This document shows positions 1 to 64,000 of a stretch of 64,000 bases of DNA, piece after piece. The notes beneath the pieces are model-generated. The model saw only the letters and a program-made list of their open reading frames with translations. It was not told the DNA's origin and did no database searches. Origin of the DNA: Candidatus Levyibacteriota bacterium. GTDB taxonomy: Bacteria; Patescibacteriota; Microgenomatia; Levybacterales; UBA12049. The translations under genes and the position numbers were made by a program. The stretch spans positions 21,777-85,776 of the forward strand of contig JAUSEW010000029.1 of assembly GCA_030651475.1 (NCBI GenBank), written 5' to 3'. How positions within the stretch are numbered: the first letter of the stretch is position 1; every line of letters begins with the position of its first letter.

Positions 1-8
1 AAATCCCG

Positions 9-224
9 ATGGAAGTATCAGGAGACAGAAGAATGGCTTTGGCTATGCGTTGGATAATCCAAGCCGCAAGATCAAGATCGAGTAAAGATTTTCATTTATT
101 TTCAGAAAAGCTGGCAATTGAATTTATGGATGCGGCCCAGAACCTCGGAGAGGCAATTAAGAAAAGAGACGCAGTTGAAAGAATGGCCCAAGCCAACAAG
201 GCGTTCGCCCATTTTAGGTGGTAA
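9..224 (+). CDS. hypothetical protein
   Basis: 71-aa ORF in six-frame track; no recognisable motif; may start upstream of window. Confidence 0.2.
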
Positions 225-225
225 A

Positions 226-597
226 TTATTTGACCAAAATATGGTCTTCTGGTCTCCATCCGGGTTTTGATAAACAACTTACCCAAGTTTCGTTTCCTTT
301 CGCAGAATGAATTTCGCCTGGCTTTATAATAAATTTATCTCCTTTTTTTAATTTATATTTTCTCTTACCTAGCGTAATAATTAAATCGCCTCGTAGGATT
401 TCATAGAATTCAGTAGCCTTTTTATGATAATGAGGTTTTGAATCGTCAATGATGGCAATAGCAATGCCATCTTCTTCGTTATTTTTCGCCGGTTCAATCT
501 CGCAGATAATTTCTGTGGGATTTTCGGGCGGATTTAGAACGATTGTTTTATTAGGATACTTCTTTTTTAATTCAGAAACAACTTTCCTAACATTCAT
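226..597 (-). CDS. cupin-domain protein
   Basis: 123 aa; cupin-like two-motif pattern (HYHKKATEFYEILRGD ... KPGEIHSAKG) recognised by eye. Confidence 0.45.
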   Translation of the reverse strand: MNVRKVVSELKKKYPNKTIVLNPPENPTEIICEIEPAKNNEEDGIAIAIIDDSKPHYHKKATEFYEILRGDLIITLGKRKYKLKKGDKFIIKPGEIHSAKGNETWVSCLSKPGWRPEDHILVK

Positions 598-721
598 AGG
601 GTATATTTTATCAAAATTAAGAAATCATTGTATGGTTATTCCCAAAATTTTATCTCCGGGTTATTTAATGATTTTTATTCAGCGCTAGTTTAGCTAAGTC
701 AATTTAATTCTGTTTGAAAGA

Positions 722-745
722 CTATAATGATACGTATCATTATAG
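722..745. repeat. 24-bp perfect palindrome CTATAATGATACGTATCATTATAG (18-bp core TAATGATACGTATCATTA), copy 1 of 3
   Basis: read directly from sequence; self-complementary; lies 7 bp beyond the stop of the TrpR-like gene. Confidence 0.95.
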
Positions 746-751
746 TGATGA

Positions 752-1195
752 TTAGAAGGCTTTTCTCTTTACTCTTTTTTGCTTCTCATGTTCTTGTTTT
801 TGATATACCCAATTGCTTCCTTTAGATTTTGGAATTTTTGTCAAAACATCTTCGACTTTTTGCCAGAAATTATCTTGATTCTCCATAGCCAGAATCCTTT
901 CTACGACTTTTTTATATCCTTTGCCTGAATATTTGAGCCGTAAACTTACAGAGGCAATGGTTGATGGTGTAACTCGTAAAATTTCTGCAATCGCAGGATA
1001 ATTATGTCCTTTCGCAAGAAGCACGGCTATAGCAAGTCTTTTACTCAACATTATTTTTTCAACCGGGGATAGAAAATCTTCTAAGAAATCTTCGATATCT
1101 TCATTATTTTTTAAACGAGATATCGTAGATTTGAAAATTTCAAACATTCTTTTCTCTACGTCTTTATGTATTGGATATTTAGAAACTTGTGTCAT
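752..1195 (-). CDS. TrpR-like YerC/YecD-family DNA-binding protein
   Basis: 147 aa; segment FLEDFLSPVEKIMLSKRLAIAVLLAKGHNYPAIAEILRVTPSTIASVSLRLKY resembles Bacillus YerC / Trp-repressor fold by eye. Confidence 0.6.
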   Translation of the reverse strand: MTQVSKYPIHKDVEKRMFEIFKSTISRLKNNEDIEDFLEDFLSPVEKIMLSKRLAIAVLLAKGHNYPAIAEILRVTPSTIASVSLRLKYSGKGYKKVVERILAMENQDNFWQKVEDVLTKIPKSKGSNWVYQKQEHEKQKRVKRKAF

Positions 1196-1221
1196 ACTCT
1201 AATGATACGTATCATTAGAGT
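1196..1221. repeat. 26-bp perfect palindrome ACTCTAATGATACGTATCATTAGAGT abutting the start codon of the TrpR-like gene, copy 2 of 3
   Basis: read directly; identical 18-bp core to copy 1; 25 of its bases identical to the copy at 30104-30128. Confidence 0.95.
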
Positions 1222-1297
1222 GCATGTCAAGAGTAGGATTTAGAGTTAAATTAAAAAATAAAATATTAATGCAGACTAGTCTATAGGAGGTTAAATA

Positions 1298-1903
1298 TTA
1301 TTCAATAGTAATTCCGAGGATTTTGGAGCCGATTTGGAGTTTGTTTACGACGTCCATGCCTTTGGTGATGATTCCAAAATTTGTATACTGACCGTTTAAG
1401 AATTGTGAGTCTTTTTTGGTAATGAAAAATTGAGCATCGTTTTGCACTTTTCCATCGCCTCTGCTGGCAATTCCAAGAGAGCCGACAACAAATGGTTTAT
1501 TATTAAACTCAACCGGCATATTGCCTCCGCCTGTTCCATTGCCAAGCGGATCGCCACCTTGTACTACCCAATCTTCAACCCGATGAAATGTAAGATTATT
1601 GTAGAAACCGCTTTTGGCTTTTTGCACAAAATTATTTACAGTATTCGGCGCATCTTTTGAAAAAAGAGAAAGCGTAATATCTCCTTTACTGGTTTTGATA
1701 ATTGCCGTAGAAGTTGCGGTTGGATTTTCTGCCATAGGTGTTATTATAACAGTTGGCGAAGGAGTTGGTGTGGGATTCTTAGAAGGAATAGCCAAGGTTT
1801 CTTTTTGTGCGGGAGAAGCCTGTTGAGAAGATTTGTTGTTTAAGACGAGAACTGCGAAAAATCCCAAGATAAGAATAAATATAACCAAAATAAATTTATT
1901 CAT
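1298..1903 (-). CDS. peptidyl-prolyl cis-trans isomerase, cyclophilin type, with N-terminal membrane anchor/signal
   Basis: 201 aa; cyclophilin signatures FHRV..WVVQGGDP..GTGGGN and hydrophobic N-terminus. Confidence 0.75.
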   Translation of the reverse strand: MNKFILVIFILILGFFAVLVLNNKSSQQASPAQKETLAIPSKNPTPTPSPTVIITPMAENPTATSTAIIKTSKGDITLSLFSKDAPNTVNNFVQKAKSGFYNNLTFHRVEDWVVQGGDPLGNGTGGGNMPVEFNNKPFVVGSLGIASRGDGKVQNDAQFFITKKDSQFLNGQYTNFGIITKGMDVVNKLQIGSKILGITIE

Positions 1904-1916
1904 GTTGGCTATTATA

Positions 1917-2558
1917 TCAAAAATACATCAAATGTAGCCAATCAAATTCTCCTTCCTTGAGAATTTTTTTAACAGCGCCGATGGTTGTTTTGATTCTTCT
2001 TGCCCGTTGGGGTTCTCCGTCAGAAAATTTAGCTGGTTCTTGAGTAATGGTTGGTTTTGGTAAATTGAGCTCATCCAAATTTTCAAGAAATGCATCCAAA
2101 AAAGCTCCATCTCCAGATAATATATCTGACTTACGACAATGATTCGCAATTCCCCTTGCGCATCCTTCACATAGAATATCCGGTATTCCTTCTACAATTT
2201 CCGCTGGATGATTATCAGGCAAGTTTAGAAATTGTTCATCCGTTTGTCTATTATATTTTTCTACCCTATCAGCATCTTCCGTAGAAAAACCAAATAGCTC
2301 ATGAAAATATTTCAAATTTCTAAATACGTCTAGTGGTTCGATATCAGGGCTATTTCCGATAGCAAGATAGAAATAATTCTCCACTCGGAATCTCGTATAT
2401 CTTGCGTGTTCTGCTGCATATTCAACTGGGTTTTCAGCTCTAATCAGAAATGCAAAATCTTTAAGGTGGTGGCCGCGGATTACGAATGGCTTTGATCCAT
2501 CAACCTCTCCATTCACTCTTCGTACAGGATTAAGTACGTGTGTTTCAAGTTCAGACAT
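1917..2558 (-). CDS. hypothetical protein with CEGCARGIANHC cysteine motif
   Basis: 213-aa ORF; no family recognised. Confidence 0.35.
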   Translation of the reverse strand: MSELETHVLNPVRRVNGEVDGSKPFVIRGHHLKDFAFLIRAENPVEYAAEHARYTRFRVENYFYLAIGNSPDIEPLDVFRNLKYFHELFGFSTEDADRVEKYNRQTDEQFLNLPDNHPAEIVEGIPDILCEGCARGIANHCRKSDILSGDGAFLDAFLENLDELNLPKPTITQEPAKFSDGEPQRARRIKTTIGAVKKILKEGEFDWLHLMYF

Positions 2559-2783
2559 AGTGGGAAAGATTATATCATCCTACTCCTCTAGAATGCAAAA
2601 AGAAAATATGGTATACTAATTTTGCAAATTCTAAACTCTAAGCGCTAAATTCTAAACCAGCCTTCGCCAAAGGCTACGGCCGGCATAGTAATATCAAAAT
2701 CAGAATTACAGGAATTCAAAAGAGTTTCGAGCTTATAATTTTAAAAATTTGAATTTATTTAGGTTTTAGGATTTTTTATTATT

Positions 2784-4895
2784 ATGGCTGAAGATAAAAG
2801 ATATGTTGAATTAGATCACATCAGAAACATTGGCATTATTGCCCATATTGACGCGGGTAAAACCACGACTACCGAGCGTATTTTGTACTATACAGGGAAA
2901 ACCTACAAAATCGGAGATATTGATGAGGGGACAACGGTCATGGATTGGATGGAAGAGGAAAAGAAAAGAGGGATCACGATTGTGTCTGCTGCAACTACTG
3001 CATATTGGGGGGGTTACAGATTTAATATTATTGACACTCCTGGACACGTTGATTTTACAGCCGAAGTAGAAAGGTCGCTTCGGGTTTTGGACGGTGGAAT
3101 CACAGTTCTGGATGCAGAAGAAGGAGTTCAATCTCAATCCGAAACTGTCTGGAGACAAGCAGATAAATACAAAGTTCCAAGACTTTGTTTTATTAACAAG
3201 ATGGATAAGGTTGGAGCTGATTTTTTGGCAACTGTCAAAAGCATTGAGGACAGACTCGGAGCAAATACGGCAATTATGGTTTTGCCAATCGGAGCCGAAG
3301 CAACCTTTAAGGGAGTTTATGATTTACTGACCAGAAAATCCGTTATCTGGACAGGAGAAGAATTAGGCGCAAAGTTTGAAATTACTTCGGAAATCCCGGA
3401 AGGAATGGGACAGGAGATTGAAAAATACAGAGCCAAGTTGGTTGAGAAAATTGCAGAAACAGATGATGTGCTGGTCGAAAAATATCTTGCAAATCAAGAG
3501 ATTGGGGTTGAGGAATTAAAGAAAGCCTTAAGGCGGGCAGTTATTGCTTATAAATTAGTTCCGATTTTCGCCGGATCATCCTTGAGGAACAAAGGAGTGC
3601 AGCTTCTTCTGGATGGAGTTGTTGATTATCTTCCATCTCCTGTTGATCTAGATCAAGTGAAAGGAATAAATCCAAAAACAGGGGAAGAAGAAATAAGAAA
3701 ATTAGTTCCCGAAGAGTCAATTGCGGGTTTGGCTTTCAAAATTCAGAATGATCCTCACGTTGGAAAACTTACCTATTTTAGGATTTATTCAGGTAAAGTT
3801 GCGGCCGGAACTTATATTTATAACAGCACTAAAAATATTCAAGAAAGGGTTGGGCGGCTGCTTCTGATGCACTCCAATGAAAGAACGGAAATAAAAGAAG
3901 CGTTTGCCGGAGAAATTATTGCAATCGTCGGACTTAAAGACACGACCACAGGAGATACGCTTTGTGATCCGGAAAAACCAATTATTTTAGAAAAAATTAC
4001 CTTCCCGGAGCCGGTTATATCCCTAGCAATTGAGCCAAAAACGAAATCAGATCAGGAGAAATTGGGATACGCTTTAAAACGTTTGATGGATGAAGATCCG
4101 ACATTTCAGGTTAAGACCAATCATGAAACAGGACAGACAATTATTTCAGGAGTTGGAGAGCTGCAGCTTGAGGTTAAAGTAAATACCATGAAGGCTGATT
4201 TCGGAGTTGAGGCCAATGTCGGAGACCCACAAGTGGCCTACAAAGAAACTATTAGCAGGGAAGCGGAAGGTGAAGGAAAATACATCAAGCAATCCGGAGG
4301 AAAAGGACAATACGGACATTGTCTGTTGAGAGTTACGCCTAAGCCTCGCGGAGAAGGTTTTGAATTTGTTAATGGTGTCAAGGGAGGAGCAATTCCGGCA
4401 ATATTTATATCCTCGATTGAAAAAGGAGTTAAGGAAACAATGGAAAACGGAATTTTGTTGGGTTACCCGATGGTAGATATGACGGTTACGGTTTATGACG
4501 GGTCCTATCATGAAGTTGATTCTTCAGATATTGCCTTTAAGATCGCAGCTTCCCAAGCCTTGCAGGCAGCAACCAAAAAAGCAGGCCTGACACTTTTGGA
4601 ACCAATCATGAAAGTTGAAGTAACAACCCCAAATGAATTTATGGGAGATGTGATTGGAGATTTGTCTTCCAAAAGAGCGCAGATTTCAGGGACAGAAGAG
4701 AGAAGCAGAGCAACGATTATTTTGGCAATGGTGCCTTTGTCAGGGCTTCCTGGTTATGCAACTGCGCTTCGCTCTATGTCTCAAGGCAGAGCGTCTTATT
4801 ATATGGAACCTTCACATTATGAGGAAGTGCCCAAAAATATTCAAGAAGAAATGTTGGCCAAATCTACATTTACAGGAAGGGTTAATGCACAGTAA
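2784..4895 (+). CDS. fusA: translation elongation factor G
   Basis: 703 aa; AHIDAGKTTTTERIL, DTPGHVDF, NKMD GTPase motifs and EF-G domain order. Confidence 0.97.
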   Translation: MAEDKRYVELDHIRNIGIIAHIDAGKTTTTERILYYTGKTYKIGDIDEGTTVMDWMEEEKKRGITIVSAATTAYWGGYRFNIIDTPGHVDFTAEVERSLRVLDGGITVLDAEEGVQSQSETVWRQADKYKVPRLCFINKMDKVGADFLATVKSIEDRLGANTAIMVLPIGAEATFKGVYDLLTRKSVIWTGEELGAKFEITSEIPEGMGQEIEKYRAKLVEKIAETDDVLVEKYLANQEIGVEELKKALRRAVIAYKLVPIFAGSSLRNKGVQLLLDGVVDYLPSPVDLDQVKGINPKTGEEEIRKLVPEESIAGLAFKIQNDPHVGKLTYFRIYSGKVAAGTYIYNSTKNIQERVGRLLLMHSNERTEIKEAFAGEIIAIVGLKDTTTGDTLCDPEKPIILEKITFPEPVISLAIEPKTKSDQEKLGYALKRLMDEDPTFQVKTNHETGQTIISGVGELQLEVKVNTMKADFGVEANVGDPQVAYKETISREAEGEGKYIKQSGGKGQYGHCLLRVTPKPRGEGFEFVNGVKGGAIPAIFISSIEKGVKETMENGILLGYPMVDMTVTVYDGSYHEVDSSDIAFKIAASQALQAATKKAGLTLLEPIMKVEVTTPNEFMGDVIGDLSSKRAQISGTEERSRATIILAMVPLSGLPGYATALRSMSQGRASYYMEPSHYEEVPKNIQEEMLAKSTFTGRVNAQ

Positions 4896-4910
4896 ATAGT
4901 AAATAGGGTA

Positions 4911-4939
4911 TTGACTAGAAGGAAAAAATATTGTATATT
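4911..4939 (+). promoter_or_regulatory. sigma70-like promoter for tuf (TTGACT-17 bp-TATATT)
   Basis: hexamers and 17-bp spacer read directly, about 44 bp upstream of tuf ATG. Confidence 0.5.
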
Positions 4940-4982
4940 TATCAGTGACCTTCCAAAAGGTTAATTTTTTTTGTAAAATTTT

Positions 4983-6170
4983 ATGGCAGAAGCAACTAAA
5001 TATCAAAGAACCAAACCGCATGTTAATATAGGAACCATTGGTCATGTTGACCACGGTAAGACCACTCTTACTGCGGCTATTGCAACAGTTTTGTCTAAAA
5101 AAGGAATGGCGCAGGCCAAAAAGTACGAAGACATAGATAATGCTCCGGAAGAAAAAGCAAGAGGCGTTACCATAAATCTTACTCATATTGAATATGAGAC
5201 AGAAAAACGTCATTATGCTCATATCGATGCTCCTGGACATGCAGATTACATAAAAAATATGATTACAGGCGCCGCTCAAATGGATGGCGCTATTTTGGTT
5301 GTTTCAGCACCGGACGGGCCAATGCCTCAAACAAGAGAGCATATTCTTTTGGCACGACAAGTCGGAGTTCCTGCAATTGTAGTATTTCTTAACAAAGTAG
5401 ATATGGTACAGGATCAGGAATTATTAGACTTGGTAGAAATGGAAGTCAGAGAACTTTTGACTAAGTACCAATATCCGGGAAAAGACACTCCTATTATAAG
5501 AGGTTCGGCTCTTAAAGCTTTGGAGGGAGATCCGGAAGCGGAAAAACAAATAATGGCCCTAATGGATGCAGTTGATACATTTATACCTACTCCAAAAAGA
5601 GATACGGATAAGCCATTCTTGATGCCGGTTGAGGATGTTTTCTCTATTAAAGGCAGAGGAACAGTTGTAACAGGCAGAATTGAAAGAGGAATTGTCAAAA
5701 TTAACGATGCGGTAGAGATAGTCGGACTTAAAGAAACAAAACCAACTATAGTAACAGGTGTTGAAATGTTCAAAAAGCAATTGGATGAGGGTCAGGCAGG
5801 AGATAATGTCGGAGTTTTGCTTCGAGGAATTGAAAAAACAGATGTGGAAAGAGGACAAGTTGTTGCCAAACCGGGAAGTATAACACCCCATAAAGAGTTT
5901 GAGGCGGAGGGATATATTCTTACCAAAGAAGAAGGCGGACGCCATACACCATTCTTTACAGGATACAGGCCTCAATTTTACATTAGAACAACCGATGTGA
6001 CTGCGGAAGTTACTCTTCCAAAAGGTGTAGAAATGGTAATGCCTGGAGACAATACCAAAATGACAGTTAAGCTTATTGCTCCGGTAGCTTTGGAAGAAGG
6101 GCTTAGATTTGCCATCCGCGAAGGCGGAAAAACAGTCGGAGCCGGCGTTATCTCCAAAATAATCGCTTAA
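4983..6170 (+). CDS. tuf: translation elongation factor Tu
   Basis: 395 aa; [25 protein letters not shown] motifs. Confidence 0.98.
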
Positions 6171-6215
6171 GTTTTTAGATTTTAATTTTTTAATCCTCTG
6201 CCCTACAAAAATTAT

Positions 6216-6476
6216 ATGGCTCCAGAAATAGAAATATCACGAGACCAGGAAATTAAGGTATGTCAGTGGATTAAAGCAAAAGGTACGGAAGAATGGCTTT
6301 ATACAGCTGAAAACGACGAAATTGCTATGGCTTCCATCGTAGACAAAGAACCATTAATAATATTTCCGCATTATGCAAATGAAGCAAAGCCCATGCTATA
6401 TTGTAGCGAAAAACTTGCATCCGAACTTGCAAAAGATGGAATCATAACCCTTCCAAAACCTCAACAGAAGAAATAG
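6216..6476 (+). CDS. hypothetical small protein inserted between tuf and rpsJ
   Basis: 86-aa ORF, no recognisable motif. Confidence 0.3.
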   Translation: MAPEIEISRDQEIKVCQWIKAKGTEEWLYTAENDEIAMASIVDKEPLIIFPHYANEAKPMLYCSEKLASELAKDGIITLPKPQQKK

Positions 6477-6539
6477 AAATGCCCCAAATTTTTATTTTTT
6501 ATTTTTGAGTTTTGATATTTGATTTAATGTAAGTGCTCC

Positions 6540-6568
6540 TTGAATAATATTTTCTTATATAGTAAAAT
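6540..6568 (+). promoter_or_regulatory. sigma70-like promoter for rpsJ (TTGAAT-17 bp-TAAAAT), -10 ends 6 nt before the ATG
   Basis: read directly; no room for a Shine-Dalgarno leader. Confidence 0.45.
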
Positions 6569-6574
6569 AGCTGA

Positions 6575-6883
6575 ATGCCTAAAGGAAGAATACGCGTTCG
6601 TTTAAAAAGTTACGATGCAAGAGTGATAGATCTTTGCTGCCAGCAAATCCTAGATACTGCAATTAGGACTGGAGCAAAGGTTGTAGGTCCTATTCCTCTA
6701 CCTACCAAGAGAACTGTTTACGCAGTTAACAAATCTCCATTTATAGATAAAGACGCACGAGACCATTTCGAAATGAGAGTGCATAAAAGATTAATAGATA
6801 TAGTTTCCCCGACAGATAAAACAATTGATAGTCTTACTCATCTCGAACTCCCCGCAGGCGTCAACGTGGAAATAAAAATGTAA
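6575..6883 (+). CDS. rpsJ: 30S ribosomal protein S10
   Basis: 102 aa; IRVRLKSYD..LD........GA.V.GP.PLPT consensus. Confidence 0.95.
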   Translation: MPKGRIRVRLKSYDARVIDLCCQQILDTAIRTGAKVVGPIPLPTKRTVYAVNKSPFIDKDARDHFEMRVHKRLIDIVSPTDKTIDSLTHLELPAGVNVEIKM

Positions 6884-7066
6884 GTTGTTTCTTCGCGCTC
6901 CACCTAAAAATACTCCGTTTGCTAATCGGGGGATGCGATTCCCCCTCCCATCATACGCTTTGTTTCAAATGCGAACAAACAGAATGAAAGAGGGAATTAG
7001 GTAATTCCGCAGGTGTAGCTACAAAAACACCCCAAGGGTGTAAGATGTTGGTTTGCCAAAAGTAGG

Positions 7067-7510
7067 TTAGGGTTTCGTTCCCGTGTCTTTCGAGCTAAAG
7101 CCTAAGTGGCTTTTTAGCGCATTAAGCATGATTTGTTTTGCTTGTTCAATTAGCCCATCTTTCGTTTTATCATCCAGGACTTTATTCTTAAAGCGGAAAA
7201 TCATGTAGGGTTGATCTCCGTAAGCTACAAAATAGTCGTTGATTACGTCTTCTGGTATTTCTAATCCAATAAGTTGTGCTAAAGTTGCTTTTCTTACTTC
7301 CAAATCTCTTTGGTAAAGAGGTCTGAACATTGGCAGGAGAAATTGTTCCTCATCGCAATTGAATCTCCTTTTCCTGAACTCTTTTATTAATTCTTCCGAA
7401 GACGAAACCGCTCTGAGTATAACAACGTTATCTGCAATGTTTTTTTCTGGAATTCCTAATGCCAAAAGCTTTTCTTCCGAGCTTTGTCCATTAATTCTAG
7501 CTTCAGCCAT
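7067..7510 (-). CDS. hypothetical protein on opposite strand between rpsJ and rplC
   Basis: 147-aa ORF; no family recognised. Confidence 0.4.
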   Translation of the reverse strand: MAEARINGQSSEEKLLALGIPEKNIADNVVILRAVSSSEELIKEFRKRRFNCDEEQFLLPMFRPLYQRDLEVRKATLAQLIGLEIPEDVINDYFVAYGDQPYMIFRFKNKVLDDKTKDGLIEQAKQIMLNALKSHLGFSSKDTGTKP

Positions 7511-7635
7511 ATCGACGAATTATAACTTCCTGTTATTGTAAAAGCAAATTTAAACTTATTCTAGCCTCGGGAGAATGGTAGCAGAATAATTTTAAAAATA
7601 TGCTGAAATAAATTCAGAATGACAATTGGAAGCTA

Positions 7636-7664
7636 TTGCATTTATCCCCGTCTTCTTATATAAT
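7636..7664 (+). promoter_or_regulatory. sigma70-like promoter for rplC (TTGCAT-17 bp-TATAAT)
   Basis: read directly. Confidence 0.5.
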
Positions 7665-7744
7665 TACCTTTGAAAGTCATGTTTAACCGACTGGAGGTAA
7701 ATAAGGCTGCATAAATAGAAAGTTTTTGGGATTTTTTCCCTGAA

Positions 7745-7768
7745 GCGACTGTGTGCAGTCGCTTTTTT
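7745..7768 (+). terminator. intrinsic-terminator-like hairpin (GCGACTG-tgtg-CAGTCGC + TTTTTT) in the rplC leader, candidate attenuator
   Basis: perfect 7-bp stem, 4-nt loop, 6-T tract, 14 nt before the rplC ATG. Confidence 0.5.
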
Positions 7769-7781
7769 GGTTTTTGAGATT

Positions 7782-8552
7782 ATGAATGCAATATACGGTA
7801 CGAAAATAAAACAAGCGCAAATGTTCCTGCAAAACGGAACGCGTATCCCTGTTACTCAAATAAAGGTGGACGGTAATGTCGTAGCTGGAATAAAAACAAA
7901 AGACAAAGACTTATACGATGCTTTGCAAATAGGTGTTGGAGTAAGAAAAAGAGCAAATAAATCATTCCTTGGATTTGCAAAAAAAGCAAGTTTAACATTT
8001 ATTCCTAAGTTTTTACGCGAGATAAAGGTTGCGGATGGAGAAAGTCTGCCAAAATTAGGAGATGTTATAAAACCACAAGATGTATTTAAGCCCGGAGATA
8101 TTGTGGATGCCATTGGTATATCCAAGGGTAAAGGTTTTGCCGGAGTTGTTAAAAGGCACCATTTTAAAGGCGGACCCAGAACTCACGGACAATCAGATAG
8201 AGAAAGAGCCCCAGGATCAATTGGACAAACCACAACACCGGGAAGAGTTTATAAAGGAAAAAGAATGGCAGGCCATATGGGCTCGGAAAAAGTTACCATA
8301 AAAAATCTAGAAATCGTCGCAGTAGACGATATTTTTTTGTACGTCAAAGGTTTGGTTCCCGGTAGCGTTAACAGTCTTTTGAAAATAGAAAAAGTTGGAG
8401 AAAGCAAAAAGTTTGTTCCTCTGTATAAAGAGTCCTCCTCCGCTGAAGCTTCGGCGGGCAAGGAAGAGAAGATAGAAGTCGTAAAAGAGCCAAAAGCTGA
8501 AGCTAAGAAGGAAGATAATCAAACTAAGGAGGTAAAAGAAAATGCCAGTTAA
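7782..8552 (+). CDS. rplC: 50S ribosomal protein L3 with Lys/Glu-rich C-terminal extension
   Basis: L3 consensus (GTKIGMTQ-like MNAIYGTKIKQAQMF, KGKGFAGVVKRHHF); ATG at 7782 preferred over TTG at 7767 in ORF track. Confidence 0.9.
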   Translation: MNAIYGTKIKQAQMFLQNGTRIPVTQIKVDGNVVAGIKTKDKDLYDALQIGVGVRKRANKSFLGFAKKASLTFIPKFLREIKVADGESLPKLGDVIKPQDVFKPGDIVDAIGISKGKGFAGVVKRHHFKGGPRTHGQSDRERAPGSIGQTTTPGRVYKGKRMAGHMGSEKVTIKNLEIVAVDDIFLYVKGLVPGSVNSLLKIEKVGESKKFVPLYKESSSAEASAGKEEKIEVVKEPKAEAKKEDNQTKEVKENAS

Positions 8553-9321
8553 AAAAAACGCAAAACGCACCCATTCGACAGGCTCAGGGCAAAACGCAAA
8601 AAAAGTAATTAAAAAGACTGCAGTTAAAAAGCCTGTTATTAAAAAGGTTGTTGCTAAAAAACCAAAGAGCACTTTATCTTTGGAAGTTTTTGATACGAAA
8701 GGAAAATTATCCGAAACCATTTCACTGCCAAAAGAGATATTCGGAGTAGAAGTTAACGATAAACTTCTTGCCCAAGCTGTCAGAGTTTATTTAGCCAATC
8801 AAAGAGAGGGATCTGCGAGGACAAAAACACGAAGTACTGTTCACGGCACAACTAAAAAGGTTTGGCAGCAAAAAGGCACGGGAAGAGCCAGGCATGGTTC
8901 CAGAAAGGCGCCTATTTTTGTTCATGGAGGAATTGCTTGGGGACCAAGACCAAGAGATTTTTCGCTTTCTCTTTCTAAGAAAATGAGGAAAGCGGCATTA
9001 TTTTCGGCTTTATCTCTAAAACAAAAATCCAATGAAATTAAAGGCATAAAAGGTTTAGAAAAACTGACACCAAAAACGAAATTAATAGTAGAGGTTTTGA
9101 ATAATTTGGGAGTAAATAAAGACAATAAAAAAATACTTTTGATAACGCCAAAGGGAAAAGAATTTGAAAACGTTTATCGAGCGGCAAGAAATATTCAAGG
9201 AGTGAGCCTTTTGCCGGCTGACATAATTAATGCATATCAAGTTATGGATAATAAACTGATTTTGCTTATGGATAAATCTCTGGATGTTATCACAAGCAAT
9301 TTTCTAAAGGAGAAAGCATAA
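8542..9321 (+). CDS. rplD: 50S ribosomal protein L4 with Lys-rich N-terminal extension
   Basis: 259 aa; L4 core (VHGTTKKVWQQKGTGRARHGS). Confidence 0.9.
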   Translation: MPVKKNAKRTHSTGSGQNAKKVIKKTAVKKPVIKKVVAKKPKSTLSLEVFDTKGKLSETISLPKEIFGVEVNDKLLAQAVRVYLANQREGSARTKTRSTVHGTTKKVWQQKGTGRARHGSRKAPIFVHGGIAWGPRPRDFSLSLSKKMRKAALFSALSLKQKSNEIKGIKGLEKLTPKTKLIVEVLNNLGVNKDNKKILLITPKGKEFENVYRAARNIQGVSLLPADIINAYQVMDNKLILLMDKSLDVITSNFLKEKA

Positions 9322-9322
9322 T

Positions 9323-9616
9323 ATGTTGAATCTAAATGTTATCATAGCGCCGGTTATAAGCGAAAAATCAACCAAAGGAATCCAGGAGGGTAAATTTACA
9401 TTTAAGGTTGCCAAGACCGCAACAAAGAGAGAAATCAAAAAAGCAATTGAGAATCAATTTAAAGTAAATGTTTTAAAAGTAAAAACCAGTATTGTTAAAG
9501 GAAGACAAAGTAGAGTTGGTGTAAGAAGAATGGAAGTATCACAAAGCAGTTTTAAAAAAGCAATAGTGTCCTTAAAAAAAGGTCAAAAAATCGACATTTT
9601 TGAAGTGGCAGGCTAA
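9323..9616 (+). CDS. rplW: 50S ribosomal protein L23
   Basis: 97 aa; position in operon and L23 pattern (VISEKST...[15 protein letters not shown]). Confidence 0.9.
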
Positions 9617-9620
9617 ATCT

Positions 9621-10361
9621 ATGAGTAAATTAAAATTTATCAAAAAGAAACATTCAGGTAGAGATGTAACAGGAAGTGTATCTGTTCGCCATCAGGGAGG
9701 AGAGCAGAAAAGATTCTTGCGTATTATAGATTTTAAACGGGACAATGTAGGGATTGCAGGAAAAGTAGTTTTGATAGAGTACGATCCAAATAGAAACTGC
9801 GATATAGCTTTGGTCCAATACGCTAATGGAGAGAAACGCTATATCCTAAGACCGGAAGGATTAAATGTAAAAGATATTGTTAAATCAGGTAAAGACGTTG
9901 ATATCAAAGTTGGTAATGCGCTTTCTTTGGAGTCAATACCTGTTGGGACAATTGTTCATAATGTAGAATTGATACCGGGTAAAGGCGGACAAATGGTAAG
10001 AGGAGCAGGGACAGGAGCAGCTGTACAGGTAAAAGAGGGAAAGTATATTCATCTAAAACTTCCATCAGGAGAAATAAGAAGCGTTCTTGGAAAATGTTTC
10101 GCAACGATAGGCACTTTAGGAAATATTATTTTTAAAGATAGGAATTTGGGCAAAGCAGGAGCAAGTATCCATATGGGAATAAGACCTACCGTTAGAGGAG
10201 TAGCTCAAAATCCAAGGTCTCATCCGCATGGGGGCGGAGGAGGCAGAAGCGGCATAGGTATGCCTACGCCAAAAACATACGCCGGAAGACCTGCAGTTGG
10301 TAAAACAAGAAAAAAGAAAAAATATTCAGATAAACATATAATACAAAGGAGGAAGAAATAA
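9621..10361 (+). CDS. rplB: 50S ribosomal protein L2
   Basis: L2 motifs (GRNxxGxITxRHxGGGHK-like, [11 protein letters not shown]); ATG 9621 preferred over TTG 9600. Confidence 0.93.
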
Positions 10362-10362
10362 A

Positions 10363-10647
10363 ATGTCAAGATCGTCTAAAAAAGGTCCATATGTGGATCC
10401 AAAATTACTTAAGAAAGTTATTAAGCAAAAACAATCCGGAGATAGAGGAGCTATTAAAACATGGGCAAGAGCCAGTCAGATCCCACCGGAATTTGTCGGA
10501 CATACATTTGCAGTTCACAATGGACGATTATTTATTAATATTTTCGTAACAGAATCTATGGTTGGACATAGGCTTGGGGAGCTTGCTCCAACCAGAACAT
10601 TTAGAAGTCATGGAAGAGTAGTCGCGAGGGAAATCTCTAAGACTTAA
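10363..10647 (+). CDS. rpsS: 30S ribosomal protein S19
   Basis: 94 aa; [27 protein letters not shown]. Confidence 0.95.
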
Positions 10648-10661
10648 AAAGATATAAAATT

Positions 10662-11009
10662 ATGGAAATTGTAGCAAAAAGTCAATCAGTAGGAATAGCG
10701 CCCAGAAAAATTAGATTAATTGTTGATGCAATACGCAAGATGTCTTTGGAGCAGGCGCTAAACACGCTTTCTACCGTTAATAAGCGCGGAACAAGAGTTA
10801 TTTATAAAACTCTTAAAAGCGCTCTGGCAAATGCTAAAAACTTGAAAAGGCAAAATCAAGAAAACCTTTTCATAAAAAGCATAGAGGTATCCGGAGGTTC
10901 ATTTCTCAAAAGAGCTAAACCGTCAACACGCGGAAGACAGCATCCTTATAAAAAAAGAACAAGTCATATAAAAATAGTATTGGAGGAAAAAAATGGGACA
11001 AAAAGTTAA
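10662..11009 (+). CDS. rplV: 50S ribosomal protein L22
   Basis: 115 aa; operon position and L22 pattern. Confidence 0.9.
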   Translation: MEIVAKSQSVGIAPRKIRLIVDAIRKMSLEQALNTLSTVNKRGTRVIYKTLKSALANAKNLKRQNQENLFIKSIEVSGGSFLKRAKPSTRGRQHPYKKRTSHIKIVLEEKNGTKS

Positions 11010-11640
11010 TCCAAAAATTTTAAGACTGGGATCTTTATATACCTGGAGCAGTCGGTGGTTCGCAGATAAAGGATATAAAGAAACCCTTCTTGAAGATATC
11101 AATCTTAGGAAAGCTATTCTGGAAAGGCTAAAAAATGCCGGTGTATCCGAAGTTCAAATTGAAAGATCGATAAATAGCATGAAATTAATTATTTATGTGG
11201 CCAGACCGGGTATGGTTATCGGCAGAGGAGGAAGCGGTCTTGAAGAAATAAAGGAATTTGTCCATAAGACTCTTAAAATAAGTAAGGATTCCAAAACTGC
11301 GCCAAAAGTAGACATAAGAATAGAGCCGGTTAAGGAACCAAATCTGGACGCTTTCCTAATAGCGAAAAACATCGCAGAACAACTGACCAAAAGAATTCCT
11401 CATAGGCGTGTAATGACTAAGACCCTTGAAAGAATTATGGAATCCGGAGCAAAAGGAGCGAGAATTGTGCTTTCCGGAAGAGTGGGCGGAGCAGAGATAG
11501 GCAGAGTTGAAAAATTGCAGCGCGGCACTCTTCCTTTATCAACAATCAGAGCAAATATTTCATTTTCCCATGTTCCGGCTCTGACGAAAAAAGGTTATGT
11601 CGGAGTAAAAGTTTGGATTAATAGATCGGAAATCAAATAA
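10993..11640 (+). CDS. rpsC: 30S ribosomal protein S3
   Basis: 215 aa; MGQKVNPKILRLG N-terminus, KH domain. Confidence 0.95.
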   Translation: MGQKVNPKILRLGSLYTWSSRWFADKGYKETLLEDINLRKAILERLKNAGVSEVQIERSINSMKLIIYVARPGMVIGRGGSGLEEIKEFVHKTLKISKDSKTAPKVDIRIEPVKEPNLDAFLIAKNIAEQLTKRIPHRRVMTKTLERIMESGAKGARIVLSGRVGGAEIGRVEKLQRGTLPLSTIRANISFSHVPALTKKGYVGVKVWINRSEIK

Positions 11641-11656
11641 TTTTAAATTAAAAAAT

Positions 11657-12076
11657 ATGTTAGCACCAAAAAGAGCAAAATACAGAAAACAACATAGGGG
11701 AATGCTTAGAGGAGTTGCTCATAAAGGTACGGAAATTGCCTTTGGAGAATACGGGCTTATGGCGGAAGAAAGAGGTCTCGTATCAAGCAGACAATTGGAA
11801 GCAGCACGAAGAGCAATTACTCATTATACTCAAAGAGGGGGAAGAATTTGGATAAGAGTTTTTCCTCATAAGCCTATTACGAAAAAACCGCCGGAAACAC
11901 GAATGGGCGGAGGAAAAGGCGATGTTTTTGAATTCGTTGCTGCAGCTAAACCCGGTACGATATTATTTGAAATGGGTGGAGTTTCAAGAGACATAGCGGT
12001 TATGGCATTAAGACTTGCATCGCACAAAATAGGCGTAGCAACGAAATTTATAGAGAAAAAAGCATTACAAGTATAG
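11657..12076 (+). CDS. rplP: 50S ribosomal protein L16
   Basis: 139 aa; MLAPKRAKYRKQHRG. Confidence 0.95.
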   Translation: MLAPKRAKYRKQHRGMLRGVAHKGTEIAFGEYGLMAEERGLVSSRQLEAARRAITHYTQRGGRIWIRVFPHKPITKKPPETRMGGGKGDVFEFVAAAKPGTILFEMGGVSRDIAVMALRLASHKIGVATKFIEKKALQV

Positions 12077-12078
12077 AC

Positions 12079-12282
12079 ATGAAAACAAAAGATAAACAAG
12101 CATTACATACGAAAACAATAGAAGAACTTAAAAAGCTTTTGCAGGATTTAAAGAGCGCTTTGTTCTCTTTATCTCTTGACAAAACACAAAATAAGCTTAA
12201 GAATACAAGGTCAATCTATTTGAAGAGAAAAGAAATTGCGCAAATAGCAACTGTTTTAAGAGAAAAGGAGCTTAAGCTATGA
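12079..12282 (+). CDS. rpmC: 50S ribosomal protein L29
   Basis: 67 aa; position and helical L29 pattern. Confidence 0.85.
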   Translation: MKTKDKQALHTKTIEELKKLLQDLKSALFSLSLDKTQNKLKNTRSIYLKRKEIAQIATVLREKELKL

Positions 12283-12325
12283 CCCGTTCGACAAATGCTC
12301 AGGGTCATAGTGAGGAATTCGAACT

Positions 12326-12562
12326 ATGAAAAAAATATTGGAAGGAATTGTTGTTTCGTTGAAAATGTCAAAGACAGCAGTAGTTAAAATAACAATCGTA
12401 AAGGAACATCCGATGTACAAAAAGCTTGTTAAAAAGCATAGGAAAATAAAAGCAGATACGTCAGATTTAAAATTGTCTTTGGGAGATAAGGTAAGAATGG
12501 AAGAAACAAGACCTATTTCTAGAGATAAACATTTTAAGATTTTGGAGGTTATAAAAAAATGA
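12326..12562 (+). CDS. rpsQ: 30S ribosomal protein S17
   Basis: 78 aa; G.VVS.KM.KT..V..... HP.Y.K pattern. Confidence 0.9.
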
Positions 12563-12933
12563 TTCAACAGAGAACAATTATGCGTCCGGCAGATAATTCG
12601 GGAGCCAAAGAGTTGATGGTTATTCATATTTTTGGCGGATCATCAAGGAAATTTGGATACATAGGAGATATAATAAATTGCGTTGTTAAGGAAGCTAATC
12701 CCATAGGGCAGGTAAAAGACGGACAGGTTGTGAAGGCAATTGTAGTTAGGACAAGAAAAGAATATCGGAGGCCTGACGGTTCGTATATTAGGTTTTCCGA
12801 TAATGCAGCGGTTATAATAGATAATCCGCAGGATAAAAATCCTATAGGTACAAGGGTTTTTGGTCCAATCGCTAGGGAAGTAAAAGAAAAAGGATTTGCA
12901 AAAATCGCCAGTATGGCTGTAGAGGTATTATAA
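12559..12933 (+). CDS. rplN: 50S ribosomal protein L14
   Basis: 124 aa; MIQQRT...ADNSGAK. Confidence 0.95.
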
Positions 12934-12936
12934 GCT

Positions 12937-13242
12937 ATGAAACTTAGAAAAAACGATCAGGTGAAAGTCGTAGTAGGAAAAGATGCCGGCAAGACAGGAA
13001 AAGTAGAAAAGGTTTTTTATAAAAAAGGTTTGGTTTTGATAACCGGTATTAATCAATATAAAAAACATATGAAGGCTAAATCTCAAAATCAACCATCAGA
13101 AATAGTTACTCTAACTAAACCATTGGCGGTTGGAAATGTAATGTTTGTCTGCCCAAATTGCCACAAGCTGGCGCGAATAGGCTTTAAGACTGACGGTAAA
13201 GTTAAAATTAGAATTTGCAAAAAATGTCAGGAGAAAATATAA
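12937..13242 (+). CDS. rplX: 50S ribosomal protein L24 with C-terminal CxxC...CxxC zinc-ribbon-like tail
   Basis: KOW motif KNDQVKVVVGKDAGKTGKV; C-terminus FVCPNC...RICKKC. Confidence 0.88.
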   Translation: MKLRKNDQVKVVVGKDAGKTGKVEKVFYKKGLVLITGINQYKKHMKAKSQNQPSEIVTLTKPLAVGNVMFVCPNCHKLARIGFKTDGKVKIRICKKCQEKI

Positions 13243-13245
13243 ACT

Positions 13246-13797
13246 ATGAATAACTTACAGGTTCAATTTATGAAAACGGGTTTGAAGGAATTGCAAAAAG
13301 AATTGGGAATTAAAAATCCAATGGCTGTTCCGGCTTTAGCAAAAATAGCAATTAATGTAGGAGTTAAGGACGCAATTTTGGATAAAAAGAATGTTGAAAA
13401 AGCAAGTTCTATTTTCGCTCAGATTACCGGTCAAAAGCCAAAAGTGACCAAAGCAAAGAAAGCCATTTCCGGATTTAAGCTAAGAGAAGGAGTAGAAATA
13501 GGTCTTATGACAACTCTAAGGGGTAAAAAGATGTATGATTTTTTTGAGAAATTAGTGTTTATTGTTTTGCCAAGATTACGGGATTTCCATGGAGTGAGTA
13601 CGAAAAGTTTTGACAATAGAGGAAATTACAGTTTGGGTTTTGAAGAGTCTTCCGTATTTCCGGAAGTTGATACGGGAAAAGTAGAAAAAGTTCAGGGTTT
13701 CGAAATGACTATAGTTACGACAGCCAAAAGCAAAAAAGAAGGATTTTTACTACTGCAAAAATTAGGTATGCCTTTTCAAAAGGACGGTAAGATATAA
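13246..13797 (+). CDS. rplE: 50S ribosomal protein L5
   Basis: 183 aa; L5 pattern and operon position. Confidence 0.92.
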   Translation: MNNLQVQFMKTGLKELQKELGIKNPMAVPALAKIAINVGVKDAILDKKNVEKASSIFAQITGQKPKVTKAKKAISGFKLREGVEIGLMTTLRGKKMYDFFEKLVFIVLPRLRDFHGVSTKSFDNRGNYSLGFEESSVFPEVDTGKVEKVQGFEMTIVTTAKSKKEGFLLLQKLGMPFQKDGKI

Positions 13798-13816
13798 AAT
13801 CGTAGTTTAAGAATTT

Positions 13817-14002
13817 ATGGCTAAAGTATCTAGTATTTTAAAATTTAAAAAAAAGCAGAAATTTGAAGGTAGACAAAGAAACCGATGTAATCTTTGTGGA
13901 AGAGCTAGAAGCTATATGAGGCGTTTCGGATTATGCAGATTATGTTTTAGGGAATTAGCGATGAAAGGAGAATTACCAGGGGTTCTTAAATCTACTTGGT
14001 AG
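13817..14002 (+). CDS. rpsZ: 30S ribosomal protein S14 type Z (zinc-binding)
   Basis: 61 aa; CNLCGR...CRLCFRE. Confidence 0.93.
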
Positions 14003-14011
14003 TTTTATTTT

Positions 14012-14404
14012 ATGAATCATAAAGTCTCAGATTTTGTTATCAGAATAAAAAATGCGGTTTTAGCCAGAAGGAAAAAATTTTCCGTTCCTTCATCTAATCT
14101 TATTAAAATAATAGCTGAAACTTTAGTTAAGGCTGGTTTTTTAGACAGCGTAAAAGAAAATAATGTTGACGATAAGAAAGTTTTGGAAATAACCTTAAAA
14201 TATTACAAAAGAATACCTTCCTTAACTGATGTAAAGATTATTTCTAAGCCATCGTTAAGGATTTATGTAGCAGCCAAGTCTCTTCCGGAAGTTTACAGAA
14301 GAGGCAAATACACGCTTATACTTTCAACCAGCAATGGAGTGATGACGGGAAAAGAAGCATATAAGAAAAAGATTGGAGGAGAATTACTTTTTAAGATTTG
14401 GTAA
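14012..14404 (+). CDS. rpsH: 30S ribosomal protein S8
   Basis: 130 aa; D.I.RIKNA pattern. Confidence 0.92.
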   Translation: MNHKVSDFVIRIKNAVLARRKKFSVPSSNLIKIIAETLVKAGFLDSVKENNVDDKKVLEITLKYYKRIPSLTDVKIISKPSLRIYVAAKSLPEVYRRGKYTLILSTSNGVMTGKEAYKKKIGGELLFKIW

Positions 14405-14411
14405 ATAATAT

Positions 14412-14966
14412 ATGTCAAAACTTGCTAAAATTCCGGTTATTTTAACAGAAGGGGTATCGTTTACCTTGGATAACGGTATTGCTAAAATAAGCGGTCCTAA
14501 AGGAAATCTTTCCTTTGCTATTCCGGAAGGTATAGATGCTAAGTCTTTCGAAGGTCGGCTTTTATTTACTCTAAAAAATAAAGATGCTGAAAATAAAAAG
14601 CCGTTGCTGGGACTTACAAGAGCGACTCTTGCAAATATGGTAACCGGTGTTTCCAAAGGTTTTGAGAAGAAACTTGAACTTTCAGGAGTAGGTTATAGAG
14701 CTGCCGTTTCCGGCAACGAACTTAGTCTTTCGATAGGATTTTCGCATCCTGTAAAAGTGTTGGCTCCGCAAGGAATTGCTTTTTCGGTTGCGGAAAGCAC
14801 CATTGTTGTCTCCGGGATAGATAGGTATTTAGTAGGCAATACAGCGGCAAGAATTAGAGCTGTTCGTCCCCCAGAACCATATAAGGGAAAAGGAATTAAA
14901 TATCTCGGAGAAAAGATAAGAAGGAAAGCAGGAAAAGTAGCTAAAGCATTGGGAGCAACGAAATAA
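14412..14966 (+). CDS. rplF: 50S ribosomal protein L6
   Basis: 184 aa; two-domain L6 pattern, operon position. Confidence 0.92.
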   Translation: MSKLAKIPVILTEGVSFTLDNGIAKISGPKGNLSFAIPEGIDAKSFEGRLLFTLKNKDAENKKPLLGLTRATLANMVTGVSKGFEKKLELSGVGYRAAVSGNELSLSIGFSHPVKVLAPQGIAFSVAESTIVVSGIDRYLVGNTAARIRAVRPPEPYKGKGIKYLGEKIRRKAGKVAKALGATK

Positions 14967-14969
14967 AGT

Positions 14970-15314
14970 ATGATAAATACAGTACGAAAATATAAAAAGA
15001 AACTTAGAACCAGGTCAAAGATAAAAGGAAGTCAAAGACCAAGACTGTCTATCTTTAGATCTAACCGTTTTGCGTACGCTCAAATTATTGACGCTGAAGG
15101 AAAAAGCACAATTGTTAGCGCAACAGAAAAAGAATTGGGGAAAGTAGAAATAAAGGGAAAAGTGGAAAAAGCAAAAGCATTGGGATTGCTTTTGGCTAAA
15201 AAAGCGTTAGCGAAAAAAATTAAAGAAGTAGTTTTTGATCGGGGAAACTATGCGTATCATGGAAGAGTAAGCGCTATAGCAGCAGGCGCCAGAGAAGGAG
15301 GATTAAAATTCTAA
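14970..15314 (+). CDS. rplR: 50S ribosomal protein L18
   Basis: 114 aa; RPRLSIFRSNRF..AQIID, DRGNYAYHGRV. Confidence 0.92.
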   Translation: MINTVRKYKKKLRTRSKIKGSQRPRLSIFRSNRFAYAQIIDAEGKSTIVSATEKELGKVEIKGKVEKAKALGLLLAKKALAKKIKEVVFDRGNYAYHGRVSAIAAGAREGGLKF

Positions 15315-15811
15315 TGATGAATACGGGATTTTTACAAAAAAAACCACAAAGCGAATTTGAGGAAAAAATAATCCAAGTAAATAGGGTTTCTAAGAAAACA
15401 AAGGGAGGAAACAAAATTGGATTTTCGGTATTAATGGTGATTGGAAATAAAAAAGGAAAAGTAGGAGTAGGTTTGGGTAAAGCGTTAGACGTATCTTCGG
15501 CAATTAGAAAAGGCGTTGCTCTTGCTAAGAAGCATATGATAGATGTTCCTATTGTGAACGGAACTATTCCATTTGAGCTTTTGGTAAAATTAGGTGCGGC
15601 TAAAATTTTACTAAAACCTGCTCCTAAAGGTAGCGGAGTAATTGCCGGGGGTGCGGTAAGAAGTGTTGTTTCCGCTGCGGGAATTGAAAATATTTCATCT
15701 AAAGTTCTAGGGACGAAAAATAAAGCAAGTAACGTATACACCGCAATGGAAGCTTTGAAAAGATTGGGGCAAAGATATAGAAATATTAAGGAGGCATCCG
15801 CAAATAAATGA
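15314..15811 (+). CDS. rpsE: 30S ribosomal protein S5
   Basis: 165 aa; VNRVSKKTKGGNKIGFSVLMVIGN, GSGVIAGGAVR. Confidence 0.95.
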   Translation: MMNTGFLQKKPQSEFEEKIIQVNRVSKKTKGGNKIGFSVLMVIGNKKGKVGVGLGKALDVSSAIRKGVALAKKHMIDVPIVNGTIPFELLVKLGAAKILLKPAPKGSGVIAGGAVRSVVSAAGIENISSKVLGTKNKASNVYTAMEALKRLGQRYRNIKEASANK

Positions 15812-16248
15812 ATTTAAATAATCTTATAACGATAATAAGGAGAAAAAAAAGGCGTCTTGGTCAGGGTTATGGTTCAGGACGAGGCAAGACAGCAGGTAGA
15901 GGAACAAAAGGACAGAAAGCGCGAGGAATGGTCTCAATTTCATTTGAGGGAGGAGGAGTGTCTCTTATCAAAAGACTCCCCTTTATGCGTGGTAAGGGAA
16001 GATTCAAGCCAGTTAGCGAAAAGCCAATTATTCTAAATCTTGATGCGCTCAATAGTCTGAAAAAGAACAGTAAGGTAGATATAAAAACCTTGATAGAGAA
16101 TAAGTTGGTTGATAAAGACCGCGCAAAAGCAAACGGTGTAAAAATTTTAGGGCGCGGAAAAATAAATATTCCTTTAGATGTAAATTTACCTGTTTCTAAA
16201 TCTGCCGCTTTGAAGATTGAGAAGGCAGGCGGAAAAATACTAAAATGA
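15808..16248 (+). CDS. rplO: 50S ribosomal protein L15 (directly follows rpsE; no L30 gene)
   Basis: 146 aa; [25 protein letters not shown]. Confidence 0.93.
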
Positions 16249-17531
16249 ATAACATTTTGGGGATTTTCAAGAACAGCATTAATACTCCTGAAGTAAGGAA
16301 AAAACTTATTTTTACAGCTTTAATATTCATAGTATTTAGAATATTTGCCCACATACCTGTGTCAGGAGTAGATCTCGTTGCTCTTAAAACCCTTTTTTCT
16401 CAAAATCAATTTTTAGGACTTTTGGATGTTTTTTCAGGGGGAACGCTTGCTAATTTTTCCATTATGGCATTGGGTTTAAATCCCTATATTAATGCTTCAA
16501 TAATTTTGCAACTTTTAACCATGGTATTTCCCAAACTTGAAGAGTTATCGAAAGAAGGAGAAGCGGGTAGGCAAAAAATAAATCAATATACGAGAATGCT
16601 AACGGTGCCTTTGGCGCTTGTACAGGGTGTTGGTATGTACGCACTTTTAAAAAGTCAAAATATTATTTCATTTCTTCCGCCGATAAATTTAATTTCTTTT
16701 CTTCTTACGATGGTAGCAGGGACAATGCTTATGGTTTGGTTTGGAGAACTTATTTCGGAAAAAGGTGTTGGTAATGGAATATCACTTCTTATTTTTGCCG
16801 GAATAGTTGGAAGAATCCCGGTTATTTTTGCTCAAACAGCCGCTACGACAACAGCGACCAACATACTAAATATTATTGTTTTTCTCGTAATGGGGCTTTT
16901 AGTAATTGCTTCAATAGTCATTATAAACGAAGCAACAAGGCAGATAACTGTGTATTATGCCAAGAGAGTTAGGGGAAATAAAATGTATGGCGGTCAGTCA
17001 ACCCACCTTCCCCTTAGAGTTAATCAAGCTGGAGTAATCCCTATAATTTTCGCAGTGTCTTTAGTTCTTTTGCCCTCTTTAATTGCTAATTATTTAACGG
17101 CGTCCAGCAATCCTTCCTTAAGAAGCGTTGCGACAACGATCTCTTTGTGGTTTAATCCAGAAGGGATATTCTATAATGCTTTGTATTTTTTCTTGGTAGT
17201 AGGATTTACGTATTTTTATACGGCAGTGATTTTTAATCCAAAGAAAATTTCCGAAGAGATCCAAAAATACGGAGGTTTTATTCCAGGTATTAGGCCTGGC
17301 AGCCCTACGGCTTCGTATCTAAATTATATTCTAACAAGGATAACTTTGGCCGGAGCAATTTTCCTAGGTATTATAGCCATATTTCCTACAATCGCCAAAC
17401 TTTTTTCAAACGTTCAGACTCTTATTCTGGGAGGCACAGGGATATTGATTGTCGTATCGGTTGTCCTGGAAACAATAAAAGCGATAGAAGCGCAGCTTGT
17501 TATGAGAAATTACGAAGGATACAATAAATAG
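16245..17531 (+). CDS. secY: preprotein translocase subunit SecY
   Basis: 428 aa; 10-TM pattern and SecY signatures; spc operon position. Confidence 0.95.
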
Positions 17532-17548
17532 TGAGCGGAGTCGAATCT

Positions 17549-18085
17549 ATGAAGATAATTTTAATAGGAATTCAGGGAGCAGGAAAATCAACTCAGGGGA
17601 ATTTACTTTCGGAAAAATTAAAAATTCCTTATCTCTCAACAGGGCATATTTTTAGATTTCTGGCAAAAGAGAAAACTAAACTTGGCCGCTATATAAAAGA
17701 GATAATGAATGCCGGATATCTTATTCCGGATAAAAAAACAGTTTCTATTGTCAGCAATTATCTTAAACGTCCGGAATATGCTAATGGCTATATCTTGGAT
17801 GGTTTTCCGAGAACCCTTGATCAGGTAAAAGAATTTAAAAACGGAGTTGATAAAGTAGTTTATTTAAAAGTTTCAGATAAAGAGGCTCTCTGGAGACTTT
17901 CCTATAGAAATGGAGACAACAGAGAAGACGAGACCCTAGCTGCTCTTAGGAAAAGAATTGAGCTTTTTCATAAGCTCACAGAACCTGTTTTGGATTATTA
18001 TAAGAACAAAGGGAATTTAGTTGAGGTAGACGGAGAAAAAGCAGTTGAGGAAGTGCATAAAGAAATTTTGGAAAAGATAAAATAA
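17549..18085 (+). CDS. adk: adenylate kinase (short type, no zinc lid)
   Basis: P-loop GIQGAGKSTQ, GFPRTLDQ motif; ATG 17549 preferred over GTG 17531. Confidence 0.85.
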   Translation: MKIILIGIQGAGKSTQGNLLSEKLKIPYLSTGHIFRFLAKEKTKLGRYIKEIMNAGYLIPDKKTVSIVSNYLKRPEYANGYILDGFPRTLDQVKEFKNGVDKVVYLKVSDKEALWRLSYRNGDNREDETLAALRKRIELFHKLTEPVLDYYKNKGNLVEVDGEKAVEEVHKEILEKIK

Positions 18086-18107
18086 TATATCCTCTTAATT
18101 TTAAAAA

Positions 18108-18662
18108 ATGATCATTGTTTTTATCGGGCCACCATATGCCGGCAAAGATACTCAAGGAAGACTTTTAAGTCAGGAGTTTGGAAATATGCCCATTTTTAGT
18201 ATGGGTCATTTAATTCGTGAAGCACGAGAGTCTGGCAACGAAACGTTTATAAAAGCTTACGATGCATATGCTTTGAAAGGATTCCATCTTCCAACAGCGA
18301 TAAAATTTCCTTTACTTAAGGAAAAAATGGATCAAGCAAGAGACGGATTTATATTGGATAATTTTCCGGCAACAAAAGATGATCTTGTGATGCTTAATAA
18401 CTATTTATTGCAGGCAAATAAAAAAATTAATAAAGTAATATATATAGATATATCAGAGGAAGAGATGAGAAAGCGTTTTAAAAACGCATTCCGTGGCAGA
18501 AAAGACGATGATCCAGATATCGTAGCCACAAGGAGGGAAATTCAAAATCAGGATAGAGTTCCTGTCCTTGAATTTTATAAAAGTCAAAATCTTCTCTCGG
18601 AAATAAATGGCGAAGAAGATATAGATAAAATTCATAAAGAAATTTTGGAAAAGTTACAATAA
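18108..18662 (+). CDS. adenylate-kinase-like paralog with degenerate P-loop (GPPYAGKDTQ)
   Basis: 184 aa; same length and shared C-terminus HKEILEK with adk; DNFPATKDD in place of GFPRT. Confidence 0.65.
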   Translation: MIIVFIGPPYAGKDTQGRLLSQEFGNMPIFSMGHLIREARESGNETFIKAYDAYALKGFHLPTAIKFPLLKEKMDQARDGFILDNFPATKDDLVMLNNYLLQANKKINKVIYIDISEEEMRKRFKNAFRGRKDDDPDIVATRREIQNQDRVPVLEFYKSQNLLSEINGEEDIDKIHKEILEKLQ

Positions 18663-18674
18663 AGAACAATTAAT

Positions 18675-19478
18675 ATGATTAATATTAAAACGAATGAAGA
18701 GATTGAAATAATGCAACTGGGGGGGGAAATTTTAGCTGATGTTTTGTTTAAGGTTTTAGAGCATGCGAAAGTTGGGGTTTCGGAACTTGAATTAGATAAA
18801 TTGGCAGAAGAGTTGATTCTGAAAGCAGGAGGAGAACCTGGATTTAAAAAAGTTGCAAATTATAATCATACAATATGCGTATCCACGAACAATGTTGTGG
18901 TACACGGAATACCGACTAATTATAAATTTAAAAAAGGGGATGTTGTCGGAATAGACTGCGGAGTGTATTTTAAAGGATTTCATACGGATGCCGCACATAC
19001 GGTGCGAGTTAAAAGTTTCCCGCCTCAGCGGGATCCCTCAAGCGATGGGACAAAGTTTAAAGTTCAAAGTTCGGATGGGGTAGATAGGTTTTTAGAAACT
19101 GGAAAAAAAGCGTTGGAAAAAGGAATAGAGCAGGCGAAAATTGGCAATAGAGTGGGGCATATTTCTAAAGCAATACAGGATACGGTTGAAGGAAAAGGTT
19201 ACTCCATAGTTAGAAGTTTGGTTGGGCATGGGGTAGGCAGAAAACTTCATGAGGATCCTGAAGTTCCCGGATTTTTAAATGTTCCCATTCAGAGAACACC
19301 GCTTCTTAAAGAGGGAATGACTATAGCAATTGAAGTCATTTACAATATGGGCAAAAGAGATGTTGTATATGCTAATAATGATGGATGGACGATTAAAACT
19401 AAAGATGGAAGTATTTCCGGCCTTTTCGAAAGAACAGTTGCCATAACCAAAGAGAGTCCTAGGATACTAACCGTATAG
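18675..19478 (+). CDS. map: methionine aminopeptidase type I
   Basis: 267 aa; pita-bread motifs (GIDCGV, GHGVG, EPEV), operon position. Confidence 0.9.
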   Translation: MINIKTNEEIEIMQLGGEILADVLFKVLEHAKVGVSELELDKLAEELILKAGGEPGFKKVANYNHTICVSTNNVVVHGIPTNYKFKKGDVVGIDCGVYFKGFHTDAAHTVRVKSFPPQRDPSSDGTKFKVQSSDGVDRFLETGKKALEKGIEQAKIGNRVGHISKAIQDTVEGKGYSIVRSLVGHGVGRKLHEDPEVPGFLNVPIQRTPLLKEGMTIAIEVIYNMGKRDVVYANNDGWTIKTKDGSISGLFERTVAITKESPRILTV

Positions 19479-19549
19479 CATTGCTCTTTCTAGGCCAATT
19501 TGATATAATTTAAGATTACAAGCCAAAAGTTTGGTTTGATAATTTTTTT

Positions 19550-19768
19550 ATGGCTCATCAGGGGTCTTTTGAAGTAGAAGGAGTAGTAAAGGAATCATTG
19601 CCCAACACTCTTTTTAGAGTAGAATTATCTAATAAGAGTATTATTCTTTGTCATTTATCAGGCAAGATGAGGGTGCATTTTATAAAGATTTTGCCCGGAG
19701 ATAAAGTTCGGATAGAAATGACACCGTATGATAAGGCAAAAGGAAGAATAGTATATCGTTATAAGTAA
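19550..19768 (+). CDS. infA: translation initiation factor IF-1
   Basis: 72 aa; S1-like IF-1 consensus (G.V.E.LPN..F.V.L.N......SGKMR...I.ILPGDKV..E.TPYD..KGRI..R). Confidence 0.95.
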
Positions 19769-19847
19769 ACGGTTAGTTAATTAGCGTCTAGCGGTTAGTT
19801 TGAAACGAACTAAACGCTGAATGCTAGCAAACTAAACGCTATATGAT

Positions 19848-19961
19848 ATGAAAGTTCAAGCCAGTATAAAAGCAAGATGTGCTAAATGTAAAATTCTTAA
19901 AAGAAAAGGTGTTCTAAGAGTGGTGTGTGAGAACCCTAAGCACAAACAAAGACAAGGATAA
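19848..19961 (+). CDS. rpmJ: 50S ribosomal protein L36 (not in ORF track, below length cut-off)
   Basis: translated by hand: [37 protein letters not shown]; Cx2C...Cx4H zinc ribbon. Confidence 0.9.
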
Positions 19962-19962
19962 T

Positions 19963-20388
19963 ATGAGAATTGCCGGATTTAATATACCTGACGAAAAAAG
20001 AGTAGACATAGCGCTTACTTATCTTTATGGTATAGGAAGAAATAATGTGGTTAGCGTTCTTGCCAAGGCTCAAGTTGATCCTACAGTAAGAGTTAAGGAT
20101 CTTTCTGAAGATGAGCAGAAGAAAATCCAGCAGGCACTAGATAAATACAAAATAGAGGGGGATTTGAGAGCGGAAGTTACATCGAACATTAAAACCCTAA
20201 AAGAAATTGGTTCCTACAGGGGACAAAGACATGCCAAAAATCTACCTGTAAGAGGACAAAGAACCAGATCTAATGCGCGAACAAAAAGAGGTAAGAGGTT
20301 AACGATTGGTGCTATCAAAAAAGAAACGGCTGTGAAGATGGGTATTGTTGATAAAGAAGCTGATTCTAAGGAGCCGGTTAAAAAATAA
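19963..20388 (+). CDS. rpsM: 30S ribosomal protein S13
   Basis: [14 protein letters not shown] start (ATG 19963 preferred over 19927); S13 consensus. Confidence 0.93.
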
Positions 20389-20393
20389 TTTTT

Positions 20394-20795
20394 ATGGACG
20401 AACTTAAAAAAATTAAAAAAGAGGAAAAAAAGAAGAAAAATGTTTCCGTATCGAGTAGAGGCAGAATATACATAACTTCTACATTTAATAATACGTTAGT
20501 TACAATTACCAACGATAAAGGAGATACTATTGCTTGGAGTTCGGCCGGCGCTGCAGGATTTAAGGGTACCAGAAAATCAACGCCATATGCCGCAAGTTCA
20601 GCTGGAGAAGCGGTCTCCAGGAAAGCAGCAGAAAAGGGTTTAAAAACGGTTGATGTGTACGTAAAAGGTCCAGGTTCAGGCAGAGATTCTGCTCTTAGAG
20701 CGATTAAAGCAGGCGGATTATCAATATCGTCAATTTCCGATATAACGCCCATTCCCCACAACGGACCTAGGGCAAAAAAGAAAAGGAGAATATAA
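20394..20795 (+). CDS. rpsK: 30S ribosomal protein S11
   Basis: 133 aa; S11 pattern (NNT.VT.TD..G......SAG..GFKG.RKSTP.AA). Confidence 0.95.
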
Positions 20796-21400
20796 TGGCT
20801 AGATATATAGGACCAAAACATAAATTAGCAAGAAGAGAAGGAGTAAATATTTTAGATAAGCAATCTCCGAGTCTTTTGAGGCGTTTAAATACGCCGCCCG
20901 GAATGCATGTGGTAAGGGGAAAAAAGCGAATGTCTGAATATGGAGAACAGCTTAGAGAAAAACAAAAAGCAAAAGCAGTATACGGACTTTTGGAGAAACA
21001 ATTCAAGAGTTTAGTAAGAACCGTAGAAAAGAAAAAAGGAGAAACAGGAGAGATGCTTATTCAGCTTTTGGAAACAAGATTGGATAATATCGTATACAGA
21101 TTGGGTTTTGCGAAAACAAGAGCACAGGCTCGTCAATTTGTTTCCCACAAACACATACTCGTTAACGGTAAAAAAATTAATATTCCCTCTTTCCCGATAA
21201 AAATAGATGACGTTATTTCACTTGTCCCAGCCATACAGAATAATCCGCAAGTTGTAGCTCTGACTAAGGAAAAAAATGAGAATCTTTTACCTTTCTTAAA
21301 AAGAGAAGCCTTAGTTGGGAAACTTATAAGAATGCCAAAGAGAGAAGATCTAGTATTTCCGTTCGATTTGCAACAGATTATTGAATATTATTCAAGATAG
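20795..21400 (+). CDS. rpsD: 30S ribosomal protein S4
   Basis: 201 aa; [16 protein letters not shown]. Confidence 0.95.
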   Translation: MARYIGPKHKLARREGVNILDKQSPSLLRRLNTPPGMHVVRGKKRMSEYGEQLREKQKAKAVYGLLEKQFKSLVRTVEKKKGETGEMLIQLLETRLDNIVYRLGFAKTRAQARQFVSHKHILVNGKKINIPSFPIKIDDVISLVPAIQNNPQVVALTKEKNENLLPFLKREALVGKLIRMPKREDLVFPFDLQQIIEYYSR

Positions 21401-22337
21401 TGGTACAATACACTTTATGTTAAATCCTAAGTTTACAGTGAAAGAAGAAAAGGCCAGCGCAGAGTATACAGAGTTTATTATTGAGCCTTTAGATCCTGGT
21501 TATGGGCAAACATTGGGAAATGCGTTGAGACGCGTACTTCTTACTTCTATCCCTGGAGCAGCGGTTACATCCGTTAGGATTTCCGGAGTAAAGCATAGAT
21601 TTTCTACAGTTCCGGGCCTCAAAGAAAATATAGTTGATCTTTTGCTTAACATTAAAGGTCTCAATATCCGTTTGCTCAATTCGAAAACATCCAGCACGAT
21701 CAAGCTTTCAGTTAAAGGGCAAAAAAAGATATTGGCGCAAGATCTGGATCTTTCGGAGGACGTTGAAGTTGTAGATAAAAATCACTATATAGGATCTCTA
21801 AGCGACAAAAAGGCAAAATTGGAGATAGAGCTAACAGTTGAAAGAGGTATGGGTTATTCATTGGCTACTGAAAGAAAAATTGCGACTGTTGGCGTAATCC
21901 CAACAGATGCCGTCTTTAGTCCTGTTAAAAGAGTCAGTTATGAAATTCAAGCGACCAGGGTTGGCAGACAAACAGATTTAGATAAGTTAATTCTTAAAGT
22001 TTGGACCAATGGCGTAATTACTCCTCGTGAAGCATTAGATGAAGCCGCAAGAATCGCATCATCTTACTTTCTGCAAATTTATGAACCAAAAACTTTCGTA
22101 AGTTCAGAAAGCTCTTCCTCCAGTGCAGTTTCCGATAGTCTTTTAAAACTTACGGTAGATGAACTTGATTTGCCAACTAGAATCTACAATAGTCTTAGAA
22201 ACGGAGAAATAGAAACAATAGGGCAACTATTAGAGAAATCAAAAAAAGACTTAATGTCAATGAGAAATATGGGAATAAAATCTATAGCAGCAATAGAAGC
22301 AAAACTTAAAGAAAAAGGCGTATCGTTAACGGTTTAA
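21381..22337 (+). CDS. rpoA: DNA-directed RNA polymerase subunit alpha
   Basis: 318 aa; N-terminal dimerisation domain and C-terminal domain pattern (VDELDLPTRIYNSL). Confidence 0.93.
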   Translation: MNIIQDSGTIHFMLNPKFTVKEEKASAEYTEFIIEPLDPGYGQTLGNALRRVLLTSIPGAAVTSVRISGVKHRFSTVPGLKENIVDLLLNIKGLNIRLLNSKTSSTIKLSVKGQKKILAQDLDLSEDVEVVDKNHYIGSLSDKKAKLEIELTVERGMGYSLATERKIATVGVIPTDAVFSPVKRVSYEIQATRVGRQTDLDKLILKVWTNGVITPREALDEAARIASSYFLQIYEPKTFVSSESSSSSAVSDSLLKLTVDELDLPTRIYNSLRNGEIETIGQLLEKSKKDLMSMRNMGIKSIAAIEAKLKEKGVSLTV

Positions 22338-22452
22338 GACGCTCGGGGGTCCTGTCAGAAGTTTCCCTCCCGCCAGTGCTCCTGAAGCTTCGCTCAGATG
22401 CGCGCTGTCGGGAACCTTTCCACTTCTGCCACCCCTTTAGTTTTTAATTCAT
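22338..22452 (+). other. GC-rich, highly self-complementary intergenic element between rpoA and rplQ
   Basis: about 105 nt of markedly higher GC than surroundings; long imperfect pairing GGGGTCCTGTCAGAAG.../...CTTCTGCCACCCC with nested inner stems. Confidence 0.5.
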
Positions 22453-22950
22453 ATGAAAAAAAATGTTTTCGGAAGACAATTTAAAAGAGACAAAAATCAA
22501 AGAACTGCTTTGTTTAAAGGCTTAATGTCAGCGTTAATTATAAATGGCAGAATAAAAACAACGCAAGAAAAAGCAAAAGCGATTAAGGGAGATATAGAAA
22601 AATTAGTAACCAAATCCAAAAAAGGCGAGGCTTCGAGAAGGCTCTTGCAAAAAGTTTTGGCCCCAAATTTAGTAGACAAGTTGATAAAAGAAATAGGGCC
22701 AAGATTTTCTAAAAGACCGGGAGGATACACGAGGATTATAAGAATCGGACGAAGAGTATCTGATAATGCGTCAACGGTTTTCATAGAATGGGTGGAAGGG
22801 GAAACAGTAAGAATAGAAAAGCCCGTGCTCCAAATAAGTGAGCCAAAAAAGAAGGAAGTCACAAGGGAAGTTGAAAGTAAAAAATCCCAGCCAAAGGCTG
22901 GTCGTCCAAAGGATGGAAAAACAATAGTTAAAAAGGAGTCTAAAAAATAA
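22453..22950 (+). CDS. rplQ: 50S ribosomal protein L17 with Lys-rich C-terminal extension
   Basis: 165 aa; L17 core and operon position. Confidence 0.9.
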   Translation: MKKNVFGRQFKRDKNQRTALFKGLMSALIINGRIKTTQEKAKAIKGDIEKLVTKSKKGEASRRLLQKVLAPNLVDKLIKEIGPRFSKRPGGYTRIIRIGRRVSDNASTVFIEWVEGETVRIEKPVLQISEPKKKEVTREVESKKSQPKAGRPKDGKTIVKKESKK

Positions 22951-23393
22951 TGAGAAAAGATACCCAAGCAACAAAAGCAACGGATATAAAAAGAGTGTGG
23001 CATTTAATCGATCTTAAAGGACAAACCTTGGGAAGAATTTGCAGTAAGATCGCCAATCTTTTAATGGGTAAATCAAAGCCATACTTCATAAGAAATTTGG
23101 ATTGCGGAGATTACGTAGTGGCAATAAATGCGAAAGAAGTAAAAGCTACGGGTAACAAAGAGCTATTAAAAAAATATTATTATTATTCCGGTTATCCTGG
23201 CGGTTTGAGAACAGAAACCCTTGAGAATTTAAGAGATAAAAACCCTAAGGAAATTATCCGCCATGCGGTATCGGGAATGTTGCCGCAGAATAGATTAAGA
23301 GATAGAATGTTTACCAGATTGTTTATTTTTCCAGATGCCAACCATTCATACAAAGACAAATTTTCGGCCAAAGGCCGATCAGCCTCTGGCTGA
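22950..23393 (+). CDS. rplM: 50S ribosomal protein L13
   Basis: 147 aa; WHLIDLKGQTLGR. Confidence 0.93.
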   Translation: MRKDTQATKATDIKRVWHLIDLKGQTLGRICSKIANLLMGKSKPYFIRNLDCGDYVVAINAKEVKATGNKELLKKYYYYSGYPGGLRTETLENLRDKNPKEIIRHAVSGMLPQNRLRDRMFTRLFIFPDANHSYKDKFSAKGRSASG

Positions 23394-23399
23394 AATAAT

Positions 23400-23861
23400 A
23401 TGGAGGATAAAAAAATAATAGAACCAAAAGTTGATAAAAAGGATTATATCTTCGCAGTTGGCAGACGTAAGGAGGCCATAGCCGGAGTGCGTTTTCATAA
23501 AAAAGATAAAGTTTCGTGGGGGGATATAACGGTAAACAAAGGAGAAATATTTGTTAATAAAATGCCGGCAGAAAAATATTTCGGAAGCCAAGCTGTAAAT
23601 GTATATAGCGAGCCATTGCGTCTTGCTAATATGGAGAATAAGTTTGCCATAACGGTTATTGTCAGAGGCGGAGGAAAATTTGGACAATTGGATGCTATGG
23701 TTTTGGGTATAGCAAGAGCGTTAAATCAATTAGACAGAGATAAATTTCGTCCGGCTCTTAAAAAACAGGGATTTCTTACTCGGGATTCCAGAACTAGGGA
23801 ACGTAGGAAAGTGGGAATGGGCGGTAAAGCAAGAAGAAGAAAACAAAGTCCTAAGAGGTAA
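23400..23861 (+). CDS. rpsI: 30S ribosomal protein S9
   Basis: 153 aa; C-terminal GGKARRRKQSPKR. Confidence 0.93.
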   Translation: MEDKKIIEPKVDKKDYIFAVGRRKEAIAGVRFHKKDKVSWGDITVNKGEIFVNKMPAEKYFGSQAVNVYSEPLRLANMENKFAITVIVRGGGKFGQLDAMVLGIARALNQLDRDKFRPALKKQGFLTRDSRTRERRKVGMGGKARRRKQSPKR

Positions 23862-24456
23862 ACTTTTTATAAAGTTTTATAAATTCTTCATTTTTTGACA
23901 AGAGTTTAGTTTCTTGCTCGCACCAGACAGAATAAGTACCGGGTTTTTGTTCGATTTCCCTTAAGAACTCCTGCCATTTTATCCATCTTACCCTCTCTAC
24001 CTCGCCGCGATTTAATAAAGGTTTTTTATCGCTAAACGCAATAAGGACAGGACAGATCTCATTTTCAACAATACCATTCATTTCTGCTTTGTAAGAAAAG
24101 TCGGGTAAAATTTCAAATAACTTATCTATCTTAATCCCCAATTCAAAATTTAATCTTCTCTTAGCAGCATCTATATTTGATTCATTAAGCATTGGGTGTC
24201 CGCAGACGGAATTTGACCAAACCAGAGGCCACGTCTTTTTCTTACCGCTTCGTTGCTGAAGAAGTAATTGTCCCTTAGAATTGAAAAGAAAAACGGAAAA
24301 TGCCCTATGTAAAGGAGTATTACTGTTATGTGTTGCTAATTTCGGAGCAATCCCCAATACGTTATTATTTTTATCAACTAAAACTACATAATCTTCTACT
24401 TTTTCCATAATGCAAACAAAAAACTTATCAGTAAGTAGATTAACAAAATCTGCCAA
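23851..24456 (-). CDS. idi: isopentenyl-diphosphate delta-isomerase type 1 (Nudix)
   Basis: HRAFSVFLFNSKGQLLLQQRSGKKKTWPLVWSNSVCGHP matches IDI-1 signature; true start possibly internal Met (MEKVEDYVV). Confidence 0.85.
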   Translation of the reverse strand: MADFVNLLTDKFFVCIMEKVEDYVVLVDKNNNVLGIAPKLATHNSNTPLHRAFSVFLFNSKGQLLLQQRSGKKKTWPLVWSNSVCGHPMLNESNIDAAKRRLNFELGIKIDKLFEILPDFSYKAEMNGIVENEICPVLIAFSDKKPLLNRGEVERVRWIKWQEFLREIEQKPGTYSVWCEQETKLLSKNEEFIKLYKKFTS

Positions 24457-24728
24457 AGCATAACTGAAATGAAAACAGTGCTAAGAAATAGAGAGATAGC
24501 TTCTCTTTTTAATCCATACGTATTTATCAGAACAGACCCAATTCTCCCAAACATAAATAAAATAATAAGCCCAACGAAGGGAGAGAAAATTACAGGTAAA
24601 AGGACAGGACGTCTTGTAACTTGCCTTATGGTTATAAATGGGTGAAATATAAGACCAATAAGAGTTTTTGTAAAAATGTACGCGCTAAAAATTAAAAATG
24701 TACTTTTTTTCATAGTCCTTCGATACAT
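24396..24728 (-). CDS. small integral membrane protein
   Basis: 110 aa, three hydrophobic segments. Confidence 0.35.
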   Translation of the reverse strand: MYRRTMKKSTFLIFSAYIFTKTLIGLIFHPFITIRQVTRRPVLLPVIFSPFVGLIILFMFGRIGSVLINTYGLKREAISLFLSTVFISVMLWQILLIYLLISFLFALWKK

Positions 24729-24781
24729 TCGATAAACTCAGTATCGCACTGAGCGAAGTCGAATGTGCGACAAGCTCAGGA

Positions 24782-25009
24782 TTATAACTTTCCAAAAATT
24801 TTCAAAATAAATTCACTGTAATTTTTCCCCAAAATGAAATGCAGGATTAAAGTAAAAATAATAGAAAGGGGAATTAAGATTCGCCAAGGATGATTTCCTA
24901 GCCAAGAACTTACGGAAAGAAATACTTTAGGCAGAAACATGCTCCTTAAAATTTTCTCCTGCTCTTGCGCCCTTTCTTCCAAAGTCTTAAGGAATTCGTG
25001 TTCGTTCAT
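24782..25009 (-). CDS. small membrane protein immediately downstream of ECF sigma factor (candidate anti-sigma factor)
   Basis: 75 aa, one TM segment; 4-bp overlap with sigma gene. Confidence 0.35.
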   Translation of the reverse strand: MNEHEFLKTLEERAQEQEKILRSMFLPKVFLSVSSWLGNHPWRILIPLSIIFTLILHFILGKNYSEFILKIFGKL

Positions 25010-25575
25010 GGTTCGACTTCGCTCACCATCTTCGATACTTCTGCACGGTCATAGGCGAGCTTAAAGCTTTGCCGAGCTCTAAAAAGAAGAGATTCGGCAG
25101 CTTTAAATGATAACTTTAATTTTACGGCAAGTTCTTTTACCGGAACTTGATCTTCGTAGTGTAGCTTGAGAACTTTTTGGTAGCTAATTGATAGACTCTG
25201 AAGAGATAATTCAATTCTGTCACGGATTTTATTTTTTTCAAACTGGAACTCCGGTTGATTTATTTCAGCTGCGGCAATTTGCAGAAAAGGCATTTGAGAT
25301 AAAAGTATGGATTTAATTTTCTGTTTGCGATAAAAATCAACGGTTTTATTATGGGCGATTCCATAAAGCCAAGCCAAAACGCTTTCATGCCTTCTTAGCA
25401 AAGATAACGAATCAATTGCTTCCAAGAAAACATCATTTGTTAATTCTTGAGCATCTTCGTGTCTCGCAAGCCTTTTTAAAAAATAGGATAAAATTTTTGG
25501 AGAATAAGATTTATAAAACTCAATTACTGCCTTACTATCTCCAGAAAGAATACGTTTTATGAAAGAAAAAGACAT
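25006..25575 (-). CDS. RNA polymerase sigma-70 family, ECF-type sigma factor
   Basis: 189 aa; region 2 (DAQELTNDVFLEA, VLAWLYGIAHNKTVDFYRK) and region 4 HTH. Confidence 0.75.
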   Translation of the reverse strand: MSFSFIKRILSGDSKAVIEFYKSYSPKILSYFLKRLARHEDAQELTNDVFLEAIDSLSLLRRHESVLAWLYGIAHNKTVDFYRKQKIKSILLSQMPFLQIAAAEINQPEFQFEKNKIRDRIELSLQSLSISYQKVLKLHYEDQVPVKELAVKLKLSFKAAESLLFRARQSFKLAYDRAEVSKMVSEVEP

Positions 25576-25653
25576 AGGGAGATTATATCAGATTTTTGCT
25601 GCGAATGATTTTGGGAAATTTTACGACTAGATAGAAGGAGGTATTGACGTACT

Positions 25654-26808
25654 ATGGATTTTCGTGCTTATGTAAGTGTTGATAAGAGACGTAAGGCAGT
25701 AGAAGATAATTTAAAAGTTAACCTTTCTAATATTGGCAATTATTCCTTTGATTCAAAGCTGGCATCTTCAAGAAATTGCGAGAATATGATTGGAGCAGTT
25801 CAAATTCCATTAGGGATTGCTGGGCCTTTAAAAATAAAAAGCGATTTCTCTGAAGATGAAGTTTTTTTACCGTTAGCTACAACAGAAGGGGCTTTAGTTG
25901 CATCTGTAAATAGGGGATGTAAGGTAATTACTCTAAGCGGAGGAGTAACTGTTAATAGCCAAAGGATAGGAATAACAAGAGCTCCGGTTTTTGTGGTGAA
26001 TAATCAAAAAGAAGGTAAAAAGTTCGTAGAGTGGGTAAATTCTAGCTTTAAACTTCTTAAGCAAGTTACGGAATCCACTTCATCTCATCTGACCCTTTTA
26101 GATATAAAATCTACCTTCATGGGAAGAAATGTTTATTTAAGATTTAGATTTGATTCACAAGATGCAATGGGCATGAATATGGCAACAATTGCGTGTACCA
26201 AAGCGGCATCTTTTATAGAAAAAGAAACAAAAGCGCGATTAGTGGCGATTTCCGGGAATATGTGTGTTGATAAAAAGCCTAGTTTATTAAATTTTATTGA
26301 AGGAAGAGGGTATTCCGTTTCAGCTGACATATTAATCCCACGAAAAATTGTAGAATCTACGTTAAAGTCTAAAACAGAAAGTATCGTCGAAGTCGCGCAG
26401 CGCAAGCTAATGTACGGGTCTTTACTTTCGGGCAGTGTTGGGGCAAATGCTCACTATGCAAATATTTTATCAGCTATGTTTATAGCGACTGGACAAGACG
26501 CAGCGCATGTGGCAGAATGTTCTGTAGGTATAACAACAGCGGAAGAAATAAAGGGTGATCTCTATGTCTCAATATATCTACCCGATCTCGTGGTAGGAAC
26601 AGTTGGCGGAGGAACATCTCTTGAAACCCAAAAAGAAGCATTATCAATTATGGGAATTAGTGGTGGCAATAATGGAAAAAATGCAAGAAAATTAGCAGAA
26701 ATTATTGGAGGAGCTGTGCTCGCAGGAGAGATTTCCTTATTAGCATCTTTAGCGGATAATTCTTTAGCATCAGCTCATCGGAAATTAGGGAGGGGAGAAA
26801 AAATATAA
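25654..26808 (+). CDS. hmgA: 3-hydroxy-3-methylglutaryl-CoA reductase (class-I-like catalytic domain)
   Basis: 384 aa; ENMIG, DAMGMNM, GTVGGGT signatures. Confidence 0.9.
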   Translation: MDFRAYVSVDKRRKAVEDNLKVNLSNIGNYSFDSKLASSRNCENMIGAVQIPLGIAGPLKIKSDFSEDEVFLPLATTEGALVASVNRGCKVITLSGGVTVNSQRIGITRAPVFVVNNQKEGKKFVEWVNSSFKLLKQVTESTSSHLTLLDIKSTFMGRNVYLRFRFDSQDAMGMNMATIACTKAASFIEKETKARLVAISGNMCVDKKPSLLNFIEGRGYSVSADILIPRKIVESTLKSKTESIVEVAQRKLMYGSLLSGSVGANAHYANILSAMFIATGQDAAHVAECSVGITTAEEIKGDLYVSIYLPDLVVGTVGGGTSLETQKEALSIMGISGGNNGKNARKLAEIIGGAVLAGEISLLASLADNSLASAHRKLGRGEKI

Positions 26809-26812
26809 AATT

Positions 26813-27850
26813 ATGACAGGAATTGTTGGATACGGAACCTATATTCCGAAATATCGTCTTAGACTTTCTGAAATTGCCAAGGTGTGGGGAAAGGATACGG
26901 CCGAAATAGAAAATGGACTGCGTATTTCTGAAAAAGCTGTTCCTGGTTTTGATGAAGATGCCGTAACTATGGGAGTGGAAGCATCAAAAAAAGCCATTGC
27001 TATGGCAGGTATTAATCCTTCTTCTCTGCAAAGCGTATATTTTGGTTCAGAAAGTCATCCTTACGCTGTTAATCCTTCTTCAACAACACTTGGAGAATAT
27101 TTGGGTATAGGAAATAATTATTTTGCGGCAGATTTGGAGTTTGCCTGCAAAGCCGCTACAGCCGGCATGCAGATAACAGTGGGATTAATAGATAGCAAAA
27201 ATATAAAATATGGTTTGGTTGTGGGAAGTGACACTGCTCAAGGTAAACCTCACGATGCGTTAGAATATACAGCAGCGAGTGCCGCATGCGCGTACATTTT
27301 GGGGAATAAGGAAACAGAAATTATTGCAAAAATTCTGGAAATGTCATCCTTCTCATCCGACACTCCTGATTTCTGGAGAAGGGATGGAGCCAAATATCCA
27401 TCCCATTTTGGAAGATTTACTGGCGAACCGGCGTATTTTACTCACATAATTCAAGAGGGGAAAAATTTACTTGCAAAAAGCAAACTTAAGCCTGAAGATT
27501 TTGACTACTGTGTTTTTCATATGCCTAACGGTAAATTTCCAAGAGTTGTTGCTAAAAAACTTGGATTTACCTCCGGGCAACTAGCACAATCTCTTATAGT
27601 TGATAAAATTGGCAATCCGTATTCAGCATCTGCATTGATGGGATTAGCAAGCGTCCTAGATATTGCAAAACCAAAACAAAAAATATTCTTTGTTTCTTAC
27701 GGATCGGGTGCAGGATCAGATGGTTTCATATTTGAAACTACGAGTAGAATTTTACAAAAACAAAAAAAGATAATTACAGTCTCAAAGCAAATGGAAGATA
27801 AGATTTATATTTCCTATCCAACTTATTTAAGACAAACACACGTCATATGA
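26813..27850 (+). CDS. hydroxymethylglutaryl-CoA synthase (archaeal / short type)
   Basis: 345 aa; thiolase-fold HMGCS pattern, N-terminal GIVGYGTYIPKYRL. Confidence 0.85.
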   Translation: MTGIVGYGTYIPKYRLRLSEIAKVWGKDTAEIENGLRISEKAVPGFDEDAVTMGVEASKKAIAMAGINPSSLQSVYFGSESHPYAVNPSSTTLGEYLGIGNNYFAADLEFACKAATAGMQITVGLIDSKNIKYGLVVGSDTAQGKPHDALEYTAASAACAYILGNKETEIIAKILEMSSFSSDTPDFWRRDGAKYPSHFGRFTGEPAYFTHIIQEGKNLLAKSKLKPEDFDYCVFHMPNGKFPRVVAKKLGFTSGQLAQSLIVDKIGNPYSASALMGLASVLDIAKPKQKIFFVSYGSGAGSDGFIFETTSRILQKQKKIITVSKQMEDKIYISYPTYLRQTHVI

Positions 27851-28995
27851 AAATAAATATATTGGGAACTCATGCAACGAAATTTGGAGAGTTATGGAAT
27901 ATATCTCCGCGTGCATTAGCAAGGGAGGCAATGGAAAATGCATTAAATGCATCCGGCTTGAAAGCATCTGATATAGACGCTTTATATGTAGGGAATATGT
28001 TGTCCGGAATTTTGGGTAATCAAGCGAATTTAGGATCCTTGCTCGTTGAAGAGCTGGGTGTTCAAGTTCCCGCTTTTAGAATAGAAGGCGCTTGCGCTTC
28101 AGGAGGTTTAGCTTTGCATAACGCGATTAACAGTCTTAAAGCGGGGCAATATAAAACAGTTTTGGTTTTAGGTATAGAAAAAATGACAGATCATAGTCAA
28201 GATGAGATTACAAATGCTTTAATGTCTGCGGGATCGGACGAAGAGCGTTTGGCTGGTGCAACATTTCCCGGAGTATATGCGCTAATGGCCCAAGCCTATA
28301 TGCAGCAATATAAAGTAAGCGAAGAAGATTTGGCTTGCGTTTCCGTAAAAAACCATTATCATGGAACGCTAAATCCCAAAGCTCAATTCCAATTTCCCAT
28401 AACCATAGCCGATGTTATGAGAAGCGCAAAGATTGCTGATCCGCTCAAACTTCTAGATTGTTCTCCGATTTCAGATGGGGCTGCGGCAGTTGTTATTACC
28501 AGCGAAAATATTCTTAAAAAAAATAAGAAACCCATACAGATTATTGCAAGCGAAGTAGCCACAGACACGCTTAGTCTTCATGACAGAAAATCTTTTACCA
28601 GTTTGAGTGCCGTTGTTGAAGCATCTACGAAAGCGTATGGAAAAGCAGGATTAAAACCTTCGGATATTGATGTTGCTGAAATTCATGATTGTTTTTCAAT
28701 TTCAGAGGCGATTGCAACAGAAGATTTAGGTTTTTCTAAAAAGGGCGAAGGTGCAAGGGATATTGCCAAAGGCAAGAGAACGCTTTTTAAAGGGGATATT
28801 ATTTGTAATCCATCGGGAGGACTAAAAGCCTGCGGTCATCCTGTTGGAGCAACAGGCATAAAGCAGATAGTCGAGCTTACGGAACAGCTTAGAGGAGAAG
28901 CTGGGAAACGTCAGGTTGAAAAAGCAAGGATTGGTTTGGCTCACAATGTCGGGGGAAGCGGTACGATAGCGGCAATTCATATTTTACAAAAATAG
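27847..28995 (+). CDS. acetyl-CoA C-acetyltransferase (archaeal-type thiolase)
   Basis: 382 aa; thiolase pattern with active-site Cys (EGACASGG), HDCFSI, NPSGG. Confidence 0.85.
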   Translation: MKINILGTHATKFGELWNISPRALAREAMENALNASGLKASDIDALYVGNMLSGILGNQANLGSLLVEELGVQVPAFRIEGACASGGLALHNAINSLKAGQYKTVLVLGIEKMTDHSQDEITNALMSAGSDEERLAGATFPGVYALMAQAYMQQYKVSEEDLACVSVKNHYHGTLNPKAQFQFPITIADVMRSAKIADPLKLLDCSPISDGAAAVVITSENILKKNKKPIQIIASEVATDTLSLHDRKSFTSLSAVVEASTKAYGKAGLKPSDIDVAEIHDCFSISEAIATEDLGFSKKGEGARDIAKGKRTLFKGDIICNPSGGLKACGHPVGATGIKQIVELTEQLRGEAGKRQVEKARIGLAHNVGGSGTIAAIHILQK

Positions 28996-29000
28996 ATATT

Positions 29001-29303
29001 ATGATAACATCACCGGTAAAACTTTGGAGAAGGCAAAAAAATACATCAGCTCTTATAGGGAAAAAAGGGAAAATTTTGCAGTGGACAATTATTCGGGTTC
29101 CGGCTAAATCTTTTATTGATCAAGCGCCGTACCCTGTTGTAATTGTGAAAATGCAAAATGGAGAAAATATGATTGGGCAATTAGTTGACTGGCAGGAAAA
29201 AGATTTGATAGTAGGGAAAGACGTTATTGCTGTTTTGCGAAGATTGAGAACGGAAGGGAAAGAAGACGTTATCTACTACAACATTAAATTCAAGCCTCTA
29301 TGA
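29001..29303 (+). CDS. DUF35-family OB-fold protein (thiolase/HMGCS partner), lacking zinc-ribbon
   Basis: 100 aa; OB-fold pattern; no cysteines; position right after thiolase as in archaea. Confidence 0.6.
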   Translation: MITSPVKLWRRQKNTSALIGKKGKILQWTIIRVPAKSFIDQAPYPVVIVKMQNGENMIGQLVDWQEKDLIVGKDVIAVLRRLRTEGKEDVIYYNIKFKPL

Positions 29304-30367
29304 AAAAAATTCAAGTTTCTGCCCCGGGTAAGTTACATTTATTGGGCGAACACGTGGTAGTACACGGAAAACCAGCTATTATTGCAACGGTAAATAAACG
29401 CTGTTTTGTAGAAATTACTCCCCGAAAAGATAGGAAAATAGAAATTATTTCTGAAAATTTGAAAGCAAGTAAGATAGTTACGGAAAAAGAAATTATTGCA
29501 AAAACTAAAGAAGCGCAAACAAAATGGGAAACTTATATAAAAACTAATGAGATATCTCTTCTTAAGTCTATAGCTTCAGATCCCTTAGACTTTCCGATTA
29601 TTGTTATTGGTGAGACTTTAAAATATCTTAACAAAACTTTACCATTTGGTTTTACTCTATCAATAAAATCAGATATTCCAATTGGTTCCGGGATGGGATC
29701 TTCTGCGGCACTTAGTGTTTCTATAGCTGGTGCCATGTATTTATTGTTTAATAAAAATTTAGATAAAGAAGTTATAAATGAAATTGCCTATCTTGCAGAA
29801 CAAAAGAAACACGGCCTTCCGTCCGGAGGAGACAATGTTGCTAGTTGTTTTGGAGGAATGGTTTGGTATCGTAAAGAAACACCAGACTTAAAAATTATCA
29901 AACCAATTCCTTTTTCCTTCCCCCGAAAATTGGCAAAGAATTTTGTCGCCATTCATACAGGTATTCCAATTGAATCAACAGGCGAAATGGTAAGTATCGT
30001 ACGGGGACTATATCAAACAAAAAAAGATTTTGTTGAAAATATTTTATCAAGCCAGGAAAAACTAACACGAGAGCTTCTATCTGCAATAAAGGATGGCGAC
30101 GACACTCTAATGATACGTATCATTAGAGCGGGAGAGAAAAACCTTGAAGCGTTAGGGGTTGTAGGAAAAAAGGCACAAGCTATAATTAGGGAAATAGAAA
30201 AGTTAGGAGGAGCGGCAAAAATATCTGGAGCAGGAGGTATTAAGAATGGGTCGGGAATGCTTCTTGCTTACCATAAAACACCAGTAGCTCTTGATGAAGC
30301 TTGTTTGCAATTTAAACTTACGAATAGTAAAATAGCGCTTGGAGACGAGGGCTTAAGACAGGAGTAA
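29300..30367 (+). CDS. mvk: GHMP kinase, mevalonate kinase-like
   Basis: 355 aa; APGKLHLLGEHVVV N-terminus, PIGSGMGSSAA motif 2; contains 24-bp palindrome copy 3. Confidence 0.75.
   Translation: MKKIQVSAPGKLHLLGEHVVVHGKPAIIATVNKRCFVEITPRKDRKIEIISENLKASKIVTEKEIIAKTKEAQTKWETYIKTNEISLLKSIASDPLDFPIIVIGETLKYLNKTLPFGFTLSIKSDIPIGSGMGSSAALSVSIAGAMYLLFNKNLDKEVINEIAYLAEQKKHGLPSGGDNVASCFGGMVWYRKETPDLKIIKPIPFSFPRKLAKNFVAIHTGIPIESTGEMVSIVRGLYQTKKDFVENILSSQEKLTRELLSAIKDGDDTLMIRIIRAGEKNLEALGVVGKKAQAIIREIEKLGGAAKISGAGGIKNGSGMLLAYHKTPVALDEACLQFKLTNSKIALGDEGLRQE
30105..30128. repeat. 24-bp perfect palindrome CTCTAATGATACGTATCATTAGAG inside mvk coding sequence, copy 3 of 3
   Basis: read directly; 25 nt (30104-30128) identical to 1196-1220. 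Confidence 0.95.
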
Positions 30368-30371
30368 AATT

Positions 30372-31226
30372 ATGGTACCCATAAACTATGGAGGAAGAAT
30401 TGAAAGTAGAGGTCCTGAAACCTATAGGAGTCAGTCCTTATTAGACACTATTTTTCAAGCAACTGGTTTAGAAAATTTTCAAGGAAGTGCAGTTGTTATC
30501 GATTTAATGTCGGGTCCTGGAGGAATAGCGCTTAATCTTCAGAAAAAAGCCTCCAGACATTCTTATGCTGTTCTAGATTATGATCAGGAACAATTAGCCA
30601 AAATAGGGGAGCACGAGCCCGTAAATAAGATATTGGCTGATGTAAGGAATGTATCTTCTGTTGTTAAAGGAGAATCTGTAGATATCGCAACTGCTCGTTA
30701 TGGGATTAAGGATATACCTCAAGGGCAACAGCTTCAAGCGCTCAAAGGTATTAATGAGATATTGAGACCAGGAGGAGTTTTTGTGCTTACAGATATGATT
30801 TCCTTGGAAGGTGAAGGATTGCAGAGGTGGCTTAACATACAACATAGTCAAAAGCAGCAGCTTAGCGGAAGAGAAATTGAAAAAGAGGGAGAGTGTTATA
30901 TCCCGACAGAAAAAGAGTGGCTAGCGATGTTAAAAGAAGTGGGTTTTGAAGCGGAAGTTTTTGGTTATTATACAAGTCCTATTTCTACTGGGGATTGGCT
31001 TACGGGAAATCAATTTGGTAATCCAAAATCACCGGAAGCGGCCAGGAAAAAAGCTATTATGGACGAGATAATAATGAACGCTCCAGAAGGTGTGAAAAAA
31101 GCGTTTAATGTGCGACAAGGAGTGAATGGTATGGAAATTGATTATCCAGTTGTTATAATAAGAGCAGTTAAGAAAGTAGCAGAGTCTGGTTTGCCTACTG
31201 CTGGTGATTTATATGCCGCAAGCTAA
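30372..31226 (+). CDS. class I SAM-dependent methyltransferase
   Basis: 284 aa; motif I VIDLMSGPGGIA, motif post-I ILRPGGVFVL. Confidence 0.7.
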   Translation: MVPINYGGRIESRGPETYRSQSLLDTIFQATGLENFQGSAVVIDLMSGPGGIALNLQKKASRHSYAVLDYDQEQLAKIGEHEPVNKILADVRNVSSVVKGESVDIATARYGIKDIPQGQQLQALKGINEILRPGGVFVLTDMISLEGEGLQRWLNIQHSQKQQLSGREIEKEGECYIPTEKEWLAMLKEVGFEAEVFGYYTSPISTGDWLTGNQFGNPKSPEAARKKAIMDEIIMNAPEGVKKAFNVRQGVNGMEIDYPVVIIRAVKKVAESGLPTAGDLYAAS

Positions 31227-32190
31227 AAAGATTACTGTTTCGGCGCCGGGGAAATTAATGCTTTTAGGTGAGCATGCTGTTGTCTATGATCATCCCTGTT
31301 TGGTAACTGCTGTTGACCAAAGAATGCGGGCAACTGTTGAAACTTTAGATTCTTTAGAATTCCAATTGGAAGCAGAAGACGTAAAGGTTACCGGTTATAA
31401 AAAGCCTTTAAGCGAAGTTGGTATTGGAGATATCCCAAAGGGCGCAAAATTTGTAGAAATTGCTCTAAAAAATATTAATGAAAAATATCCTCTTAAAACA
31501 GGATTAAAAATAACAACTACATCGGAATTCTCTTCCCAATTCGGATTTGGATCTTCTTCCGCATCAACAGTCTGTACGATAAAAGCGGTTTCTGAAATTC
31601 TGGGTTTGAATTTATCTGAAAAAGCAATTTTTGATCTTGCGTTTAAAACTGTTTTGGATATTCAGGGAAAAGGATCGGGTTTTGATGTGGCAGCTGCGGT
31701 TTATGGCGGAACTCTGTATTTCGTAACCGGCGGAAAAGTAATTGAGCCTTTAGATATTAAATCATTGCCGTTAATTGTTGGATATAGCGGAGTAAAAGGA
31801 GACACAGTAACGTTGATGAACAAAGTAAAAGAGACTTTTGCCGATAAACAAGGTCGTCTTAATCAAATTTATAATAGTATTGAAGCCTTGGTTGATCAAG
31901 CAAAAATGGTACTTCTTAAAAGCGATTGGAAAACATTTGGAGACCTAATGAATCAGAATCAGAAATATTTAAGCGAATTAGGAATTAGTATTGAAAAACT
32001 TGATAATATGATTAAAGGCGCACTTGATGCAGGCGCTTATGGCGCAAAGCTTTCCGGCGCAGGAGGAGGGGATTGTATGATTGCTATTGCGACAGAAGAA
32101 AAAAAACAAGCAGTTGAGCAAGGCATCAATGCAGTTGGCGGAGAAGTTATCAATGTTGGCACCAACGCAGAAGGCGCAAGAGTGGAATAA
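31204..32190 (+). CDS. GHMP kinase (mevalonate / phosphomevalonate kinase; assignment ambiguous)
   Basis: 328 aa; APGKLMLLGEHAVVY, GFGSSSAS, KLSGAGGGDCMIA motifs; 23-nt overlap with upstream methyltransferase gene. Confidence 0.7.
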   Translation: MIYMPQAKKITVSAPGKLMLLGEHAVVYDHPCLVTAVDQRMRATVETLDSLEFQLEAEDVKVTGYKKPLSEVGIGDIPKGAKFVEIALKNINEKYPLKTGLKITTTSEFSSQFGFGSSSASTVCTIKAVSEILGLNLSEKAIFDLAFKTVLDIQGKGSGFDVAAAVYGGTLYFVTGGKVIEPLDIKSLPLIVGYSGVKGDTVTLMNKVKETFADKQGRLNQIYNSIEALVDQAKMVLLKSDWKTFGDLMNQNQKYLSELGISIEKLDNMIKGALDAGAYGAKLSGAGGGDCMIAIATEEKKQAVEQGINAVGGEVINVGTNAEGARVE

Positions 32191-32194
32191 AATT

Positions 32195-32971
32195 ATGGGA
32201 CATGAAGCATCATTAGTGCCAGATATTTTGCCTCCAGGTAGAAGAATTGCTCTGATAGATATAGATGGTACATTGACTGAGGGTCTTACCATCTCTTCGT
32301 TTGCTGAATACTTAGACAATAACGATTCTTTTAATTCATCTTCGTGGGATCATATGCAGGAAGATTTTTCTCGTTATAGCGCCAGCGATCATGGACATGC
32401 TGCTTATGAGCAATTTGCCGTAGATTTAGTATTGCATTATGCTGATGGATTAAGAGACTACAGAGTAAGCGATGTCGAAGCTATGGCTGGCAAGTTTTTT
32501 GTTTCTGTGCAAAGAAATGAGGTTCCTGAATACAGAGTGTATCCATTTTCTCCTCAGCTAGTTCATCTTATGAATAAAATAGGAACAACAATAGCAGTTT
32601 CCGGTTCTCCAGCTGAGTCACTTGCTCCGTTAAAACGCATTCTTAATTTAGGAGATTTAAGAGCTACTGCTATTGGACAAAAGAATGGAATCTATACAGG
32701 AAGAGTAGATATTAATTTGGCATTAGACTCTGAAAAGAAAAAGGTAGTTGGGGAATATATAGCTGAAGATACAGATAGCGCACGCTCTTTTGCTTTTGGA
32801 GATACGATGCATGATTTGCCCATGCTGGAAGCTGTGGGAAATCCTTTTGTGGTTGGAGATAATTCGCATTTACTAGCTGTTGCAAGAAGAAGGGGATGGT
32901 CTATAATTAATTCTGACAATGCTATTGATCAAGTAGCGCAGAGAATAAACACTTTATTTAAGAATACTTAA
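32195..32971 (+). CDS. HAD-superfamily hydrolase, subfamily IB-like
   Basis: motif I IALIDIDGTLTE, motif IV GDTMHDLPML; ATG 32195 chosen because ORF-track start 32081 overlaps upstream gene. Confidence 0.65.
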   Translation: MGHEASLVPDILPPGRRIALIDIDGTLTEGLTISSFAEYLDNNDSFNSSSWDHMQEDFSRYSASDHGHAAYEQFAVDLVLHYADGLRDYRVSDVEAMAGKFFVSVQRNEVPEYRVYPFSPQLVHLMNKIGTTIAVSGSPAESLAPLKRILNLGDLRATAIGQKNGIYTGRVDINLALDSEKKKVVGEYIAEDTDSARSFAFGDTMHDLPMLEAVGNPFVVGDNSHLLAVARRRGWSIINSDNAIDQVAQRINTLFKNT

Positions 32972-33948
32972 TGAAAGCAACTGCAGTAGCCCCGTCAAAT
33001 ATAGCATTCGTCAAATATTGGGGTAAAAAAGACGAAAAGCTTCGACTTCCTGAAAACGGCAGTATCTCCATGAATTTAAATAATCTTCAGACTACAACAA
33101 CTGTTGAGTTTAATAAAGATTTTAGAGAAGACTTAATTATCATTAACGATCAGAAAGAGGAAAATGAAGGAAGCAGAGCTATAAAGCATTTAGATAGAAT
33201 TAGAATTCTTGCAAAAATAAATTACAAAGCAAAAGTAGTAACTAAAAATAATTTTCCTACAGGTACCGGACTTTCTTCATCTGCATCAGGTTTTGCAGCG
33301 TTAACTTTAGCCGGCGCAAAAGCAGCTGGATTAAATCTGTCGGAAAAAGAATTGTCAATTCTTGCAAGACAAGGATCTGGTTCTGCTTGCCGTTCTATTC
33401 CAGGTGGATTCGTAGAATGGTTAGATGGGGATACAAGCGATACATCTTATGGCGTGTCGTTATATCCTAAAAATTATTGGGACATTGTTGATGTGGTTGC
33501 TGTTGTTAGTAAAAACAAAAAAGAAGTTAGCACGACTGAAGGACAAAAATTGGCAAAATCAAGTCCGTTTTTTCCGATTCGTTTAGCAAGAATAAAAGAA
33601 AAAATTAGATTAATAAAACAATATTTGAAGGAAAAAGATTTTAAAAATTTCGGAGAATTGTTGGAAGCGGAAGCATTGGAACTTCATGCAATTATGTTAA
33701 CCTCAACACCTTCGCTTATATATTGGTTGCCGGGAACTTTGAAAGTTATGCATGCTGTTAAAAGATGGAGAGCTGAAGGATTACAAGTTTATTTTACTGT
33801 TAATACAGGGCAGGATATTCATCTGATTTGTCAAAAAAAAGACGTTGAAAAAGTTGTTAAAAAAGCAGAAGAGATATTAGATGTTCAAAAAACAATTGTC
33901 AATTATCCTAGCAAAGGAGCGCATTTAATTTCAGCACATCTTTTTTAA
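32971..33948 (+). CDS. mvaD: diphosphomevalonate decarboxylase
   Basis: 325 aa; SNIAFVKYWGKKDE, GLSSSASGFAAL. Confidence 0.88.
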   Translation: MKATAVAPSNIAFVKYWGKKDEKLRLPENGSISMNLNNLQTTTTVEFNKDFREDLIIINDQKEENEGSRAIKHLDRIRILAKINYKAKVVTKNNFPTGTGLSSSASGFAALTLAGAKAAGLNLSEKELSILARQGSGSACRSIPGGFVEWLDGDTSDTSYGVSLYPKNYWDIVDVVAVVSKNKKEVSTTEGQKLAKSSPFFPIRLARIKEKIRLIKQYLKEKDFKNFGELLEAEALELHAIMLTSTPSLIYWLPGTLKVMHAVKRWRAEGLQVYFTVNTGQDIHLICQKKDVEKVVKKAEEILDVQKTIVNYPSKGAHLISAHLF

Positions 33949-34838
33949 AAAGTTCTTTTTTCTATAATTTCAACTAAATCTAAAAATTTCTTTTTATATT
34001 TTATTTCCATTTCCATATTTGCAATAATTATTTTAGCGCTCTTTATATTATCTTTAACTATCTCTTTTTGAGATGCTAAGTCTTTATGTTTTCGGTTGGT
34101 ATCAAATATATCGTCTTGAGATTGAAAAGCTATGCCCAATCCCAATCCTAATTCTTTGCAAAACCTTTCTGCGTGCGAAGTTAATTCTCCTGCCAAGGAC
34201 GCACCAATCAATAAGGGATAAATAAAAGAGTATCTTGCTGTTTTTAGATAGTTTATCTTAGAATTTAAAGTCGGTATTATTTTTTGGCGTGATTGAGAAT
34301 CAATATCGAGCATTTGACCCACTATTGTTCCATCAACCATATCGAAAAAAAACTTTCTTACTCTTTGAATTGCAGATTGATCAAAGTCCAAATTTAAATT
34401 TATAATTTCCGTAGCCCAATTGAAGAAAAGATCTCCTAAAAGAATTGCCTGTGAGTTACCGAAATGTTCATAATTTTTATTTCCCCTTTCTTTTTTTAAT
34501 TTCTCACCAATATATATATGAGAGGCATATATTCCATGACGCATGTTTCCTTTATCCATAATATCATCATGGATAAGTGCAAATATATGAAAGATCTCGA
34601 GTGCAATTAATAATTTCAGAACTTTTTCTGTTTCCTTTCCTCCAAAAGCCTGATATGTTAGAAATGCGATAAATGGGCGTATGCGTTTTCCGCCTGATAA
34701 AGTAATTTTTTTAGCATAGTTAATATAGTCAATAATTGAAGAATCTTTGGTATAATTAATAATGCTCTTCATTTTTTTATCAAGGTAGTCCTGGAGATAG
34801 GGGTCAAATTTTTGTTTAAATACTTCTAAGTCGTTCAT
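33945..34838 (-). CDS. short-chain trans-polyprenyl diphosphate synthase (FPP/GGPP synthase family)
   Basis: 297 aa; first DDxxD (LIHDDIMD) and second (FQSQDDIFD) Asp-rich motifs. Confidence 0.85.
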   Translation of the reverse strand: MNDLEVFKQKFDPYLQDYLDKKMKSIINYTKDSSIIDYINYAKKITLSGGKRIRPFIAFLTYQAFGGKETEKVLKLLIALEIFHIFALIHDDIMDKGNMRHGIYASHIYIGEKLKKERGNKNYEHFGNSQAILLGDLFFNWATEIINLNLDFDQSAIQRVRKFFFDMVDGTIVGQMLDIDSQSRQKIIPTLNSKINYLKTARYSFIYPLLIGASLAGELTSHAERFCKELGLGLGIAFQSQDDIFDTNRKHKDLASQKEIVKDNIKSAKIIIANMEMEIKYKKKFLDLVEIIEKRTF

Positions 34839-34842
34839 TGTT

Positions 34843-35625
34843 TTATTTTAATCTTGCTCCAAATCTTCTTTCTCTTTTAGAATAATCAATTAAAGCTCTT
34901 ACGAAGTCCTTCATATCGGCGTCCGGTAAAAGCTTTGAGATAGAGTAAAATTCTGAATTCTGGTTAAGCCAGCCAATGTCGGAAGTTCTTTGTTCGCCGC
35001 TAGTTCTTATTATTAGATCTGCAGGATGAATTTCTCCTTGACCATCTCTTAACCTTTTTAACATATCATGAGTAATTTTGGTATTTTTTGGAAGTTTTTG
35101 TATTTCCTGCATGATTCTTAATTCCTGATCTTCTCCTCCAAAATCAATTGCGATGCAAAGAATTTTTCCTTTGTTGTTTTTTGTCATATCTTCAACTTTT
35201 CGCATAGTATCTTTTAAGTTCAAGGGGATTCTATCTTTTCTGCCAATATGGATAAAGCGGCTTTTATTTTTTAAAAGGTCTGGCGTAATTTCTTTTATTG
35301 CTCCTTCAAAAAGTTTCATTAAATCCTCAACTTCTTTTTTTGACCTTTTCCAGTTATCGGCAGCAAATCCCCAAATAGTAATAGTATTTATAGGTAATTC
35401 CTGTAAATTACTTAAGACATTTTTTAGAACCCTATATCCTTGTTGATGTCCAATAATAGGAATGCTGTTTAGCCTTCTTGCCCATCGTCCATTACCATCA
35501 GGAATAATTAATAGATGATTAGGAAATTTTCCTTCAGGGATACTCTTTAAATCCGGAAATCTTTCGAAAATACTCTTTTTCATAAAGCAGATTGTAATTG
35601 TATCCTGAAAAATAGCAAAATGCAA
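34843..35625 (-). CDS. uppS: undecaprenyl-diphosphate synthase (cis-prenyltransferase)
   Basis: 260 aa; HLLIIPDGNGRWA, TIWGFAADNWKRS. Confidence 0.88.
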   Translation of the reverse strand: MHFAIFQDTITICFMKKSIFERFPDLKSIPEGKFPNHLLIIPDGNGRWARRLNSIPIIGHQQGYRVLKNVLSNLQELPINTITIWGFAADNWKRSKKEVEDLMKLFEGAIKEITPDLLKNKSRFIHIGRKDRIPLNLKDTMRKVEDMTKNNKGKILCIAIDFGGEDQELRIMQEIQKLPKNTKITHDMLKRLRDGQGEIHPADLIIRTSGEQRTSDIGWLNQNSEFYSISKLLPDADMKDFVRALIDYSKRERRFGARLK

Positions 35626-35654
35626 TTTATTATAGTTTCTGATATAATGCTTTA

Positions 35655-36299
35655 ATGGTTAAGAAAGCAAAAGCCGTAGCGAAAATTAAAGAAGATAAAA
35701 AATCATTTATTCTTGAAAAGCTTAAGACCCCAAGGGTTTTTATAACTCTTATCGTCATTCTTGTTGCAGGATTATTATTCTACTTCAGGGGACTTTTCGT
35801 AGCAGCTGTAGTTAACGGAGAACCCATTACAAGGCTTTCGTTAATTTCGCAGATGGAGAAAAAAGACGGTAAGCAAATGCTTTCTACTCTTGTAACCCAA
35901 ACTCTTATTTCCCAGGAGGCAAAGAAAAGTAAAATAGACGTTAGTCAGCAGGAAATAGATGCAGATATCAAAAAGATTGAAGCAGGCCTTACGAGCCAAG
36001 GTCAGACTCTTGACCAGGCGATGCTTGCTCAAGGGATAACCAGAGAAGATTTATCAAAAGACATTAGAATTCAAAAATTGGTAGAGAAAATGTTCGCCAA
36101 AGATGTGAAAGTTGCAGATAGTGAAGTCACAGATTATATAGATAAAAACCAAAGCTCAATTCCTACAAATTTAACTTCAGATGATGTTAAGAAACAGGTA
36201 AGACAGCAATTGGAACAACAGAAATTGTCAACAGTTTTCCAAGCTTGGTTGGATAGTGCCCAGAAGAACGCCAAAATAAACTACTTCGTAAACTATTAA
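35655..36299 (+). CDS. membrane-anchored SurA N-terminal-domain-like chaperone protein
   Basis: 214 aa; N-terminal TM then helical SurA-N-like region; no PPIase domain. Confidence 0.45.
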   Translation: MVKKAKAVAKIKEDKKSFILEKLKTPRVFITLIVILVAGLLFYFRGLFVAAVVNGEPITRLSLISQMEKKDGKQMLSTLVTQTLISQEAKKSKIDVSQQEIDADIKKIEAGLTSQGQTLDQAMLAQGITREDLSKDIRIQKLVEKMFAKDVKVADSEVTDYIDKNQSSIPTNLTSDDVKKQVRQQLEQQKLSTVFQAWLDSAQKNAKINYFVNY

Positions 36300-36305
36300 G
36301 AATAA

Positions 36306-36572
36306 ATGGTAAAATTTAAAATAGACCAGAAAATTGTAGAAAAGATCGGTTGGGCGGCTTCAATAATAGCTATTCTGATGTGGTTTTCATTTTTTGACCA
36401 AATTCGTTTAAATCTTGCCGGACAAAAAGGCTCATTAATAATTCCAATAGTAGTTACGGTAAACTGTATTTTATGGACATTGTTTGGACTAGGAAAGAAG
36501 AATTGGCAAATAGTTGCTTCTAATGTGCCGGGGATATTCATTGGGATTATTACAGCAATAACCGCGTTATAA
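36306..36572 (+). CDS. small 3-TM membrane protein, SemiSWEET / PQ-loop-like
   Basis: 88 aa; resembles SemiSWEET layout (TM1 ... FFDQIRL ... ) by eye. Confidence 0.35.
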   Translation: MVKFKIDQKIVEKIGWAASIIAILMWFSFFDQIRLNLAGQKGSLIIPIVVTVNCILWTLFGLGKKNWQIVASNVPGIFIGIITAITAL

Positions 36573-36598
36573 GATAAAATCCAATACCTCGTAAGCTG

Positions 36599-36856
36599 TT
36601 AATCTAAGATAGGTTTACCAAATTTTATTAAATTATCTTTCTTTTTCCTGCGCCATCCTTTAATTTGTTTTTCGCGTCTTCTAGCTTGTAATAGTGTTAA
36701 AAACTTTTCTGAATAGACTAATTTAAAATTTTTATTTCTTTTTGTGAATTCCGCACCATCCCCTTTATTATGTCTTTGAAGTCTCGCTTGAAGATTATCG
36801 GTAACACCAACATATAGATGATTTTTGGAGTTTTTTAGGATATATAAAGAGTACAT
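36599..36856 (-). CDS. GIY-YIG nuclease family protein (stand-alone)
   Basis: 85 aa; YSLYILKNSKNHLYVGVTDNLQARLQRHN ... LVYSEKF ... IKGW. Confidence 0.75.
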   Translation of the reverse strand: MYSLYILKNSKNHLYVGVTDNLQARLQRHNKGDGAEFTKRNKNFKLVYSEKFLTLLQARRREKQIKGWRRKKKDNLIKFGKPILD

Positions 36857-36929
36857 TCTGATTTGCCCTTCGGTAAACTCAGGGCTCTTCGCCTACGCTC
36901 ATAGTCGAAGACTCTGAGCTTGTCGAAGA

Positions 36930-37000
36930 GTCGGGGCGCTGAGAATCGAACTCAGACCACATGACCCCCAGCCACGCATTCTACCACTAAACTACGCCCC
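36930..37000 (-). tRNA. tRNA-Pro (anticodon GGG)
   Basis: folded by hand: 7-bp acceptor stem starting C1-G72, T-arm CTGAG-TTCGATT-CTCAG, anticodon loop CTGGGGG with U33 and G37; no encoded CCA. Confidence 0.8.
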
Positions 37001-37068
37001 GTTTTGCAAAGCAGAATCGAATTTGATCTATTGCATTATAACAAAATATTGCTACAATAAACATAATT

Positions 37069-38145
37069 ATGGGCAGGACACCTAATTCTCAAAAATCTAC
37101 AGCTTCAATTAGTAATTCAGAATCTTCACATAAATTAGATGCAGTTAAGCTCGCCATGGAGCAAATAGAAAAACAGTACGGAAGGGGCTCTATAATGCGG
37201 TTTGGCGAAGCTGGCCAGAAGCTGGATATCTCTGTCATCTCAACAGGGTGTCTTCCCGTAGACTTGGCGCTTGGAGTAGGCGGAGTGCCAAGAGGAAGAA
37301 TTATAGAAGTCTTTGGTCCCGAAGCCTCGGGAAAAACCACGATTTGTTTATCAATCATCGCCCAAGCCCAGAAGCATGGAGGAATTGCAGCCTTTATAGA
37401 TGCGGAGCACGCTTTGGATCCTCTGTGGGCAAGAACCATTGGGGTTAAGCTGGATGAACTTCTTATTTCCCAGCCGGATACAGGAGAACAAGCTTTGGAG
37501 ATCGCAGAAAGTTTGATTCGAAGCGGAGGAGTAGACGTTCTGGTTATAGATTCTGTGGCAGCGTTAGTTCCTCGAGCGGAAATAGAAGGAGAAATGGGAG
37601 ATTCCATGATGGGGCTTCACGCAAGACTTATGTCGCAAGCTTTGAGAAAACTTACAGGGGCTATTTCTAAATCCAAGACAATAGCAATTTTTACCAACCA
37701 GCTAAGGCAAAAAATAGGAGTTATGTTCGGAAACCCTGAAACCACAACCGGAGGTTTGGCGCTTAAGTTTTACTCTTCCGTTAGGATGGATGTTCGCAAA
37801 ATAGAAACGATAAAAGATGGAGATAGGGCTATCGGCTCAAGACATAGAGTAAAAATAGTTAAGAATAAGGTGGCTACGCCTTTTAGGATTGCAGAATTTG
37901 ACGTGATGGCTGATACGGGAATTTCCAGAGAGGGAGGAATAGTAGATGTAGGTGTTGAGATGGGAATTATTCAAAAGTCAGGAGCATTTTTCAGATTTGG
38001 GGAATTAATGCTTGGCCAAGGTAAGGAAGCAGCGAAAATATTTCTTAAGGAAAAGCCTGATATTGCTAAAAAGATTGTGGATGAGATTTTGAAAAAAAGC
38101 AAAACCTCCGGCACCCCTGTTGAAGTAGGAATTGAAGAGAAATAG
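37069..38145 (+). CDS. recA: recombinase RecA
   Basis: 358 aa; GPEASGKTT Walker [18 protein letters not shown]. Confidence 0.95.
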
Positions 38146-38151
38146 ATAATC

Positions 38152-38622
38152 ATGGAGGAGTTTGAGAAGTTTTACAATAAGGCGCTGAAGTTCTTATCCT
38201 ATCGTCCTCGATCGGAAAAAGAAATCCGCGATAAATTATTTCAAAAAAAGACGCCTCAAGATTTAATTGAAAAAATTGTTTCAAAGCTTAAAGAACAGAA
38301 GTTTATTAATGATGAAGAATTTGCGAAATTGTGGATTGAAAGCAGAAATAGATCTAAGCCACGCAGTTTACGTTTGATTAAATTAGAATTAAAGCGAAAA
38401 GGAATCGAAGGAGACATTATTGACAAAATGACTAATGATGAAGGATTAATGATTAAAGATTTGGAATCGGCTAAAAAGCTTGTTGCAAAGAGAATGGCAA
38501 GATTGAAGGGTTTGGATAGGCAAAAGATTTATGAAAAACTGGGGAGGTTTTTGGCTTCAAAGGGATTTGGTTGGGATACGATAAAACAGGTGATTGACGA
38601 AGTATTAAGCGAAGGAGTATAA
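38152..38622 (+). CDS. recX: regulatory protein RecX
   Basis: 156 aa; helical repeat pattern typical of RecX; directly downstream of recA. Confidence 0.75.
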   Translation: MEEFEKFYNKALKFLSYRPRSEKEIRDKLFQKKTPQDLIEKIVSKLKEQKFINDEEFAKLWIESRNRSKPRSLRLIKLELKRKGIEGDIIDKMTNDEGLMIKDLESAKKLVAKRMARLKGLDRQKIYEKLGRFLASKGFGWDTIKQVIDEVLSEGV

Positions 38623-38792
38623 TATTTCTAAGGATAAAGACAATAGATTTGTCAGCCCCACTTCGTCCCGATTAGATCGGGACTTCGAGGGGCAAGAGGT
38701 AATTTTAGGAAGTTATGGCTATAAATCCTAAATCGACAAATATTCAAAAAGGGCATTAGTTTGCTCTTTTCTTCTATTGTCTCCATAAAATT

Positions 38793-40064
38793 ATGAATTC
38801 GCCGCAAAATGATTTATTAACTCTTGAGAGGAAACTTCTTGAAAAAGAGGAGAAGCTTGAGCGTGCAAAAGAGGAAATAGAAAAAGAAAAACAAAACCTT
38901 GCAAAGAAAAAAGAAGAATATATAGAAAAACTGCATAAAGCTTCAGGAATGACAGGAGAGGAAGCCAAGCAGCAGCTTATCAAAGAGACGGAAGAAAAAG
39001 AAGCTCAAGTAACAGCAAGAATTATTAAGCAAAGGGAAGAAGAGGCAAGGTTAACAGCCGATAAGAAAGCGCAGGAAATCCTCATCGACAGCATGCAGCA
39101 TGGGGCCTTAAATTACATCGCCGAATATACCGTGTCTACGGTCAAAATCACAGATGAAGATATTAAGGGAAGAATTATCGGTAAAGAAGGCCGCAATATT
39201 AAGGCATTTGAACAGGCAACAGGGGTAGATGTTGATTTGGATGAGGAAGGCATTATTAGGCTTTCCTGTTTTAACCAGGTAAGAAGAGAAATAGCCAGGC
39301 GGGCGTTGGAAAAACTTATTAAAGATACAAGAATACAGCCTTTTAGAATAGAAGAGATTGTAAATCAAACAAAACAAGAGCTGGAAAAAATTATGTCCGA
39401 AGAAGGAGAAAAACTTGCGCATGAAGTTGGAGTTTTCAATCTGGCGCCGGAACTTTTAGCGATGTTGGGTAAATTTAAATTCAGAACCTCATATGGGCAA
39501 AATTTAATTGTCCATACGCTTGAAGAAACCAAAATTGGTATTCATATTGCTCAAGAGGTTGGAGCAGATGTCAATATTGTGAGACTGGGATGTTTATTTC
39601 ATGATATCGGTAAAGTTGTTGATGGAGAAGGAAGTCATGTAAAACTCGGAGTAGAATTTCTAAAAAGATTTAATCTGCCGGAAAAAATTGTTAACTGCGT
39701 TGCCGAACATCATGAAGACAAGCCTTTTTCTGCGATGGAATCGGTGATAGTTTATATAGCGGATGCGATTTCCGGAGCTCGCCCCGGCGCAAGATACGAA
39801 GACGTTGAAGAATATGCAAAAAGATTGAAAGATATGGAGGATATAGCCAAAAGTTATGAAGGCGTTGAAGATGCGTATGCTTTCGAAGCAGGCAGAGAAT
39901 TAAGAGTTATTATAAATCCGGGTGAACTTGATGATAGCCAAACAGTTATAGTGGCAGGAAAAATTAGAGAAGAAGTAGCGAAAAAATTAGCAGTTCCCGG
40001 AGAAGTTAAGGTTACGGCAATTAGAGAATTTCGCGCAATATCTTCTGAAACCCCGAACTTTTAG
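38793..40064 (+). CDS. rny: ribonuclease Y (KH + HD domains; no N-terminal TM segment in this ORF)
   Basis: 423 aa; KH motif IIGKEGRNIK, HD motif LFHDIGK; downstream of recA-recX as in Firmicutes. Confidence 0.85.
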   Translation: MNSPQNDLLTLERKLLEKEEKLERAKEEIEKEKQNLAKKKEEYIEKLHKASGMTGEEAKQQLIKETEEKEAQVTARIIKQREEEARLTADKKAQEILIDSMQHGALNYIAEYTVSTVKITDEDIKGRIIGKEGRNIKAFEQATGVDVDLDEEGIIRLSCFNQVRREIARRALEKLIKDTRIQPFRIEEIVNQTKQELEKIMSEEGEKLAHEVGVFNLAPELLAMLGKFKFRTSYGQNLIVHTLEETKIGIHIAQEVGADVNIVRLGCLFHDIGKVVDGEGSHVKLGVEFLKRFNLPEKIVNCVAEHHEDKPFSAMESVIVYIADAISGARPGARYEDVEEYAKRLKDMEDIAKSYEGVEDAYAFEAGRELRVIINPGELDDSQTVIVAGKIREEVAKKLAVPGEVKVTAIREFRAISSETPNF

Positions 40065-40145
40065 TAATTTGATATATTGACAACTCGCAATTTACATTGT
40101 ATTGTTAAGCTAATTATTCTGTCCAAGAATAGGAGGTGAAACAAT

Positions 40146-40418
40146 TTGACAAAAAGAGAATTAACAGAGGTTGTTGCTAAAAAAGCTAATTTAACCATTA
40201 AAGCTGCAAGAGATTCTGTGCAAGCAGTCATAAACTCCATTAGGGATTCATTAAAAAGAGGAGAGAAGGTTGTGATCACAGGATTCGGAACATTTTCAGT
40301 TAGACAAAGAGTCGAAAGAGTCGGAAGAAATCCAAAAACAGGTGAAAAAATAACCATAACGGCGAGAAAGGCTCCCGGATTTACTCCCGGAAAGACTCTT
40401 AAAAAAGCAGTAAGATAG
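40146..40418 (+). CDS. hup: DNA-binding protein HU
   Basis: 90 aa; GFGTF..R....RNP.TGE signature. Confidence 0.9.
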   Translation: MTKRELTEVVAKKANLTIKAARDSVQAVINSIRDSLKRGEKVVITGFGTFSVRQRVERVGRNPKTGEKITITARKAPGFTPGKTLKKAVR

Positions 40419-40433
40419 AATTAGGTAATTTGT

Positions 40434-41468
40434 ATGACCATCAGACTTAGGACAGCTTTTTATCTAGGGCTGACCATTCTTGCGTTATGGTTTATTTACA
40501 TAGGAAGAGAAATACTCATTCCTTTTATTTTGGCAGGTATTTTTGCTTACATATTTAATCCTGTTGTTAATTTCTTTTCGAATAGGATAAAACTTTCTAG
40601 GTCACTCTCGATAATTATCATTTATCTTATCATTGTTTCTATTTTTGTAGTTTCAAGTTTATTTTTGGTAAGACAGATAATTGACGAATCATCGGAACTT
40701 AAAAATCTTACAAATAATCTACTAAAAACTACAAAATCCCAAATCGAAACTCTTCCGTATTGGCTTAAACCAACCGCTCAAGAAACAATTTCTTCTTTAG
40801 AAAAATCAAGAATATTTTTGCCGTTGGATATATTCAGTTTTTTCCCCGGCGCAATATCCAGAATAGTAAGTTTTTTCATTTTCCTTTTTTCAGGATTCTA
40901 TTTTCTGAAAGAGGGAAAAAGTATGATTGATAAACTTTTAAATTTTGTACCCAAAAATCATAGGATAGATGTTGAAATATTGCTTTTTAAAATAAATAGT
41001 GTATTGGGGGCTTACCTTCGTGGCCAAATCCTGATAGTAGCCATAGTATCCCTTATGCTTTTTGTAGCTCTTTCCATACTTGGAGTTAGATTTTCTTTAA
41101 TTTTGGCGATTTTCTCCGGCTTCGCAGAGATAGTTCCGATTATAGGACCGATTGTGGCAGGAGGCGTGGCGGCTTTGGTGGTTCTAGTAACGGGAACCGT
41201 TAATTTTTCGTTAACCCCCATTTATGGAGCTCTAGTTGTAGCAGTTGTTTATTTTGTAATTAGGCAATTTCAAGATTATTTTATAAACCCCTATGTTATG
41301 GGCAAGATAACTAAACTTCATCCCTTAATTATCCTTTTTGCGGTATTGGCAGGAGGACACGTATGGAGTCTTTTGGGAGTTATATTGGCGGTTCCTATAG
41401 CCGCAATTATTAAAATTCTCTTAGAGTTTTCCGTAAATAAGATAAACGAACAAACGAACAAAAAGTAA
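40434..41468 (+). CDS. AI-2E family transporter / UPF0118 membrane protein
   Basis: 344 aa; about 8 TM segments with architecture typical of PerM/AI-2E family. Confidence 0.45.
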   Translation: MTIRLRTAFYLGLTILALWFIYIGREILIPFILAGIFAYIFNPVVNFFSNRIKLSRSLSIIIIYLIIVSIFVVSSLFLVRQIIDESSELKNLTNNLLKTTKSQIETLPYWLKPTAQETISSLEKSRIFLPLDIFSFFPGAISRIVSFFIFLFSGFYFLKEGKSMIDKLLNFVPKNHRIDVEILLFKINSVLGAYLRGQILIVAIVSLMLFVALSILGVRFSLILAIFSGFAEIVPIIGPIVAGGVAALVVLVTGTVNFSLTPIYGALVVAVVYFVIRQFQDYFINPYVMGKITKLHPLIILFAVLAGGHVWSLLGVILAVPIAAIIKILLEFSVNKINEQTNKK

Positions 41469-41477
41469 GCCTTTCAT

Positions 41478-41506
41478 TTGCCTTTAGTTCTTCAATGTAC
41501 TACAAT
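41478..41506 (+). promoter_or_regulatory. sigma70-like promoter for rnpB (TTGCCT-17 bp-TACAAT)
   Basis: read directly, about 10 nt upstream of predicted RNase P RNA 5' end. Confidence 0.5.
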
Positions 41507-41516
41507 ACGTTCTGCT

Positions 41517-41916
41517 CTAGGAAGAAGATCCGTTACTCCGCCAATCGGCGGAGAGGAAAGTCCAGACAGGCGTAAACCCTTGCACCAGTAATGGTGCAGG
41601 GTAAAGACGGGGATGGAGCGTAAGCTCCGACTAGCAATAGCTGGTATTCTAATCCTTTACTCACATGCGGGATTAGAAGCAGGTTCTGAATTAACAGGAC
41701 TTGAGAGCAACAGAGACGAGTGAGAGTGAAACGGGTAATCCCACCTGCTGCAACTTTCGAACGATGCGTTTGACCATCTTTACGGGAGCATCAAAGAAAG
41801 GCATCACTTAAAAAGTGGCGTATGTGACTAATTATCACAAACGAGATAGATTACGGACTATAGTCCTGAGAGAAATCGAAGGATTAAAAACAGAATCTGG
41901 CTTATTCTCTTCCTAG
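41517..41916 (+). ncRNA. rnpB: RNase P RNA (bacterial type A-like)
   Basis: universally conserved P4 strands GAGAGGAAAGTCCAGAC and ACAGAATCTGGCTTA; P1 pairing CTAGGAAGA/TCTTCCTAG; P3 hairpin CTCCGCC-aatc-GGCGGAG. Confidence 0.85.
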
Positions 41917-41944
41917 AGCACTTTATTTGTTATTCTCCTAGTTT

Positions 41945-42634
41945 ATGGCTGAAAAACAAACTGCTTTAAGTAATGAAAACAGGGATTCTTTTGAAGCAAG
42001 ACTGTTCGGATGCTTCTCGCCTCTTGATACGAAAAATATAATGTATGCATATGATGTTGCAAAAATTGCTCATGGTCAAAAATTACAAAAAAGAGATAGC
42101 GGTGAACGATATTTTGAACATCCCAGAGCTGTTGCCTTGATTTTGCTTGATGAGTGTGAGATAAAAGACGCAGCAATTATAAAAGGCGCTCTAATACATG
42201 ACGTATTAGAAGACACGGGATTTTTTGGAAATGCTCATTACTTAACTTACCAGCAATTAATCGAGGAAGCAGAGTATAGAATTAGTTTGTTATTTGGAGA
42301 GGAGACAGCGGGAATTGTAATAGATGTATCGAAACCAAATGGTACAGACATGGTGGGAAAAACAGCAGGTGAAATAGACGACATGTATCATAGAAATCTT
42401 GAAAACGCTCCGGCAAAGAGTTTGTTGGTAAAGATGGCAGATGTTCTACATAATAATCGTACACTTCTATCTACAACACTTAAGAAACAACACCATCGGG
42501 TGGAGGAGACAGAAGGAGTCTATTTAGACATGTTTAAAAGAAAAGTTCTTCCAGAATATCCAAATGAAGGAGGCTATCTTTTGGATCAAATAAAGTTAGC
42601 CGTAAATAGAACTCGTTTAAGTTGGCGAAAATAG
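41945..42634 (+). CDS. HD-domain (p)ppGpp hydrolase, small alarmone hydrolase-like
   Basis: 229 aa; RelA/SpoT HD signature EHPRAVA...ALIHDVLEDT. Confidence 0.65.
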   Translation: MAEKQTALSNENRDSFEARLFGCFSPLDTKNIMYAYDVAKIAHGQKLQKRDSGERYFEHPRAVALILLDECEIKDAAIIKGALIHDVLEDTGFFGNAHYLTYQQLIEEAEYRISLLFGEETAGIVIDVSKPNGTDMVGKTAGEIDDMYHRNLENAPAKSLLVKMADVLHNNRTLLSTTLKKQHHRVEETEGVYLDMFKRKVLPEYPNEGGYLLDQIKLAVNRTRLSWRK

Positions 42635-42640
42635 CTTTAG

Positions 42641-45508
42641 TTAATTTGTACTGCAAAGCATTTTGTATTCGCAAGTTACGCAGAGCATATTTTTACTGCA
42701 TTTGAAATCACTTTTTTCAATTTCTGCAATTTTTTGAATTAGTTCGTTTTCTAATTTATCCAAATCTTCCTGCTTGAAGTTCATAGATTTTTTGGTATTT
42801 CCCTCAAGGAAATGAAGCGTTAGGGCTATATCTTTGGGATTTCGATTAAGTACGCTATCTTTAATCCGTGTTGCTGCCAGGGCATACATGGCAAGCTGAA
42901 GTTCGTGAGCCTCATGTGCTTTGGGATTATCTTGCCCTGTTTTATAATCAATAATTTCGATACCGTTACCTTTTTTGTCTATTCTATCGATTTTACCAAA
43001 AACTTTGACGCCATTCTTAAGCATAAAATTAAATGGCATTTCAAGTCCAAGAATTTTGGTTTTTGGGTTATACTCTTTTTTATAAAATTCTTCCAGTATT
43101 GCAATCGCTTGGGTGAATCTTTCTTCTTCATGTTTTTTATTTGTGTATCCTTCACTAATCCATTCGGTTTTAAGTATATTCAGTAAATCTTTTAGTGATT
43201 GGGTTTTCCCATCTTGAATATTTTTGTAAAAATTGTACAAAGTGCTGTGAATAGAAATACCAAAACTCTGGACACCGGCAATGGGAGTTGGGATGTTGAA
43301 AATAACCTTTGCTTTATAGTGAAGGGGGCAGATATCAAAACTCTGAAGATTTGAATATGTAATGTAGGAGACTTTATATGATTGTTTTGTCTCTTTGACT
43401 TCTTCTTTCTCCTCATAGTCGGATAGTATTTCCGTAAGGGATAGCTGTTGGGTTTGATTTTTTATTTCCTCTTGTTCCTGCAATTTTGGAAGCGCTTCGT
43501 AAATAAAAGGGGAAAGTTTTTTTGTCCGTTTAGCAGTTGCATAAAAATTAGCTGCTGTAAAATATAATCTTTCTTTTGCCCGCGTCATGCCAACATAAAA
43601 AAGTCTTCTTTCTTCTTCCAGATGAAAATCACTATTAGGATCTATTTTTTCCTTAATAATTCCCAGAGGCAGTGGGATTTTTTCATTTCTTTCACGCGAC
43701 GGGAAACGGTCGGATACAAGATTTACCAAGAATACAACCTTAAATTCAAGTCCTTTTGAAGAATGAACGGTCAAAATATTAACTGCATTTCTGTCTTTCC
43801 TGTCAATGTCCGCTGCTTGAGGACTGTCTCCCATTTGAAGCATGAGATTTAACCATTCGACGATGGTAAATATGTTAGCGTCATGACGTTCTGTCTCAAA
43901 ACTTTTTATTCTGTCAAAAAACTTTGCAATATTCTGGACTCTTCGTTCTTCTTTGACTGAATCTGTAGAATTAAGAGTCTCAAATAATCTTGAATCAAGC
44001 AGGAAATAATAGAGAATTTGTCCGGCTGTTTCTTTTTTGCTTTTCTCCAGATGTCTTTCTGCCATTTTTCTAAAATTTGTTAATTTTTCTTGCGTTTCAG
44101 GTTTTAGGAAAGATTGTTCGACATTGAAAAGTGCTTCAAAAAGAGTAAGATTTCTTTTTTTGGCAAAATTAAGTAAATAATTCAGTTCAATGTAGGGGAT
44201 GCTAAATATATCCATCGAAAGAACTCTGAAAAGAGATACTGAATCTGAAAGATTTGTCAGGAACATAAGATAAGCAATTAAGTCTTTTATTTCTTCCTGC
44301 TGGAAAAGATATCCGGGGCCTAAAAATTGAAAGGGGATTCTGTGTCTTTGTAAAGAAGCTGTAATTATACTTGCATGATTATTGGCTCTTACCAAAATCG
44401 CGACATCTTTATATTCATATTTGCTTTGAGTTAGCTCTTGGATTTTCTTGGCAATGGTATCTGCTTCGTCTTCCGATCGATTTTCATGAATGAATTCGAC
44501 TTCTTGTTTGTGTGCCTTGGAATTACTTTTGAGTTTTTTATCAATACCCTCAACAACTTCTAGTCGGTTGGGATTATTGTGTTGGATAAGTCGATACGCT
44601 GCATCCAAAATAGTCTGGATAGATCTATAATTATTATTCAAAGTGACAGTTTTGGCAGTTGGGAAATTTTTTTTAAATTGCAAAACATTGGAAACCGCAG
44701 CGCCTCTAAATCTGTATATTGATTGATCGTCATCAGCAACTACGGCAATATTTTTATCTTTTCCGGCGAGGGCAATTGCCAACTCATTTTGCGCATAATT
44801 GGTATCCTGAAATTCATCAACCAGAATAGATTTGAATTGATTTTGATATTTTTTCAGAATATTCTTTCTTGTCCGGAATAGCAGTAGGGTATTTGAAATA
44901 AGATCTGAAAAATCCATAACTGATTCTTTTATTTTCAATTCTTCATATTTTTTATAAGCATTTGCCAATTCCAAATATTGATCTTTTTCCTCTATCGATT
45001 TTTGAGTTTTCGCCCAATTAAGATATTCACCGGGTGATACATCTTCATCCTTAAGTCTTGAGAAATGCGAAAGCAGAGCATCCAGAAATTTTGTAGGATT
45101 TCCAAGAGGTCTAAAAAGTTTAAGATCCATATTGAAAATGTTTTTTCGGAGCAAAAGCATGGATTCTGCTTCCGAAATCAATTTATATCCTGGATCCAGT
45201 CCTATGGTATGCGCGTCGTCTCGAAGAATTCTGTCACAAAAACCATGAAAGGTCATAATCCACATTTGGGTATAACCATACGGCATTGCGATATCTACGC
45301 GTTCTTCCATTTCGCGGGCTGCCTTATCCGTAAAAGTTAGGGCTAGAATTTGGGAGGGAGGAATATTTTTTTCCAAAACTAAGTATTTTATTCTTTCTGT
45401 TATGACAGTTGTTTTGCCTGTTCCTGCGCCTGCAATAATGAGAAGCGGTCCGTTTCCATGGCGTACTGCTTCAAGCTGTTCCTTATTGAGGATTTTTTTG
45501 TCTTCCAT
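42641..45508 (-). CDS. UvrD/PcrA-family helicase fused to C-terminal PD-(D/E)xK nuclease with Cas4/AddB-like cysteines
   Basis: 955 aa; Walker A AGAGTGKT, helicase motifs; C-terminal EIIDYKTG and C...CxxCx5C cluster. Confidence 0.8.
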   Translation of the reverse strand: MEDKKILNKEQLEAVRHGNGPLLIIAGAGTGKTTVITERIKYLVLEKNIPPSQILALTFTDKAAREMEERVDIAMPYGYTQMWIMTFHGFCDRILRDDAHTIGLDPGYKLISEAESMLLLRKNIFNMDLKLFRPLGNPTKFLDALLSHFSRLKDEDVSPGEYLNWAKTQKSIEEKDQYLELANAYKKYEELKIKESVMDFSDLISNTLLLFRTRKNILKKYQNQFKSILVDEFQDTNYAQNELAIALAGKDKNIAVVADDDQSIYRFRGAAVSNVLQFKKNFPTAKTVTLNNNYRSIQTILDAAYRLIQHNNPNRLEVVEGIDKKLKSNSKAHKQEVEFIHENRSEDEADTIAKKIQELTQSKYEYKDVAILVRANNHASIITASLQRHRIPFQFLGPGYLFQQEEIKDLIAYLMFLTNLSDSVSLFRVLSMDIFSIPYIELNYLLNFAKKRNLTLFEALFNVEQSFLKPETQEKLTNFRKMAERHLEKSKKETAGQILYYFLLDSRLFETLNSTDSVKEERRVQNIAKFFDRIKSFETERHDANIFTIVEWLNLMLQMGDSPQAADIDRKDRNAVNILTVHSSKGLEFKVVFLVNLVSDRFPSRERNEKIPLPLGIIKEKIDPNSDFHLEEERRLFYVGMTRAKERLYFTAANFYATAKRTKKLSPFIYEALPKLQEQEEIKNQTQQLSLTEILSDYEEKEEVKETKQSYKVSYITYSNLQSFDICPLHYKAKVIFNIPTPIAGVQSFGISIHSTLYNFYKNIQDGKTQSLKDLLNILKTEWISEGYTNKKHEEERFTQAIAILEEFYKKEYNPKTKILGLEMPFNFMLKNGVKVFGKIDRIDKKGNGIEIIDYKTGQDNPKAHEAHELQLAMYALAATRIKDSVLNRNPKDIALTLHFLEGNTKKSMNFKQEDLDKLENELIQKIAEIEKSDFKCSKNMLCVTCEYKMLCSTN

Positions 45509-45581
45509 GGAGATATTTTACCACACCCAAAACACCTTAATTAAAGGAAACTTACTGTCATTTTCGTAGCTTACTACATTC

Positions 45582-46001
45582 CTACTCAACAACTATTGTT
45601 CCCGTCTGACTTGGATTTAGATGGTCATGATAGCTGTATGTTCCAGGTTTATCAAACCCAAGCTGCACGGATGATCCGTCACCAAACTCCCCTAAATTAA
45701 GAGGAGGATAGGCAAGATGAGTTGGATGTACTGCTGAATTCACAGTAACTGTCGTTCCACTTTTATTCATCCAAACAACTTTTGTCCCGGCCTTAATTGT
45801 TAAAGTTTGAGGTACGAATCCGGAAGTCGTTACAGTAACGATAGCCTCGCTTTGCTTCTGTTCTTGAGCAGGAGAAGTTGTTACTTGTTGACTTTGAGAT
45901 CCTTGTTGAACTGGAGCTTGGTTCGAGCTCTTTTTAGCTCCAAATATAAATACTCCGGCAATTATAGCAATAGCGATTATGACAATTAAAAATTTACCCA
46001 T
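45582..46001 (-). CDS. membrane-anchored cupredoxin-like protein (Cys ligand replaced by Asp)
   Basis: 139 aa; C-terminal PGTYSYHDHLNP..GTIVVE resembles plastocyanin/pseudoazurin copper site but without Cys. Confidence 0.4.
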   Translation of the reverse strand: MGKFLIVIIAIAIIAGVFIFGAKKSSNQAPVQQGSQSQQVTTSPAQEQKQSEAIVTVTTSGFVPQTLTIKAGTKVVWMNKSGTTVTVNSAVHPTHLAYPPLNLGEFGDGSSVQLGFDKPGTYSYHDHLNPSQTGTIVVE

Positions 46002-46042
46002 TTCGTTTTATTCACCTCCCTTATTCCATAAGTGACTTTTTC

Positions 46043-47032
46043 TTAATCTTCTATTTCTTTTACGGCGACTTCCTCAAGGCTTTTAGTTGAATTAAGTTTT
46101 TGGCCAAGCTGTCCGAACACATTGCTGACATTGGAAAACTGTCCCGAAGCATTATTGATATGTCTGCCCAAGATTTCCATATTCCCCGAAACTTTTTCGT
46201 AGTCACCCTGCATAGCTCTTAACATTTTGAAAACCTCACGGGAACGTCCTTCAATTTTCTTCCCTTCAAATGAAAGAAGTATTGTTTGAAGATGGGCATA
46301 AAGAGTACTTGGGGATACAACGTAGACTCTGGATCTTTTCGCAAAATCCATAACCTCGGTTATATTGACTAGCTCATAGTATACGGACTCGCTTGGTACG
46401 TACATTAACGCAAAATCCATTGTACCTTCTTCAGGAAGAATATATTTCCTAGCGATATCTGTTATATGTTTTTTTACATCCCTAATAAATTCTTTTTGGA
46501 TATCATTTTTTTCTTTTTCACTTTCTGCTTTGGTCATTTTCTGGAAATTCTCCATGGGGAATTTTGAGTCTATGGGCAAAATGCCCGCATCGGTTTTTAT
46601 CGCCGCATCAACTCTTTGTCCTGATTTAAATTGATATTGCAAATTGAAACTATTTTTAGGAAACATCTGCGATATAAGGTCTTTAAGAACCTGTTCTCCG
46701 ATATTTCCTCGTAGTTTCGGACTTTTAAGAAAATCCTGAAGTTCCCGCATGCCTCTTCCGATTTCACTCATCTCCCCAACTTCTTTGCCAACATCTCTAA
46801 TAACAGCAGCTGCCTTGTCAAGCCGTTCATTTAATTGTTTTGAATTTTCCTGAAGGGTTTTTACCATGTTAGTTGAAGATGAGTTAATAGAGCCCTGCAT
46901 GCTTTTTAGCCATTCAAGCAGGGTATCGTCAGGTTTATTGCTGGAAGATGATAGCTTTTTGTTGATGATAAAAATAATAATACCAAAGCCTACAAATACG
47001 AGAACTAGAATAAGGATAATTTGGATATTCAT
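46043..47032 (-). CDS. rmuC: DNA recombination protein RmuC
   Basis: 329 aa; N-terminal TM, coiled-coil, C-terminal DFALMYVPSESVYYE region typical of RmuC. Confidence 0.65.
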   Translation of the reverse strand: MNIQIILILVLVFVGFGIIIFIINKKLSSSSNKPDDTLLEWLKSMQGSINSSSTNMVKTLQENSKQLNERLDKAAAVIRDVGKEVGEMSEIGRGMRELQDFLKSPKLRGNIGEQVLKDLISQMFPKNSFNLQYQFKSGQRVDAAIKTDAGILPIDSKFPMENFQKMTKAESEKEKNDIQKEFIRDVKKHITDIARKYILPEEGTMDFALMYVPSESVYYELVNITEVMDFAKRSRVYVVSPSTLYAHLQTILLSFEGKKIEGRSREVFKMLRAMQGDYEKVSGNMEILGRHINNASGQFSNVSNVFGQLGQKLNSTKSLEEVAVKEIED

Positions 47033-47106
47033 TATATTAATAACTATTTCTACTATACACCATTGACAAAGTTTTTTTAATAGTTTAGGATATTTATTGT
47101 TCTTTT

Positions 47107-47397
47107 ATGTCAAATTTTTCTACGTCCAGAACTATAATCTTTGCAGTATTTGCAATTGCGTTACTAATTGTTGCCTTTGTATTAGTTTTTAATAAAAAAG
47201 GAATACAAGTTACGAGCCAATTGCTATCGCCTATAAGCCAAGTTTCTCCAACAGTAGTGAATGTGACTTCCCAAAATGCGGATAAGGTGGTGGAAGATAC
47301 AGACAAAGCAATACAAGAATCTACTAGTCAATTAGACAGTGATCTTAATTCTTTGGATAACATAGATCAAACACAGGATAGTACAGCCGGATTATGA
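47107..47397 (+). CDS. small membrane-anchored hypothetical protein
   Basis: 96 aa; N-terminal TM. Confidence 0.3.
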   Translation: MSNFSTSRTIIFAVFAIALLIVAFVLVFNKKGIQVTSQLLSPISQVSPTVVNVTSQNADKVVEDTDKAIQESTSQLDSDLNSLDNIDQTQDSTAGL

Positions 47398-48224
47398 AAA
47401 AATATATTATTAGCGCTTCATTATTACTATTAGTACTTTTGGCAGCTCAATCTGCTTTAGCAAAATCTGCTGATGGGGAAGGTAATGTCGTGAAGGATGC
47501 AAATAACTTGCTTAGGCAAGCGCAGAATACGATAAATAATTCAAGTAAAGCCGCTGTTAGAGAGCAGGAGCAGATTATCAGATTAAAACAGCAGGGAGAC
47601 AAAATGGTTACGCAAAGGATAGCATCTCTAAATATCCTTATTGCTCGTATAAACAACGATAAACGTCTTACAAGCGATGAAAAGACAGCATTATCGTCAG
47701 ATGTGCAGAATGCTATAAGCGGTTTAACTGCTCTTAAGACAAAAATTGACGCGGATACAACAGTTGGAGATTTAAAGGCAGACATAAAACAAATTGCTAC
47801 AAACTATAAAGTTTATGAAGTGCTTGAGCCCAAGATGAGGATTTTAGTTGTTATAGATAATCTTCAGGATATTTCTAATAGACTTAGTCGGCTTTCACCA
47901 AAGCTGCAAGTCTTTATTGATGATCTTAAAGGTCAAAATAAAAATGTTTCAGATCTCCCGATTTTACTTAACGATATTAATTCCAACCTTTCGGCAATCA
48001 ATACCAAATTGTCTGCGGATAAAATTGCAATTATGAATATTAGCGTAAATACAGTTAATGCTAAGGATGCTTTCGTTTCAGTACGAAAAGACTTGGCGCA
48101 AGTTCGGGCTGATTTCGCCAAAATACGCCACGATATAGCGTTGATGAGAGAAAACCTTAAGGGAGTTCTTAAAAATACAACTGCCGGTCCCTCATTAGCT
48201 CCAAGCGCAGTACCCCTCAACTAA
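47394..48224 (+). CDS. secreted helical/coiled-coil hypothetical protein
   Basis: 276 aa; signal peptide MKKYIISASLLLLVLLAAQSALA. Confidence 0.4.
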   Translation: MKKYIISASLLLLVLLAAQSALAKSADGEGNVVKDANNLLRQAQNTINNSSKAAVREQEQIIRLKQQGDKMVTQRIASLNILIARINNDKRLTSDEKTALSSDVQNAISGLTALKTKIDADTTVGDLKADIKQIATNYKVYEVLEPKMRILVVIDNLQDISNRLSRLSPKLQVFIDDLKGQNKNVSDLPILLNDINSNLSAINTKLSADKIAIMNISVNTVNAKDAFVSVRKDLAQVRADFAKIRHDIALMRENLKGVLKNTTAGPSLAPSAVPLN

Positions 48225-48368
48225 ATAATTCAGTTTTCGTAAAGTCTTTAATCAAAATATAATTCAGGATTAGCTTTTATTTTTTGCCCCACCTTATCTT
48301 ACCGTTCGCCTTTTCAATCCTATTCGAATACGGCTCTCGGAGCGATTGATCGGTGGGCAAGCATGATT

Positions 48369-49463
48369 CTACTCAAAGTAAAGTTCAGGATTTGCTATAA
48401 TATTTCTCCAATCCTCCTGTTTGCCATTGAAAAAGGCTGCCGAAGCGATCATTGCAGCGTTGTCAGTACATAACCTTTTTTCTGGACAGAAAAAAGGAAT
48501 TTTCAATTTTAAATTTTCAATTTTCAATTGGAACTCGTCACGGAGTTTTTGATTTGCTGCGACTCCGCCTCCAAGGAGAATTGATCTAACTTTATATTGT
48601 TGCGCGGCTTTAATTGTTTTGGAAACTAAGACATCAATAATTGCCTGCTGCGAAGAAGCAGAGATATCTTGAATGTATCTTTGGCTAAACTTTTCATTTT
48701 TATTTTTCAATGTTTCTCTTAAAACTGCGGTTTTAAGACCGGAAAACGAAAAGTCATAATCTTTTGAACCAATCATTGGTCTTGGAAAAGAAAATGCTTT
48801 TGGATTACCGTTTTTTGCAAATTTTTCAATTTCTGCGCCTGCAGGATAGGGAATTCCCAAAAGTCGTCCTATCTTATCAAAAGCTTCTCCCGCCGCATCA
48901 TCGCGTGTACCGCCAAGCCAGTGAATGCTGCCATGTTTTTCCATAAGGACTAAATCTGTATGTCCTCCAGATACAACGAGAGTAATTAATGGGAATTCTA
49001 TATTAGCGTTTAGCGTATAGCGTTTAGCGTTTAGTTTAGGATTTAGGATTTCGGATTTAGGATTTGCGCGAATGAAATTCGCGTAGATGTGTCCGATAAG
49101 ATGGTTAACCGGAACTATTGGTTTTTTTAAAACATAAGCAAGAGTTCTTGCGGTTTCTACTCCTACCAATAGAGATCCGATTAGTCCCGGACCAACAGTA
49201 ACGGCGATTACGTCGATCGAACCCGCGGGGTTTTGTACGTCAACCCCGCGGGTTGAACTCAATGCTTCTTTTATGACCGGAATCATATATTTCACTTGTT
49301 CACGGGCAGCAATATTGGGTATAATTCCTCCTGTTTTAGAATGAAGCGCCAACGAAGAAGCAACTACATTGGATAAAATTTTCAACTCTTTAGTTTTAAT
49401 ATTGGCATCTATAATTGCGACTCCTGTTTCATCGCAGCTTGTTTCTATACCTAAAATTTTCAT
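48369..49463 (-). CDS. tsaD: tRNA N6-adenosine threonylcarbamoyltransferase TsaD
   Basis: 364 aa; MKILGIETSCDETGVAIID, HxxGH metal site; contains repeat-encoded insertion. Confidence 0.9.
   Translation of the reverse strand: MKILGIETSCDETGVAIIDANIKTKELKILSNVVASSLALHSKTGGIIPNIAAREQVKYMIPVIKEALSSTRGVDVQNPAGSIDVIAVTVGPGLIGSLLVGVETARTLAYVLKKPIVPVNHLIGHIYANFIRANPKSEILNPKLNAKRYTLNANIEFPLITLVVSGGHTDLVLMEKHGSIHWLGGTRDDAAGEAFDKIGRLLGIPYPAGAEIEKFAKNGNPKAFSFPRPMIGSKDYDFSFSGLKTAVLRETLKNKNEKFSQRYIQDISASSQQAIIDVLVSKTIKAAQQYKVRSILLGGGVAANQKLRDEFQLKIENLKLKIPFFCPEKRLCTDNAAMIASAAFFNGKQEDWRNIIANPELYFE
49003..49065. repeat. nine tandem heptamers (TTAGCGT x4-like then AGGATTT x4-like) inside tsaD
   Basis: read directly: ttagcgt ttagcgt atagcgt ttagcgt ttagttt aggattt aggattt cggattt aggattt; 63 nt, in-frame. 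Confidence 0.9.
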
Positions 49464-49467
49464 AAGA

Positions 49468-49902
49468 TTAAGGGTTCTCTATCTTTACGAAATCTCCCTT
49501 TTTAAAGTTATACTTCTCGGATAATCCCGCATTTATTTCCAGAACCGTATCGGATAGTTTTTCAGGACGATAAATAGCAGGATTTTGGTCTTTTTGCGGA
49601 GGCTGTAAGTTTTGATAAATTGCAACGATTCTATTATTGCCAATAAAAATAATATCAATTGGAAATTTCATATCTTTCATCCAAAAAGAATAATAAGAGG
49701 CAGTACCGAATGGAAAAAGCATACCTTGGTTTTGGGGAAGATTTGAGTATTTAGCCAAACCTATTTCTTTATCCCTAGAGCTTTTGGCAATGTAAAGATT
49801 AAAGCTGTGATTATTTATTGTAATTTTTGGCGTTTTTGCCAAAGTTGAAACACCAATTAAAAAAAAGGAAAGCGCCAAAAGGAAAAAAAACCTCTTTCTC
49901 AT
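49468..49902 (-). CDS. DUF192-family protein with signal peptide
   Basis: 144 aa; MLFPF...SFWMKDMKFPIDIIF pattern typical of DUF192. Confidence 0.6.
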   Translation of the reverse strand: MRKRFFFLLALSFFLIGVSTLAKTPKITINNHSFNLYIAKSSRDKEIGLAKYSNLPQNQGMLFPFGTASYYSFWMKDMKFPIDIIFIGNNRIVAIYQNLQPPQKDQNPAIYRPEKLSDTVLEINAGLSEKYNFKKGDFVKIENP

Positions 49903-50384
49903 AAATCTTTAGAAATTAATTCTGCGAGCCGGGTTGTAGATTGATCTTTTATTATTTCCGTAACTATAACAACAATTCCATTCACTTTTTTTGCCTGTCG
50001 TTCTTTATGATGTATTGAGGAATCACCTTTCGTTATTGCAATTATAGAGGGTTTGATTCGCGTTATTATCTCATCGTATTGATCATTGGTAATTAAATCC
50101 GGCAAAAGAACTACGTAGGTCACAATTTCAAGAGCTTCCAGAAGAGATGCTCTATCTTCTTGGGTATTTATGGGGCGATTTTTTCCTTTAAGTTTTTTGA
50201 TATTAGCGTCACTTTCCAAGAGAACAAATAAAGTATCTCCCTGTTTTTTCGCGTTTTCCAGGAAAGTTAAATGTCCGATATGCAAAATATCAAAGCATCC
50301 CCCAACCAGAATAATGCTTTCGTTATTTTTCCGGATTTCTTCTGCAATGATGGCAGCTTCTTCCACTGTTAAAATCTTTTTCAT
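49899..50384 (-). CDS. cytidylyl/adenylyltransferase-fold protein (RfaE domain II / TagD / RibL-like)
   Basis: 161 aa; (H/T)xGH motif GGCFDILHIGH. Confidence 0.6.
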   Translation of the reverse strand: MKKILTVEEAAIIAEEIRKNNESIILVGGCFDILHIGHLTFLENAKKQGDTLFVLLESDANIKKLKGKNRPINTQEDRASLLEALEIVTYVVLLPDLITNDQYDEIITRIKPSIIAITKGDSSIHHKERQAKKVNGIVVIVTEIIKDQSTTRLAELISKDL

Positions 50385-50385
50385 A

Positions 50386-51801
50386 TTACTCTTTGGTTCC
50401 CCGAAGATAAATAGCCCGCCAAGCTTGAAAATTAGAAGTAAATTTATCGGATAAATATTCTTTATTATCTTTCATTACTGTTCTTGCAAAAGAAACATTT
50501 GCGCCCCAAGCGGAAAAGTCAATCTGTTTAATGGTTCCTTTAGGCAGAGTTGGATCATCTTGATAAACATCCGGCGGGGGAGGAACTTCATTTGTAACAA
50601 TAGGCTTGGTCAAAGTTACACTTCTTCCGTCAGTTGTCCCATAAAGAGAAAATGTCAGCTGTTCAATATCCGGATTGATTGAAGTTTGGATAAGAATATA
50701 TTTATCGGTATCATTTTTGAACTTAAAATCTACGTTGGGAGAGTATACTGTCGCATCAATTCCCGGAGGGCTATCTTGCTCGTAATAACCAACTCTATAT
50801 GCATGAGCATGCCTTTCTATTATCGGAAGTCCTGCATTGAGAACTGCTCTAAAAAGCGTTGTGGAAACCTGACATACTCCTCCTCCGTCTCCAAGCACTG
50901 TTCTTCCGTTTTCTATAACATACGCCTGCTGATATCCTGTAAATGCGGATACGTCTCCCAAAGCTTTATTGAAAGAAAATACCTCGTTTGGCGCTACCAA
51001 AATTCCATTCAGTCTGGTTGCCGCCAAAGTTACGTTATAAACTCTATTTACTATAGAATGCTGGAAAAGAGAATTTCCTTCCCCAATGAGCTCTTTAATT
51101 CCAAGGTTATTAATCTTATCTATTGTGATTTTTGGTTTTAGTATTTTAACAGGAATAGAAATAATTAAGCTTTTAATTTTCCCTGTTGCTACGAGCTGGA
51201 TGTTGGAATTAAGTTCACTTTTTATAGCGTCAATATCTATTTCCTGGCCATCGGAGGAAGGAGTAAAAACAGACACTTTGCCATTTTGCAGATTAAATAC
51301 TGCGTCAACAGGCGCTACATACATTTTATTGGCAATTGGCGTTAATAAGCTTTGCAGTCTTTCTTCCGAGTAATGATAAGAAGTCTTAAGATTTATCTCG
51401 TTAAGGTAAGCACTTAGAATTAGATTTATGTTTGAGAGTATTCCTTCGGAGCGCCCTAAACTAATTGCCTGTTTTGCGATAAGATTTTCGTCAAATCCGT
51501 AATTAATATCTTTAGCATAAATTGTGATAGTCTCGTCATTGCTTAAGAAAACAAATTTCGTATTGCCAAATGCGTCATTTTTTTTAGAAAAATAATCTTT
51601 TATTTGCTGTTCGGTTTTTCCGCCCAAAGTTATCTTGTCGGCTGTGATACCGGGATAAACTACGTTGGCATTTATTTTCTCAAAAATAATAAGAGCAAAA
51701 CTCGCCAATAAAAAAATGCCCAAAGACGCGCCAATGATAACCCATAGAGTTTCTTTGGCAATTTTAGCCAATTTATGTTTCTTAGTATGCAAGATTTTCA
51801 T
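50386..51801 (-). CDS. VanW-family protein with N-terminal TM anchor
   Basis: 471 aa; VanW core LGDGGGVCQVSTTLFRA. Confidence 0.7.
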   Translation of the reverse strand: MKILHTKKHKLAKIAKETLWVIIGASLGIFLLASFALIIFEKINANVVYPGITADKITLGGKTEQQIKDYFSKKNDAFGNTKFVFLSNDETITIYAKDINYGFDENLIAKQAISLGRSEGILSNINLILSAYLNEINLKTSYHYSEERLQSLLTPIANKMYVAPVDAVFNLQNGKVSVFTPSSDGQEIDIDAIKSELNSNIQLVATGKIKSLIISIPVKILKPKITIDKINNLGIKELIGEGNSLFQHSIVNRVYNVTLAATRLNGILVAPNEVFSFNKALGDVSAFTGYQQAYVIENGRTVLGDGGGVCQVSTTLFRAVLNAGLPIIERHAHAYRVGYYEQDSPPGIDATVYSPNVDFKFKNDTDKYILIQTSINPDIEQLTFSLYGTTDGRSVTLTKPIVTNEVPPPPDVYQDDPTLPKGTIKQIDFSAWGANVSFARTVMKDNKEYLSDKFTSNFQAWRAIYLRGTKE

Positions 51802-51841
51802 TTGATATGGGGCATATGTGGTATTATACTAAATATAGCAT

Positions 51842-53242
51842 ATGGATGAGAATACGATTTTTCAAAACCCTAAGGTATTTGTGCCCTCCCAGCAAGAAGT
51901 TCCTTCTCCCTTGCCTGAATCGGAATTACCTCAAGATATGCAAGCGCAAAGCCCCAATAGGAATATTTTAAAATTTATTATAGCGTTAATTACTGTTGCT
52001 GTCTTAGTTTTTCTTTTTGTTAAGATGGTGATTCCCGGTTTGCAGAAACCAAAAGAAACTCAAGTTACGCTGTCGTACTGGGGTTTATGGGAAAGTCCTT
52101 CGGTAATGCAGTCGGTAATAACAAAGTTTGAAAAAGAGAACCCAAATATTAAAATTAGCTACGCAGTCCAGGATGTAAAACAGTATAGAGAAAGACTTGG
52201 TACCAGAATTAAAAACGGTACGGGACCTGATATTTTCAGTTTTCATAATACATGGCTACCAATGTTGTCTTCGGATCTTTTGCCTTTGCCAAAAGAAACA
52301 CTTACCAAAGAGGACTTTACGAAGTGGTTTTATCCTGTCGCAGGAAACGATTTAATTAAAAATGGGGCAATATATGGAATTCCGGTTGGAATAGATACTC
52401 TTTCTCTTTATGTCAACACGACACTTTTCGAGGGAGCTAATCTTCAGCCGCCGACCACCTGGGTTGATTTTGCCAATTATGCAAAAAGACTTACGATTAA
52501 AGATGCCGGTAATAAAATAACAACTTCAGGAGCCGCTTTGGGAACGTTCAATAACATTACTCATGCTCCGGATATAGTTTCTTTGCTTTTCGCTCAGAAC
52601 GGAGTAAATTTGTATGATATTCCTAAAACCTCTCAAGCCGCAAGCGAAGCGTTAATTTTCTATACAGCATTTGCAATGGGGAATAGTAATATTTGGGATA
52701 GCACTTTGGATCAATCAATGTTAGCTTTTGCGAAAGGAAATCTGGCTATGTATTTTGGTTACTCTTGGGACTTTTTTGCGATAAAAGCCATAAATCCCAA
52801 TCTTGCGTTTGCTATCTATCCTGTGCCTCATCTTGGCAGTCAAAATATGACAATCGCAAGTTATTGGGCAAATGGCGTTTCCGTAAAGAGCAGTCACCAG
52901 AAAGAAGCGCTTTTATTTATTAAATTTTTAGCCAAAAAAGAAACTGAAGAAAAACTTTTTACGGAAGAATCAAAAACCAGATTTTTTGGACAACCTTACG
53001 CGAGAACGGATTTAGCGGATTCTTTGAAAACTAATACTTTTGTATATCCTTTTATCTTACAGGCAAAAGATGCGGTTTCTTCGTTTTTCGTAGACAGCAC
53101 GTATGATAATGGTTTAAATTCCAAAATGAATGCTTATCTTGGCAAGGCAGTAGAGTCTGTTTTGGGAAATACGTCTCCTCAAACTGCGGTAGATGCTCTT
53201 TCGCAAGGAGTAACGCAAGTTCTCAAACAGTACGGCCAGTGA
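51842..53242 (+). CDS. extracellular solute-binding protein (sugar-type ABC transporter substrate-binding family) with N-terminal TM anchor
   Basis: 466 aa; size, TM anchor and SBP family-1-like pattern. Confidence 0.5.
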   Translation: MDENTIFQNPKVFVPSQQEVPSPLPESELPQDMQAQSPNRNILKFIIALITVAVLVFLFVKMVIPGLQKPKETQVTLSYWGLWESPSVMQSVITKFEKENPNIKISYAVQDVKQYRERLGTRIKNGTGPDIFSFHNTWLPMLSSDLLPLPKETLTKEDFTKWFYPVAGNDLIKNGAIYGIPVGIDTLSLYVNTTLFEGANLQPPTTWVDFANYAKRLTIKDAGNKITTSGAALGTFNNITHAPDIVSLLFAQNGVNLYDIPKTSQAASEALIFYTAFAMGNSNIWDSTLDQSMLAFAKGNLAMYFGYSWDFFAIKAINPNLAFAIYPVPHLGSQNMTIASYWANGVSVKSSHQKEALLFIKFLAKKETEEKLFTEESKTRFFGQPYARTDLADSLKTNTFVYPFILQAKDAVSSFFVDSTYDNGLNSKMNAYLGKAVESVLGNTSPQTAVDALSQGVTQVLKQYGQ

Positions 53243-53273
53243 AACGCCTCACCAATAATAGTATAATGCCCTC

Positions 53274-54155
53274 ATGCAAAAAAGTATAAAAAAGGCAGTT
53301 TTACGGACTCTTATTTATAGTGATATTTTCGACTATCCTCTTTCAAAAGAAGAGATTTGGAGATTTTTGATTGGGCAAAAAATTGGCAGGGAATCTTTTA
53401 AAAAAGAGTTAAAGAGTTTGGCTAAATCTGAATCTACGCCCTTGGGGTGTAGCTATAAAAATAATTTCCATTATCTTTTGGGTCGGGAAAAAATTGTAGA
53501 AAAAAGAATCGAAAGAGAAAAAATAAGCAGAAGAAAACTTAAAATTGCGAGAAAAGCAGCGAGATGGCTTTCGTATATTCCCACCACGCTTTTTGTAGGA
53601 GTAAGCGGAGCATTGGCGTTAAAAAATTCCCATAAAGATGATGACATAGATTTATTTATTGTCACTTCCAAAAACACCCTTTGGTTTACGAGATTATTGA
53701 TGGTTATCTTGCTTATGTTGATCGGACAGTACAGGAAGCGCAATGCAAAAGATGTTTGTGATAAAATTTGTTTGAATATGTTAATTGACGAAACGTCCTT
53801 GCAATTGCCGTTGAAACAGCAGGATTTATACGGCGCGCATGAAGTTATTCAACTAATGCCAATTTCTGTCAAAAACAATATGCATCACAGATTTTTGCAA
53901 GCAAATAAATGGACGGAAAAGTTTCTGCCAAACGCAATAGAAAGAACCAAAAGCGGGCAAAAAAAATCATTATTCTTAATTCATAATTCATTATTCATTT
54001 TAGAGTGGTTAGCAAAACAACTTCAACTTTGGTTTATTAATAAACATAAAACAATAGAAGTGGTTTCCGATAATTTTCTTGCTTTTCACCCCTTAAATTA
54101 CAGGAGAAAGATCCTTAATTTATATAATCAAAAAATAAAAAAATATGGAATTTAA
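53274..54155 (+). CDS. hypothetical protein with nucleotidyltransferase-fold motif
   Basis: 293 aa; GVSGALALKNSHKDDDIDLFIV fits GS-x9-13-DxD of Pol-beta-type nucleotidyltransferases. Confidence 0.4.
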   Translation: MQKSIKKAVLRTLIYSDIFDYPLSKEEIWRFLIGQKIGRESFKKELKSLAKSESTPLGCSYKNNFHYLLGREKIVEKRIEREKISRRKLKIARKAARWLSYIPTTLFVGVSGALALKNSHKDDDIDLFIVTSKNTLWFTRLLMVILLMLIGQYRKRNAKDVCDKICLNMLIDETSLQLPLKQQDLYGAHEVIQLMPISVKNNMHHRFLQANKWTEKFLPNAIERTKSGQKKSLFLIHNSLFILEWLAKQLQLWFINKHKTIEVVSDNFLAFHPLNYRRKILNLYNQKIKKYGI

Positions 54156-55155
54156 TTTAGTAGCTTGCGGGGGAACGTTTGACCATTTTCATAAAGGACA
54201 TAGGGAATTATTGAAGTTAGCTTTTTCTTTAGGTAAAAAAGTGATTGTTGGAGTAACAAGCGATAATTATCTCAAGGGTTCAAAATTCAAAATTCAACAT
54301 TCAAAGTTTGTAGAATCTTACGAAAAAAGAAAAGAGGAGGTTTTAGGTTTTATAAAAGAGGAGAAGGTCTTAGATAGGGTAGGGATAGTGGAAATAAATG
54401 ATTTGTTTGGACCTACGTTGTCCTATGATTTAGCAATAGACGCGATTGTCGTATCGGAGAGTACCAAAGAGGGTGCAAGAACTATAAATAAATATCGTAC
54501 GGATAAAGGATTACCCCGGCTAGAAATGTTCATCTTGCCAATGGTTTTGGCGAAAGACGGAGGGGAAATATCTTCTTTTAGGATAAGAAACGGAGAAATA
54601 GATAGGGAAGGGAGACCCTACATTAATCCTTTATGGCTTAAGCATAAGTTACTTTTAACGGAAGCAATAAAAAGAAGATTGGAAAAACCATTTGGCGTTA
54701 TCATAAAAGACCTTAAAGAATTACCTAGCCAAAATATTCAGTTTGTCATAACGGTCGGAGATGTTACTACGAAGAAGTTCAACGATTTGTATTTAAAACA
54801 GAATATCGCGGTTGTAGATTTTAAGGTGGGCAGAAAAATTATGTTTTCCAGAATCGAAGAGTTGGGATTTTCAGGGATAGAAATAGTAGTTAAAATTAAT
54901 AATCTGGCAGGCTGTCTTACTCCGGACATTTTTAAAGGAGTGCGGAATGCATTGAAGCAGGGATTGGAAAATAGGATAATTATTAAGATAGAAGGAGAGG
55001 AAGATTTGTCAGTATTGCCTTTGGTTTTAGCTTCGCCTCTTAACTGCGTTGTTTTCTATGGACAGCCGAATGAAGGAATAGTGCGCGTAGTGGTTTCGGA
55101 GGAAATTAAGAAAATTGCTTATGGGTTAGTTGATGGGTTTGAGATGCTGAAATAA
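54145..55155 (+). CDS. archaeal-type phosphopantetheine adenylyltransferase fused to putative DUF359 (GTP-dependent dephospho-CoA kinase-like) domain
   Basis: N-terminal domain GGTFDHFHKGH ... SSFRIRNGEID matches archaeal PPAT; C-terminal half has VGDVTT, VDFKVGR and GEEDL motifs. Confidence 0.55.
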   Translation: MEFNLVACGGTFDHFHKGHRELLKLAFSLGKKVIVGVTSDNYLKGSKFKIQHSKFVESYEKRKEEVLGFIKEEKVLDRVGIVEINDLFGPTLSYDLAIDAIVVSESTKEGARTINKYRTDKGLPRLEMFILPMVLAKDGGEISSFRIRNGEIDREGRPYINPLWLKHKLLLTEAIKRRLEKPFGVIIKDLKELPSQNIQFVITVGDVTTKKFNDLYLKQNIAVVDFKVGRKIMFSRIEELGFSGIEIVVKINNLAGCLTPDIFKGVRNALKQGLENRIIIKIEGEEDLSVLPLVLASPLNCVVFYGQPNEGIVRVVVSEEIKKIAYGLVDGFEMLK

Positions 55156-55195
55156 ATTCAGCATGATATTGAGAAAGAGCTAGTACTAGAGGTTA

Positions 55196-55224
55196 TTGAC
55201 AAGCAGTCTGTTTTAGGATATATT
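55196..55224 (+). promoter_or_regulatory. sigma70-like promoter for greA (TTGACA-17 bp-TATATT)
   Basis: read directly. Confidence 0.5.
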
Positions 55225-55235
55225 TGCGTTGTAAT

Positions 55236-55270
55236 ATCCCTCAAAATTAAACGCGGAGGGATTTTGTTTT
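55236..55270 (+). terminator. intrinsic-terminator-like hairpin (ATCCCTC...GAGGGAT + TTTGTTTT) in greA leader
   Basis: 7-bp perfect stem, 13-nt loop, U-tract, 12 nt before greA ATG. Confidence 0.45.
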
Positions 55271-55282
55271 AATAAGGAATAT

Positions 55283-55753
55283 ATGGATAGTAAGAAAACA
55301 TATTTAACAAAAGAAGGATTAGGCGAACTTAAAAAAGAGTGCGAGGATCTTATTAACGTAAAAAGACCGGATGTTCTTTCCAGAGTTTCTCAAGCAAGAA
55401 ATATGGGAGACTTGTCTGAAAACGCAGAGTATACGGCAGCAAGAGAAGAACTGACGTTGATAGACACCAGAATTGACGAACTGGAAGAGCTTTTGAAACA
55501 AGTAATTTTGATAAACGAACGGGGCCAAAATGGCCATAGTATCGTTAAATTGGGTTCAAAGGTAACGGTTGAGGTAAAAGGCAAAAAAGAGGAATTTGCC
55601 GTAGTTGGAGAAATGGAAGCAAACCCTGAAGAAAAGAAAATTTCCCATAAATCTCCTATAGGCAGCGCGCTTCTTGGTAAAAAGGTTGGAGAAAAAGTCG
55701 AAGTAGAAGCCCCGGCAGGGAAAATAACCTACGCCATAGTATCGATTAATTAA
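55283..55753 (+). CDS. greA: transcription elongation factor GreA
   Basis: 156 aa; coiled-coil N-domain and FKBP-like C-domain pattern. Confidence 0.9.
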   Translation: MDSKKTYLTKEGLGELKKECEDLINVKRPDVLSRVSQARNMGDLSENAEYTAAREELTLIDTRIDELEELLKQVILINERGQNGHSIVKLGSKVTVEVKGKKEEFAVVGEMEANPEEKKISHKSPIGSALLGKKVGEKVEVEAPAGKITYAIVSIN

Positions 55754-55768
55754 GGCTATTTAAGATAA

Positions 55769-56446
55769 TTGTCAATGGATGATCCTACGGTTGAAAAAGA
55801 AATGTTGAATCAAGTAATCGTTGAATCAGTAACAAAGATTCCCTTAGGTGGAAAAGAAGAATTTCTAACCGAAGTAATAGATGTTGAAAAAAGTGCTTGG
55901 CGTCCCGAGCTTCAGGCTTCAAAGAAAAAATTCGTTTCTAGATTAGAGATATTTCCTCAAGGTTTTATAGTTGCAAAAGTAGAAGGTAGAATAAAGGGAG
56001 TTACTACTTCCCAAATTACCACATATGATCCGTTAGAGAAAAAAACATGGAATGAGATTACAGATAACGGTATGATCAAAAGAACTCATAATCCCGCTGG
56101 AAATGCATTATACGTTGTGTCAGTTGCGGTAGCAGCGGACGCTCAAGGAATGGGTGTAGGAAGTAAATTAGTAGAAGAGCAAAAAAAAATAGCTAGGCAA
56201 TTAGGACTTAAGTTAGTCTTTCTAGGGGCTAGAATTCCAGGATACAATAAGTATTGCGAACAAAACGGAGAAATTTCCGTAGAAGAATATTTAGCGCTCA
56301 AGAATCAGAACGGCGAGTCAGTTGATCCCGAAATTAGATTTTATGAAAGACAAGGATTACGTGCCTCTAAAATTATTCCGGAATTTGAGCCAGATATCGA
56401 TAGCAGAAACTACGGAGTCGTGGTAGCTTGGGAGAATACGGATTAG
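55769..56446 (+). CDS. GNAT-family N-acyltransferase (paralog 1)
   Basis: 225 aa; motif A AQGMGVGSKL, motif B-like EIRFYERQG. Confidence 0.5.
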   Translation: MSMDDPTVEKEMLNQVIVESVTKIPLGGKEEFLTEVIDVEKSAWRPELQASKKKFVSRLEIFPQGFIVAKVEGRIKGVTTSQITTYDPLEKKTWNEITDNGMIKRTHNPAGNALYVVSVAVAADAQGMGVGSKLVEEQKKIARQLGLKLVFLGARIPGYNKYCEQNGEISVEEYLALKNQNGESVDPEIRFYERQGLRASKIIPEFEPDIDSRNYGVVVAWENTD

Positions 56447-56473
56447 GCTAAAAACCCGCACACAATATACAGG

Positions 56474-57127
56474 CTAAACCGTGAAGAGAGATTTTAAGAT
56501 AGAGAAAGCTTTATTGATATCTTCATCTTGAAAAACTAATGTTAATTCGCGACTCGTCGAAACAATTTCTATTATATTGACGTTTTCCCAGACTAGCGAC
56601 TTTAGAAATGAGTAGATTACGCCTGGTGATCTTGCAGCCTCCTCAGGTAAGTAAATAGTAATAGAAGACAAATTGTCAATGTCGGAAATAATAGTTTCTT
56701 TTTGAAGATAGAGAAGTATTTCTTTTTTTAAACTATCACTTATAATCATCGTCGTTTCAGAAAGCCCTTCGGTTAATGTAAGAAAATGTCGTTTTTTTAT
56801 AGGGTGCACTTGAAAGAAGGTAGAGCAGGATTCATAAAGAGTGTCAGAATTAACCAGAGTTACAAGGGATAGGCGAGAACGGATAGCGATTTCAGGTTGG
56901 GTTTTAAATATATTTTTATAATTGATATTGGGCTTAATCCTATTTTTCAATCTATTGATAGCCATGATTATAGAACTCTGACTCGTTTTTTTTATCAACA
57001 TTTTTTCAATTTCTGGTTTTATATATTTTGCAAGAGCAGAGCTATTTATAATTCCCTTAGCAAAGGCTTCAGTTAAGTAACGAGACCTTTTTATTATTGT
57101 TTCTGTTACCTGAGGTACAGTAACCAT
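56474..57127 (-). CDS. hypothetical protein, possible ACT-like regulatory domains
   Basis: 217 aa; C-terminal beta-alpha-beta-beta-alpha pattern; weak. Confidence 0.25.
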   Translation of the reverse strand: MVTVPQVTETIIKRSRYLTEAFAKGIINSSALAKYIKPEIEKMLIKKTSQSSIIMAINRLKNRIKPNINYKNIFKTQPEIAIRSRLSLVTLVNSDTLYESCSTFFQVHPIKKRHFLTLTEGLSETTMIISDSLKKEILLYLQKETIISDIDNLSSITIYLPEEAARSPGVIYSFLKSLVWENVNIIEIVSTSRELTLVFQDEDINKAFSILKSLFTV

Positions 57128-57243
57128 ATGTTAAAATTTTAACATAATGTATGGGATTTGTCAATAATTTATCAAAATTTGACATCGTTACTAATAAATA
57201 ATATAGTGTTTTTTATGTTCCCCAAGAACAGTTAATTAAAATT

Positions 57244-58077
57244 ATGACAAATTTAAGAGAAAATGGCGTATTAATGGGTGTTGCTGTAGGCGTAAGGCAA
57301 GAATCGTTACTCGGTAAATACGAAGTTAGACCTTATAAGCCTGAAGATGCAATTACAATATATAACGAGCTGGAGGTACCAAATTGGGCACCTTGGCTAA
57401 GGGCATCAGCCGAAACTTTGGCAAAAAGAGCAGAGGTTTTCCCAGATGGGCAGCTTGCTGTATGGGAAGGAAAACGTCCAATAGTTAATATATCTCTATC
57501 TAGGTTTAATTACGATGGAAACCCAGACAACCTTTCCACATGGGATGAACTAATGGGAGTTCCCGCTACGGGCAAAGATACATTTGATCTAAATGGAAAT
57601 GCTTTAGGAATGATGTCAATTAATGTCCATCCAGATTATCAAGGTAAAGGTTTGACAAAAGTTGTAATTGATGCTGTTAAAGATAGAGCAGTTAAATTAG
57701 GCGTAACTCATATAATGGGTTCATTTAGACCGAGTCAGTTTGGCGAATATAGTACCCAGAATCCAAATGCTAGTATTAAAGAATATATTGATAAAAAAAG
57801 AAAAGAAGATAATATGCCTCATGATGCATGGTTAAGAGCATTGACAAAAAATGGCATGAGAATGTTGCGTATAGATGATGCAGCAATGGTAATACCAGAT
57901 GTAACAAGAAGTGAATTTGAAGATTATAAAAAATCATATAAGCCAGAAAAATGGAAACAAATAGCTCCTAGTGTATGGAGATGTGGGGAAACGGGAGTAT
58001 GGTTAGCTGGAGAGAGATCAGCCGTTTATGTCGAAAGTAATGTTTGGGGAATTTTGGACAAAAACGGAACCTCTTAA
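57244..58077 (+). CDS. GNAT-family N-acyltransferase (paralog 2)
   Basis: 277 aa; motif A YQGKGLTKVV; alignable by eye with 55769..56446. Confidence 0.5.
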   Translation: MTNLRENGVLMGVAVGVRQESLLGKYEVRPYKPEDAITIYNELEVPNWAPWLRASAETLAKRAEVFPDGQLAVWEGKRPIVNISLSRFNYDGNPDNLSTWDELMGVPATGKDTFDLNGNALGMMSINVHPDYQGKGLTKVVIDAVKDRAVKLGVTHIMGSFRPSQFGEYSTQNPNASIKEYIDKKRKEDNMPHDAWLRALTKNGMRMLRIDDAAMVIPDVTRSEFEDYKKSYKPEKWKQIAPSVWRCGETGVWLAGERSAVYVESNVWGILDKNGTS

Positions 58078-58122
58078 TTGAAAAAATAAATTAAAACTTT
58101 CAAGATGATATAATACCTCTTA

Positions 58123-59082
58123 ATGACTGTTTTTGAAAATTTTCCACTTTCAGATATTATTTATTACGGAATTGGCGGGAAAGCTAGGTTTGTTTTGAGA
58201 GTTCAAAATAAAAAAGATCTTCTCGAGGCTTTGGAGTTTATCAGAACAAAGAAGATTAAAAAAGTATTGACTGTTGGATTTGGATCGAATCTCTTAGTGT
58301 CAGATAGTTTTTTTAATGGCGCAGTTTTGTGGTTCTGCAGGGCAGAATTTCCGCAAATAAAGTTTTTAGAAAATGGTTTAGTAAAAGTTTTCGCAGGAGA
58401 AAATCTTGACGACGTTATTCAATTCTCATTTCAGCATAATTTGATTGGTTTGGAATGGGCAGGAGGACTTCCCGGAACAATCGGAGGGGGAATTCGGGGA
58501 AATGTCGGTGCATTTGGCGGAGAAATAAAAAATTCAATTGAAAAAGTAGAAGTTTTCGATATTATCACTAACGAAATAAAAGTTTTAGACAATAAAGATT
58601 TAAAATTTTCGTATAGAAATAGTTACGTAAAAGAGAATAAAAACTTAATCGTTGTAAACGCATTTTTTAAGCTCTCAAAAGCAAATGAAAAAGAACTAGC
58701 GCAGGCAAAAAAGATTTATTTTTCCCATATAGATTACAGGAAGAAAAATCATCCTCTGGATTATCCATCCTGCGGATCTGTTTTTAAAAATATCACCGAC
58801 AAAGAGAATGTTGAGAGAATATTAAATGTTTGGCCGGATATAAAAGAGCAAACTGAAGACAAATGGCATGGGAAAGTGGCAATGGGCTATGTAATAAATA
58901 GATTGGGATTTTCAGGAAAAACATACGGAGGGGCGCAGGTTGCCGAAAAACACGCAAATTATATTCTCAATAAAAACAATGCTACATTTAATGATGTTGA
59001 AACTTTGATCCAGGAGATAAAAGATAAGTTTAATAAAACATTTGGTTTTTACCCCGAAGTTGAGGTGGAAATTATATCTTGA
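58123..59082 (+). CDS. murB: UDP-N-acetylenolpyruvoylglucosamine reductase
   Basis: 319 aa; FAD-binding GIGGKA, GFGSNLL, C-terminal MurB domain. Confidence 0.85.
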   Translation: MTVFENFPLSDIIYYGIGGKARFVLRVQNKKDLLEALEFIRTKKIKKVLTVGFGSNLLVSDSFFNGAVLWFCRAEFPQIKFLENGLVKVFAGENLDDVIQFSFQHNLIGLEWAGGLPGTIGGGIRGNVGAFGGEIKNSIEKVEVFDIITNEIKVLDNKDLKFSYRNSYVKENKNLIVVNAFFKLSKANEKELAQAKKIYFSHIDYRKKNHPLDYPSCGSVFKNITDKENVERILNVWPDIKEQTEDKWHGKVAMGYVINRLGFSGKTYGGAQVAEKHANYILNKNNATFNDVETLIQEIKDKFNKTFGFYPEVEVEIIS

Positions 59083-59150
59083 CAACGATAATAGTCTGTG
59101 GTAAATTGGCTTAAGCTTAATGAATATTAATTTTGTTTTTTCAAAAAAAA

Positions 59151-59184
59151 CCAAGAAAAACCCTCTATAGGGGTTTTGTCTTGG
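59151..59184. terminator. long imperfect hairpin CCAAGAAAAACCCTCTATAGGGGTTTTGTCTTGG flanked by A8 / T-rich tracts (bidirectional terminator candidate)
   Basis: read directly; downstream of murB. Confidence 0.4.
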
Positions 59185-59213
59185 TTAAGTTTTAAATTTC
59201 AGAACCAATACGA

Positions 59214-59236
59214 ACCCCTCAAAAGAGGGGTTTTTA
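59214..59236 (+). terminator. intrinsic terminator ACCCCTC-aaaa-GAGGGGT + TTTTT
   Basis: perfect 7-bp GC-rich stem plus T5; lies inside the ORF-track N-terminus of 59176..60315, arguing for the later start. Confidence 0.6.
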
Positions 59237-59250
59237 TTTGGAAAAAAGAT

Positions 59251-60315
59251 ATGGGAAACATAGAGGAAAGTGAAAAATTTATACATCAAGACGTTCCGAA
59301 GATTGAGCCAGGACTAGAGAGTTCTGTGGGGCCATTGTGGCCACCAGCGAAAGCTTCCTCCGAGCGATTAAAAGGTATTTATACTTTGGGAGTAGTTCGA
59401 GATGTACATGATTTAAATAATATTTTTGGGCATCTTCAGAATAGTGACCCAAACATAAGCCGTGTAAGTCTAAGAGCTGTTGTTGACAATTCCTTTATTA
59501 AGGATATAGCGAGTAATGGGGATGGAGAATTCATTGAGGCGATAATTCCATTGGAAGGTACGCAAGAAGCATTTGCGCCAACAAGTATCGTATACTTTGG
59601 GCACAATAATTCGAATAGGACTCCTGTCACAGAAGAGATAGAACAGTATAGGAGGAATCTTTTTGATGCGCTTCGTATAATACCTCGGTCTGCTGATGAG
59701 GTGCTTGAGCGACCAAAAGCAGATGGCTACAAAATTTCTATCTGTAAACTTCCTGAAAATAGTTCTCTGCGTGAGGCAATTCTAGATCAAGTAACAGAGC
59801 TATATGCACGATTTGGATGGGGAAGAGTTGAAGTATCGAAGATACTTTTTAAATCAAGTAATATAATTGGTATTGCTACAAAAGATGAGCGTATCGTTTC
59901 AGCAGGTATTGCGGAAACAGCGGTAATTCCTATAGGTAGCAACACATTACGTATGGTTGAAATTACAGAAGCTGCGACCCGAGATGGTCATGACCGCCGA
60001 GGTGTATATACTGCGGTTTCAACGCAATTGCTTTTAGAAATTGCGCAACGATCAAAAGCACGCAATATCTTTGACGGAGAGGTAGATGTGGTATTTGGAG
60101 AATGCAATGGAAATGCTAAAGGTGTTCTTCATACTGCACGAATTCAAGGCAGAACTTTTGCAACAGAAGTAGGCGCGCAATTTGGTCTTTCTAATAGTGG
60201 AATTTTACCTCAACACGTGCCAATATCTGGCGCGCCAAGAACGACTAGATATAATGATTTATTCCCTGCATATATTGCGAGAAACAAGTTGTATGAAATG
60301 TATGGAAAACAATAA
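59251..60315 (+). CDS. hypothetical protein (possibly GNAT-fold)
   Basis: ATG 59251 chosen downstream of terminator; no confident family. Confidence 0.35.
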   Translation: MGNIEESEKFIHQDVPKIEPGLESSVGPLWPPAKASSERLKGIYTLGVVRDVHDLNNIFGHLQNSDPNISRVSLRAVVDNSFIKDIASNGDGEFIEAIIPLEGTQEAFAPTSIVYFGHNNSNRTPVTEEIEQYRRNLFDALRIIPRSADEVLERPKADGYKISICKLPENSSLREAILDQVTELYARFGWGRVEVSKILFKSSNIIGIATKDERIVSAGIAETAVIPIGSNTLRMVEITEAATRDGHDRRGVYTAVSTQLLLEIAQRSKARNIFDGEVDVVFGECNGNAKGVLHTARIQGRTFATEVGAQFGLSNSGILPQHVPISGAPRTTRYNDLFPAYIARNKLYEMYGKQ

Positions 60316-61387
60316 TAGCCCTATAGATTTGCTAGAAAAGTTAGTAAGTATTTTTTCGGTAACTGGGAGTGAGAATGCTATTCACTTGCTGATCGAAAAG
60401 CTTCTTTTGAAAAATAATTTTAATGTTCAAAAACAGAGGATAGCTAAAGATAGATGGAATCTGTTTGCCCAAAGAGGAAATGGAAAATCGGCAATTTTAT
60501 TTTTAGGACACATGGATACTATACCTGCCGGTAATGGTTGGAAAACAAATCCCCACGTGTTAGTTAAAAATAATGGCAGACTTTATGGCTTAGGGGCGAG
60601 CGACATGAAAGGAGGAATTGCAGCATTTCTTTCTGCAGCTACGAAAACGAATGCGTACGTTAAGATCTTGCTGACAGTTGATGAAGAAAATATTTCCGAA
60701 GGCGCATGGAAAGCAATCAAAATAAAAAGTTTTTTCAAAGACGTAAAGCTGATTATTTCAGCAGAGTCAAATTTCACTCTTAAGGAAAATGATATTACAG
60801 TTGGTCGAACAGGGCGTTGCGTATACGAGGTACTTTTTAAGGGAAAAGAAGAGCATATCATACGATATAAAGAAGGAACAGATGCAATAGAGCTTCTTGG
60901 AAAATTTGTTAATAAGCTTTATGAAAGACGATCGGTTTTATTTCAATCGTCACAAACAATAGCGCAAGTTAGAAAAATTGAAGGTGAGTCTGTAGGTATG
61001 AGTGTATGCGGAATGGCAAAACTTGAAGTAGAAGTGTTATTGGGATCAGGGGATTCTATAGGCAGTGTCTGTCGTGTTCTTAAGCAGCTTGGTGCTTCAA
61101 AAGTAAATATTAAAAAAAGAAAAACACCATATCTAGAGTCTTATTATTTTGATAGTTTTCCGTATGGCGATTTGATCGGAAAAATAGTAAAAAAACATAT
61201 TGGTAATTCTATGAAATTGACCACAAGGATCTCTGTTGCCGACGATAACGTGCTGGCAACGCTAGGGATACCAGTTATTACGTGGGGAGCAATAGGCGGA
61301 AATGAGCACACAGCAAATGAGTTCGTGAACGAAGATAGTTTGCTGAAATTACATAATGTATATTTGGAATTTCTTAATTCGATATAA
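60302..61387 (+). CDS. M20-family metallopeptidase / deacylase (ArgE/DapE-like)
   Basis: motifs LGHMDTIPAG, GASDMKGG, EE pair; ATG 60302 preferred over upstream in-frame start. Confidence 0.7.
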   Translation: MENNNSPIDLLEKLVSIFSVTGSENAIHLLIEKLLLKNNFNVQKQRIAKDRWNLFAQRGNGKSAILFLGHMDTIPAGNGWKTNPHVLVKNNGRLYGLGASDMKGGIAAFLSAATKTNAYVKILLTVDEENISEGAWKAIKIKSFFKDVKLIISAESNFTLKENDITVGRTGRCVYEVLFKGKEEHIIRYKEGTDAIELLGKFVNKLYERRSVLFQSSQTIAQVRKIEGESVGMSVCGMAKLEVEVLLGSGDSIGSVCRVLKQLGASKVNIKKRKTPYLESYYFDSFPYGDLIGKIVKKHIGNSMKLTTRISVADDNVLATLGIPVITWGAIGGNEHTANEFVNEDSLLKLHNVYLEFLNSI

Positions 61388-61453
61388 TTTAGTACAATAC
61401 AATTATGTTTTGGGTGGATGGAGTAAATTTCAGATTTAAAGTATACTAATAAA

Positions 61454-62896
61454 ATGCAAGATACAGATTTTAGGAAAGTTCGTTTGGAAAAACTTGAAAA
61501 AATAAAAGCTTTGGGGTGGAATCCATATCCAGCCTCTTTTGATAAGAAGCAAACAATTGCTGATGCTTTAGGAAGCGAGGGGAAAGTTGTCAAAACCGCA
61601 GGAAAGATCTTCTCTTATAGAGAGCATGGAAATATCGCATTTGCGGATCTGAAAGATGAAACAGGAAAAATACAGATTTTCTTTCAGAAAAAATTGCTTG
61701 GAGAAGATTACAAAAATCTCAAGCTTTTGGATATAGGAGATTATATAGGCGTTGAGGGAAAAGTTATCAAAACAGTCGCAGGTGAAATTTCTATAGCTCC
61801 AACTTCTTATACCTTACTTACGAAATCACTTAGTCCTCTTCCTAGTGAATTTTTTGGCTTAAAAGATACGGAACTTCGTTATCGTCAACGCTACCTGGAT
61901 CTTTTAATTAATCCAGAGATACGAATGCATTTTAATAATAGAACGAAATTAATTAGTGGCGTTCGAGAATATCTTGATAATTTAGGTTTTTGGGAAGTGG
62001 AGACGCCTACTCTCCAGCCTCTGTATGGTGGAGCAAATGCAAAGCCTTTTAAAACTCATGTAAACGCATTGGATACTGATATGTATTTAAGAATTGCTGA
62101 TGAGCTATATCTAAAAAGACTTGTTATTGGTGGGTACGAAAAAGTTTATGAGATCTGCAAAGATTTTCGTAACGAAGGAATAGACCACACTCATTTTCCG
62201 GAATTTACAATGATTGAGTGGTACGAAGCATACGCAGATTATCAAAGAGTTATGGATGTTGCAGAAGGTTTGTTTAAACATCTAGGAAAAAAATTGTATG
62301 GACACACAACGCTTGAAGTAGAAGATAAGAAAATAGATATTGGTAAAAAATGGCCAAGAATAGAAATGTCAGTTATTATGAAAGAAAAGTTGGGATTGGA
62401 TGTTGAAAAAGAAACTACGGAAAATTTAAATGCTTATGCGAAAAAGAATTGTTCAGGAATGCAATTATTGGGCGGAGAAACAAAAGGACAGGTTATTTTT
62501 GCGATTTTTGAACATAAAATTCCGCAACTTCTTAATGAACCGACTTGGATTGTTGATTACCCGGAAGATGTAAGTCCATTATCAAAACCCCATAGAAGTA
62601 AGCTGGGATGGGTTGAAAGATTTGAGGGATATATTGGCGGAAAAGAGATTTGTGATGGGTGGAGTGAGTTAACAGATCCACAAGTGCAAAGACAAAGGTT
62701 TACTCAAGACGTTAAGGCTGCAAGAAAAGATAAAGAAGAGGCGCAGCAAGTTGATGAAGATTTTCTAACGGCAATGGAATATGGAATGCCACCACTTGGC
62801 GGAATTGGAATTGGCATAGATAGGCTAGTTATGTTTTTTACAAATAAATGGGCGATAAAAGAAATAGTTCTTTTTCCAACTCTTCGCTCAAAATAA
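61454..62896 (+). CDS. lysS: lysine--tRNA ligase (class II)
   Basis: 480 aa; N-terminal OB anticodon-binding domain, class II motifs (FRNEG, GGIGIGIDRL). Confidence 0.93.
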   Translation: MQDTDFRKVRLEKLEKIKALGWNPYPASFDKKQTIADALGSEGKVVKTAGKIFSYREHGNIAFADLKDETGKIQIFFQKKLLGEDYKNLKLLDIGDYIGVEGKVIKTVAGEISIAPTSYTLLTKSLSPLPSEFFGLKDTELRYRQRYLDLLINPEIRMHFNNRTKLISGVREYLDNLGFWEVETPTLQPLYGGANAKPFKTHVNALDTDMYLRIADELYLKRLVIGGYEKVYEICKDFRNEGIDHTHFPEFTMIEWYEAYADYQRVMDVAEGLFKHLGKKLYGHTTLEVEDKKIDIGKKWPRIEMSVIMKEKLGLDVEKETTENLNAYAKKNCSGMQLLGGETKGQVIFAIFEHKIPQLLNEPTWIVDYPEDVSPLSKPHRSKLGWVERFEGYIGGKEICDGWSELTDPQVQRQRFTQDVKAARKDKEEAQQVDEDFLTAMEYGMPPLGGIGIGIDRLVMFFTNKWAIKEIVLFPTLRSK

Positions 62897-62897
62897 A

Positions 62898-63515
62898 ATG
62901 CAGAAAATCCTCATTGCAACTAGGAACGAAGGAAAACTTAAGGAATTCAAACATTTTCTTTCCGGCCTTAAAGCGAATATTGTTTCTCTTGCGGATTTAG
63001 GTATTAAAGATAAAGTTGAGGAGGTTGGAGAAACTTACAAAGAAAATTCGCAAGCTAAGGCATTAGCTTATTCTAAGAAGAGCGGATTACCCGCAATAGC
63101 GGATGATGGAGGAATAGAAATAGAAGCTTATGGTGGTGCACCGGGAATAAAAAGCAAAAGATGGTTAGGAGAAGAATCAACAGAAGGAGATATTATAAAT
63201 TACATGAGAAAAGTTGCAAAAGAATTGCCTAATAACAATAGAAGAGCATTTTTTAAAACTGTTGTGTCATTAGCGATGCCGAACGGAAAAGTTTGGAGCG
63301 TTAATGGTGAGATTGAGGGAATTATCGCAGAAAAACCTTATTTAAAACCTTTAAAAGGATATCCGTACCGTTCATTTTTCTATTTGCCAAAAATTAAAAA
63401 ATATTATCATGAAGATCAATTGACCGACAGAGAACAAAAGCTCTATAATCATAGATATAAGGCGGTTCAGAAATTAAAACCAATAATCAAGAAAGTATTA
63501 ATGATAAATGATTAA
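62898..63515 (+). CDS. rdgB: non-canonical purine NTP pyrophosphatase (RdgB/HAM1 family)
   Basis: 205 aa; ATRNEGKLKEF N-terminus. Confidence 0.8.
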   Translation: MQKILIATRNEGKLKEFKHFLSGLKANIVSLADLGIKDKVEEVGETYKENSQAKALAYSKKSGLPAIADDGGIEIEAYGGAPGIKSKRWLGEESTEGDIINYMRKVAKELPNNNRRAFFKTVVSLAMPNGKVWSVNGEIEGIIAEKPYLKPLKGYPYRSFFYLPKIKKYYHEDQLTDREQKLYNHRYKAVQKLKPIIKKVLMIND

Positions 63516-63524
63516 GGATTAATT

Positions 63525-64000
63525 ATGATTGATTTAAAGTTTTTACGGGAGAATCCGAAAATTGTTCAAAAAGCAGCAAAAGATAAAAATATTGATATTA
63601 ATATTAATCATATCTTAGAGATTGATGCAAAATATAAAGAGCTGCAATTAAAAGTACAAAAAATAAGAGAGGAAAGAAACGTATTGGTTGGCGAAATAAA
63701 AGGAAGGCCTACTTCAGATCAAATAGAAAAAGGAAAAAATATAAAAGTAAAACTGGAAAAAGAAGAAAACTCATTGAATGCGGTAGGAGATGAATTAAAA
63801 ACATGGCTTTTAAAAATTCCTAATCTTCCAAAGTCTGATGTGAAAGTTGGCAAAGATGAAAGCGAAAATGAAATTATTAAAAAAGTTGGAGATCCAAAGC
63901 AATTTTCATTTACCCCGAAAGACCATCTGGAATTAGGAGAAGCGTTGGACATTATTGATGTAAAACGAGCAACAAAAGTTTCTGGTTCGAGATTTGGATA
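63525..64000 (+). CDS. serS: serine--tRNA ligase, N-terminal part (3' end beyond window)
   Basis: MIDLKFLRENP... coiled-coil N-domain typical of SerS; not in ORF track because no stop in window. Confidence 0.8.
   Translation, partial: MIDLKFLRENPKIVQKAAKDKNIDININHILEIDAKYKELQLKVQKIREERNVLVGEIKGRPTSDQIEKGKNIKVKLEKEENSLNAVGDELKTWLLKIPNLPKSDVKVGKDESENEIIKKVGDPKQFSFTPKDHLELGEALDIIDVKRATKVSGSRFG

Follow-up and report, generated by a model that had tools for sequence, protein, structure and literature searches.

A diverged second adenylate kinase-family gene between secY and map in Candidatus Levybacteria, predicted to encode a phosphotransferase with a rebuilt acceptor pocket

Two genes of the adenylate kinase (Adk) family adjoin each other between secY and map in a member of Candidatus Levybacteria (CPR, class Microgenomatia), a groundwater bacterium with a tiny genome, and the second of them departs from the canonical active-site motifs. 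This raises the question as to whether the second copy is a kinase with a changed acceptor, an inactive relative or a duplicate on its way out. In the window, that is, the whole 64-kb stretch of DNA analysed here, the locus lies on the + strand and begins with secY (16245..17531; a 428-aa ORF), the upstream neighbour in a spc-type ribosomal protein operon, whose orthologues in related loci were recognized by PF00344 SecY together with a BLASTP match seeded with the window protein. It continues with adk1 (17549..18085), an AT-rich spacer of 22 nt (18086..18107), in which no obvious Shine-Dalgarno sequence is present and no promoter-like or terminator-like sites were reported, and adk2 (18108..18662), and it ends with the downstream neighbour map (18675..19478), a 267-aa methionine aminopeptidase ORF whose orthologues carry PF00557 Peptidase_M24. 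The tandem that an earlier note had described from the letters is thus real: both kinase ORFs are intact and both match Pfam ADK, with 120.6 bits for adk1 and 79.9 bits for adk2. Many other bacteria also have adk at such an operon position. A comparison of gene coordinates indicates that the genes of the secY-map locus abut or overlap in many relatives, where a third kinase gene is often present and sometimes a fourth. No Gmk, PyrH, Cmk, Tmk or AAA_18-type kinase was detected by tblastn in the 64-kb window; an ORF at 57244-58077 contains a Walker-like GVPATGKD motif, its profile match being only a weak one, to GNAT.

The first gene is the orthodox copy, a short-lid enzyme that would serve as the housekeeping AMP:ATP phosphotransferase. 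The earlier note had given both proteins 184 residues, which holds for adk2; adk1 has 178 when read from the ATG at 17549, which is preceded 8 nt upstream by GGAG and yields the same MKIILIG N-terminus as in the orthologues, and reaches 184 only from an upstream GTG at 17531. Its P-loop, GIQGAGKST, is itself not of canonical form and is invariant in 34 orthologues (as GIQG[AS]GKSTQ). In E. coli Adk numbering, used below unless stated otherwise, these 34 orthologues all keep Thr or Ser at position 31 together with R36, L58, G85, R88, Q92, R119, R156, D158 and R167, and 31 of them keep R123. The best NCBIfam match of adk1 is adenylate kinase at 167.2 bits, so that even this copy falls short of the model cut-off of 187.

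Membership of adk2 in the same family is equally clear. The two proteins share 32% identity (E = 5e-25), and adk2 lies well above the PF00406 gathering cut-off of 26.8 bits, although its best NCBIfam adenylate kinase score, 112.6 bits, is below the cut-off of 187 and below that of every adenylate kinase model (equivalogs and TIGR01351). Against the UMP-CMP kinase model TIGR01359 it scores 96 bits, far under the cut-off of 207.6; the guanylate kinase family does not appear among its listed Pfam and NCBIfam matches, and no other kinase family in these two libraries reaches threshold. In the whole-library profile search only single-domain matches are usable, the top ranks being held by eukaryote-like multi-domain Adk repeat proteins because the scores of their repeats add up. 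An NCBI protein annotated as [quoted passage not shown] is 100% identical to adk2. The AF2 model (pLDDT 95, pTM 0.89) has an intact short-lid Adk fold with CORE, NMP-binding and lid parts, superposes on the ligand-bound Mycobacterium tuberculosis enzyme 2CDN with TM-scores of 0.91/0.90 and an rmsd of 1.5 Å, and retrieves only adenylate kinases as top Foldseek matches. The resemblance to short-lid bacterial Adk (2CDN; PF00406) thus extends over fold, length class and operon position. In the residue numbers of adk2 itself, the functional segments are the P-loop GPPYAGKDT (residues 7-15), SMGHLIR (31-37), KGFHLPTAIKF (57-67), DNFPATKDD (84-92) and the short lid RFKNAFRGRKDDD (123-135).

Mapping of adk2 onto E. 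coli Adk, with adk1 as internal control, separates a preserved catalytic apparatus from an altered acceptor site. Like short-lid bacterial Adk, adk2 carries the Walker lysine, R36, R119, R123, R156, D158/D159 and R167; R36, R156, D158, D159 and R167 are each found in 37/37 orthologues from the locus and R123 in 36/37, the columns of all six being invariant in a 116-sequence family alignment; K13, T15 and R119 are likewise invariant. The retained set R36, R123, R156, D158, D159 and R167 is the phosphoryl-transfer set expected of an adenylate kinase. The motifs GPPYAGKDTQ and DNFPATKDD singled out in the earlier note are indeed in the sequence, but its description of the P-loop as degenerate seems mistaken. 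Measured against the family pattern GxxGxGK(G/S)T with the catalytic Lys13, the Walker lysine sits in an intact frame of G7, G12 and T15, and all four residues are invariant; variation is limited to position 10, with Tyr, Phe or Leu for Gly, and to position 14. Tyr10 is shared by at least ten Adk-like proteins of Bacteroidota and by one from Dormiibacterota, whose sites are otherwise canonical. The Bacteroidota paralogues (P-loop GPPYSGKGTQ) share with adk2 the Gly10 to Tyr change and the short lid; unlike adk2, to which they are 27-36% identical, they keep the STGD..R and DGYPRT..Q motifs of a canonical AMP site.

In adenylate kinase, adenine is bound by Thr31, the Gly85 carbonyl and Gln92, of which Gly85:O and Gln92 tell AMP from GMP, and AMP is positioned by Arg88, a residue described as strictly conserved (PMC3369945). 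The AMP-site changes of adk2 form a fixed set, T31M, L58H, V64K, I65F, G85N, R88A and Q92D. None of the three adenine-reading residues is left: Met31 is found in 37/37 orthologues, and Asn85 and Asp92 in 36/37 each. Position 88, occupied by Arg in 34/34 adk1 orthologues, is Ala in 33, Gly in three and Glu in one of the 37 adk2 orthologues. Compared with short-lid bacterial Adk, adk2 has thus lost Arg88, Gln92, Thr31, Gly85 and Gly10 and gained invariant Lys64, Phe65 and His58. Over 126 sequences, Ala or Gly at position 88 is seen only together with a residue other than Gly at position 10, Lys64 and Asp92. Judged from these residues, the main anomaly of adk2 is a remodelled AMP site, above all the loss of Arg88.

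These changes are shared widely. Among the best 120 of 200 homologues, the P-loop reads GPPYAGKDT in 62, with close variants in the remainder, and DNFPAT is present in 95; overall, the unusual motifs GPP[YF]AGK[DGN]T and DNFPAT are kept in more than 120 homologues. In the family alignment of 116 sequences (adk2 numbering), the columns that are invariant or at least 90% conserved include K13, T15, R37, R123, R129, R131, D133, D134 and R142 and likewise the novel M32, H60, K66, F67, N85, A88 and D92. Comparison with the closest relative gives a dN/dS of 0.115 at a dS of 0.85. Conservation of the tandem in relatives, proposed in the earlier note as a check, extends to at least 33 GTDB species genomes, in which, as on other contigs, map is always the gene immediately downstream of the adk2 orthologue. 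Across the same genomes adk2 is the faster-evolving copy (46-83% identity, versus 61-85% for adk1). adk2 is under purifying selection and is not decaying; the outcome named beforehand as a refutation, a copy 2 missing from relatives and riddled with frameshifts, is clearly not what the relatives contain.

The proteins also allow the history of the pair to be traced. In a neighbour-joining tree with bootstrap computed in numpy, the adk1 clade has 100% support, the adk2 core clade 66%, and adk2 joined with the intermediates carrying Arg88 or Lys88 67%. adk1 and adk2 are not sisters in this tree; this placement and their 32% identity rule out a recent tandem duplication and, as far as sequence comparison goes, adk2 is an old paralogue. 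Genes of neighbouring CPR lineages (L086/L087, L089 and L088) resemble adk2 in lying between secY-adk1 and map and in belonging to a common clade; unlike adk2, they retain a normal Gly10 and Arg88 (or Lys88), while Gln, Asn or Asp occupies position 92. Their combinations are R88/Q92, R88/N92 and R88 (or K88)/D92/K64, with Lys64 present only in the Asp92 forms, and the more basal genes (L088) retain both R88 and Q92. Since the neighbouring genes keep R88 and some of them Q92, the AMP site changed stepwise, and Lys64 appears to have arisen before Arg88 was lost.

The shared C-terminus is of lesser significance. Both proteins do end in HKEILEK, as the earlier note had observed, but the exact match is particular to the genome of the window, the adk2 protein of the closest relative ending in IYKKILGQL. 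Underlying the match is a motif, GExxIxxIHxxIL, that recurs in both families at these loci. Over their final 59 nt the two genes share 76% identity, with one exact run of 21 nt; gene conversion is not supported as a general feature, the identity being confined to one genome and lying on a motif common to both families.

Taken with moderate confidence, adk2 is an old paralogue under purifying selection that works beside the housekeeping AMP:ATP phosphotransferase adk1 as a predicted active P-loop phosphotransferase with a rebuilt acceptor (NMP) pocket. Because R36, R156 and R167 are kept, the enzyme is predicted to transfer the ATP gamma-phosphate to a phosphate-bearing acceptor, and its preference would be for something other than AMP. 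Lys64, His58 and Asp92 would together form a polar pocket suited to a base, such as guanine or uracil, whose pairing edge presents a carbonyl together with an N-H donor, and the loss of Arg88 may be offset by Lys64 and the bulky side chain at position 10. The UMP-CMP kinases provide a precedent for retuning the Adk family to another base, in their case by Thr to Ala at position 31 and Gln to Asn at position 92. The eukaryote-type enzyme (human CMPK1, PDB 1TEV) matches adk2 at E = 1.6e-15; its reference row keeps Arg88, Gly85 and Gly10, whereas adk2 has Ala88, and carries Met31 and Asp92 in place of Ala31 and Asn92.

As to which acceptor is used, GMP is the most attractive single candidate, if a tentative one, because Microgenomatia have been reported to be without guanylate kinase. 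Metagenome-assembled genomes of the class "lack guanylate kinase" (PMC9166423), and OT8, the first Microgenomatia strain to be cultivated, encodes Adk, PyrH, Cmk, Tmk and Ndk while Gmk is absent (bioRxiv 10.64898/2026.06.21.733656). It is conceivable, if somewhat more doubtful still, that adk2 fills this reported gap in the Levybacteria lineage, either as a non-orthologous guanylate kinase or as a (d)NMP kinase of broader range. On the guanylate kinase reading, Q92D, V64K and L58H together with the loss of Arg88 would switch the Adk fold from adenine to guanine recognition. Gmk itself reads guanine through carboxylates and a hydroxyl. The likeness of adk2 to it would be one of functional analogy only: adk2 lies outside the Gmk family and offers Asp92 with Lys64 and His58, so that a GMP kinase role would amount to non-orthologous replacement. 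The pocket argument, as read from the residues, does not separate GMP from UMP, CMP, dNMPs or even AMP. Moreover, OT8 has a single Adk despite the absence of Gmk (bioRxiv 10.64898/2026.06.21.733656), and the basal genes at the adk2 position keep Q92; adk2 is therefore not a class-wide substitute for Gmk. A literature search for Adk paralogues of CPR bacteria or GMP kinases of the Adk family returned nothing relevant.

The earlier note had left the choice between a neofunctionalised NMP kinase and a pseudo-enzyme. The former is the one supported by the conserved motifs, a dN/dS of about 0.12, synteny and the invariance of all phosphoryl-transfer residues bar R88; it is unlikely, though worth weighing, that adk2 is a dead or nearly dead enzyme retained for something other than catalysis, for instance nucleotide sensing or the binding of adk1 or of a ribosomal or secretion component. 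Such a role would fit the disappearance of Gly10 from the P-loop and of Arg88, which is otherwise strictly conserved, the shortfall from every NCBIfam adenylate kinase cut-off and the faster evolution relative to adk1. Given the strict conservation described for Arg88 and its importance for AMP positioning, its loss could badly weaken catalysis. Yet a dead kinase would be expected to have lost several catalytic residues under relaxed constraint, and here R88 alone is gone, while K13, T15, R36, R119, R123, R156, D158, D159 and R167 show little or no variation family-wide; in pseudo-enzymes it is usually the Walker lysine or the arginines of the lid that have gone. Substitution in adk2 is limited to the acceptor pocket, and the new residues are themselves invariant, a pattern suggestive of selection for a new ligand. 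The Bacteroidota proteins combine the Gly10 to Tyr change with sites that are fully canonical, the G10V mutant of E. coli Adk (PDB 1E4V) keeps activity, and R97 mutants of vertebrate AK1 lose about 30-fold, not 1000-fold or more.

A use of the fold outside NMP phosphorylation is improbable. In Fap7/AK6 an Adk-like fold serves ribosome maturation as an ATPase, and adk2, with its completely rebuilt, polar base pocket and its place inside a ribosomal protein operon, might by analogy be an NTPase or a kinase of a non-nucleotide acceptor. The location says little, however, as adk occupies this operon position in these genomes anyway; the acceptor-phosphate arginines R36, R156 and R167 are invariant, and adk2 passes the threshold of no other kinase family in Pfam or NCBIfam. 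Just as little probability attaches to a second AMP kinase, an isoenzyme differing in kinetics, donor preference or regulation. Given that the basal L088 genes keep R88 and Q92, AMP may well have been the substrate of the ancestral paralogue, and pairing of Asp92 and Lys64 with N6 and N1 of adenine is conceivable in principle; but the Thr31, Gly85 and Gln92 contacts and Arg88 are all uniformly replaced in the Levybacteria form, and two AMP kinases are hard to justify in a genome as reduced as those reported for CPR bacteria. A decaying duplicate, or pseudogene in the making, for which the non-canonical motifs and nothing further would speak, is ruled out for practical purposes by a full-length ORF that aligns over its entire extent with more than 100 homologues, by the low dN/dS, the synteny in at least 33 species, the confident AF2 model and the old duplication in the tree.

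As a conserved Adk paralogue with a rebuilt acceptor pocket, adk2 offers a specific candidate, ready to be cloned, for a nucleotide kinase activity that lacks an assigned gene. Reports on the CPR (Patescibacteria) describe reduced metabolism and genomes, nucleotide scavenging in some lineages and annotated pathways that often have gaps. For enzymologists the family constitutes a natural experiment, in which Arg88 was lost under purifying selection and always in coupling with a bulky P-loop residue, and the living intermediates R88/Q92, R88/N92 and R88/D92/K64 trace the route of the change. Should adk2 prove to be an ordinary AMP kinase or inactive, it would be a lineage-specific paralogue of modest interest. 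Should it prove to be a guanylate or (d)NMP kinase, the secY-map locus would represent a small "NMP kinase island" open to expansion, its two to four paralogous kinases supporting a lifestyle of nucleotide scavenging.

The two adenylate kinase (Adk)-like genes, adk1 and adk2, lie on the + strand of the window in a ribosomal protein operon that runs rpsE, rplO, secY, the two Adk-like ORFs, map, infA, rpmJ (19848-19961), rpsM, rpsK and rpsD; secY (16245-17531) is followed by adk1 (17549-18085), an AT-rich spacer of 22 nt, adk2 (18108-18662) and map (18675-19478). Both products exceed the Pfam ADK gathering score of 26.8 bits (120.6 bits for adk1, 79.9 bits for adk2) and align over their full length at 32% identity (E = 5e-25). 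The length of 184 aa that the earlier note gave for each copy stands for adk2 but not for adk1, which reaches it only as a mechanical ORF from a GTG at 17531; from the ATG at 17549, with GGAG 8 nt upstream and an N-terminus (MKIILIG) matching its orthologues, adk1 encodes 178 aa. The GPPYAGKDTQ and DNFPATKDD motifs that the note read in adk2, and the HKEILEK common to both copies, are indeed present. The last 59 nt of the two genes (18027-18085 and 18604-18662) share 76% identity, as against 32% for the proteins overall, and within them the two copies match exactly over a 21-nt run encoding HKEILEK, an exact match that the closest relative lacks; the run may be a very short tract of gene conversion, or may have arisen by chance where a common motif is written in AT-rich codons. 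Upstream, at 15314-16248, rpsE (S5) runs into the beginning of rplO (L15) and no L30 gene intervenes, in agreement with a report that CPR bacteria frequently lack uL30 (PMC9297842).

Levybacteria are members of the CPR (Patescibacteria) class Microgenomatia, and the G+C content here is 35-39%. GC and AT skew are strongly positive over the long + strand ribosomal protein run (2784-23861) and cumulative GC skew climbs across most of the 64 kb, which suggests that the window lies on one replichore with its genes co-oriented with replication. A mevalonate pathway cluster at 25654-35625 comprises HMG-CoA reductase, an HMG-CoA synthase-like protein (ACP_syn_III_C match only), a thiolase, a small OB-fold protein (OB_ChsH2_C), two GHMP kinases and diphosphomevalonate decarboxylase. 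A methyltransferase gene also sits within the cluster, which is followed on the opposite strand by polyprenyl synthase and undecaprenyl-diphosphate synthase. The synthase, thiolase and OB-fold trio resembles an arrangement known from archaea.

When mapped onto E. coli Adk, whose numbering is used here (further reference proteins: M. tuberculosis Adk, human AK1 and human CMPK1), adk1 shows the orthodox pattern, with T31 (or S), R36, L58, G85, R88, Q92, R119, R123, R156, D158 and R167 in place. Its P-loop, GIQG[AS]GKSTQ (GIQGAGKST in the window, at 17549-17600), is non-textbook at Ile8, Gln9 and Ser14 and invariant in 34 orthologues; Gln at position 9 is seen again in other Adk-like representatives retrieved. 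Among 37 orthologues, adk2 invariably retains K13, T15, Q16, R36, R119, R156, D158, D159 and R167, and R123 in 36. Its acceptor side is rebuilt: Thr31 is replaced by Met, Leu58 by His, Val64 by Lys, Ile65 by Phe and Tyr171 by Gln in 37/37, Gly85 by Asn and Gln92 by Asp in 36/37, Arg88 by Ala (33), Gly (3) or Glu (1), and Gly10 by Phe, Tyr or Leu. In Adk, Thr31 OG1 contacts N7 of the adenine, while the Gly85 carbonyl and Gln92 OE1 contact N6 and tell AMP from GMP; Arg88, described as “strictly conserved”, places AMP for phosphate receipt (PMC3369945). Thus adk2 lacks the active-site features that define adenylate kinase proper (Arg88, Gln92, Thr31 and Gly85). Judged from sequence, the loss of AMP-recognition residues together with the retention of phosphoryl-transfer residues is the signature of a changed acceptor rather than of a dead enzyme. 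The protein belongs to the Adk superfamily (Pfam ADK) and reaches none of the NCBIfam cut-offs for adenylate kinase or UMP-CMP kinase. A 100% identical NCBI protein carries the generic name [quoted passage not shown], JGI uses “adenylate kinase”, and a literature search found no paper describing adk2.

The AlphaFold2 model built on the adk2 family alignment (mean pLDDT 95, pTM 0.89) has the expected strand/helix alternation and a short lid. Its top PDB structure matches are all adenylate kinases in ligand-bound forms, the best over the full length being the short M. tuberculosis enzyme 2CDN (TM 0.91/0.90, rmsd 1.5 Å); PDB sequence searches agree, with the UMP-CMP kinase 1TEV at E = 1.6e-15. 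A word-indexed search with adk2 returned 200 homologues, the best 120 of them at 48-100% identity; within these 120, GPPYAGKDT is exact in 62, the remaining P-loops having mostly Tyr/Phe at position 10 and Asp/Gly/Asn/Glu at position 14, and DNFPAT occurs in 95. In an alignment of 116 full-length members (adk2 numbering), G7, P9, G12, K13, T15, G33, P62, K66, F67, L70, N85, P87, R123, R129, R131, D133, D134, R142 and Q146 are invariant, and M32, R37, Y54, K57, H60, A88, T89, D92, D149 and R150 are at least 90% conserved. Against the closest relative with DNA, dN/dS for adk2 is 0.115 (dN = 0.098, dS = 0.85); the value for adk1 is about 0.05, with its dS saturated. Given this ratio and the presence of adk2 in 33 species genomes, the decaying duplicate that the earlier note had considered is refuted: adk2 is a conserved gene.

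Nor is its P-loop “degenerate”. Short Adk-like proteins found by genome scan in many Bacteroidota and one Dormiibacterota genome (loci L039-L085, e.g., L046:4995-5561) have GPPYSGKGTQ or GPPYAGKGTQ together with canonical STGD..R and DG[FY]PRT..Q motifs, so that Tyr at position 10 is compatible with an Adk site that is standard in other respects. These proteins look like a separate paralogue family; they share Tyr10 with adk2, but their AMP site is canonical whereas that of adk2 is replaced. Position 14 is unlikely to be mechanistically critical, since it varies within the adk2 family between Asp (in the window), Gly, Glu and Asn.

When GTDB species were scanned, one genome each, adk2 orthologues turned up in 33 genomes at 46-83% identity, the next matches dropping sharply to 27-36%. 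Their labels are Levybacteria, Levyibacteriota, Microgenomates and “Patescibacteria group”, except for 12 third-party assemblies labelled “uncultured Gammaproteobacteria”, a label we read as wrong because those loci have the same genes in the same order. The tandem pair is retained across these relatives: adk1 follows secY, and adk2 directly precedes map, at every locus with flanks present. In 24/33 genomes, the two are separated by a third kinase gene of the P-loop type, about 189 aa long and matching Pfam AAA_18 (e.g., L003:3425-3997, L001:3420-4004 and L088:2941-3504); its best NCBIfam matches, PRK08356 “hypothetical protein” and the N-terminal kinase part of “anti-phage dCTP deaminase”, are both below cut-off. 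Its product may likewise phosphorylate (d)NMPs. A fourth gene, ADK-like but highly diverged and 207-307 aa long, occurs in three Levybacteria genomes (L001:2552-3205, the same genome as L014; L019:3496-4419; L024:3816-4439); it has the P-loop GPEGSGK[TS]T and GGFRT in place of GFPRT, and in L001 a 67-aa ORF follows it. The secY-map interval acts as an array of paralogous nucleotide kinases that can grow, and of these the window's lineage has adk1 and adk2 only, without the AAA_18 kinase; no homologue of the extra kinases, guanylate kinase (Gmk), PyrH, Cmk or Tmk was found elsewhere in the 64-kb window.

A profile run against 1.84 billion cluster representatives matched 148 proteins at E <= 1e-30, many of the top matches being long multi-domain Adk repeat proteins with additive scores; among single-domain matches, the A88/D92/K64 state is confined to six representative clusters. 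The proteins nearest to these make up a graded series: P0143/L086 and P0279/L087 have GPPGAGKGT, Asn58, Lys64, Asn85, Arg88 and Asp92; P0156 has Lys88 and Asp92; P0296/L089 has Arg88 and Asn92; and P0287/L088 (GCA_040960625.1) has Arg88 and Gln92. In all four loci L086-L089 the gene has the same position: secY and an adk1-type gene precede it, and map comes directly after it where the flank is readable; in L088 an AAA_18 gene also lies upstream. Across 246 sequences with readable motifs, Ala/Gly88 appears only alongside a non-Gly residue 10, Lys64 and Asp92 (126 sequences), and Gly10 is retained in every Arg88/Lys88 sequence having Asp92 and Lys64. A neighbour-joining tree (182 columns, 100 bootstraps) separates adk1 (100%) from the adk2 core (66%; 67% with the R88/K88 intermediates) as non-sister groups, although for so short a protein the tree is rough and its deep nodes unreliable. 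Tree and series together argue for an old duplication and a stepwise rebuilding of the acceptor pocket, in which Lys64 and Asp92 would have come first, with the loss of Arg88 following as position 10 acquired a bulky residue.

Of the two options in the earlier note, a neofunctionalised NMP kinase or a pseudo-enzyme, conservation, selection, synteny and fold favour the first. We consider adk2 to be probably an active ATP-dependent kinase of changed specificity, whose phosphate-bearing acceptor is not AMP. That acceptor would be a nucleotide; Lys64, His58 and Asp92 may recognise a base bearing carbonyl and N-H groups, and Lys64 and/or residue 10 may compensate for the missing Arg88. GMP is a tentative candidate, suggested by gene content: guanylate kinase is reported absent from Microgenomatia MAGs (Chiriac et al., PMC9166423), and the complete genome of OT8, the first cultivated Microgenomatia strain, encodes Adk, three Cmk-annotated genes, PyrH, Tmk and Ndk but no Gmk (bioRxiv 10.64898/2026.06.21.733656). 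However, OT8 has one Adk only and basal genes in the adk2 position keep Gln92, so adk2 is not a class-wide Gmk substitute; the OT8 authors also propose that polynucleotide phosphorylase yields NDPs directly, which would lessen the need for a GMP kinase, and all three points lower our estimate for GMP. A pseudo-enzyme, rather unlikely, would account for the loss of Arg88 but leaves the invariance of nine other catalytic residues unexplained. That adk2 is an NTPase, or phosphorylates something other than a nucleotide, is very unlikely, and operon position is uninformative on this because adk occupies this site in any case. A role as a second AMP kinase is just as improbable and conflicts with the fact that all adenine contacts are uniformly replaced.

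With a changed acceptor as the favoured reading, adk2 represents an Adk subfamily that is small and restricted to its lineage, has a remodelled acceptor pocket and is flanked by living evolutionary intermediates; its link to the reported pathway gap is plausible but unproven.

Follow-up and report, generated by a model that had tools for sequence, protein, structure and literature searches.

Is the GC-rich, self-complementary sequence between rpoA and rplQ in this genome a regulatory RNA that belongs to the operon, or a mobile sequence that has settled there? The stretch of DNA that we analyzed (64 kb; hereafter, the window) is a ribosomal-protein/rpoA cluster of Candidatus Levybacteria (CPR, Microgenomates). 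According to the list of open reading frames (ORFs), rpoA spans 21417–22337 on the plus strand, with its TAA stop at 22335–22337, and rplQ spans 22453–22950 on the same strand and lacks a Shine-Dalgarno-like motif. A plus-strand spacer of 115 nt (22338–22452) lies between the rpoA stop and the rplQ ATG at 22453. An earlier note had singled out this spacer as a GC-rich element in an AT-rich genome, and its composition bears this out: its GC content is 0.56 versus 0.367 for the window, and positions 22338–22417 (GC 0.638) rank first among all 80-nt segments of the 64 kb, 4.2 standard deviations above the mean and ahead of tRNA and RNase P RNA. The strong self-complementarity was likewise confirmed, as plus-strand RNA of the spacer folded at −43.6 kcal/mol (z = −3.0) and none of 200 dinucleotide shuffles did as well.

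The element itself is a full-length match (22340–22440, plus strand) to R1, the covariance model built for a family of GC-rich palindromic repeats (E = 5e-22, 93.6 bits, model positions 1–102). Alone, it folded at −39.2 kcal/mol (z = −4.4) as a single unbranched hairpin of ~35 bp, a 92-nt composite rod interrupted by a bulge and by internal loops. All its parts are given here on the plus strand. The basal helix P1 pairs GGGGGT (22345–22350) with ACCCCT (22431–22436), both in the minimum free energy folds and in the pairing of the family. It is followed by a 3-nt bulge, CCT (22351–22353), which corresponds to the invariant or near-invariant columns 12–14 of alignment A1. The next helix, P2, is a variable, covarying arm in which G-T-CAGAAGT (22354–22362), including a pyrimidine-pyrimidine position at 22355, pairs with ACTTCTG-C-C (22422–22430), as the family pairing indicates. 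The 21-nt core TTTCCCTCCCGCCAGTGCTCC (22362–22382), which served as the search pattern for the family, overlaps the 5′ strand of P3, TCCCG-C-CAGTGC (22368–22379); this pairs, in the fold and in the family, with GCGCTG-T-CGGGA (22402–22413), a strand that is near-invariant across the family. At the tip, the apical hairpin P4 (22381–22400) is the part that varies in length (~6 to 70 nt) and sequence among copies. The pairings named in the earlier note proved real (GGGGGT/ACCCCT and G.CAGAAGT/ACTTCTG.C); the inner helix, given there as TTTCCC/GGGAAC, is better given as the P3 pairing of TCCCG.CAGTGC with GCGCTG.CGGGA. The note was also right that ACCCC runs into a T-rich tract: TTTAGTTTTT lies at 22436–22445, directly 3′ of the hairpin, and ends 7 nt before the rplQ ATG. 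Neither blastn nor R1 found a second copy within the 64-kb window. Inverted repeats in fusA and in an ORF at 40.6 kb of the window, considered as in-ORF elements, turned out to be ordinary coding sequence. An exact look-up of the RpoA of the window found no record, and that of L17 returned only an identical 1-kb contig, broken within the hairpin.

We then turned to the orthologous spacers. The RpoA of the window retrieved 68 loci, whose specific and credible source names are Levybacteria/Levyibacteriota, Microgenomates or Patescibacteria; spacers were taken from 64 related loci and from four closer contigs reached via L17 homologues. None of these 64 loci and four contigs has a spacer that resembles the sequence in the window. 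Even close relatives (RpoA 92–96% and L17 91–95% identical) carry unrelated AT-rich hairpins between rpoA and rplQ: an AT-rich hairpin of GAAGATA-like 7-nt periods in L028 and L072 (RpoA 96%), L001 (RpoA 92%) and L071 (L17 92%), and a CACGAAT-type hairpin in L070 (L17 91%). Sequence conservation with covariation was not found among the orthologous rpoA–rplQ spacers, which are not homologous.

What is kept at this junction is a layout. The rpoA–rplQ spacer is at least 45 nt long in 62 of 67 Levybacteria, with a strong fold in 54 (~55/67), and nearly all long spacers form one long hairpin (z from −2 to −9), which in most other Levybacteria is AT-rich and unrelated to that of the window. The junctions rpsM–rpsK, rpsK–rpsD, rpsD–rpoA, rplQ–rplM and rplM–rpsI typically measure 0–17 nt. 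Of 63 spacers, 53 have a run of at least four T within their last 25 nt, the run stopping a median of 4 nt short of the rplQ ATG, and none has an A-run of at least five at its 5′ side. Only one of 68 loci has a Shine-Dalgarno-like motif before rplQ. In 47 of 63 spacers, the sense strand forms a more stable fold than the antisense (Wilcoxon p = 7e-6), an excess that fits a structure used in RNA, with a possible contribution from coding-strand C-to-T mutational bias; the sense-strand excess of G.U pairs in the AT-rich hairpins of the relatives could reflect such a transcription-associated bias rather than selection. Five of the 67 genomes (L016, L020, L056, L060 and L068) have a short spacer with no hairpin. 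The other frequent hairpin site is the map–infA junction, and in the window infA shows the same order of hairpin, T-run and ATG. The map–infA junction is also the classical spc/alpha operon boundary.

The relatives of the element itself were found elsewhere. The 21-nt core matched exactly in 65 metagenome contigs, for a chance expectation of about one or fewer; as the family was gathered by this exact 21-mer, conservation of the core is partly by construction. Within these contigs, R1 identified 69 copies, in addition to the one in the window. Across 72 ribosomal-protein loci (366 kb), which comprised 68 from genomes (one of them, L065, a Clostridia MAG) and four short Logan contigs, R1 found no copy except that in L069, a second assembly of the copy in the window. 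The 5′ half of the family plan reads (GC)TC-GGGGTCCTG-YC-[6-nt arm]-TTTCCCTCCCGCCAGTGCTCC-[hairpin of 6–70 nt], and the 3′ half reads TGCGCGCTGTCGGGAGCCCTTCC-[complementary arm]-RYC-ACCCC-TC(GC). Elements are 90–150 nt long and GC-rich (about 60–70%, with a range of 51–71%, versus 34–47% for their host contigs).

The common fold is supported by covariation. Over 55 distinct copies, 88.4% of the cells of the proposed pairs are paired. Shuffles give 78.9%, with none of 500 as high as the real alignment, and slid partners give 35–50%. Changes on both sides of a pair occur in 165 cells compared with 57 in shuffles, and again 0 of 500 shuffles reach the observed number; a covariance-model alignment of the 69 copies gave the same pairing and covariation numbers, and slid controls across the two alignments gave 33–55%. 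In P2, five pairs (columns 18–22 with 132–136) each show GC, AU, CG and UA, and columns 16/138 read TC 30 times and CT 24 times. Three positions of P1 are GC in 55 of 55 copies, whereas the outer pair covaries (GC 29, CG 20, AU 3), and P3 is paired in 96.8% of cells, with an invariant T.G wobble. One unbranched hairpin was predicted in 52 of 55 copies. Unlike in the AT-rich hairpins of the relatives, there is no strand bias: only 18 of 55 copies have a plus strand that folds more stably than the minus strand, as expected for a palindrome at the DNA level. The T-tract follows the copies at rpoA–rplQ and a few others (L093, L106 and L126 in an ORF, and L127) and is not family-wide. It lies outside the repeat, and any terminator function would therefore be a property of the rpoA–rplQ cassette and not of the family.

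Most copies lie within genes. Among 62 complete copies, 43 are inside long read-through ORFs and 19, including that of the window, are intergenic (~17 distinct sites). Many copies are related by descent, so copy counts overstate the number of independent events; the 43 in-ORF copies come from 23 different host genes, and the element runs in sense in 18 of these and in antisense in five. Pfam identified hosts encoding DNA topoisomerase I (Topo I), IF-2, DnaX, a Mur-ligase/FolC-type protein and dihydroorotase, with Pfam domains flanking or spanning the inserts and the Topo I insert falling within the Topoisom_bac domain. Further hosts are LeuRS (by sequence), thioredoxin reductase (by source annotation) and membrane glycosyltransferase-like proteins. 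In 8 of 8 cases tested, the read-through ORF is present as a gene call in JGI, ENA or NCBI.

The way in which these copies are read suggests that they are part of the protein. Each orientation uses a single frame (sense, 33 of 34; antisense, 11 of 11; binomial p = 4e-15 and 6e-6 per copy), and the frame is equally fixed when counted per host gene (17 of 18 and 5 of 5, respectively). The sense frame encodes (R/A)GPxxxFPPASAP…(V/M)RAVGxPSxxxTP and the antisense frame …G(R/L)(A/P)(D/T)(S/A)(A/R)(H/T)…GALAGGKxxxGP, and the encoded loop is rich in Pro, Ala, Ser and Gly. Phase between the conserved halves is kept in 38 of 43 ORF copies, as compared with 8 of 19 intergenic copies (p = 3e-4). Long apical inserts are stop-free in the ORF copies, whereas both intergenic copies with long inserts (L125 and L131) contain stops. 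The copy in the window has its halves out of phase and its reading frame meets a TAG, as expected for an intergenic copy. These sequence features argue that the in-ORF copies are translated; taken with the existence of antisense copies, they also speak against an intron, a ribozyme or a bypass element. A search of a set of 5.8 billion proteins with a peptide profile returned four short ORFs at E ≤ 1, the query being too short for a census of host proteins.

Comparison of filled and empty sites bears on mobility. Among the 30 closest orthologues of one Topo I host, the site is intact, decayed or empty; the orthologues compared at the filled and empty site are 70–90% identical and are Levybacteria by their source names. 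Further Topo I proteins carry a copy ~200 residues further on. Two LeuRS orthologues that are 59% identical have two copies each; these occupy four sites, and at every site one orthologue has a copy and the other does not. AlphaFold modeling of a Topo I host (P0125) leaves the 34-residue insert (204–237) unstructured, with pLDDT below 50, between strands 192–201 and 242–250; the model is of moderate confidence overall (mean pLDDT 68.6), and the flanking β-strands are confident. On this model, the insert is tolerated as a surface loop. The elements end in (GC)TC-GGGG...CCCC-TC(GC) or in TTGC-GGG...CCC-GCAA, and the flanking TC/TC could be either a 2-nt duplication or part of the element. We found no transposase, no terminal inverted repeats beyond the palindrome and no definable target-site duplication. 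Neither solitary element ends nor a parent insertion sequence (IS) was found in the 840 kb of loci searched, and viral contigs gave no copy by the core or by either conserved half. It is from the distribution of the copies that we infer mobility: the element is very probably a mobile palindromic repeat, and it behaves like a non-autonomous mobile element of the Rickettsia-palindromic-element (RPE) or MITE kind. Members of the family appear to be scattered through AT-rich Levybacteria genomes, and its range probably reaches related CPR bacteria.

How, then, did a copy come to lie between rpoA and rplQ? Two metagenome contigs (L086 and L124) also have the element between rpoA and rplQ; they share with the window the variable arm (CAGAAG/CTTCTG) and the T-rich tail, TTTAGTTTTT, and their apical hairpin is nearly identical. 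These contigs are distant from the window: their RpoA is 67–68% identical, their L17 57–59% and their flanking coding DNA 71–78%. Their spacers, in contrast, are 92–93% identical to that of the window over 108–112 nt. Other pairs of loci at the same protein distance have spacers that are 70–85% identical, if they can be aligned at all, and a spacer identity of ~90% is typical of pairs with ~93% RpoA identity. A second case is the GAAGATA hairpin, for which the spacers of L001 and L010 are 93% identical at 67.5% RpoA identity. Within the tight clade formed by the window, L028, L072, L001, L071 and L070, there are three unrelated spacers, each common to a distant lineage. The last rpoA codons and the TAA stop of the window also agree with L086 and L124 and not with its close relatives. 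A spacer identity of 92–93% at only 67–68% RpoA identity implies that the spacer was swapped horizontally as a whole cassette, in which a copy of the repeat would have overwritten the resident hairpin of the rpoA–rplQ spacer. Copies at this junction can seemingly decay, as the one in L124 has lost an internal segment.

This distribution bears directly on the proposals of the earlier note that the element is a ribosomal-protein leader, an autoregulatory site for L17 or L13, or a small non-coding RNA gene. The first of these has precedent, since a predicted L17 leader lies upstream of rplQ in Actinobacteria and Proteobacteria and contains a conserved 3′ hairpin with the loop motif GGUACCUGAUNCGG (Eckert & Weinberg 2020, PMC7247131). 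Binding of L17 (or of L13/S9) would repress translation of rplQ-rplM-rpsI; the position of the element immediately upstream of rplQ, its hairpin structure and the lack of a Shine-Dalgarno motif at rplQ are all compatible with this. However, GGUACCUGAUNCGG is absent from the spacer, and the Rfam scan that the note had called for came back empty at the site: Rfam 15 at gathering thresholds gave no match at the element in a search of the whole window, and cmscan of positions 22250–22550 (301 nt, lax filters, E ≤ 10) gave no leader family and no meaningful match. The weak hits to PsrR1, CRISPR-DR46 and SNORD111 in Rfam are chance matches, and eight other loci with copies likewise gave no Rfam match. 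Moreover, the spacers of relatives with 92–96% identical RpoA and 91–95% identical L17 are unrelated to it, and the element is not conserved among orthologous spacers. Copies of the element are found in dozens of unrelated contexts, most of them within genes (Topo I, LeuRS, IF-2 and others) and in both orientations; a site that served L17 or L13 alone could not be so placed. This distribution effectively refutes the leader, which we regard as extremely improbable; the leader and autoregulation interpretation is wrong.

A trans-acting or self-processing RNA, be it a non-coding RNA gene, a ribozyme, an intron-like element or a ribosome-bypass element, would account for the strong conservation, for a GC-rich sequence in AT-rich genomes, for the conserved bulge and internal loop and for the covarying stems, and its absence from Rfam would make it new. 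Against this, copies lie mostly inside protein-coding genes, are antisense in 5 of 23 of them and show no strand asymmetry of stability. Frame and phase are kept and stops are absent even in 70-nt inserts, which would be needless if the element were excised or bypassed, and copies decay in place like ordinary coding sequence. Short motifs resembling SRP RNA, HDV-like and twister ribozymes and the cobalamin riboswitch were set aside, given the different topology, the variable apex and the negative Rfam searches. A structured RNA of this type, the proposed small non-coding RNA gene included, is very unlikely.

There remains the question of whether this particular copy, as a mobile repeat, does anything for the operon. 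The earlier note had considered a terminator, an idea that is plausible but secondary. The G+C-rich stem base (GGGGGT/ACCCCT) with a U-rich tail, TTTAGTTTTT, directly after it has the anatomy of a terminator, and this anatomy matches what nearly all Levybacteria have at rpoA–rplQ. The hairpin is, however, no compact terminator (stem of ~5–14 bp, loop of 3–8 nt): canonical intrinsic terminators are far shorter and more regular, its T-tract is interrupted, and a consensus scan for terminators over 19000–25000 did not flag it. Being co-oriented with rpoA and rplQ, the element must be transcribed with both, and would thus appear in sense orientation within an rpoA–rplQ mRNA, as an RNA hairpin of ~35 bp whose G+C-rich base adjoins UUUAGUUUUU. 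A consensus scan found no convincing promoter between the hairpin and rplQ, and there is no room for one before the ATG. Because rplQ begins 7 nt past the T-tract, without room for a promoter of its own, termination here cannot be efficient. As the simplest account, we propose that the element may take over the task of the AT-rich hairpin that it replaced, probably that of a partial intrinsic terminator (attenuator) or of a hairpin that protects or processes a 3′ end, which would part rpsM-rpsK-rpsD-rpoA from the tightly packed rplQ-rplM-rpsI unit. We put forward such a local terminator or attenuator role tentatively, at a little under an even chance.

Two other accounts of the junction must be weighed against this proposal. 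The element may be a neutral passenger, selfish DNA with no role in expression, for which rpoA–rplQ and map–infA are simply preferred or tolerated landing sites. Such a passenger would explain why the GC-rich and the AT-rich hairpin families also occur at other spacers and inside ORFs, why spacer types are exchanged between distant lineages, why 5 of 67 genomes do without a long spacer and why the L124 copy, with its internal deletion, seems to be decaying. It sits poorly with a spacer of at least 45 nt, mostly with a hairpin, in 62 of 67 genomes next to junctions of 0–17 nt, with the consistent orientation, in which a T-run follows the hairpin and A-runs never precede it, with a sense strand that is significantly more stable than the antisense, and with the retention of hairpin and T-rich tail at every replacement of sequence. 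We consider a neutral passenger rather unlikely. Alternatively, the hairpin might aid translation initiation with no effect on transcription, by keeping the U/A-rich start of rplQ, which has no Shine-Dalgarno motif, single-stranded; in a variant of this idea, it would bring the rplQ start close to the rpoA stop and so allow re-initiation. The rarity of Shine-Dalgarno-like motifs (1 of 68 loci), a T-run at a median distance of 4 nt from the ATG, a hairpin that spans the spacer from just past the stop to just before the start, and the same order of hairpin, T-run and ATG at infA in the window are all in keeping with it. This evidence is purely positional, nothing in it sets the aid apart from attenuation, and five genomes manage with short spacers that have no hairpin; such an aid is improbable.

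Seen as a mobile repeat, the element invites comparison with known dispersed palindromes. REP sequences are G+C-rich palindromes that form intragenomic populations, often lie at the 3′ ends of genes and can stabilize mRNA or terminate transcription. REPs and REPINs are 20–40 nt long, strictly extragenic and tied to a RAYT transposase gene. The Levybacteria element, in contrast, is 90–150 nt long, and 43 of its 62 copies are intragenic, which places it outside the REP class. The copy in the window, with its T-tract and its position between two cistrons, also looks like an intrinsic terminator and so recalls terminator-like dispersed repeats; in the Levybacteria family, however, the T-tract is outside the repeat and most copies are in genes. 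MITEs can fuse to ORFs, as described for QMITE1/2 of Coxiella burnetii (PMC5896051; reviewed in PMC10969869), but the IS-derived terminal inverted repeats and target-site duplication of MITEs are not established for the Levybacteria family, which has no known parent IS.

The closest likeness is to the in-frame palindromic repeats of Rickettsia, the RPEs (Ogata et al. 2000), as summarized in PMC10969869. Both are palindromic repeats of ~100–150 nt that lack coding capacity of their own and are scattered through a reduced, AT-rich genome. Both are found in spacers and in frame in unrelated housekeeping genes, with a conserved peptide per family and with insertions tolerated in surface loops. The likeness is one of features, a relationship in sequence not being expected, and the Levybacteria family differs in belonging to a CPR phylum and in being strongly GC-rich relative to its host. 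It also differs in a core that is near-identical across lineages with ~67% RpoA identity, in its use of both orientations, each with its own fixed frame, and in a subfamily that recurs at one operon junction in distant lineages. The family is not listed in Rfam and is unreported as far as the literature could be searched; we found no report of such elements in CPR, Patescibacteria or Levybacteria in the open-access literature. The kind of element, RPE- or MITE-like, is already known; what is new is the family, the host phylum and the cassette-like behavior at an operon junction.

A broader reading, which is conceivable although we hold it with considerable doubt, is that Levybacteria are host to a community of mobile hairpins, made up of the GC-rich family and the AT-rich families with periods of ~7 nt. 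These would serve as interchangeable hairpin/U-tract modules at rpoA–rplQ and map–infA, would also sit in frame in essential proteins, and would be overwritten horizontally between lineages down to 67% RpoA identity. If true, this would call for a mechanism of site-directed insertion or recombination, possibly targeting a hairpin plus T-run, in genomes of ~1 Mb or less. If the identification as a mobile repeat is right, selfish DNA inside protein-coding genes, so far known from Rickettsia and a few others, would extend to the CPR, with hosts among the smallest and supposedly most streamlined genomes and with proteins such as Topo I, LeuRS, IF-2 and DnaX affected. There would also be a warning for annotation, in that GC-rich, covarying, Rfam-negative hairpins of CPR genomes can be mobile repeats and not riboswitches or leaders, and that "insertions" in CPR proteins can be derived from repeats. 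Finally, the rpoA–rplQ junction would be a natural experiment, in which unrelated hairpins are swapped while the layout of hairpin plus U-tract before a gene with no Shine-Dalgarno motif is kept, and which would make intercistronic control in the CPR testable.

The rpoA|rplQ and map|infA spacers of the loci retrieved with the window's RpoA (L001-L068) carry long AT-rich hairpins of 20-50 bp, whose arms are built from repeats with a period of about 7 nt (for example, L008:3425-3540, L038:3413-3538 and L045:2940-3081). The families include ATCTCAA, TCGAAAT, GAAGATA, GTCAAAA, TCAGTTT, CACGAAT and TACCAAT, and these same families recur at further intergenic sites in other genomes. The AT-rich hairpins appear to be mobile hairpin elements of a second class. 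A GAAGATA-type spacer shared by two of the loci (L001:3422-3550 and L010:3425-3559) is 93% identical over 115 nt, against an RpoA identity of 67.5%, indicating that horizontal replacement at rpoA|rplQ extends beyond the GC-rich palindromic element.

AT-rich period-7 families are also present in-frame within genes, as illustrated by the leucyl-tRNA synthetase (LeuRS) ORF on the reverse strand of contig L078, which is occupied at residues 570-625, 828-883 and 200-228. In this ORF a 168-nt TCAGAAAAC-type hairpin is present twice and encodes the peptide 'SENSENQKIRILRKLGESEDQRIGISAKSDNLTHRLTDLPTRRKTESSEFSE'; the third site holds a GC-rich hairpin between GTCAAAAGT arms. Another in-frame peptide, 'RQ(P/S)RVSDDAQL…', recurs at the Topo I hot spot (homologues P0136, P0142, P0145 and P0151) and also adjoins the GC-rich element in a protein unrelated to Topo I, encoded by the host ORFs of contigs L092 and L114; it is probably one more repeat family.

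Within the window, a period-7 hairpin (TAGCGTC/TAGCGGT/TAGTTTG … CAAACTAAACGCTA) lies in the infA|rpmJ spacer at 19769-19850. At map|infA, a small hairpin with a T-run (19519-19549) immediately adjoins the infA ATG; the infA and rplQ starts are alike in their arrangement of hairpin, T-run and a start lacking a Shine-Dalgarno motif. A GC-rich 18-bp hairpin (GCCCCACTTCGTCCCGAT…ATCGGGACTTCGAGGGGC) at 38655-38693, 3′ of the ORF at 38152-38622, has no T-run and is unrelated in sequence to the GC-rich element at 22340-22440. Downstream of that element, the rplQ-rplM-rpsI unit ends without a spacer or terminator hairpin, since rpsI on the plus strand overlaps a convergent minus-strand ORF (23851-24456) by 11 nt (23851-23861). 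The window also encodes a divergent CPR-type RNase P RNA on the plus strand at 41521-41909, where the class B model matches over its full length (50.1 bits, E = 1e-12); the gene was not found at the curated Rfam threshold, its score standing at 50.1 bits versus a gathering score of 97.

In the alignment of 55 copies of the GC-rich family, column 16 (window 22355) faces column 138 (window 22429) in a pyrimidine-pyrimidine apposition within the variable helix P2, and no copy has a Watson-Crick pair there. The two columns change jointly, with T.C in 30 copies, C.T in 24 and T.T in one. This joint switch could mark two subfamilies related by descent, or it could stem from a requirement for a non-canonical pair or for a recognition feature. 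At the same rpoA|rplQ junction as the window copy, metagenome contig L124 carries a decaying GC-rich element (5775-5873), in which an internal deletion has removed GCGCGCTG from the 3′ core; it scores 73 bits with the family model, compared with 94-99 bits for the window copy and that of metagenome contig L086. An independent assembly of the window sequence (Logan contig SRR13727527_890185) breaks inside the GC-rich hairpin, exactly at 22354, providing an example of how palindromes of this kind fragment short-read assemblies.

What the first reader, a model, noticed from the sequence alone, without database searches (positions are those of the whole stretch)
23851..35625. Complete mevalonate pathway plus prenyl-diphosphate module in one locus of a CPR-like bacterium
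All steps from acetyl-CoA to IPP/DMAPP are present and contiguous: thiolase, HMGCS, HMGR with class I motifs, two MVK-like GHMP kinases, MVD and IDI-1. GGPP/FPP synthase and UppS follow. The ribosomal-operon traits elsewhere in the window suggest a reduced CPR/Patescibacteria genome. Such genomes usually lack most lipid biosynthesis, so a full archaeal/eukaryote-style MVA route is notable and may reflect ancient lateral transfer.
Basis: partly seen in the sequence, partly recalled or inferred. Interest (0 to 1): 0.7.

Follow-up and report, generated by a model that had tools for sequence, protein, structure and literature searches.

The report
Mevalonate pathway operon of a Levybacterium
The window really does carry a complete acetyl-CoA-to-undecaprenyl-diphosphate gene cluster in a CPR (Levybacteria) genome, but this cluster type was described for this group in 2018, so only some enzyme details seem unreported.

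Summary
Window 23851-35625 holds IDI-1, class I HMGR, archaeal-type HMG-CoA synthase, archaeal-type thiolase, two mevalonate-kinase-like GHMP kinases, an MVD-family decarboxylase, a trans-prenyl synthase and UppS.

The organism is a Candidatus Levybacteria MAG (Microgenomates, CPR).

The core HMGR-to-decarboxylase order is conserved in about 60 Microgenomates species. Hoshino & Gaucher (2018) already described the CPR gene set, including its linkage to cis-prenyltransferase. It is the norm for this lineage, not an oddity.

Three features seem unreported in the papers I searched:
- The decarboxylase has Asn278 in place of the catalytic Asp said to be conserved in all related decarboxylases. Its best solved relative is a Chloroflexi phosphomevalonate decarboxylase.
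- The DUF35 partner lacks the zinc ribbon.
- A CPR-only methyltransferase family and non-orthologous HAD phosphatases recur at fixed slots in the operon.

Which kinase acts as MVK and which as PMK is unsettled. Gene context suggests the reverse of what similarity scores suggest. Overall: a known kind of system, low to moderate interest.

The parts
23851..24456 (-). Type 1 isopentenyl-diphosphate isomerase (NUDIX fold). The likely true start is the ATG at codon 17 (about 24408).
   Evidence: NF002995 at 213 bits and TIGR02150 at 153 bits, both above cut-off. NUDIX Pfam match. Cys in 'NSVCGHP' and Glu in 'VENEICP' are present.
24396..24728 (-). 110-aa multi-pass membrane protein of unknown function, between the anti-sigma-like gene and IDI-1.
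   Evidence: No Pfam match. Hydrophobic sequence. Homologues at 52-94% identity sit in the same place in Levybacteria-like loci.
24782..25009 (-). 75-aa single-pass membrane protein whose start overlaps the sigma gene stop by 4 nt. Candidate anti-sigma factor.
   Evidence: ORF listed. The same gene is called on L001. A 76-aa family occupies this position in 25 related loci.
25006..25575 (-). ECF-like sigma-70 factor, divergent from HMGR across a 78-bp spacer.
   Evidence: Sigma70_r2 and r4_2 matches. A sigma gene lies next to the cluster in Levybacteria-like loci (divergent) and Gottesmanbacteria-like loci (same strand).
25654..26808 (+). Class I (NADPH) HMG-CoA reductase, soluble 384-aa form.
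   Evidence: TIGR00533 at 447 bits (cut-off 442), against class II TIGR00532 at 58 bits. Motifs CENMIG, DAMGMN, DKKP, GTVGGGT and a C-terminal His are present.
26813..27850 (+). Archaeal-type HMG-CoA synthase.
   Evidence: NF003274 at 496 bits and TIGR00748 at 438 bits. The bacterial model TIGR01835 scores only 117 bits (cut-off 360). Glu/Cys/His residues are present in GSESH, FACKAA and VFHMPNG.
27847..28995 (+). Archaeal-type acetoacetyl-CoA thiolase.
   Evidence: PRK06064 at 483 bits. 96% identical to a Patescibacteria MAG, 80-87% to Levybacteria MAGs, and 48-53% to the nearest archaea.
29001..29303 (+). DUF35/OB-fold partner of thiolase and HMGCS, in a short form without the zinc ribbon.
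   Evidence: PF01796 match. The protein has no Cys. CPR homologues have a median length of 100 aa and 62 of 63 lack CxxC. All 12 archaeal homologues are 132-184 aa with two CxxC motifs.
29300..30367 (+). GHMP kinase 1 (355 aa). Probably the mevalonate kinase.
   Evidence: TIGR00549 at 183 bits. Carries the canonical 'E-x10-D' motif AEQKKHGLPSGGD. It is the only kinase kept in CPR clusters of the form kinase-decarboxylase-IPK. NCBI names it mevalonate kinase.
30372..31226 (+). Class I SAM-dependent methyltransferase of a small CPR-only family. Substrate unknown.
   Evidence: Methyltransf_25 and UbiE-like matches. Only 28 homologues were found, and every context examined places the gene beside MVA kinases. 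The AF2 model has pLDDT 91.5 and its best folds are uncharacterised small-molecule MTs. The gene is absent from the closest species, L002.
31213..32190 (+). GHMP kinase 2 (325 aa). Probably the phosphomevalonate kinase.
   Evidence: TIGR00549 at 207 bits, PMK models at 91-110 bits. Motif 'QGKGSGFDVAAAVYGG' resembles Listeria PMK 'QGNGSCGDIASCMYGG'. An orthologue sits in the mvaK2 position in L122. This kinase is missing from IPK-bearing clusters. The 31213 start matches NCBI entry MDO8621461.1, which is named mevalonate kinase.
32195..32971 (+). HAD-IB family phosphatase (258 aa, DxDxT motif 'IDIDGT'). Accessory gene, substrate unknown.
   Evidence: PF12710 and TIGR01490 matches. The start lies 5 nt after the kinase 2 stop, and the stop overlaps the decarboxylase start. 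No orthologue was found in the other loci examined. A Cof-type HAD fills the same slot in 7 relatives.
32971..33948 (+). MVD-family decarboxylase with Asn278 (AAT, 33802-33804) at the catalytic Asp position and Asp282 four residues later.
   Evidence: TIGR01240 at 271 bits. Best PDB match is Anaerolinea thermophila PMD 6n0x/6n0z at 316-318 bits, against 220 bits for E. faecalis MDD. Motif analysis.
33945..34838 (-). Short-chain trans-prenyl diphosphate synthase (FPP/GGPP).
   Evidence: PF00348 match. FARM is DDIMD with Phe at position -5, and SARM is DDIFD. Absent in closest relative L167, present in L168.
34843..35625 (-). Undecaprenyl-diphosphate synthase (cis-prenyltransferase).
   Evidence: PF01255 at 177 bits. 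DGNGRWA and RTSGEQRTSD motifs present. Syntenic with the cluster in many loci.

Best explanation
This is the lineage-typical mevalonate operon of a Levybacterium (Microgenomates, CPR). It supplies IPP and DMAPP for polyprenyl-phosphate carrier lipid.

Inferred flow:
1. The archaeal-type thiolase and HMG-CoA synthase, probably held together by the short DUF35 protein as in archaea, turn three acetyl-CoA into HMG-CoA.
2. The soluble class I HMGR reduces HMG-CoA to mevalonate.
3. GHMP kinase 1 (29300-30367) most likely makes mevalonate 5-phosphate.
4. GHMP kinase 2 (31213-32190) most likely makes the 5-diphosphate.
5. The MVD-family enzyme decarboxylates this to IPP.
6. IDI-1 equilibrates IPP with DMAPP.
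7. The trans-synthase makes FPP/GGPP.
8. UppS extends this to undecaprenyl diphosphate for cell-wall assembly.

What is shown and what is inferred: gene identities, intact catalytic motifs (apart from the decarboxylase Asp position), tight operon packing and conservation across the lineage are shown. The enzyme activities, the order of the two kinases, the decarboxylase substrate and formation of the complex are inferred.

The methyltransferase and the HAD phosphatase are accessory genes. They are absent from the closest species, so they are not needed for the core route. The adjacent ECF-like sigma factor and anti-sigma-like protein, which precede IDI-1 on the minus strand, may tie expression to envelope state (inference).
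For: - Family assignments are above curated cut-offs for every step.
- Catalytic motifs were read directly from the sequences.
- The nine genes from HMGR to the decarboxylase are separated by 0-5 nt or overlap.
- The same gene order occurs in about 60 Microgenomates species, as published (PMC6107057).
- Kinase assignment: clusters of the form GHMP1-decarboxylase-IPK that lack kinase 2 occur in L038, L048, L120, L121 and L150. GHMP1 carries the canonical HGxPSGxD mevalonate-kinase motif, also seen in the archaeal MVK of L072. Kinase 2 carries a PMK-like GSGFDVAA motif and sits in the mvaK2 position in L122.
- Decarboxylase: it keeps the YWGK lysine, GSGSACRS and the P-loop. It is conserved at 76-100% identity in 120 homologues with the Asn fixed. 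The D281N mutant of Saccharolobus DMD retains decarboxylase activity (PMC9254496).
- No IPK and no MEP gene was found in the window.
Against: - No biochemistry exists for any CPR MVA enzyme.
- Kinase 2 scores higher than GHMP1 against archaeal mevalonate kinases (131 vs 86 bits to the M. mazei MVK) and against MVK models. One locus, L029, keeps only kinase 2. NCBI calls both kinases mevalonate kinase.
- The decarboxylase lacks the Asp described as conserved in all DMD, PMD and MBD enzymes, and the D309N mutant of Picrophilus MBD is inactive.
- The decarboxylase is closest to a phosphomevalonate decarboxylase. It has Arg25, as PMDs do, and lacks the Met typical of MDDs.
- Only 64 kb of the genome was seen, so an IPK or MEP genes elsewhere are not excluded.
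Confidence: 0.75

Rival explanations
1. The lower half runs by the Chloroflexi/haloarchaeal route. One kinase makes mevalonate 5-phosphate, the decarboxylase acts as a phosphomevalonate decarboxylase and makes isopentenyl phosphate, and an isopentenyl phosphate kinase encoded elsewhere finishes the job. The second MVK-like kinase would then be redundant or have another substrate.
For: - The best solved relative is Anaerolinea PMD (316-318 bits, against 220 bits for bona fide MDDs). Its identity as a PMD comes from PMC9254496.
- Arg25 matches the PMD-type Arg of Dellas et al. Table 4 (PMC3857490).
- The MDD-type Arg193 and Met196 positions are Thr and Gln.
- CPR relatives with an IPK directly after the decarboxylase exist.
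- Hoshino & Gaucher note IPK in many Microgenomates.
Against: - The YWGK lysine is present. AthPMD has Asn there and Roseiflexus MPD has Leu.
- Every decarboxylase that sits next to an IPK without kinase 2 has His at the Met196 column. The window enzyme has Gln.
- Both kinases are retained and tightly coupled in the operon.
- No IPK was found in the 64-kb window.
Confidence: 0.17
2. The cluster is a recent lateral acquisition by this genome from archaea or from MVA-bearing bacteria.
For: HMGCS, thiolase and DUF35 are archaeal-type, and the nearest non-CPR thiolases are archaeal. HMGR shows a mosaic pattern against the closest species, so recombination does occur at this locus.
Against: - The same order is found in about 60 Microgenomates species, with identities falling gradually with relatedness.
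- The nearest archaeal proteins are only 48-53% identical.
- GC content is the same as in the flanking ribosomal and recA genes.
- The archaeal loci recovered mostly share only the HMGCS-thiolase-DUF35 trio.
- The HMGR mosaic involves another HMGR of 45-72% identity, the range seen among the CPR loci, not a foreign type.
Confidence: 0.03
3. The decarboxylase step is altered or disabled by the Asp-to-Asn change. In one version the enzyme only phosphorylates at C3. In another, together with the methyltransferase and phosphatase, the operon makes something other than plain IPP.
For: - The Asp is reported as conserved in all DMD, PMD and MBD enzymes.
- D281T/V turn Saccharolobus DMD into a kinase, and D309N kills Picrophilus MBD.
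- Asn occurs in only 11 of the 150 nearest cluster representatives.
- Accessory MT and HAD genes recur at fixed slots.
Against: - The D281N mutant of Saccharolobus DMD keeps decarboxylase activity.
- The Asn clade is conserved, with all other active-site motifs intact, in more than 120 sequences.
- These genomes keep IDI-1 and UppS, which need IPP.
- Many Asn-type loci have neither MT nor HAD.
- MT and HAD are absent from the closest species.
Confidence: 0.05

Closest known systems
CPR-type mevalonate gene cluster (Hoshino & Gaucher 2018, Mol Biol Evol, PMC6107057)
   Same: The enzyme set is the same: archaeal AACT, HMGS, HMGR-I, two GHMP kinases, a DPMD homologue and IDI-I. Clustering, linkage to cis-IPPS, and occurrence in Microgenomates also match.
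   Different: That paper does not mention the DUF35 partner, methyltransferase, phosphatase, sigma factor or the aspartate (term search). It labels the kinases MVK and PMVK by phylogeny. Gene context here suggests that the kinase closer to archaeal MVKs may be the PMK.
Archaeal thiolase/HMG-CoA synthase/DUF35 complex. The structural study in Methanothermococcus is cited from my own knowledge. DUF35-thiolase-HMGS complexes are also discussed in PMC12960953, of which I saw only the title and the start of the abstract.
   Same: There are three adjacent genes with archaeal-type thiolase and HMGCS. The OB-fold domain and the N-terminal 'WRR...LIG' segment of DUF35 are kept.
   Different: The CPR DUF35 is 100 aa and has lost the roughly 33-residue CxxC...CxxC zinc ribbon present in all 12 archaeal neighbours examined. 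Complex formation has not been tested.
Classical diphosphomevalonate decarboxylase (for example S. epidermidis, E. faecalis)
   Same: GHMP fold, YWGK lysine, GSGSACRS motif with the carboxylate-binding Arg, P-loop, and a loop Lys.
   Different: The catalytic Asp is replaced by Asn278. The Ser-Arg...Met segment is Thr-Thr...Gln. Ile27 is Arg. The score to these enzymes is only about 196-220 bits, against 318 bits to a PMD.
Phosphomevalonate decarboxylase of Chloroflexi (Anaerolinea thermophila 6N0X; Roseiflexus MPD, PMC3857490)
   Same: It is the highest-scoring solved relative. It shares Arg at the Ile27 position and Thr at the Arg193 position. This fits the recent placement of CPR as sister to Chloroflexota (PMC11052028).
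   Different: The window enzyme has Lys where AthPMD has Asn, Gln where it has His, and Asn where it has the catalytic Asp280. No IPK lies nearby. CPR clusters that do carry an IPK look different: no kinase 2, and His at that column.
Firmicutes mevalonate operons (mvaK1-mvaD-mvaK2, mvaS, class II mvaA)
   Same: Both give a seven-step route from acetyl-CoA to IPP/DMAPP using two GHMP kinases and a GHMP decarboxylase.
   Different: HMGR is class I, not class II. HMGCS and thiolase are archaeal-type and come with a DUF35 partner. The isomerase is IDI-1 (IDI-2 being usual in Firmicutes is from my own knowledge). The gene order differs.

Membership tests
CPR-type MVA cluster (Hoshino & Gaucher 2018) | The host is a CPR/Patescibacteria bacterium, typically Microgenomates. 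| tested here: met
   Proteins are 100% identical to entries of an NCBI 'Candidatus Levybacteria bacterium' MAG. The thiolase is 80-96% identical to Levybacteria/Patescibacteria MAGs. S5 is followed directly by L15 with no L30.
CPR-type MVA cluster (Hoshino & Gaucher 2018) | Archaeal-type AACT and HMGS together with HMGR-I. | tested here: met
   PRK06064 at 483 bits, TIGR00748 at 438 bits, TIGR00533 at 447 bits. Class II HMGR and bacterial HMGS models score far below their cut-offs.
CPR-type MVA cluster (Hoshino & Gaucher 2018) | MVK, PMVK and DPMD homologues plus IDI-I. | tested here: met
   Two GHMP kinases, a TIGR01240 decarboxylase and NF002995 IDI-1 are present. Which kinase is the PMVK remains inconclusive.
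CPR-type MVA cluster (Hoshino & Gaucher 2018) | Genes are clustered and syntenic with cis-IPPS. | tested here: met
   UppS at 34843-35625 lies about 0.9 kb from the decarboxylase. The same linkage is seen in many loci.
Archaeal thiolase/HMGCS/DUF35 complex | Adjacent thiolase, HMGCS and DUF35 genes. | tested here: met
   Genes at 26813-29303. The trio is shared with archaeal loci L068-L081.
Archaeal thiolase/HMGCS/DUF35 complex | DUF35 has a four-Cys zinc ribbon followed by an OB fold. | tested here: not met
   The OB fold is present (PF01796), but the protein has no cysteines. 62 of 63 CPR homologues lack CxxC, while 12 of 12 archaeal ones have two.
Archaeal thiolase/HMGCS/DUF35 complex | The three proteins form a physical complex that channels acetoacetyl-CoA. 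| not testable with these tools
   This needs co-purification or a structure.
Classical diphosphomevalonate decarboxylase (MDD) | Catalytic Asp in the T-M-D-A-G-P-N loop. | tested here: not met
   The window has F-T-V-N278-T-G-Q-D282. The Asn is fixed in 119 of 120 close homologues.
Classical diphosphomevalonate decarboxylase (MDD) | Diphosphate-binding residues Tyr18, Lys21, Ser139, Ser141, Ser192 (Dellas et al. Table 4). | tested here: inconclusive
   Tyr, Lys, Ser and Ser are present. Ser192 is Thr. Arg193 is Thr and Met196 is Gln.
Phosphomevalonate decarboxylase (PMD/MPD) | A non-Lys residue after YWG, and His at the Met196 column, as in AthPMD. These are the two positions that differ between PDB sequences 6N0X and 6N0Z. 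| tested here: not met
   The window has Lys19 and Gln192.
Phosphomevalonate decarboxylase (PMD/MPD) | A partner isopentenyl phosphate kinase in the genome. | tested here: inconclusive
   tblastn with a CPR IPK found nothing in the 64-kb window. The rest of the genome was not available.
Firmicutes-type bacterial MVA pathway | Class II HMGR, bacterial mvaS-type HMGCS and thiolase II. | tested here: not met
   TIGR00532 at 58 bits (cut-off 260). TIGR01835 at 117 bits (cut-off 360). Thiolase II models score at most 126 bits.
Archaea-type MVA pathway (via anhydromevalonate phosphate) | Aconitase-type phosphomevalonate dehydratase, UbiD-type decarboxylase and IPK. These features are taken from my own knowledge. 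| tested here: not met
   No such gene was found among the ORFs of the window that I scanned against Pfam. The whole genome was not tested.

The most novel reading that the evidence does not exclude
Levybacteria and their close relatives run a modified lower mevalonate pathway. Its decarboxylase naturally carries Asn instead of the catalytic Asp reported as conserved in all related decarboxylases. The CPR-only methyltransferase, together with interchangeable HAD or HD phosphohydrolases wedged between the kinases and the decarboxylase, would act on phosphorylated C5/C6 intermediates. That could mean methylating or dephosphorylating them for regulation, or making a non-canonical building block. 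In addition, the two kinases may be annotated the wrong way round in current pathway reconstructions.
Probability: 0.12. Interest if true: 0.65.

Novelty: already known. Interest (0 to 1): 0.3.

Why it matters
The main point, a full mevalonate route next to prenyl-diphosphate synthases in a CPR genome, matters for the debate on the origin of isoprenoid synthesis. It also helps explain how organisms with minimal metabolism still make the carrier lipid for their cell wall. That case was made in 2016-2018, and this locus adds one more example.

The new value lies in details that could be tested directly:
- A whole clade of decarboxylases has Asn at the 'catalytic' Asp. This is a natural experiment on the disputed role of that residue.
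- Sister CPR lineages show both the two-kinase version and the kinase-decarboxylase-IPK version of the same operon. That gives a clean system for studying how the classical and alternative routes interconvert.
- Public annotation names both kinases 'mevalonate kinase', which I would expect to make automated reconstructions score the pathway as incomplete.
- The zinc-less DUF35 and the operon-embedded methyltransferase and phosphatases are unexplained.

Tried and rejected
1. Sequence scores to decide which kinase is the PMK. NCBIfam, whole-protein PDB search and a motif-segment PDB search all rank mevalonate kinases first for both proteins. None was decisive, so I fell back on gene context.

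2. The Dellas et al. six-residue signature to call MDD versus PMD. The window enzyme is mixed. Lys at the first position also occurs in decarboxylases that sit next to an IPK, so the signature is not reliable on its own. Only His at the Met196 column tracked the IPK-type clusters.

3. The idea that Asp282 compensates for Asn278 by a D/N swap. It is weakened because 4 of 120 close homologues and about 5 of 11 Asn-type cluster representatives have Asn or another residue at +4.

4. Assigning a substrate to the methyltransferase. There was no PDB sequence match. A confident AF2 model matched only uncharacterised or generic small-molecule methyltransferases.

5. The HAD phosphatase. The only PDB relative is an uncharacterised protein, 3fvv.

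6. The promoter and terminator scan gave no more sites than shuffled sequence.

7. Thomas et al. 2019 and Motoyama et al. 2017 could not be read. Their results are quoted second-hand from PMC9254496 and PMC7414129.

8. Genome-wide absence of the MEP pathway could not be tested.

Full report
**What is there**

On the plus strand, nine genes run from 25654 to 33948 with spacers of 0-5 nt or overlaps:
- class I NADPH HMG-CoA reductase
- archaeal-type HMG-CoA synthase
- archaeal-type thiolase
- a 100-aa DUF35/OB-fold protein
- GHMP kinase 1
- a class I SAM methyltransferase
- GHMP kinase 2
- a HAD-IB phosphatase (true start ATG 32195)
- an MVD-family decarboxylase

Convergent on the minus strand are a short-chain trans-prenyl synthase (FARM DDIMD with Phe at -5; SARM DDIFD) and UppS.

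Upstream and divergent from HMGR, a minus-strand unit encodes four proteins: an ECF-like sigma factor, a 75-aa single-pass membrane protein that overlaps its stop, a 110-aa membrane protein, and IDI-1.

Catalytic motifs of HMGR, HMGCS, thiolase, IDI-1, IPPS and UppS are intact.

**Whose genome**

- The decarboxylase, methyltransferase, both kinases, thiolase, DUF35 and IPPS are identical to NCBI proteins MDO8621457-MDO8621464. These come from a 'Candidatus Levybacteria bacterium' MAG, on a 90,247-bp contig.
- The thiolase is 96% identical to a Patescibacteria MAG and 80-87% to named Levybacteria MAGs. The best non-CPR matches are DPANN and other archaea at 48-53%.
- In the ribosomal operon, S5 is followed directly by L15 with no L30. 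Absence of L30 as a CPR hallmark is from my own knowledge.
- GC content across the cluster (0.33-0.38) matches the rest of the window.

**How ordinary it is**

I ran tblastn with the window's proteins against 80 GTDB species loci. HMGR-HMGCS-thiolase-DUF35-kinase1-kinase2-decarboxylase appears in about 60 Microgenomates species. IDI-1, UppS, IPPS and a sigma factor are usually adjacent. Archaeal loci mostly share only the HMGCS-thiolase-DUF35 trio.

This matches Hoshino & Gaucher 2018, who reported that:
- these genes are clustered and syntenic with cis-IPPS;
- the MEP pathway is sparse in CPR.

Peregrinibacteria were described earlier. Later work questions the LUCA inference and places CPR next to Chloroflexota.

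The refutation it proposed (Firmicutes-type genes) does not apply, because HMGR is class I and HMGCS and thiolase are archaeal-type.

**The decarboxylase**

Its best solved relatives are 6N0X and 6N0Z (316-318 bits). Both are deposited as 'diphosphomevalonate decarboxylase' but are the Anaerolinea thermophila phosphomevalonate decarboxylase. True MDDs score 220 bits or less.

At the phosphate-binding positions of Dellas et al., the comparison is:

| Enzyme | Residues |
|---|---|
| Window | Tyr, Lys, Arg, Ser, Ser, Thr, then Thr and Gln |
| AthPMD | Tyr, Asn, Arg, Ser, Ser, Ser, then Thr and His |
| Firmicutes MDD | Tyr, Lys, Ile, Ser, Ser, Ser, then Arg and Met |

The window signature is mixed.

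The loop T-M-D-A-G-P-N, which holds the catalytic Asp, reads F-T-V-N278-T-G-Q-D282 in the window.
- The Asn is present in 119 of 120 close homologues.
- It is present in nearly all of the roughly 40 loci whose decarboxylase is 57-86% identical to the window's. Most of the more distant loci keep Asp.
- Among the 150 best 50%-identity cluster representatives in a 1.84-billion-protein library, about 135 have D-A-G. Only 11 have N-T-G, most of them among the closest hits.

The literature states that this Asp is conserved in all DMD, PMD and MBD enzymes. D281T/V convert Saccharolobus DMD into a kinase and D281N keeps activity. D309N inactivates Picrophilus MBD. The role of the Asp is still debated.

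I therefore expect the Levybacteria enzyme to be active. It is nevertheless a natural exception, and I found no mention of it.

**The two kinases**

Both pass the mevalonate-kinase model, and NCBI names both 'mevalonate kinase'.

Kinase 2 is closer to archaeal MVKs (131 vs 86 bits to the M. mazei enzyme). This is presumably why it would be called MVK by similarity.

Gene context argues the other way:
- Five CPR clusters have kinase1-decarboxylase-IPK and lack kinase 2: L038, L048, L120, L121 and L150. The IPK was confirmed as AA-kinase family. The PMD/IPK route needs MVK but not PMK, so the kinase that is kept should be MVK.
- Kinase 1 has the canonical E-x10-D 'HGxPSGxD' motif, also found in the archaeal MVK of L072. 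Kinase 2 has 'QGKGSGFDVAAAVYGG', like Listeria PMK and the putative PMK of L072.
- In L122 an orthologue of kinase 2 sits after a classical MDD, in the mvaK2 position.

Against this reading, L029 keeps only kinase 2.

I put about 65% on kinase 1 being MVK and kinase 2 being PMK.

Three loci (L093, L099, L119) carry IPK together with both kinases. This matches the 'both routes' picture of Hoshino & Gaucher.

**DUF35**

All 12 archaeal neighbours are 132-184 aa with two CxxC motifs. The 63 CPR proteins have a median length of 100 aa, and 62 lack any CxxC. They keep the N-terminal 'WRR...LIG' segment and the OB fold. The zinc ribbon has been cleanly deleted in the CPR lineage.

**Accessory genes**

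The methyltransferase:
- It belongs to a family of only 28 detectable members, and those with source names are CPR.
- In every context examined it sits directly upstream of a GHMP kinase of the MVA cluster. This holds at 36-43% identity and even outside the full cluster.
- The closest species, L002, lacks it. The nucleotide alignment skips exactly 30271-31230.
- Its invariant residues include several basic side chains plus His, Cys and Glu.
- A confident AF2 model (pLDDT 91.5) resembles uncharacterised small-molecule methyltransferases.
- Other loci carry a different methyltransferase, sometimes together with an HD-like protein, in the same slot.

The HAD-IB phosphatase:
- It has no orthologue in the other loci examined, and the closest species, L167, has nothing there.
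- A Cof-type HAD occupies the same kinase2-decarboxylase slot in L168 and six GTDB loci.
- Non-orthologous phosphatases at one slot hint at a selected function, but I cannot name it.

**Verdict**

- The CPR call is right.
- The 'surprising for CPR' reading is outdated.
- The system is a member of a published cluster type.
- The most likely function is supply of IPP/DMAPP for undecaprenyl-phosphate carrier lipid by a classical-type lower pathway.
- A PMD/IPK route is the main rival.
- The Asn-for-Asp decarboxylase, the zinc-less DUF35, the kinase assignment and the embedded methyltransferase and phosphatases are the points worth a specialist's follow-up.

Noticed in passing
window 54145-55155 (+): One 336-aa ORF fuses a cytidylyltransferase-like domain (PPAT-like) with DUF359. 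From memory, DUF359 is the archaeal GTP-dependent dephospho-CoA kinase family. That would make this an archaeal-style fused enzyme for the last two CoA steps, in a CPR genome whose MVA pathway consumes acetyl-CoA.
   Followed up: no
window 25930-26689 (inside HMGR), compared with L002: Against the closest GTDB species, nucleotide identity is 85-87% on both sides, but about 760 bp in the middle of HMGR has no nucleotide match. The HMGR proteins are only 54% identical, while thiolase is 96% and HMGCS 93%. Across Levybacteria, HMGR identity (45-72%) does not track thiolase identity. This suggests allelic replacement by recombination.
   Followed up: partly
L038 9616-12337; L048 11554-14158; L120, L121, L150: Sister CPR lineages carry HMGR-HMGCS-thiolase-DUF35-kinase1-decarboxylase-IPK with no kinase 2. 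Their decarboxylases have His at the Met196 column. This is an apparent PMD/IPK version of the same operon.
   Followed up: partly
L022 11140-12504; L023 4795-6153: DUF35 and GHMP kinase 1 appear as one ORF of 452-454 aa. This is a possible scaffold-kinase fusion, or a lost stop codon.
   Followed up: no
L036 12294-13865; L042 12556-14025; L054 12399-13856; L056 13276-14754: Kinase 2 ORFs of 485-523 aa are followed immediately by an IDI-1 match, suggesting in-frame kinase 2-IDI fusions in Gottesmanbacteria-like genomes. Several decarboxylase cluster representatives of 608-652 aa carry an extra N-terminal half (P0152, P0155, P0173, P0272).
   Followed up: no
window 24782-25575 (-) and related loci: An ECF-like sigma factor plus a small single-pass membrane protein is conserved beside the MVA cluster in both Levybacteria-like and Gottesmanbacteria-like loci. 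In the window this pair lies directly upstream of IDI-1 on the same strand.
   Followed up: partly
window 17531-18085 and 18108-18662 (+): Two tandem adenylate-kinase genes follow secY in the ribosomal operon.
   Followed up: no
window 15314-16248 (+): Ribosomal protein S5 is followed directly by L15 with a 4-nt overlap and no L30 gene. This fits a CPR genome.
   Followed up: yes
window 26805-26815, 30364-30374, 32187-32197: Three gene junctions in the operon share the same string TAAAATTATG (stop, 4 nt, start). This may be a recurring translational-coupling junction.
   Followed up: no
L004 5804-7944; L017 12495-14686; L030, L047; L085 532-2436: The slot between the two kinases holds other cargo in some relatives: a second, unrelated class I methyltransferase (335-360 aa), a 342-398-aa HD or HD-like protein, or both.
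   Followed up: partly
window 45582-46001 (-): A small cupredoxin-like protein sits next to RmuC and an AddA-like UvrD/PD-(D/E)XK helicase-nuclease. This is unexpected in a fermentative CPR genome.
   Followed up: no
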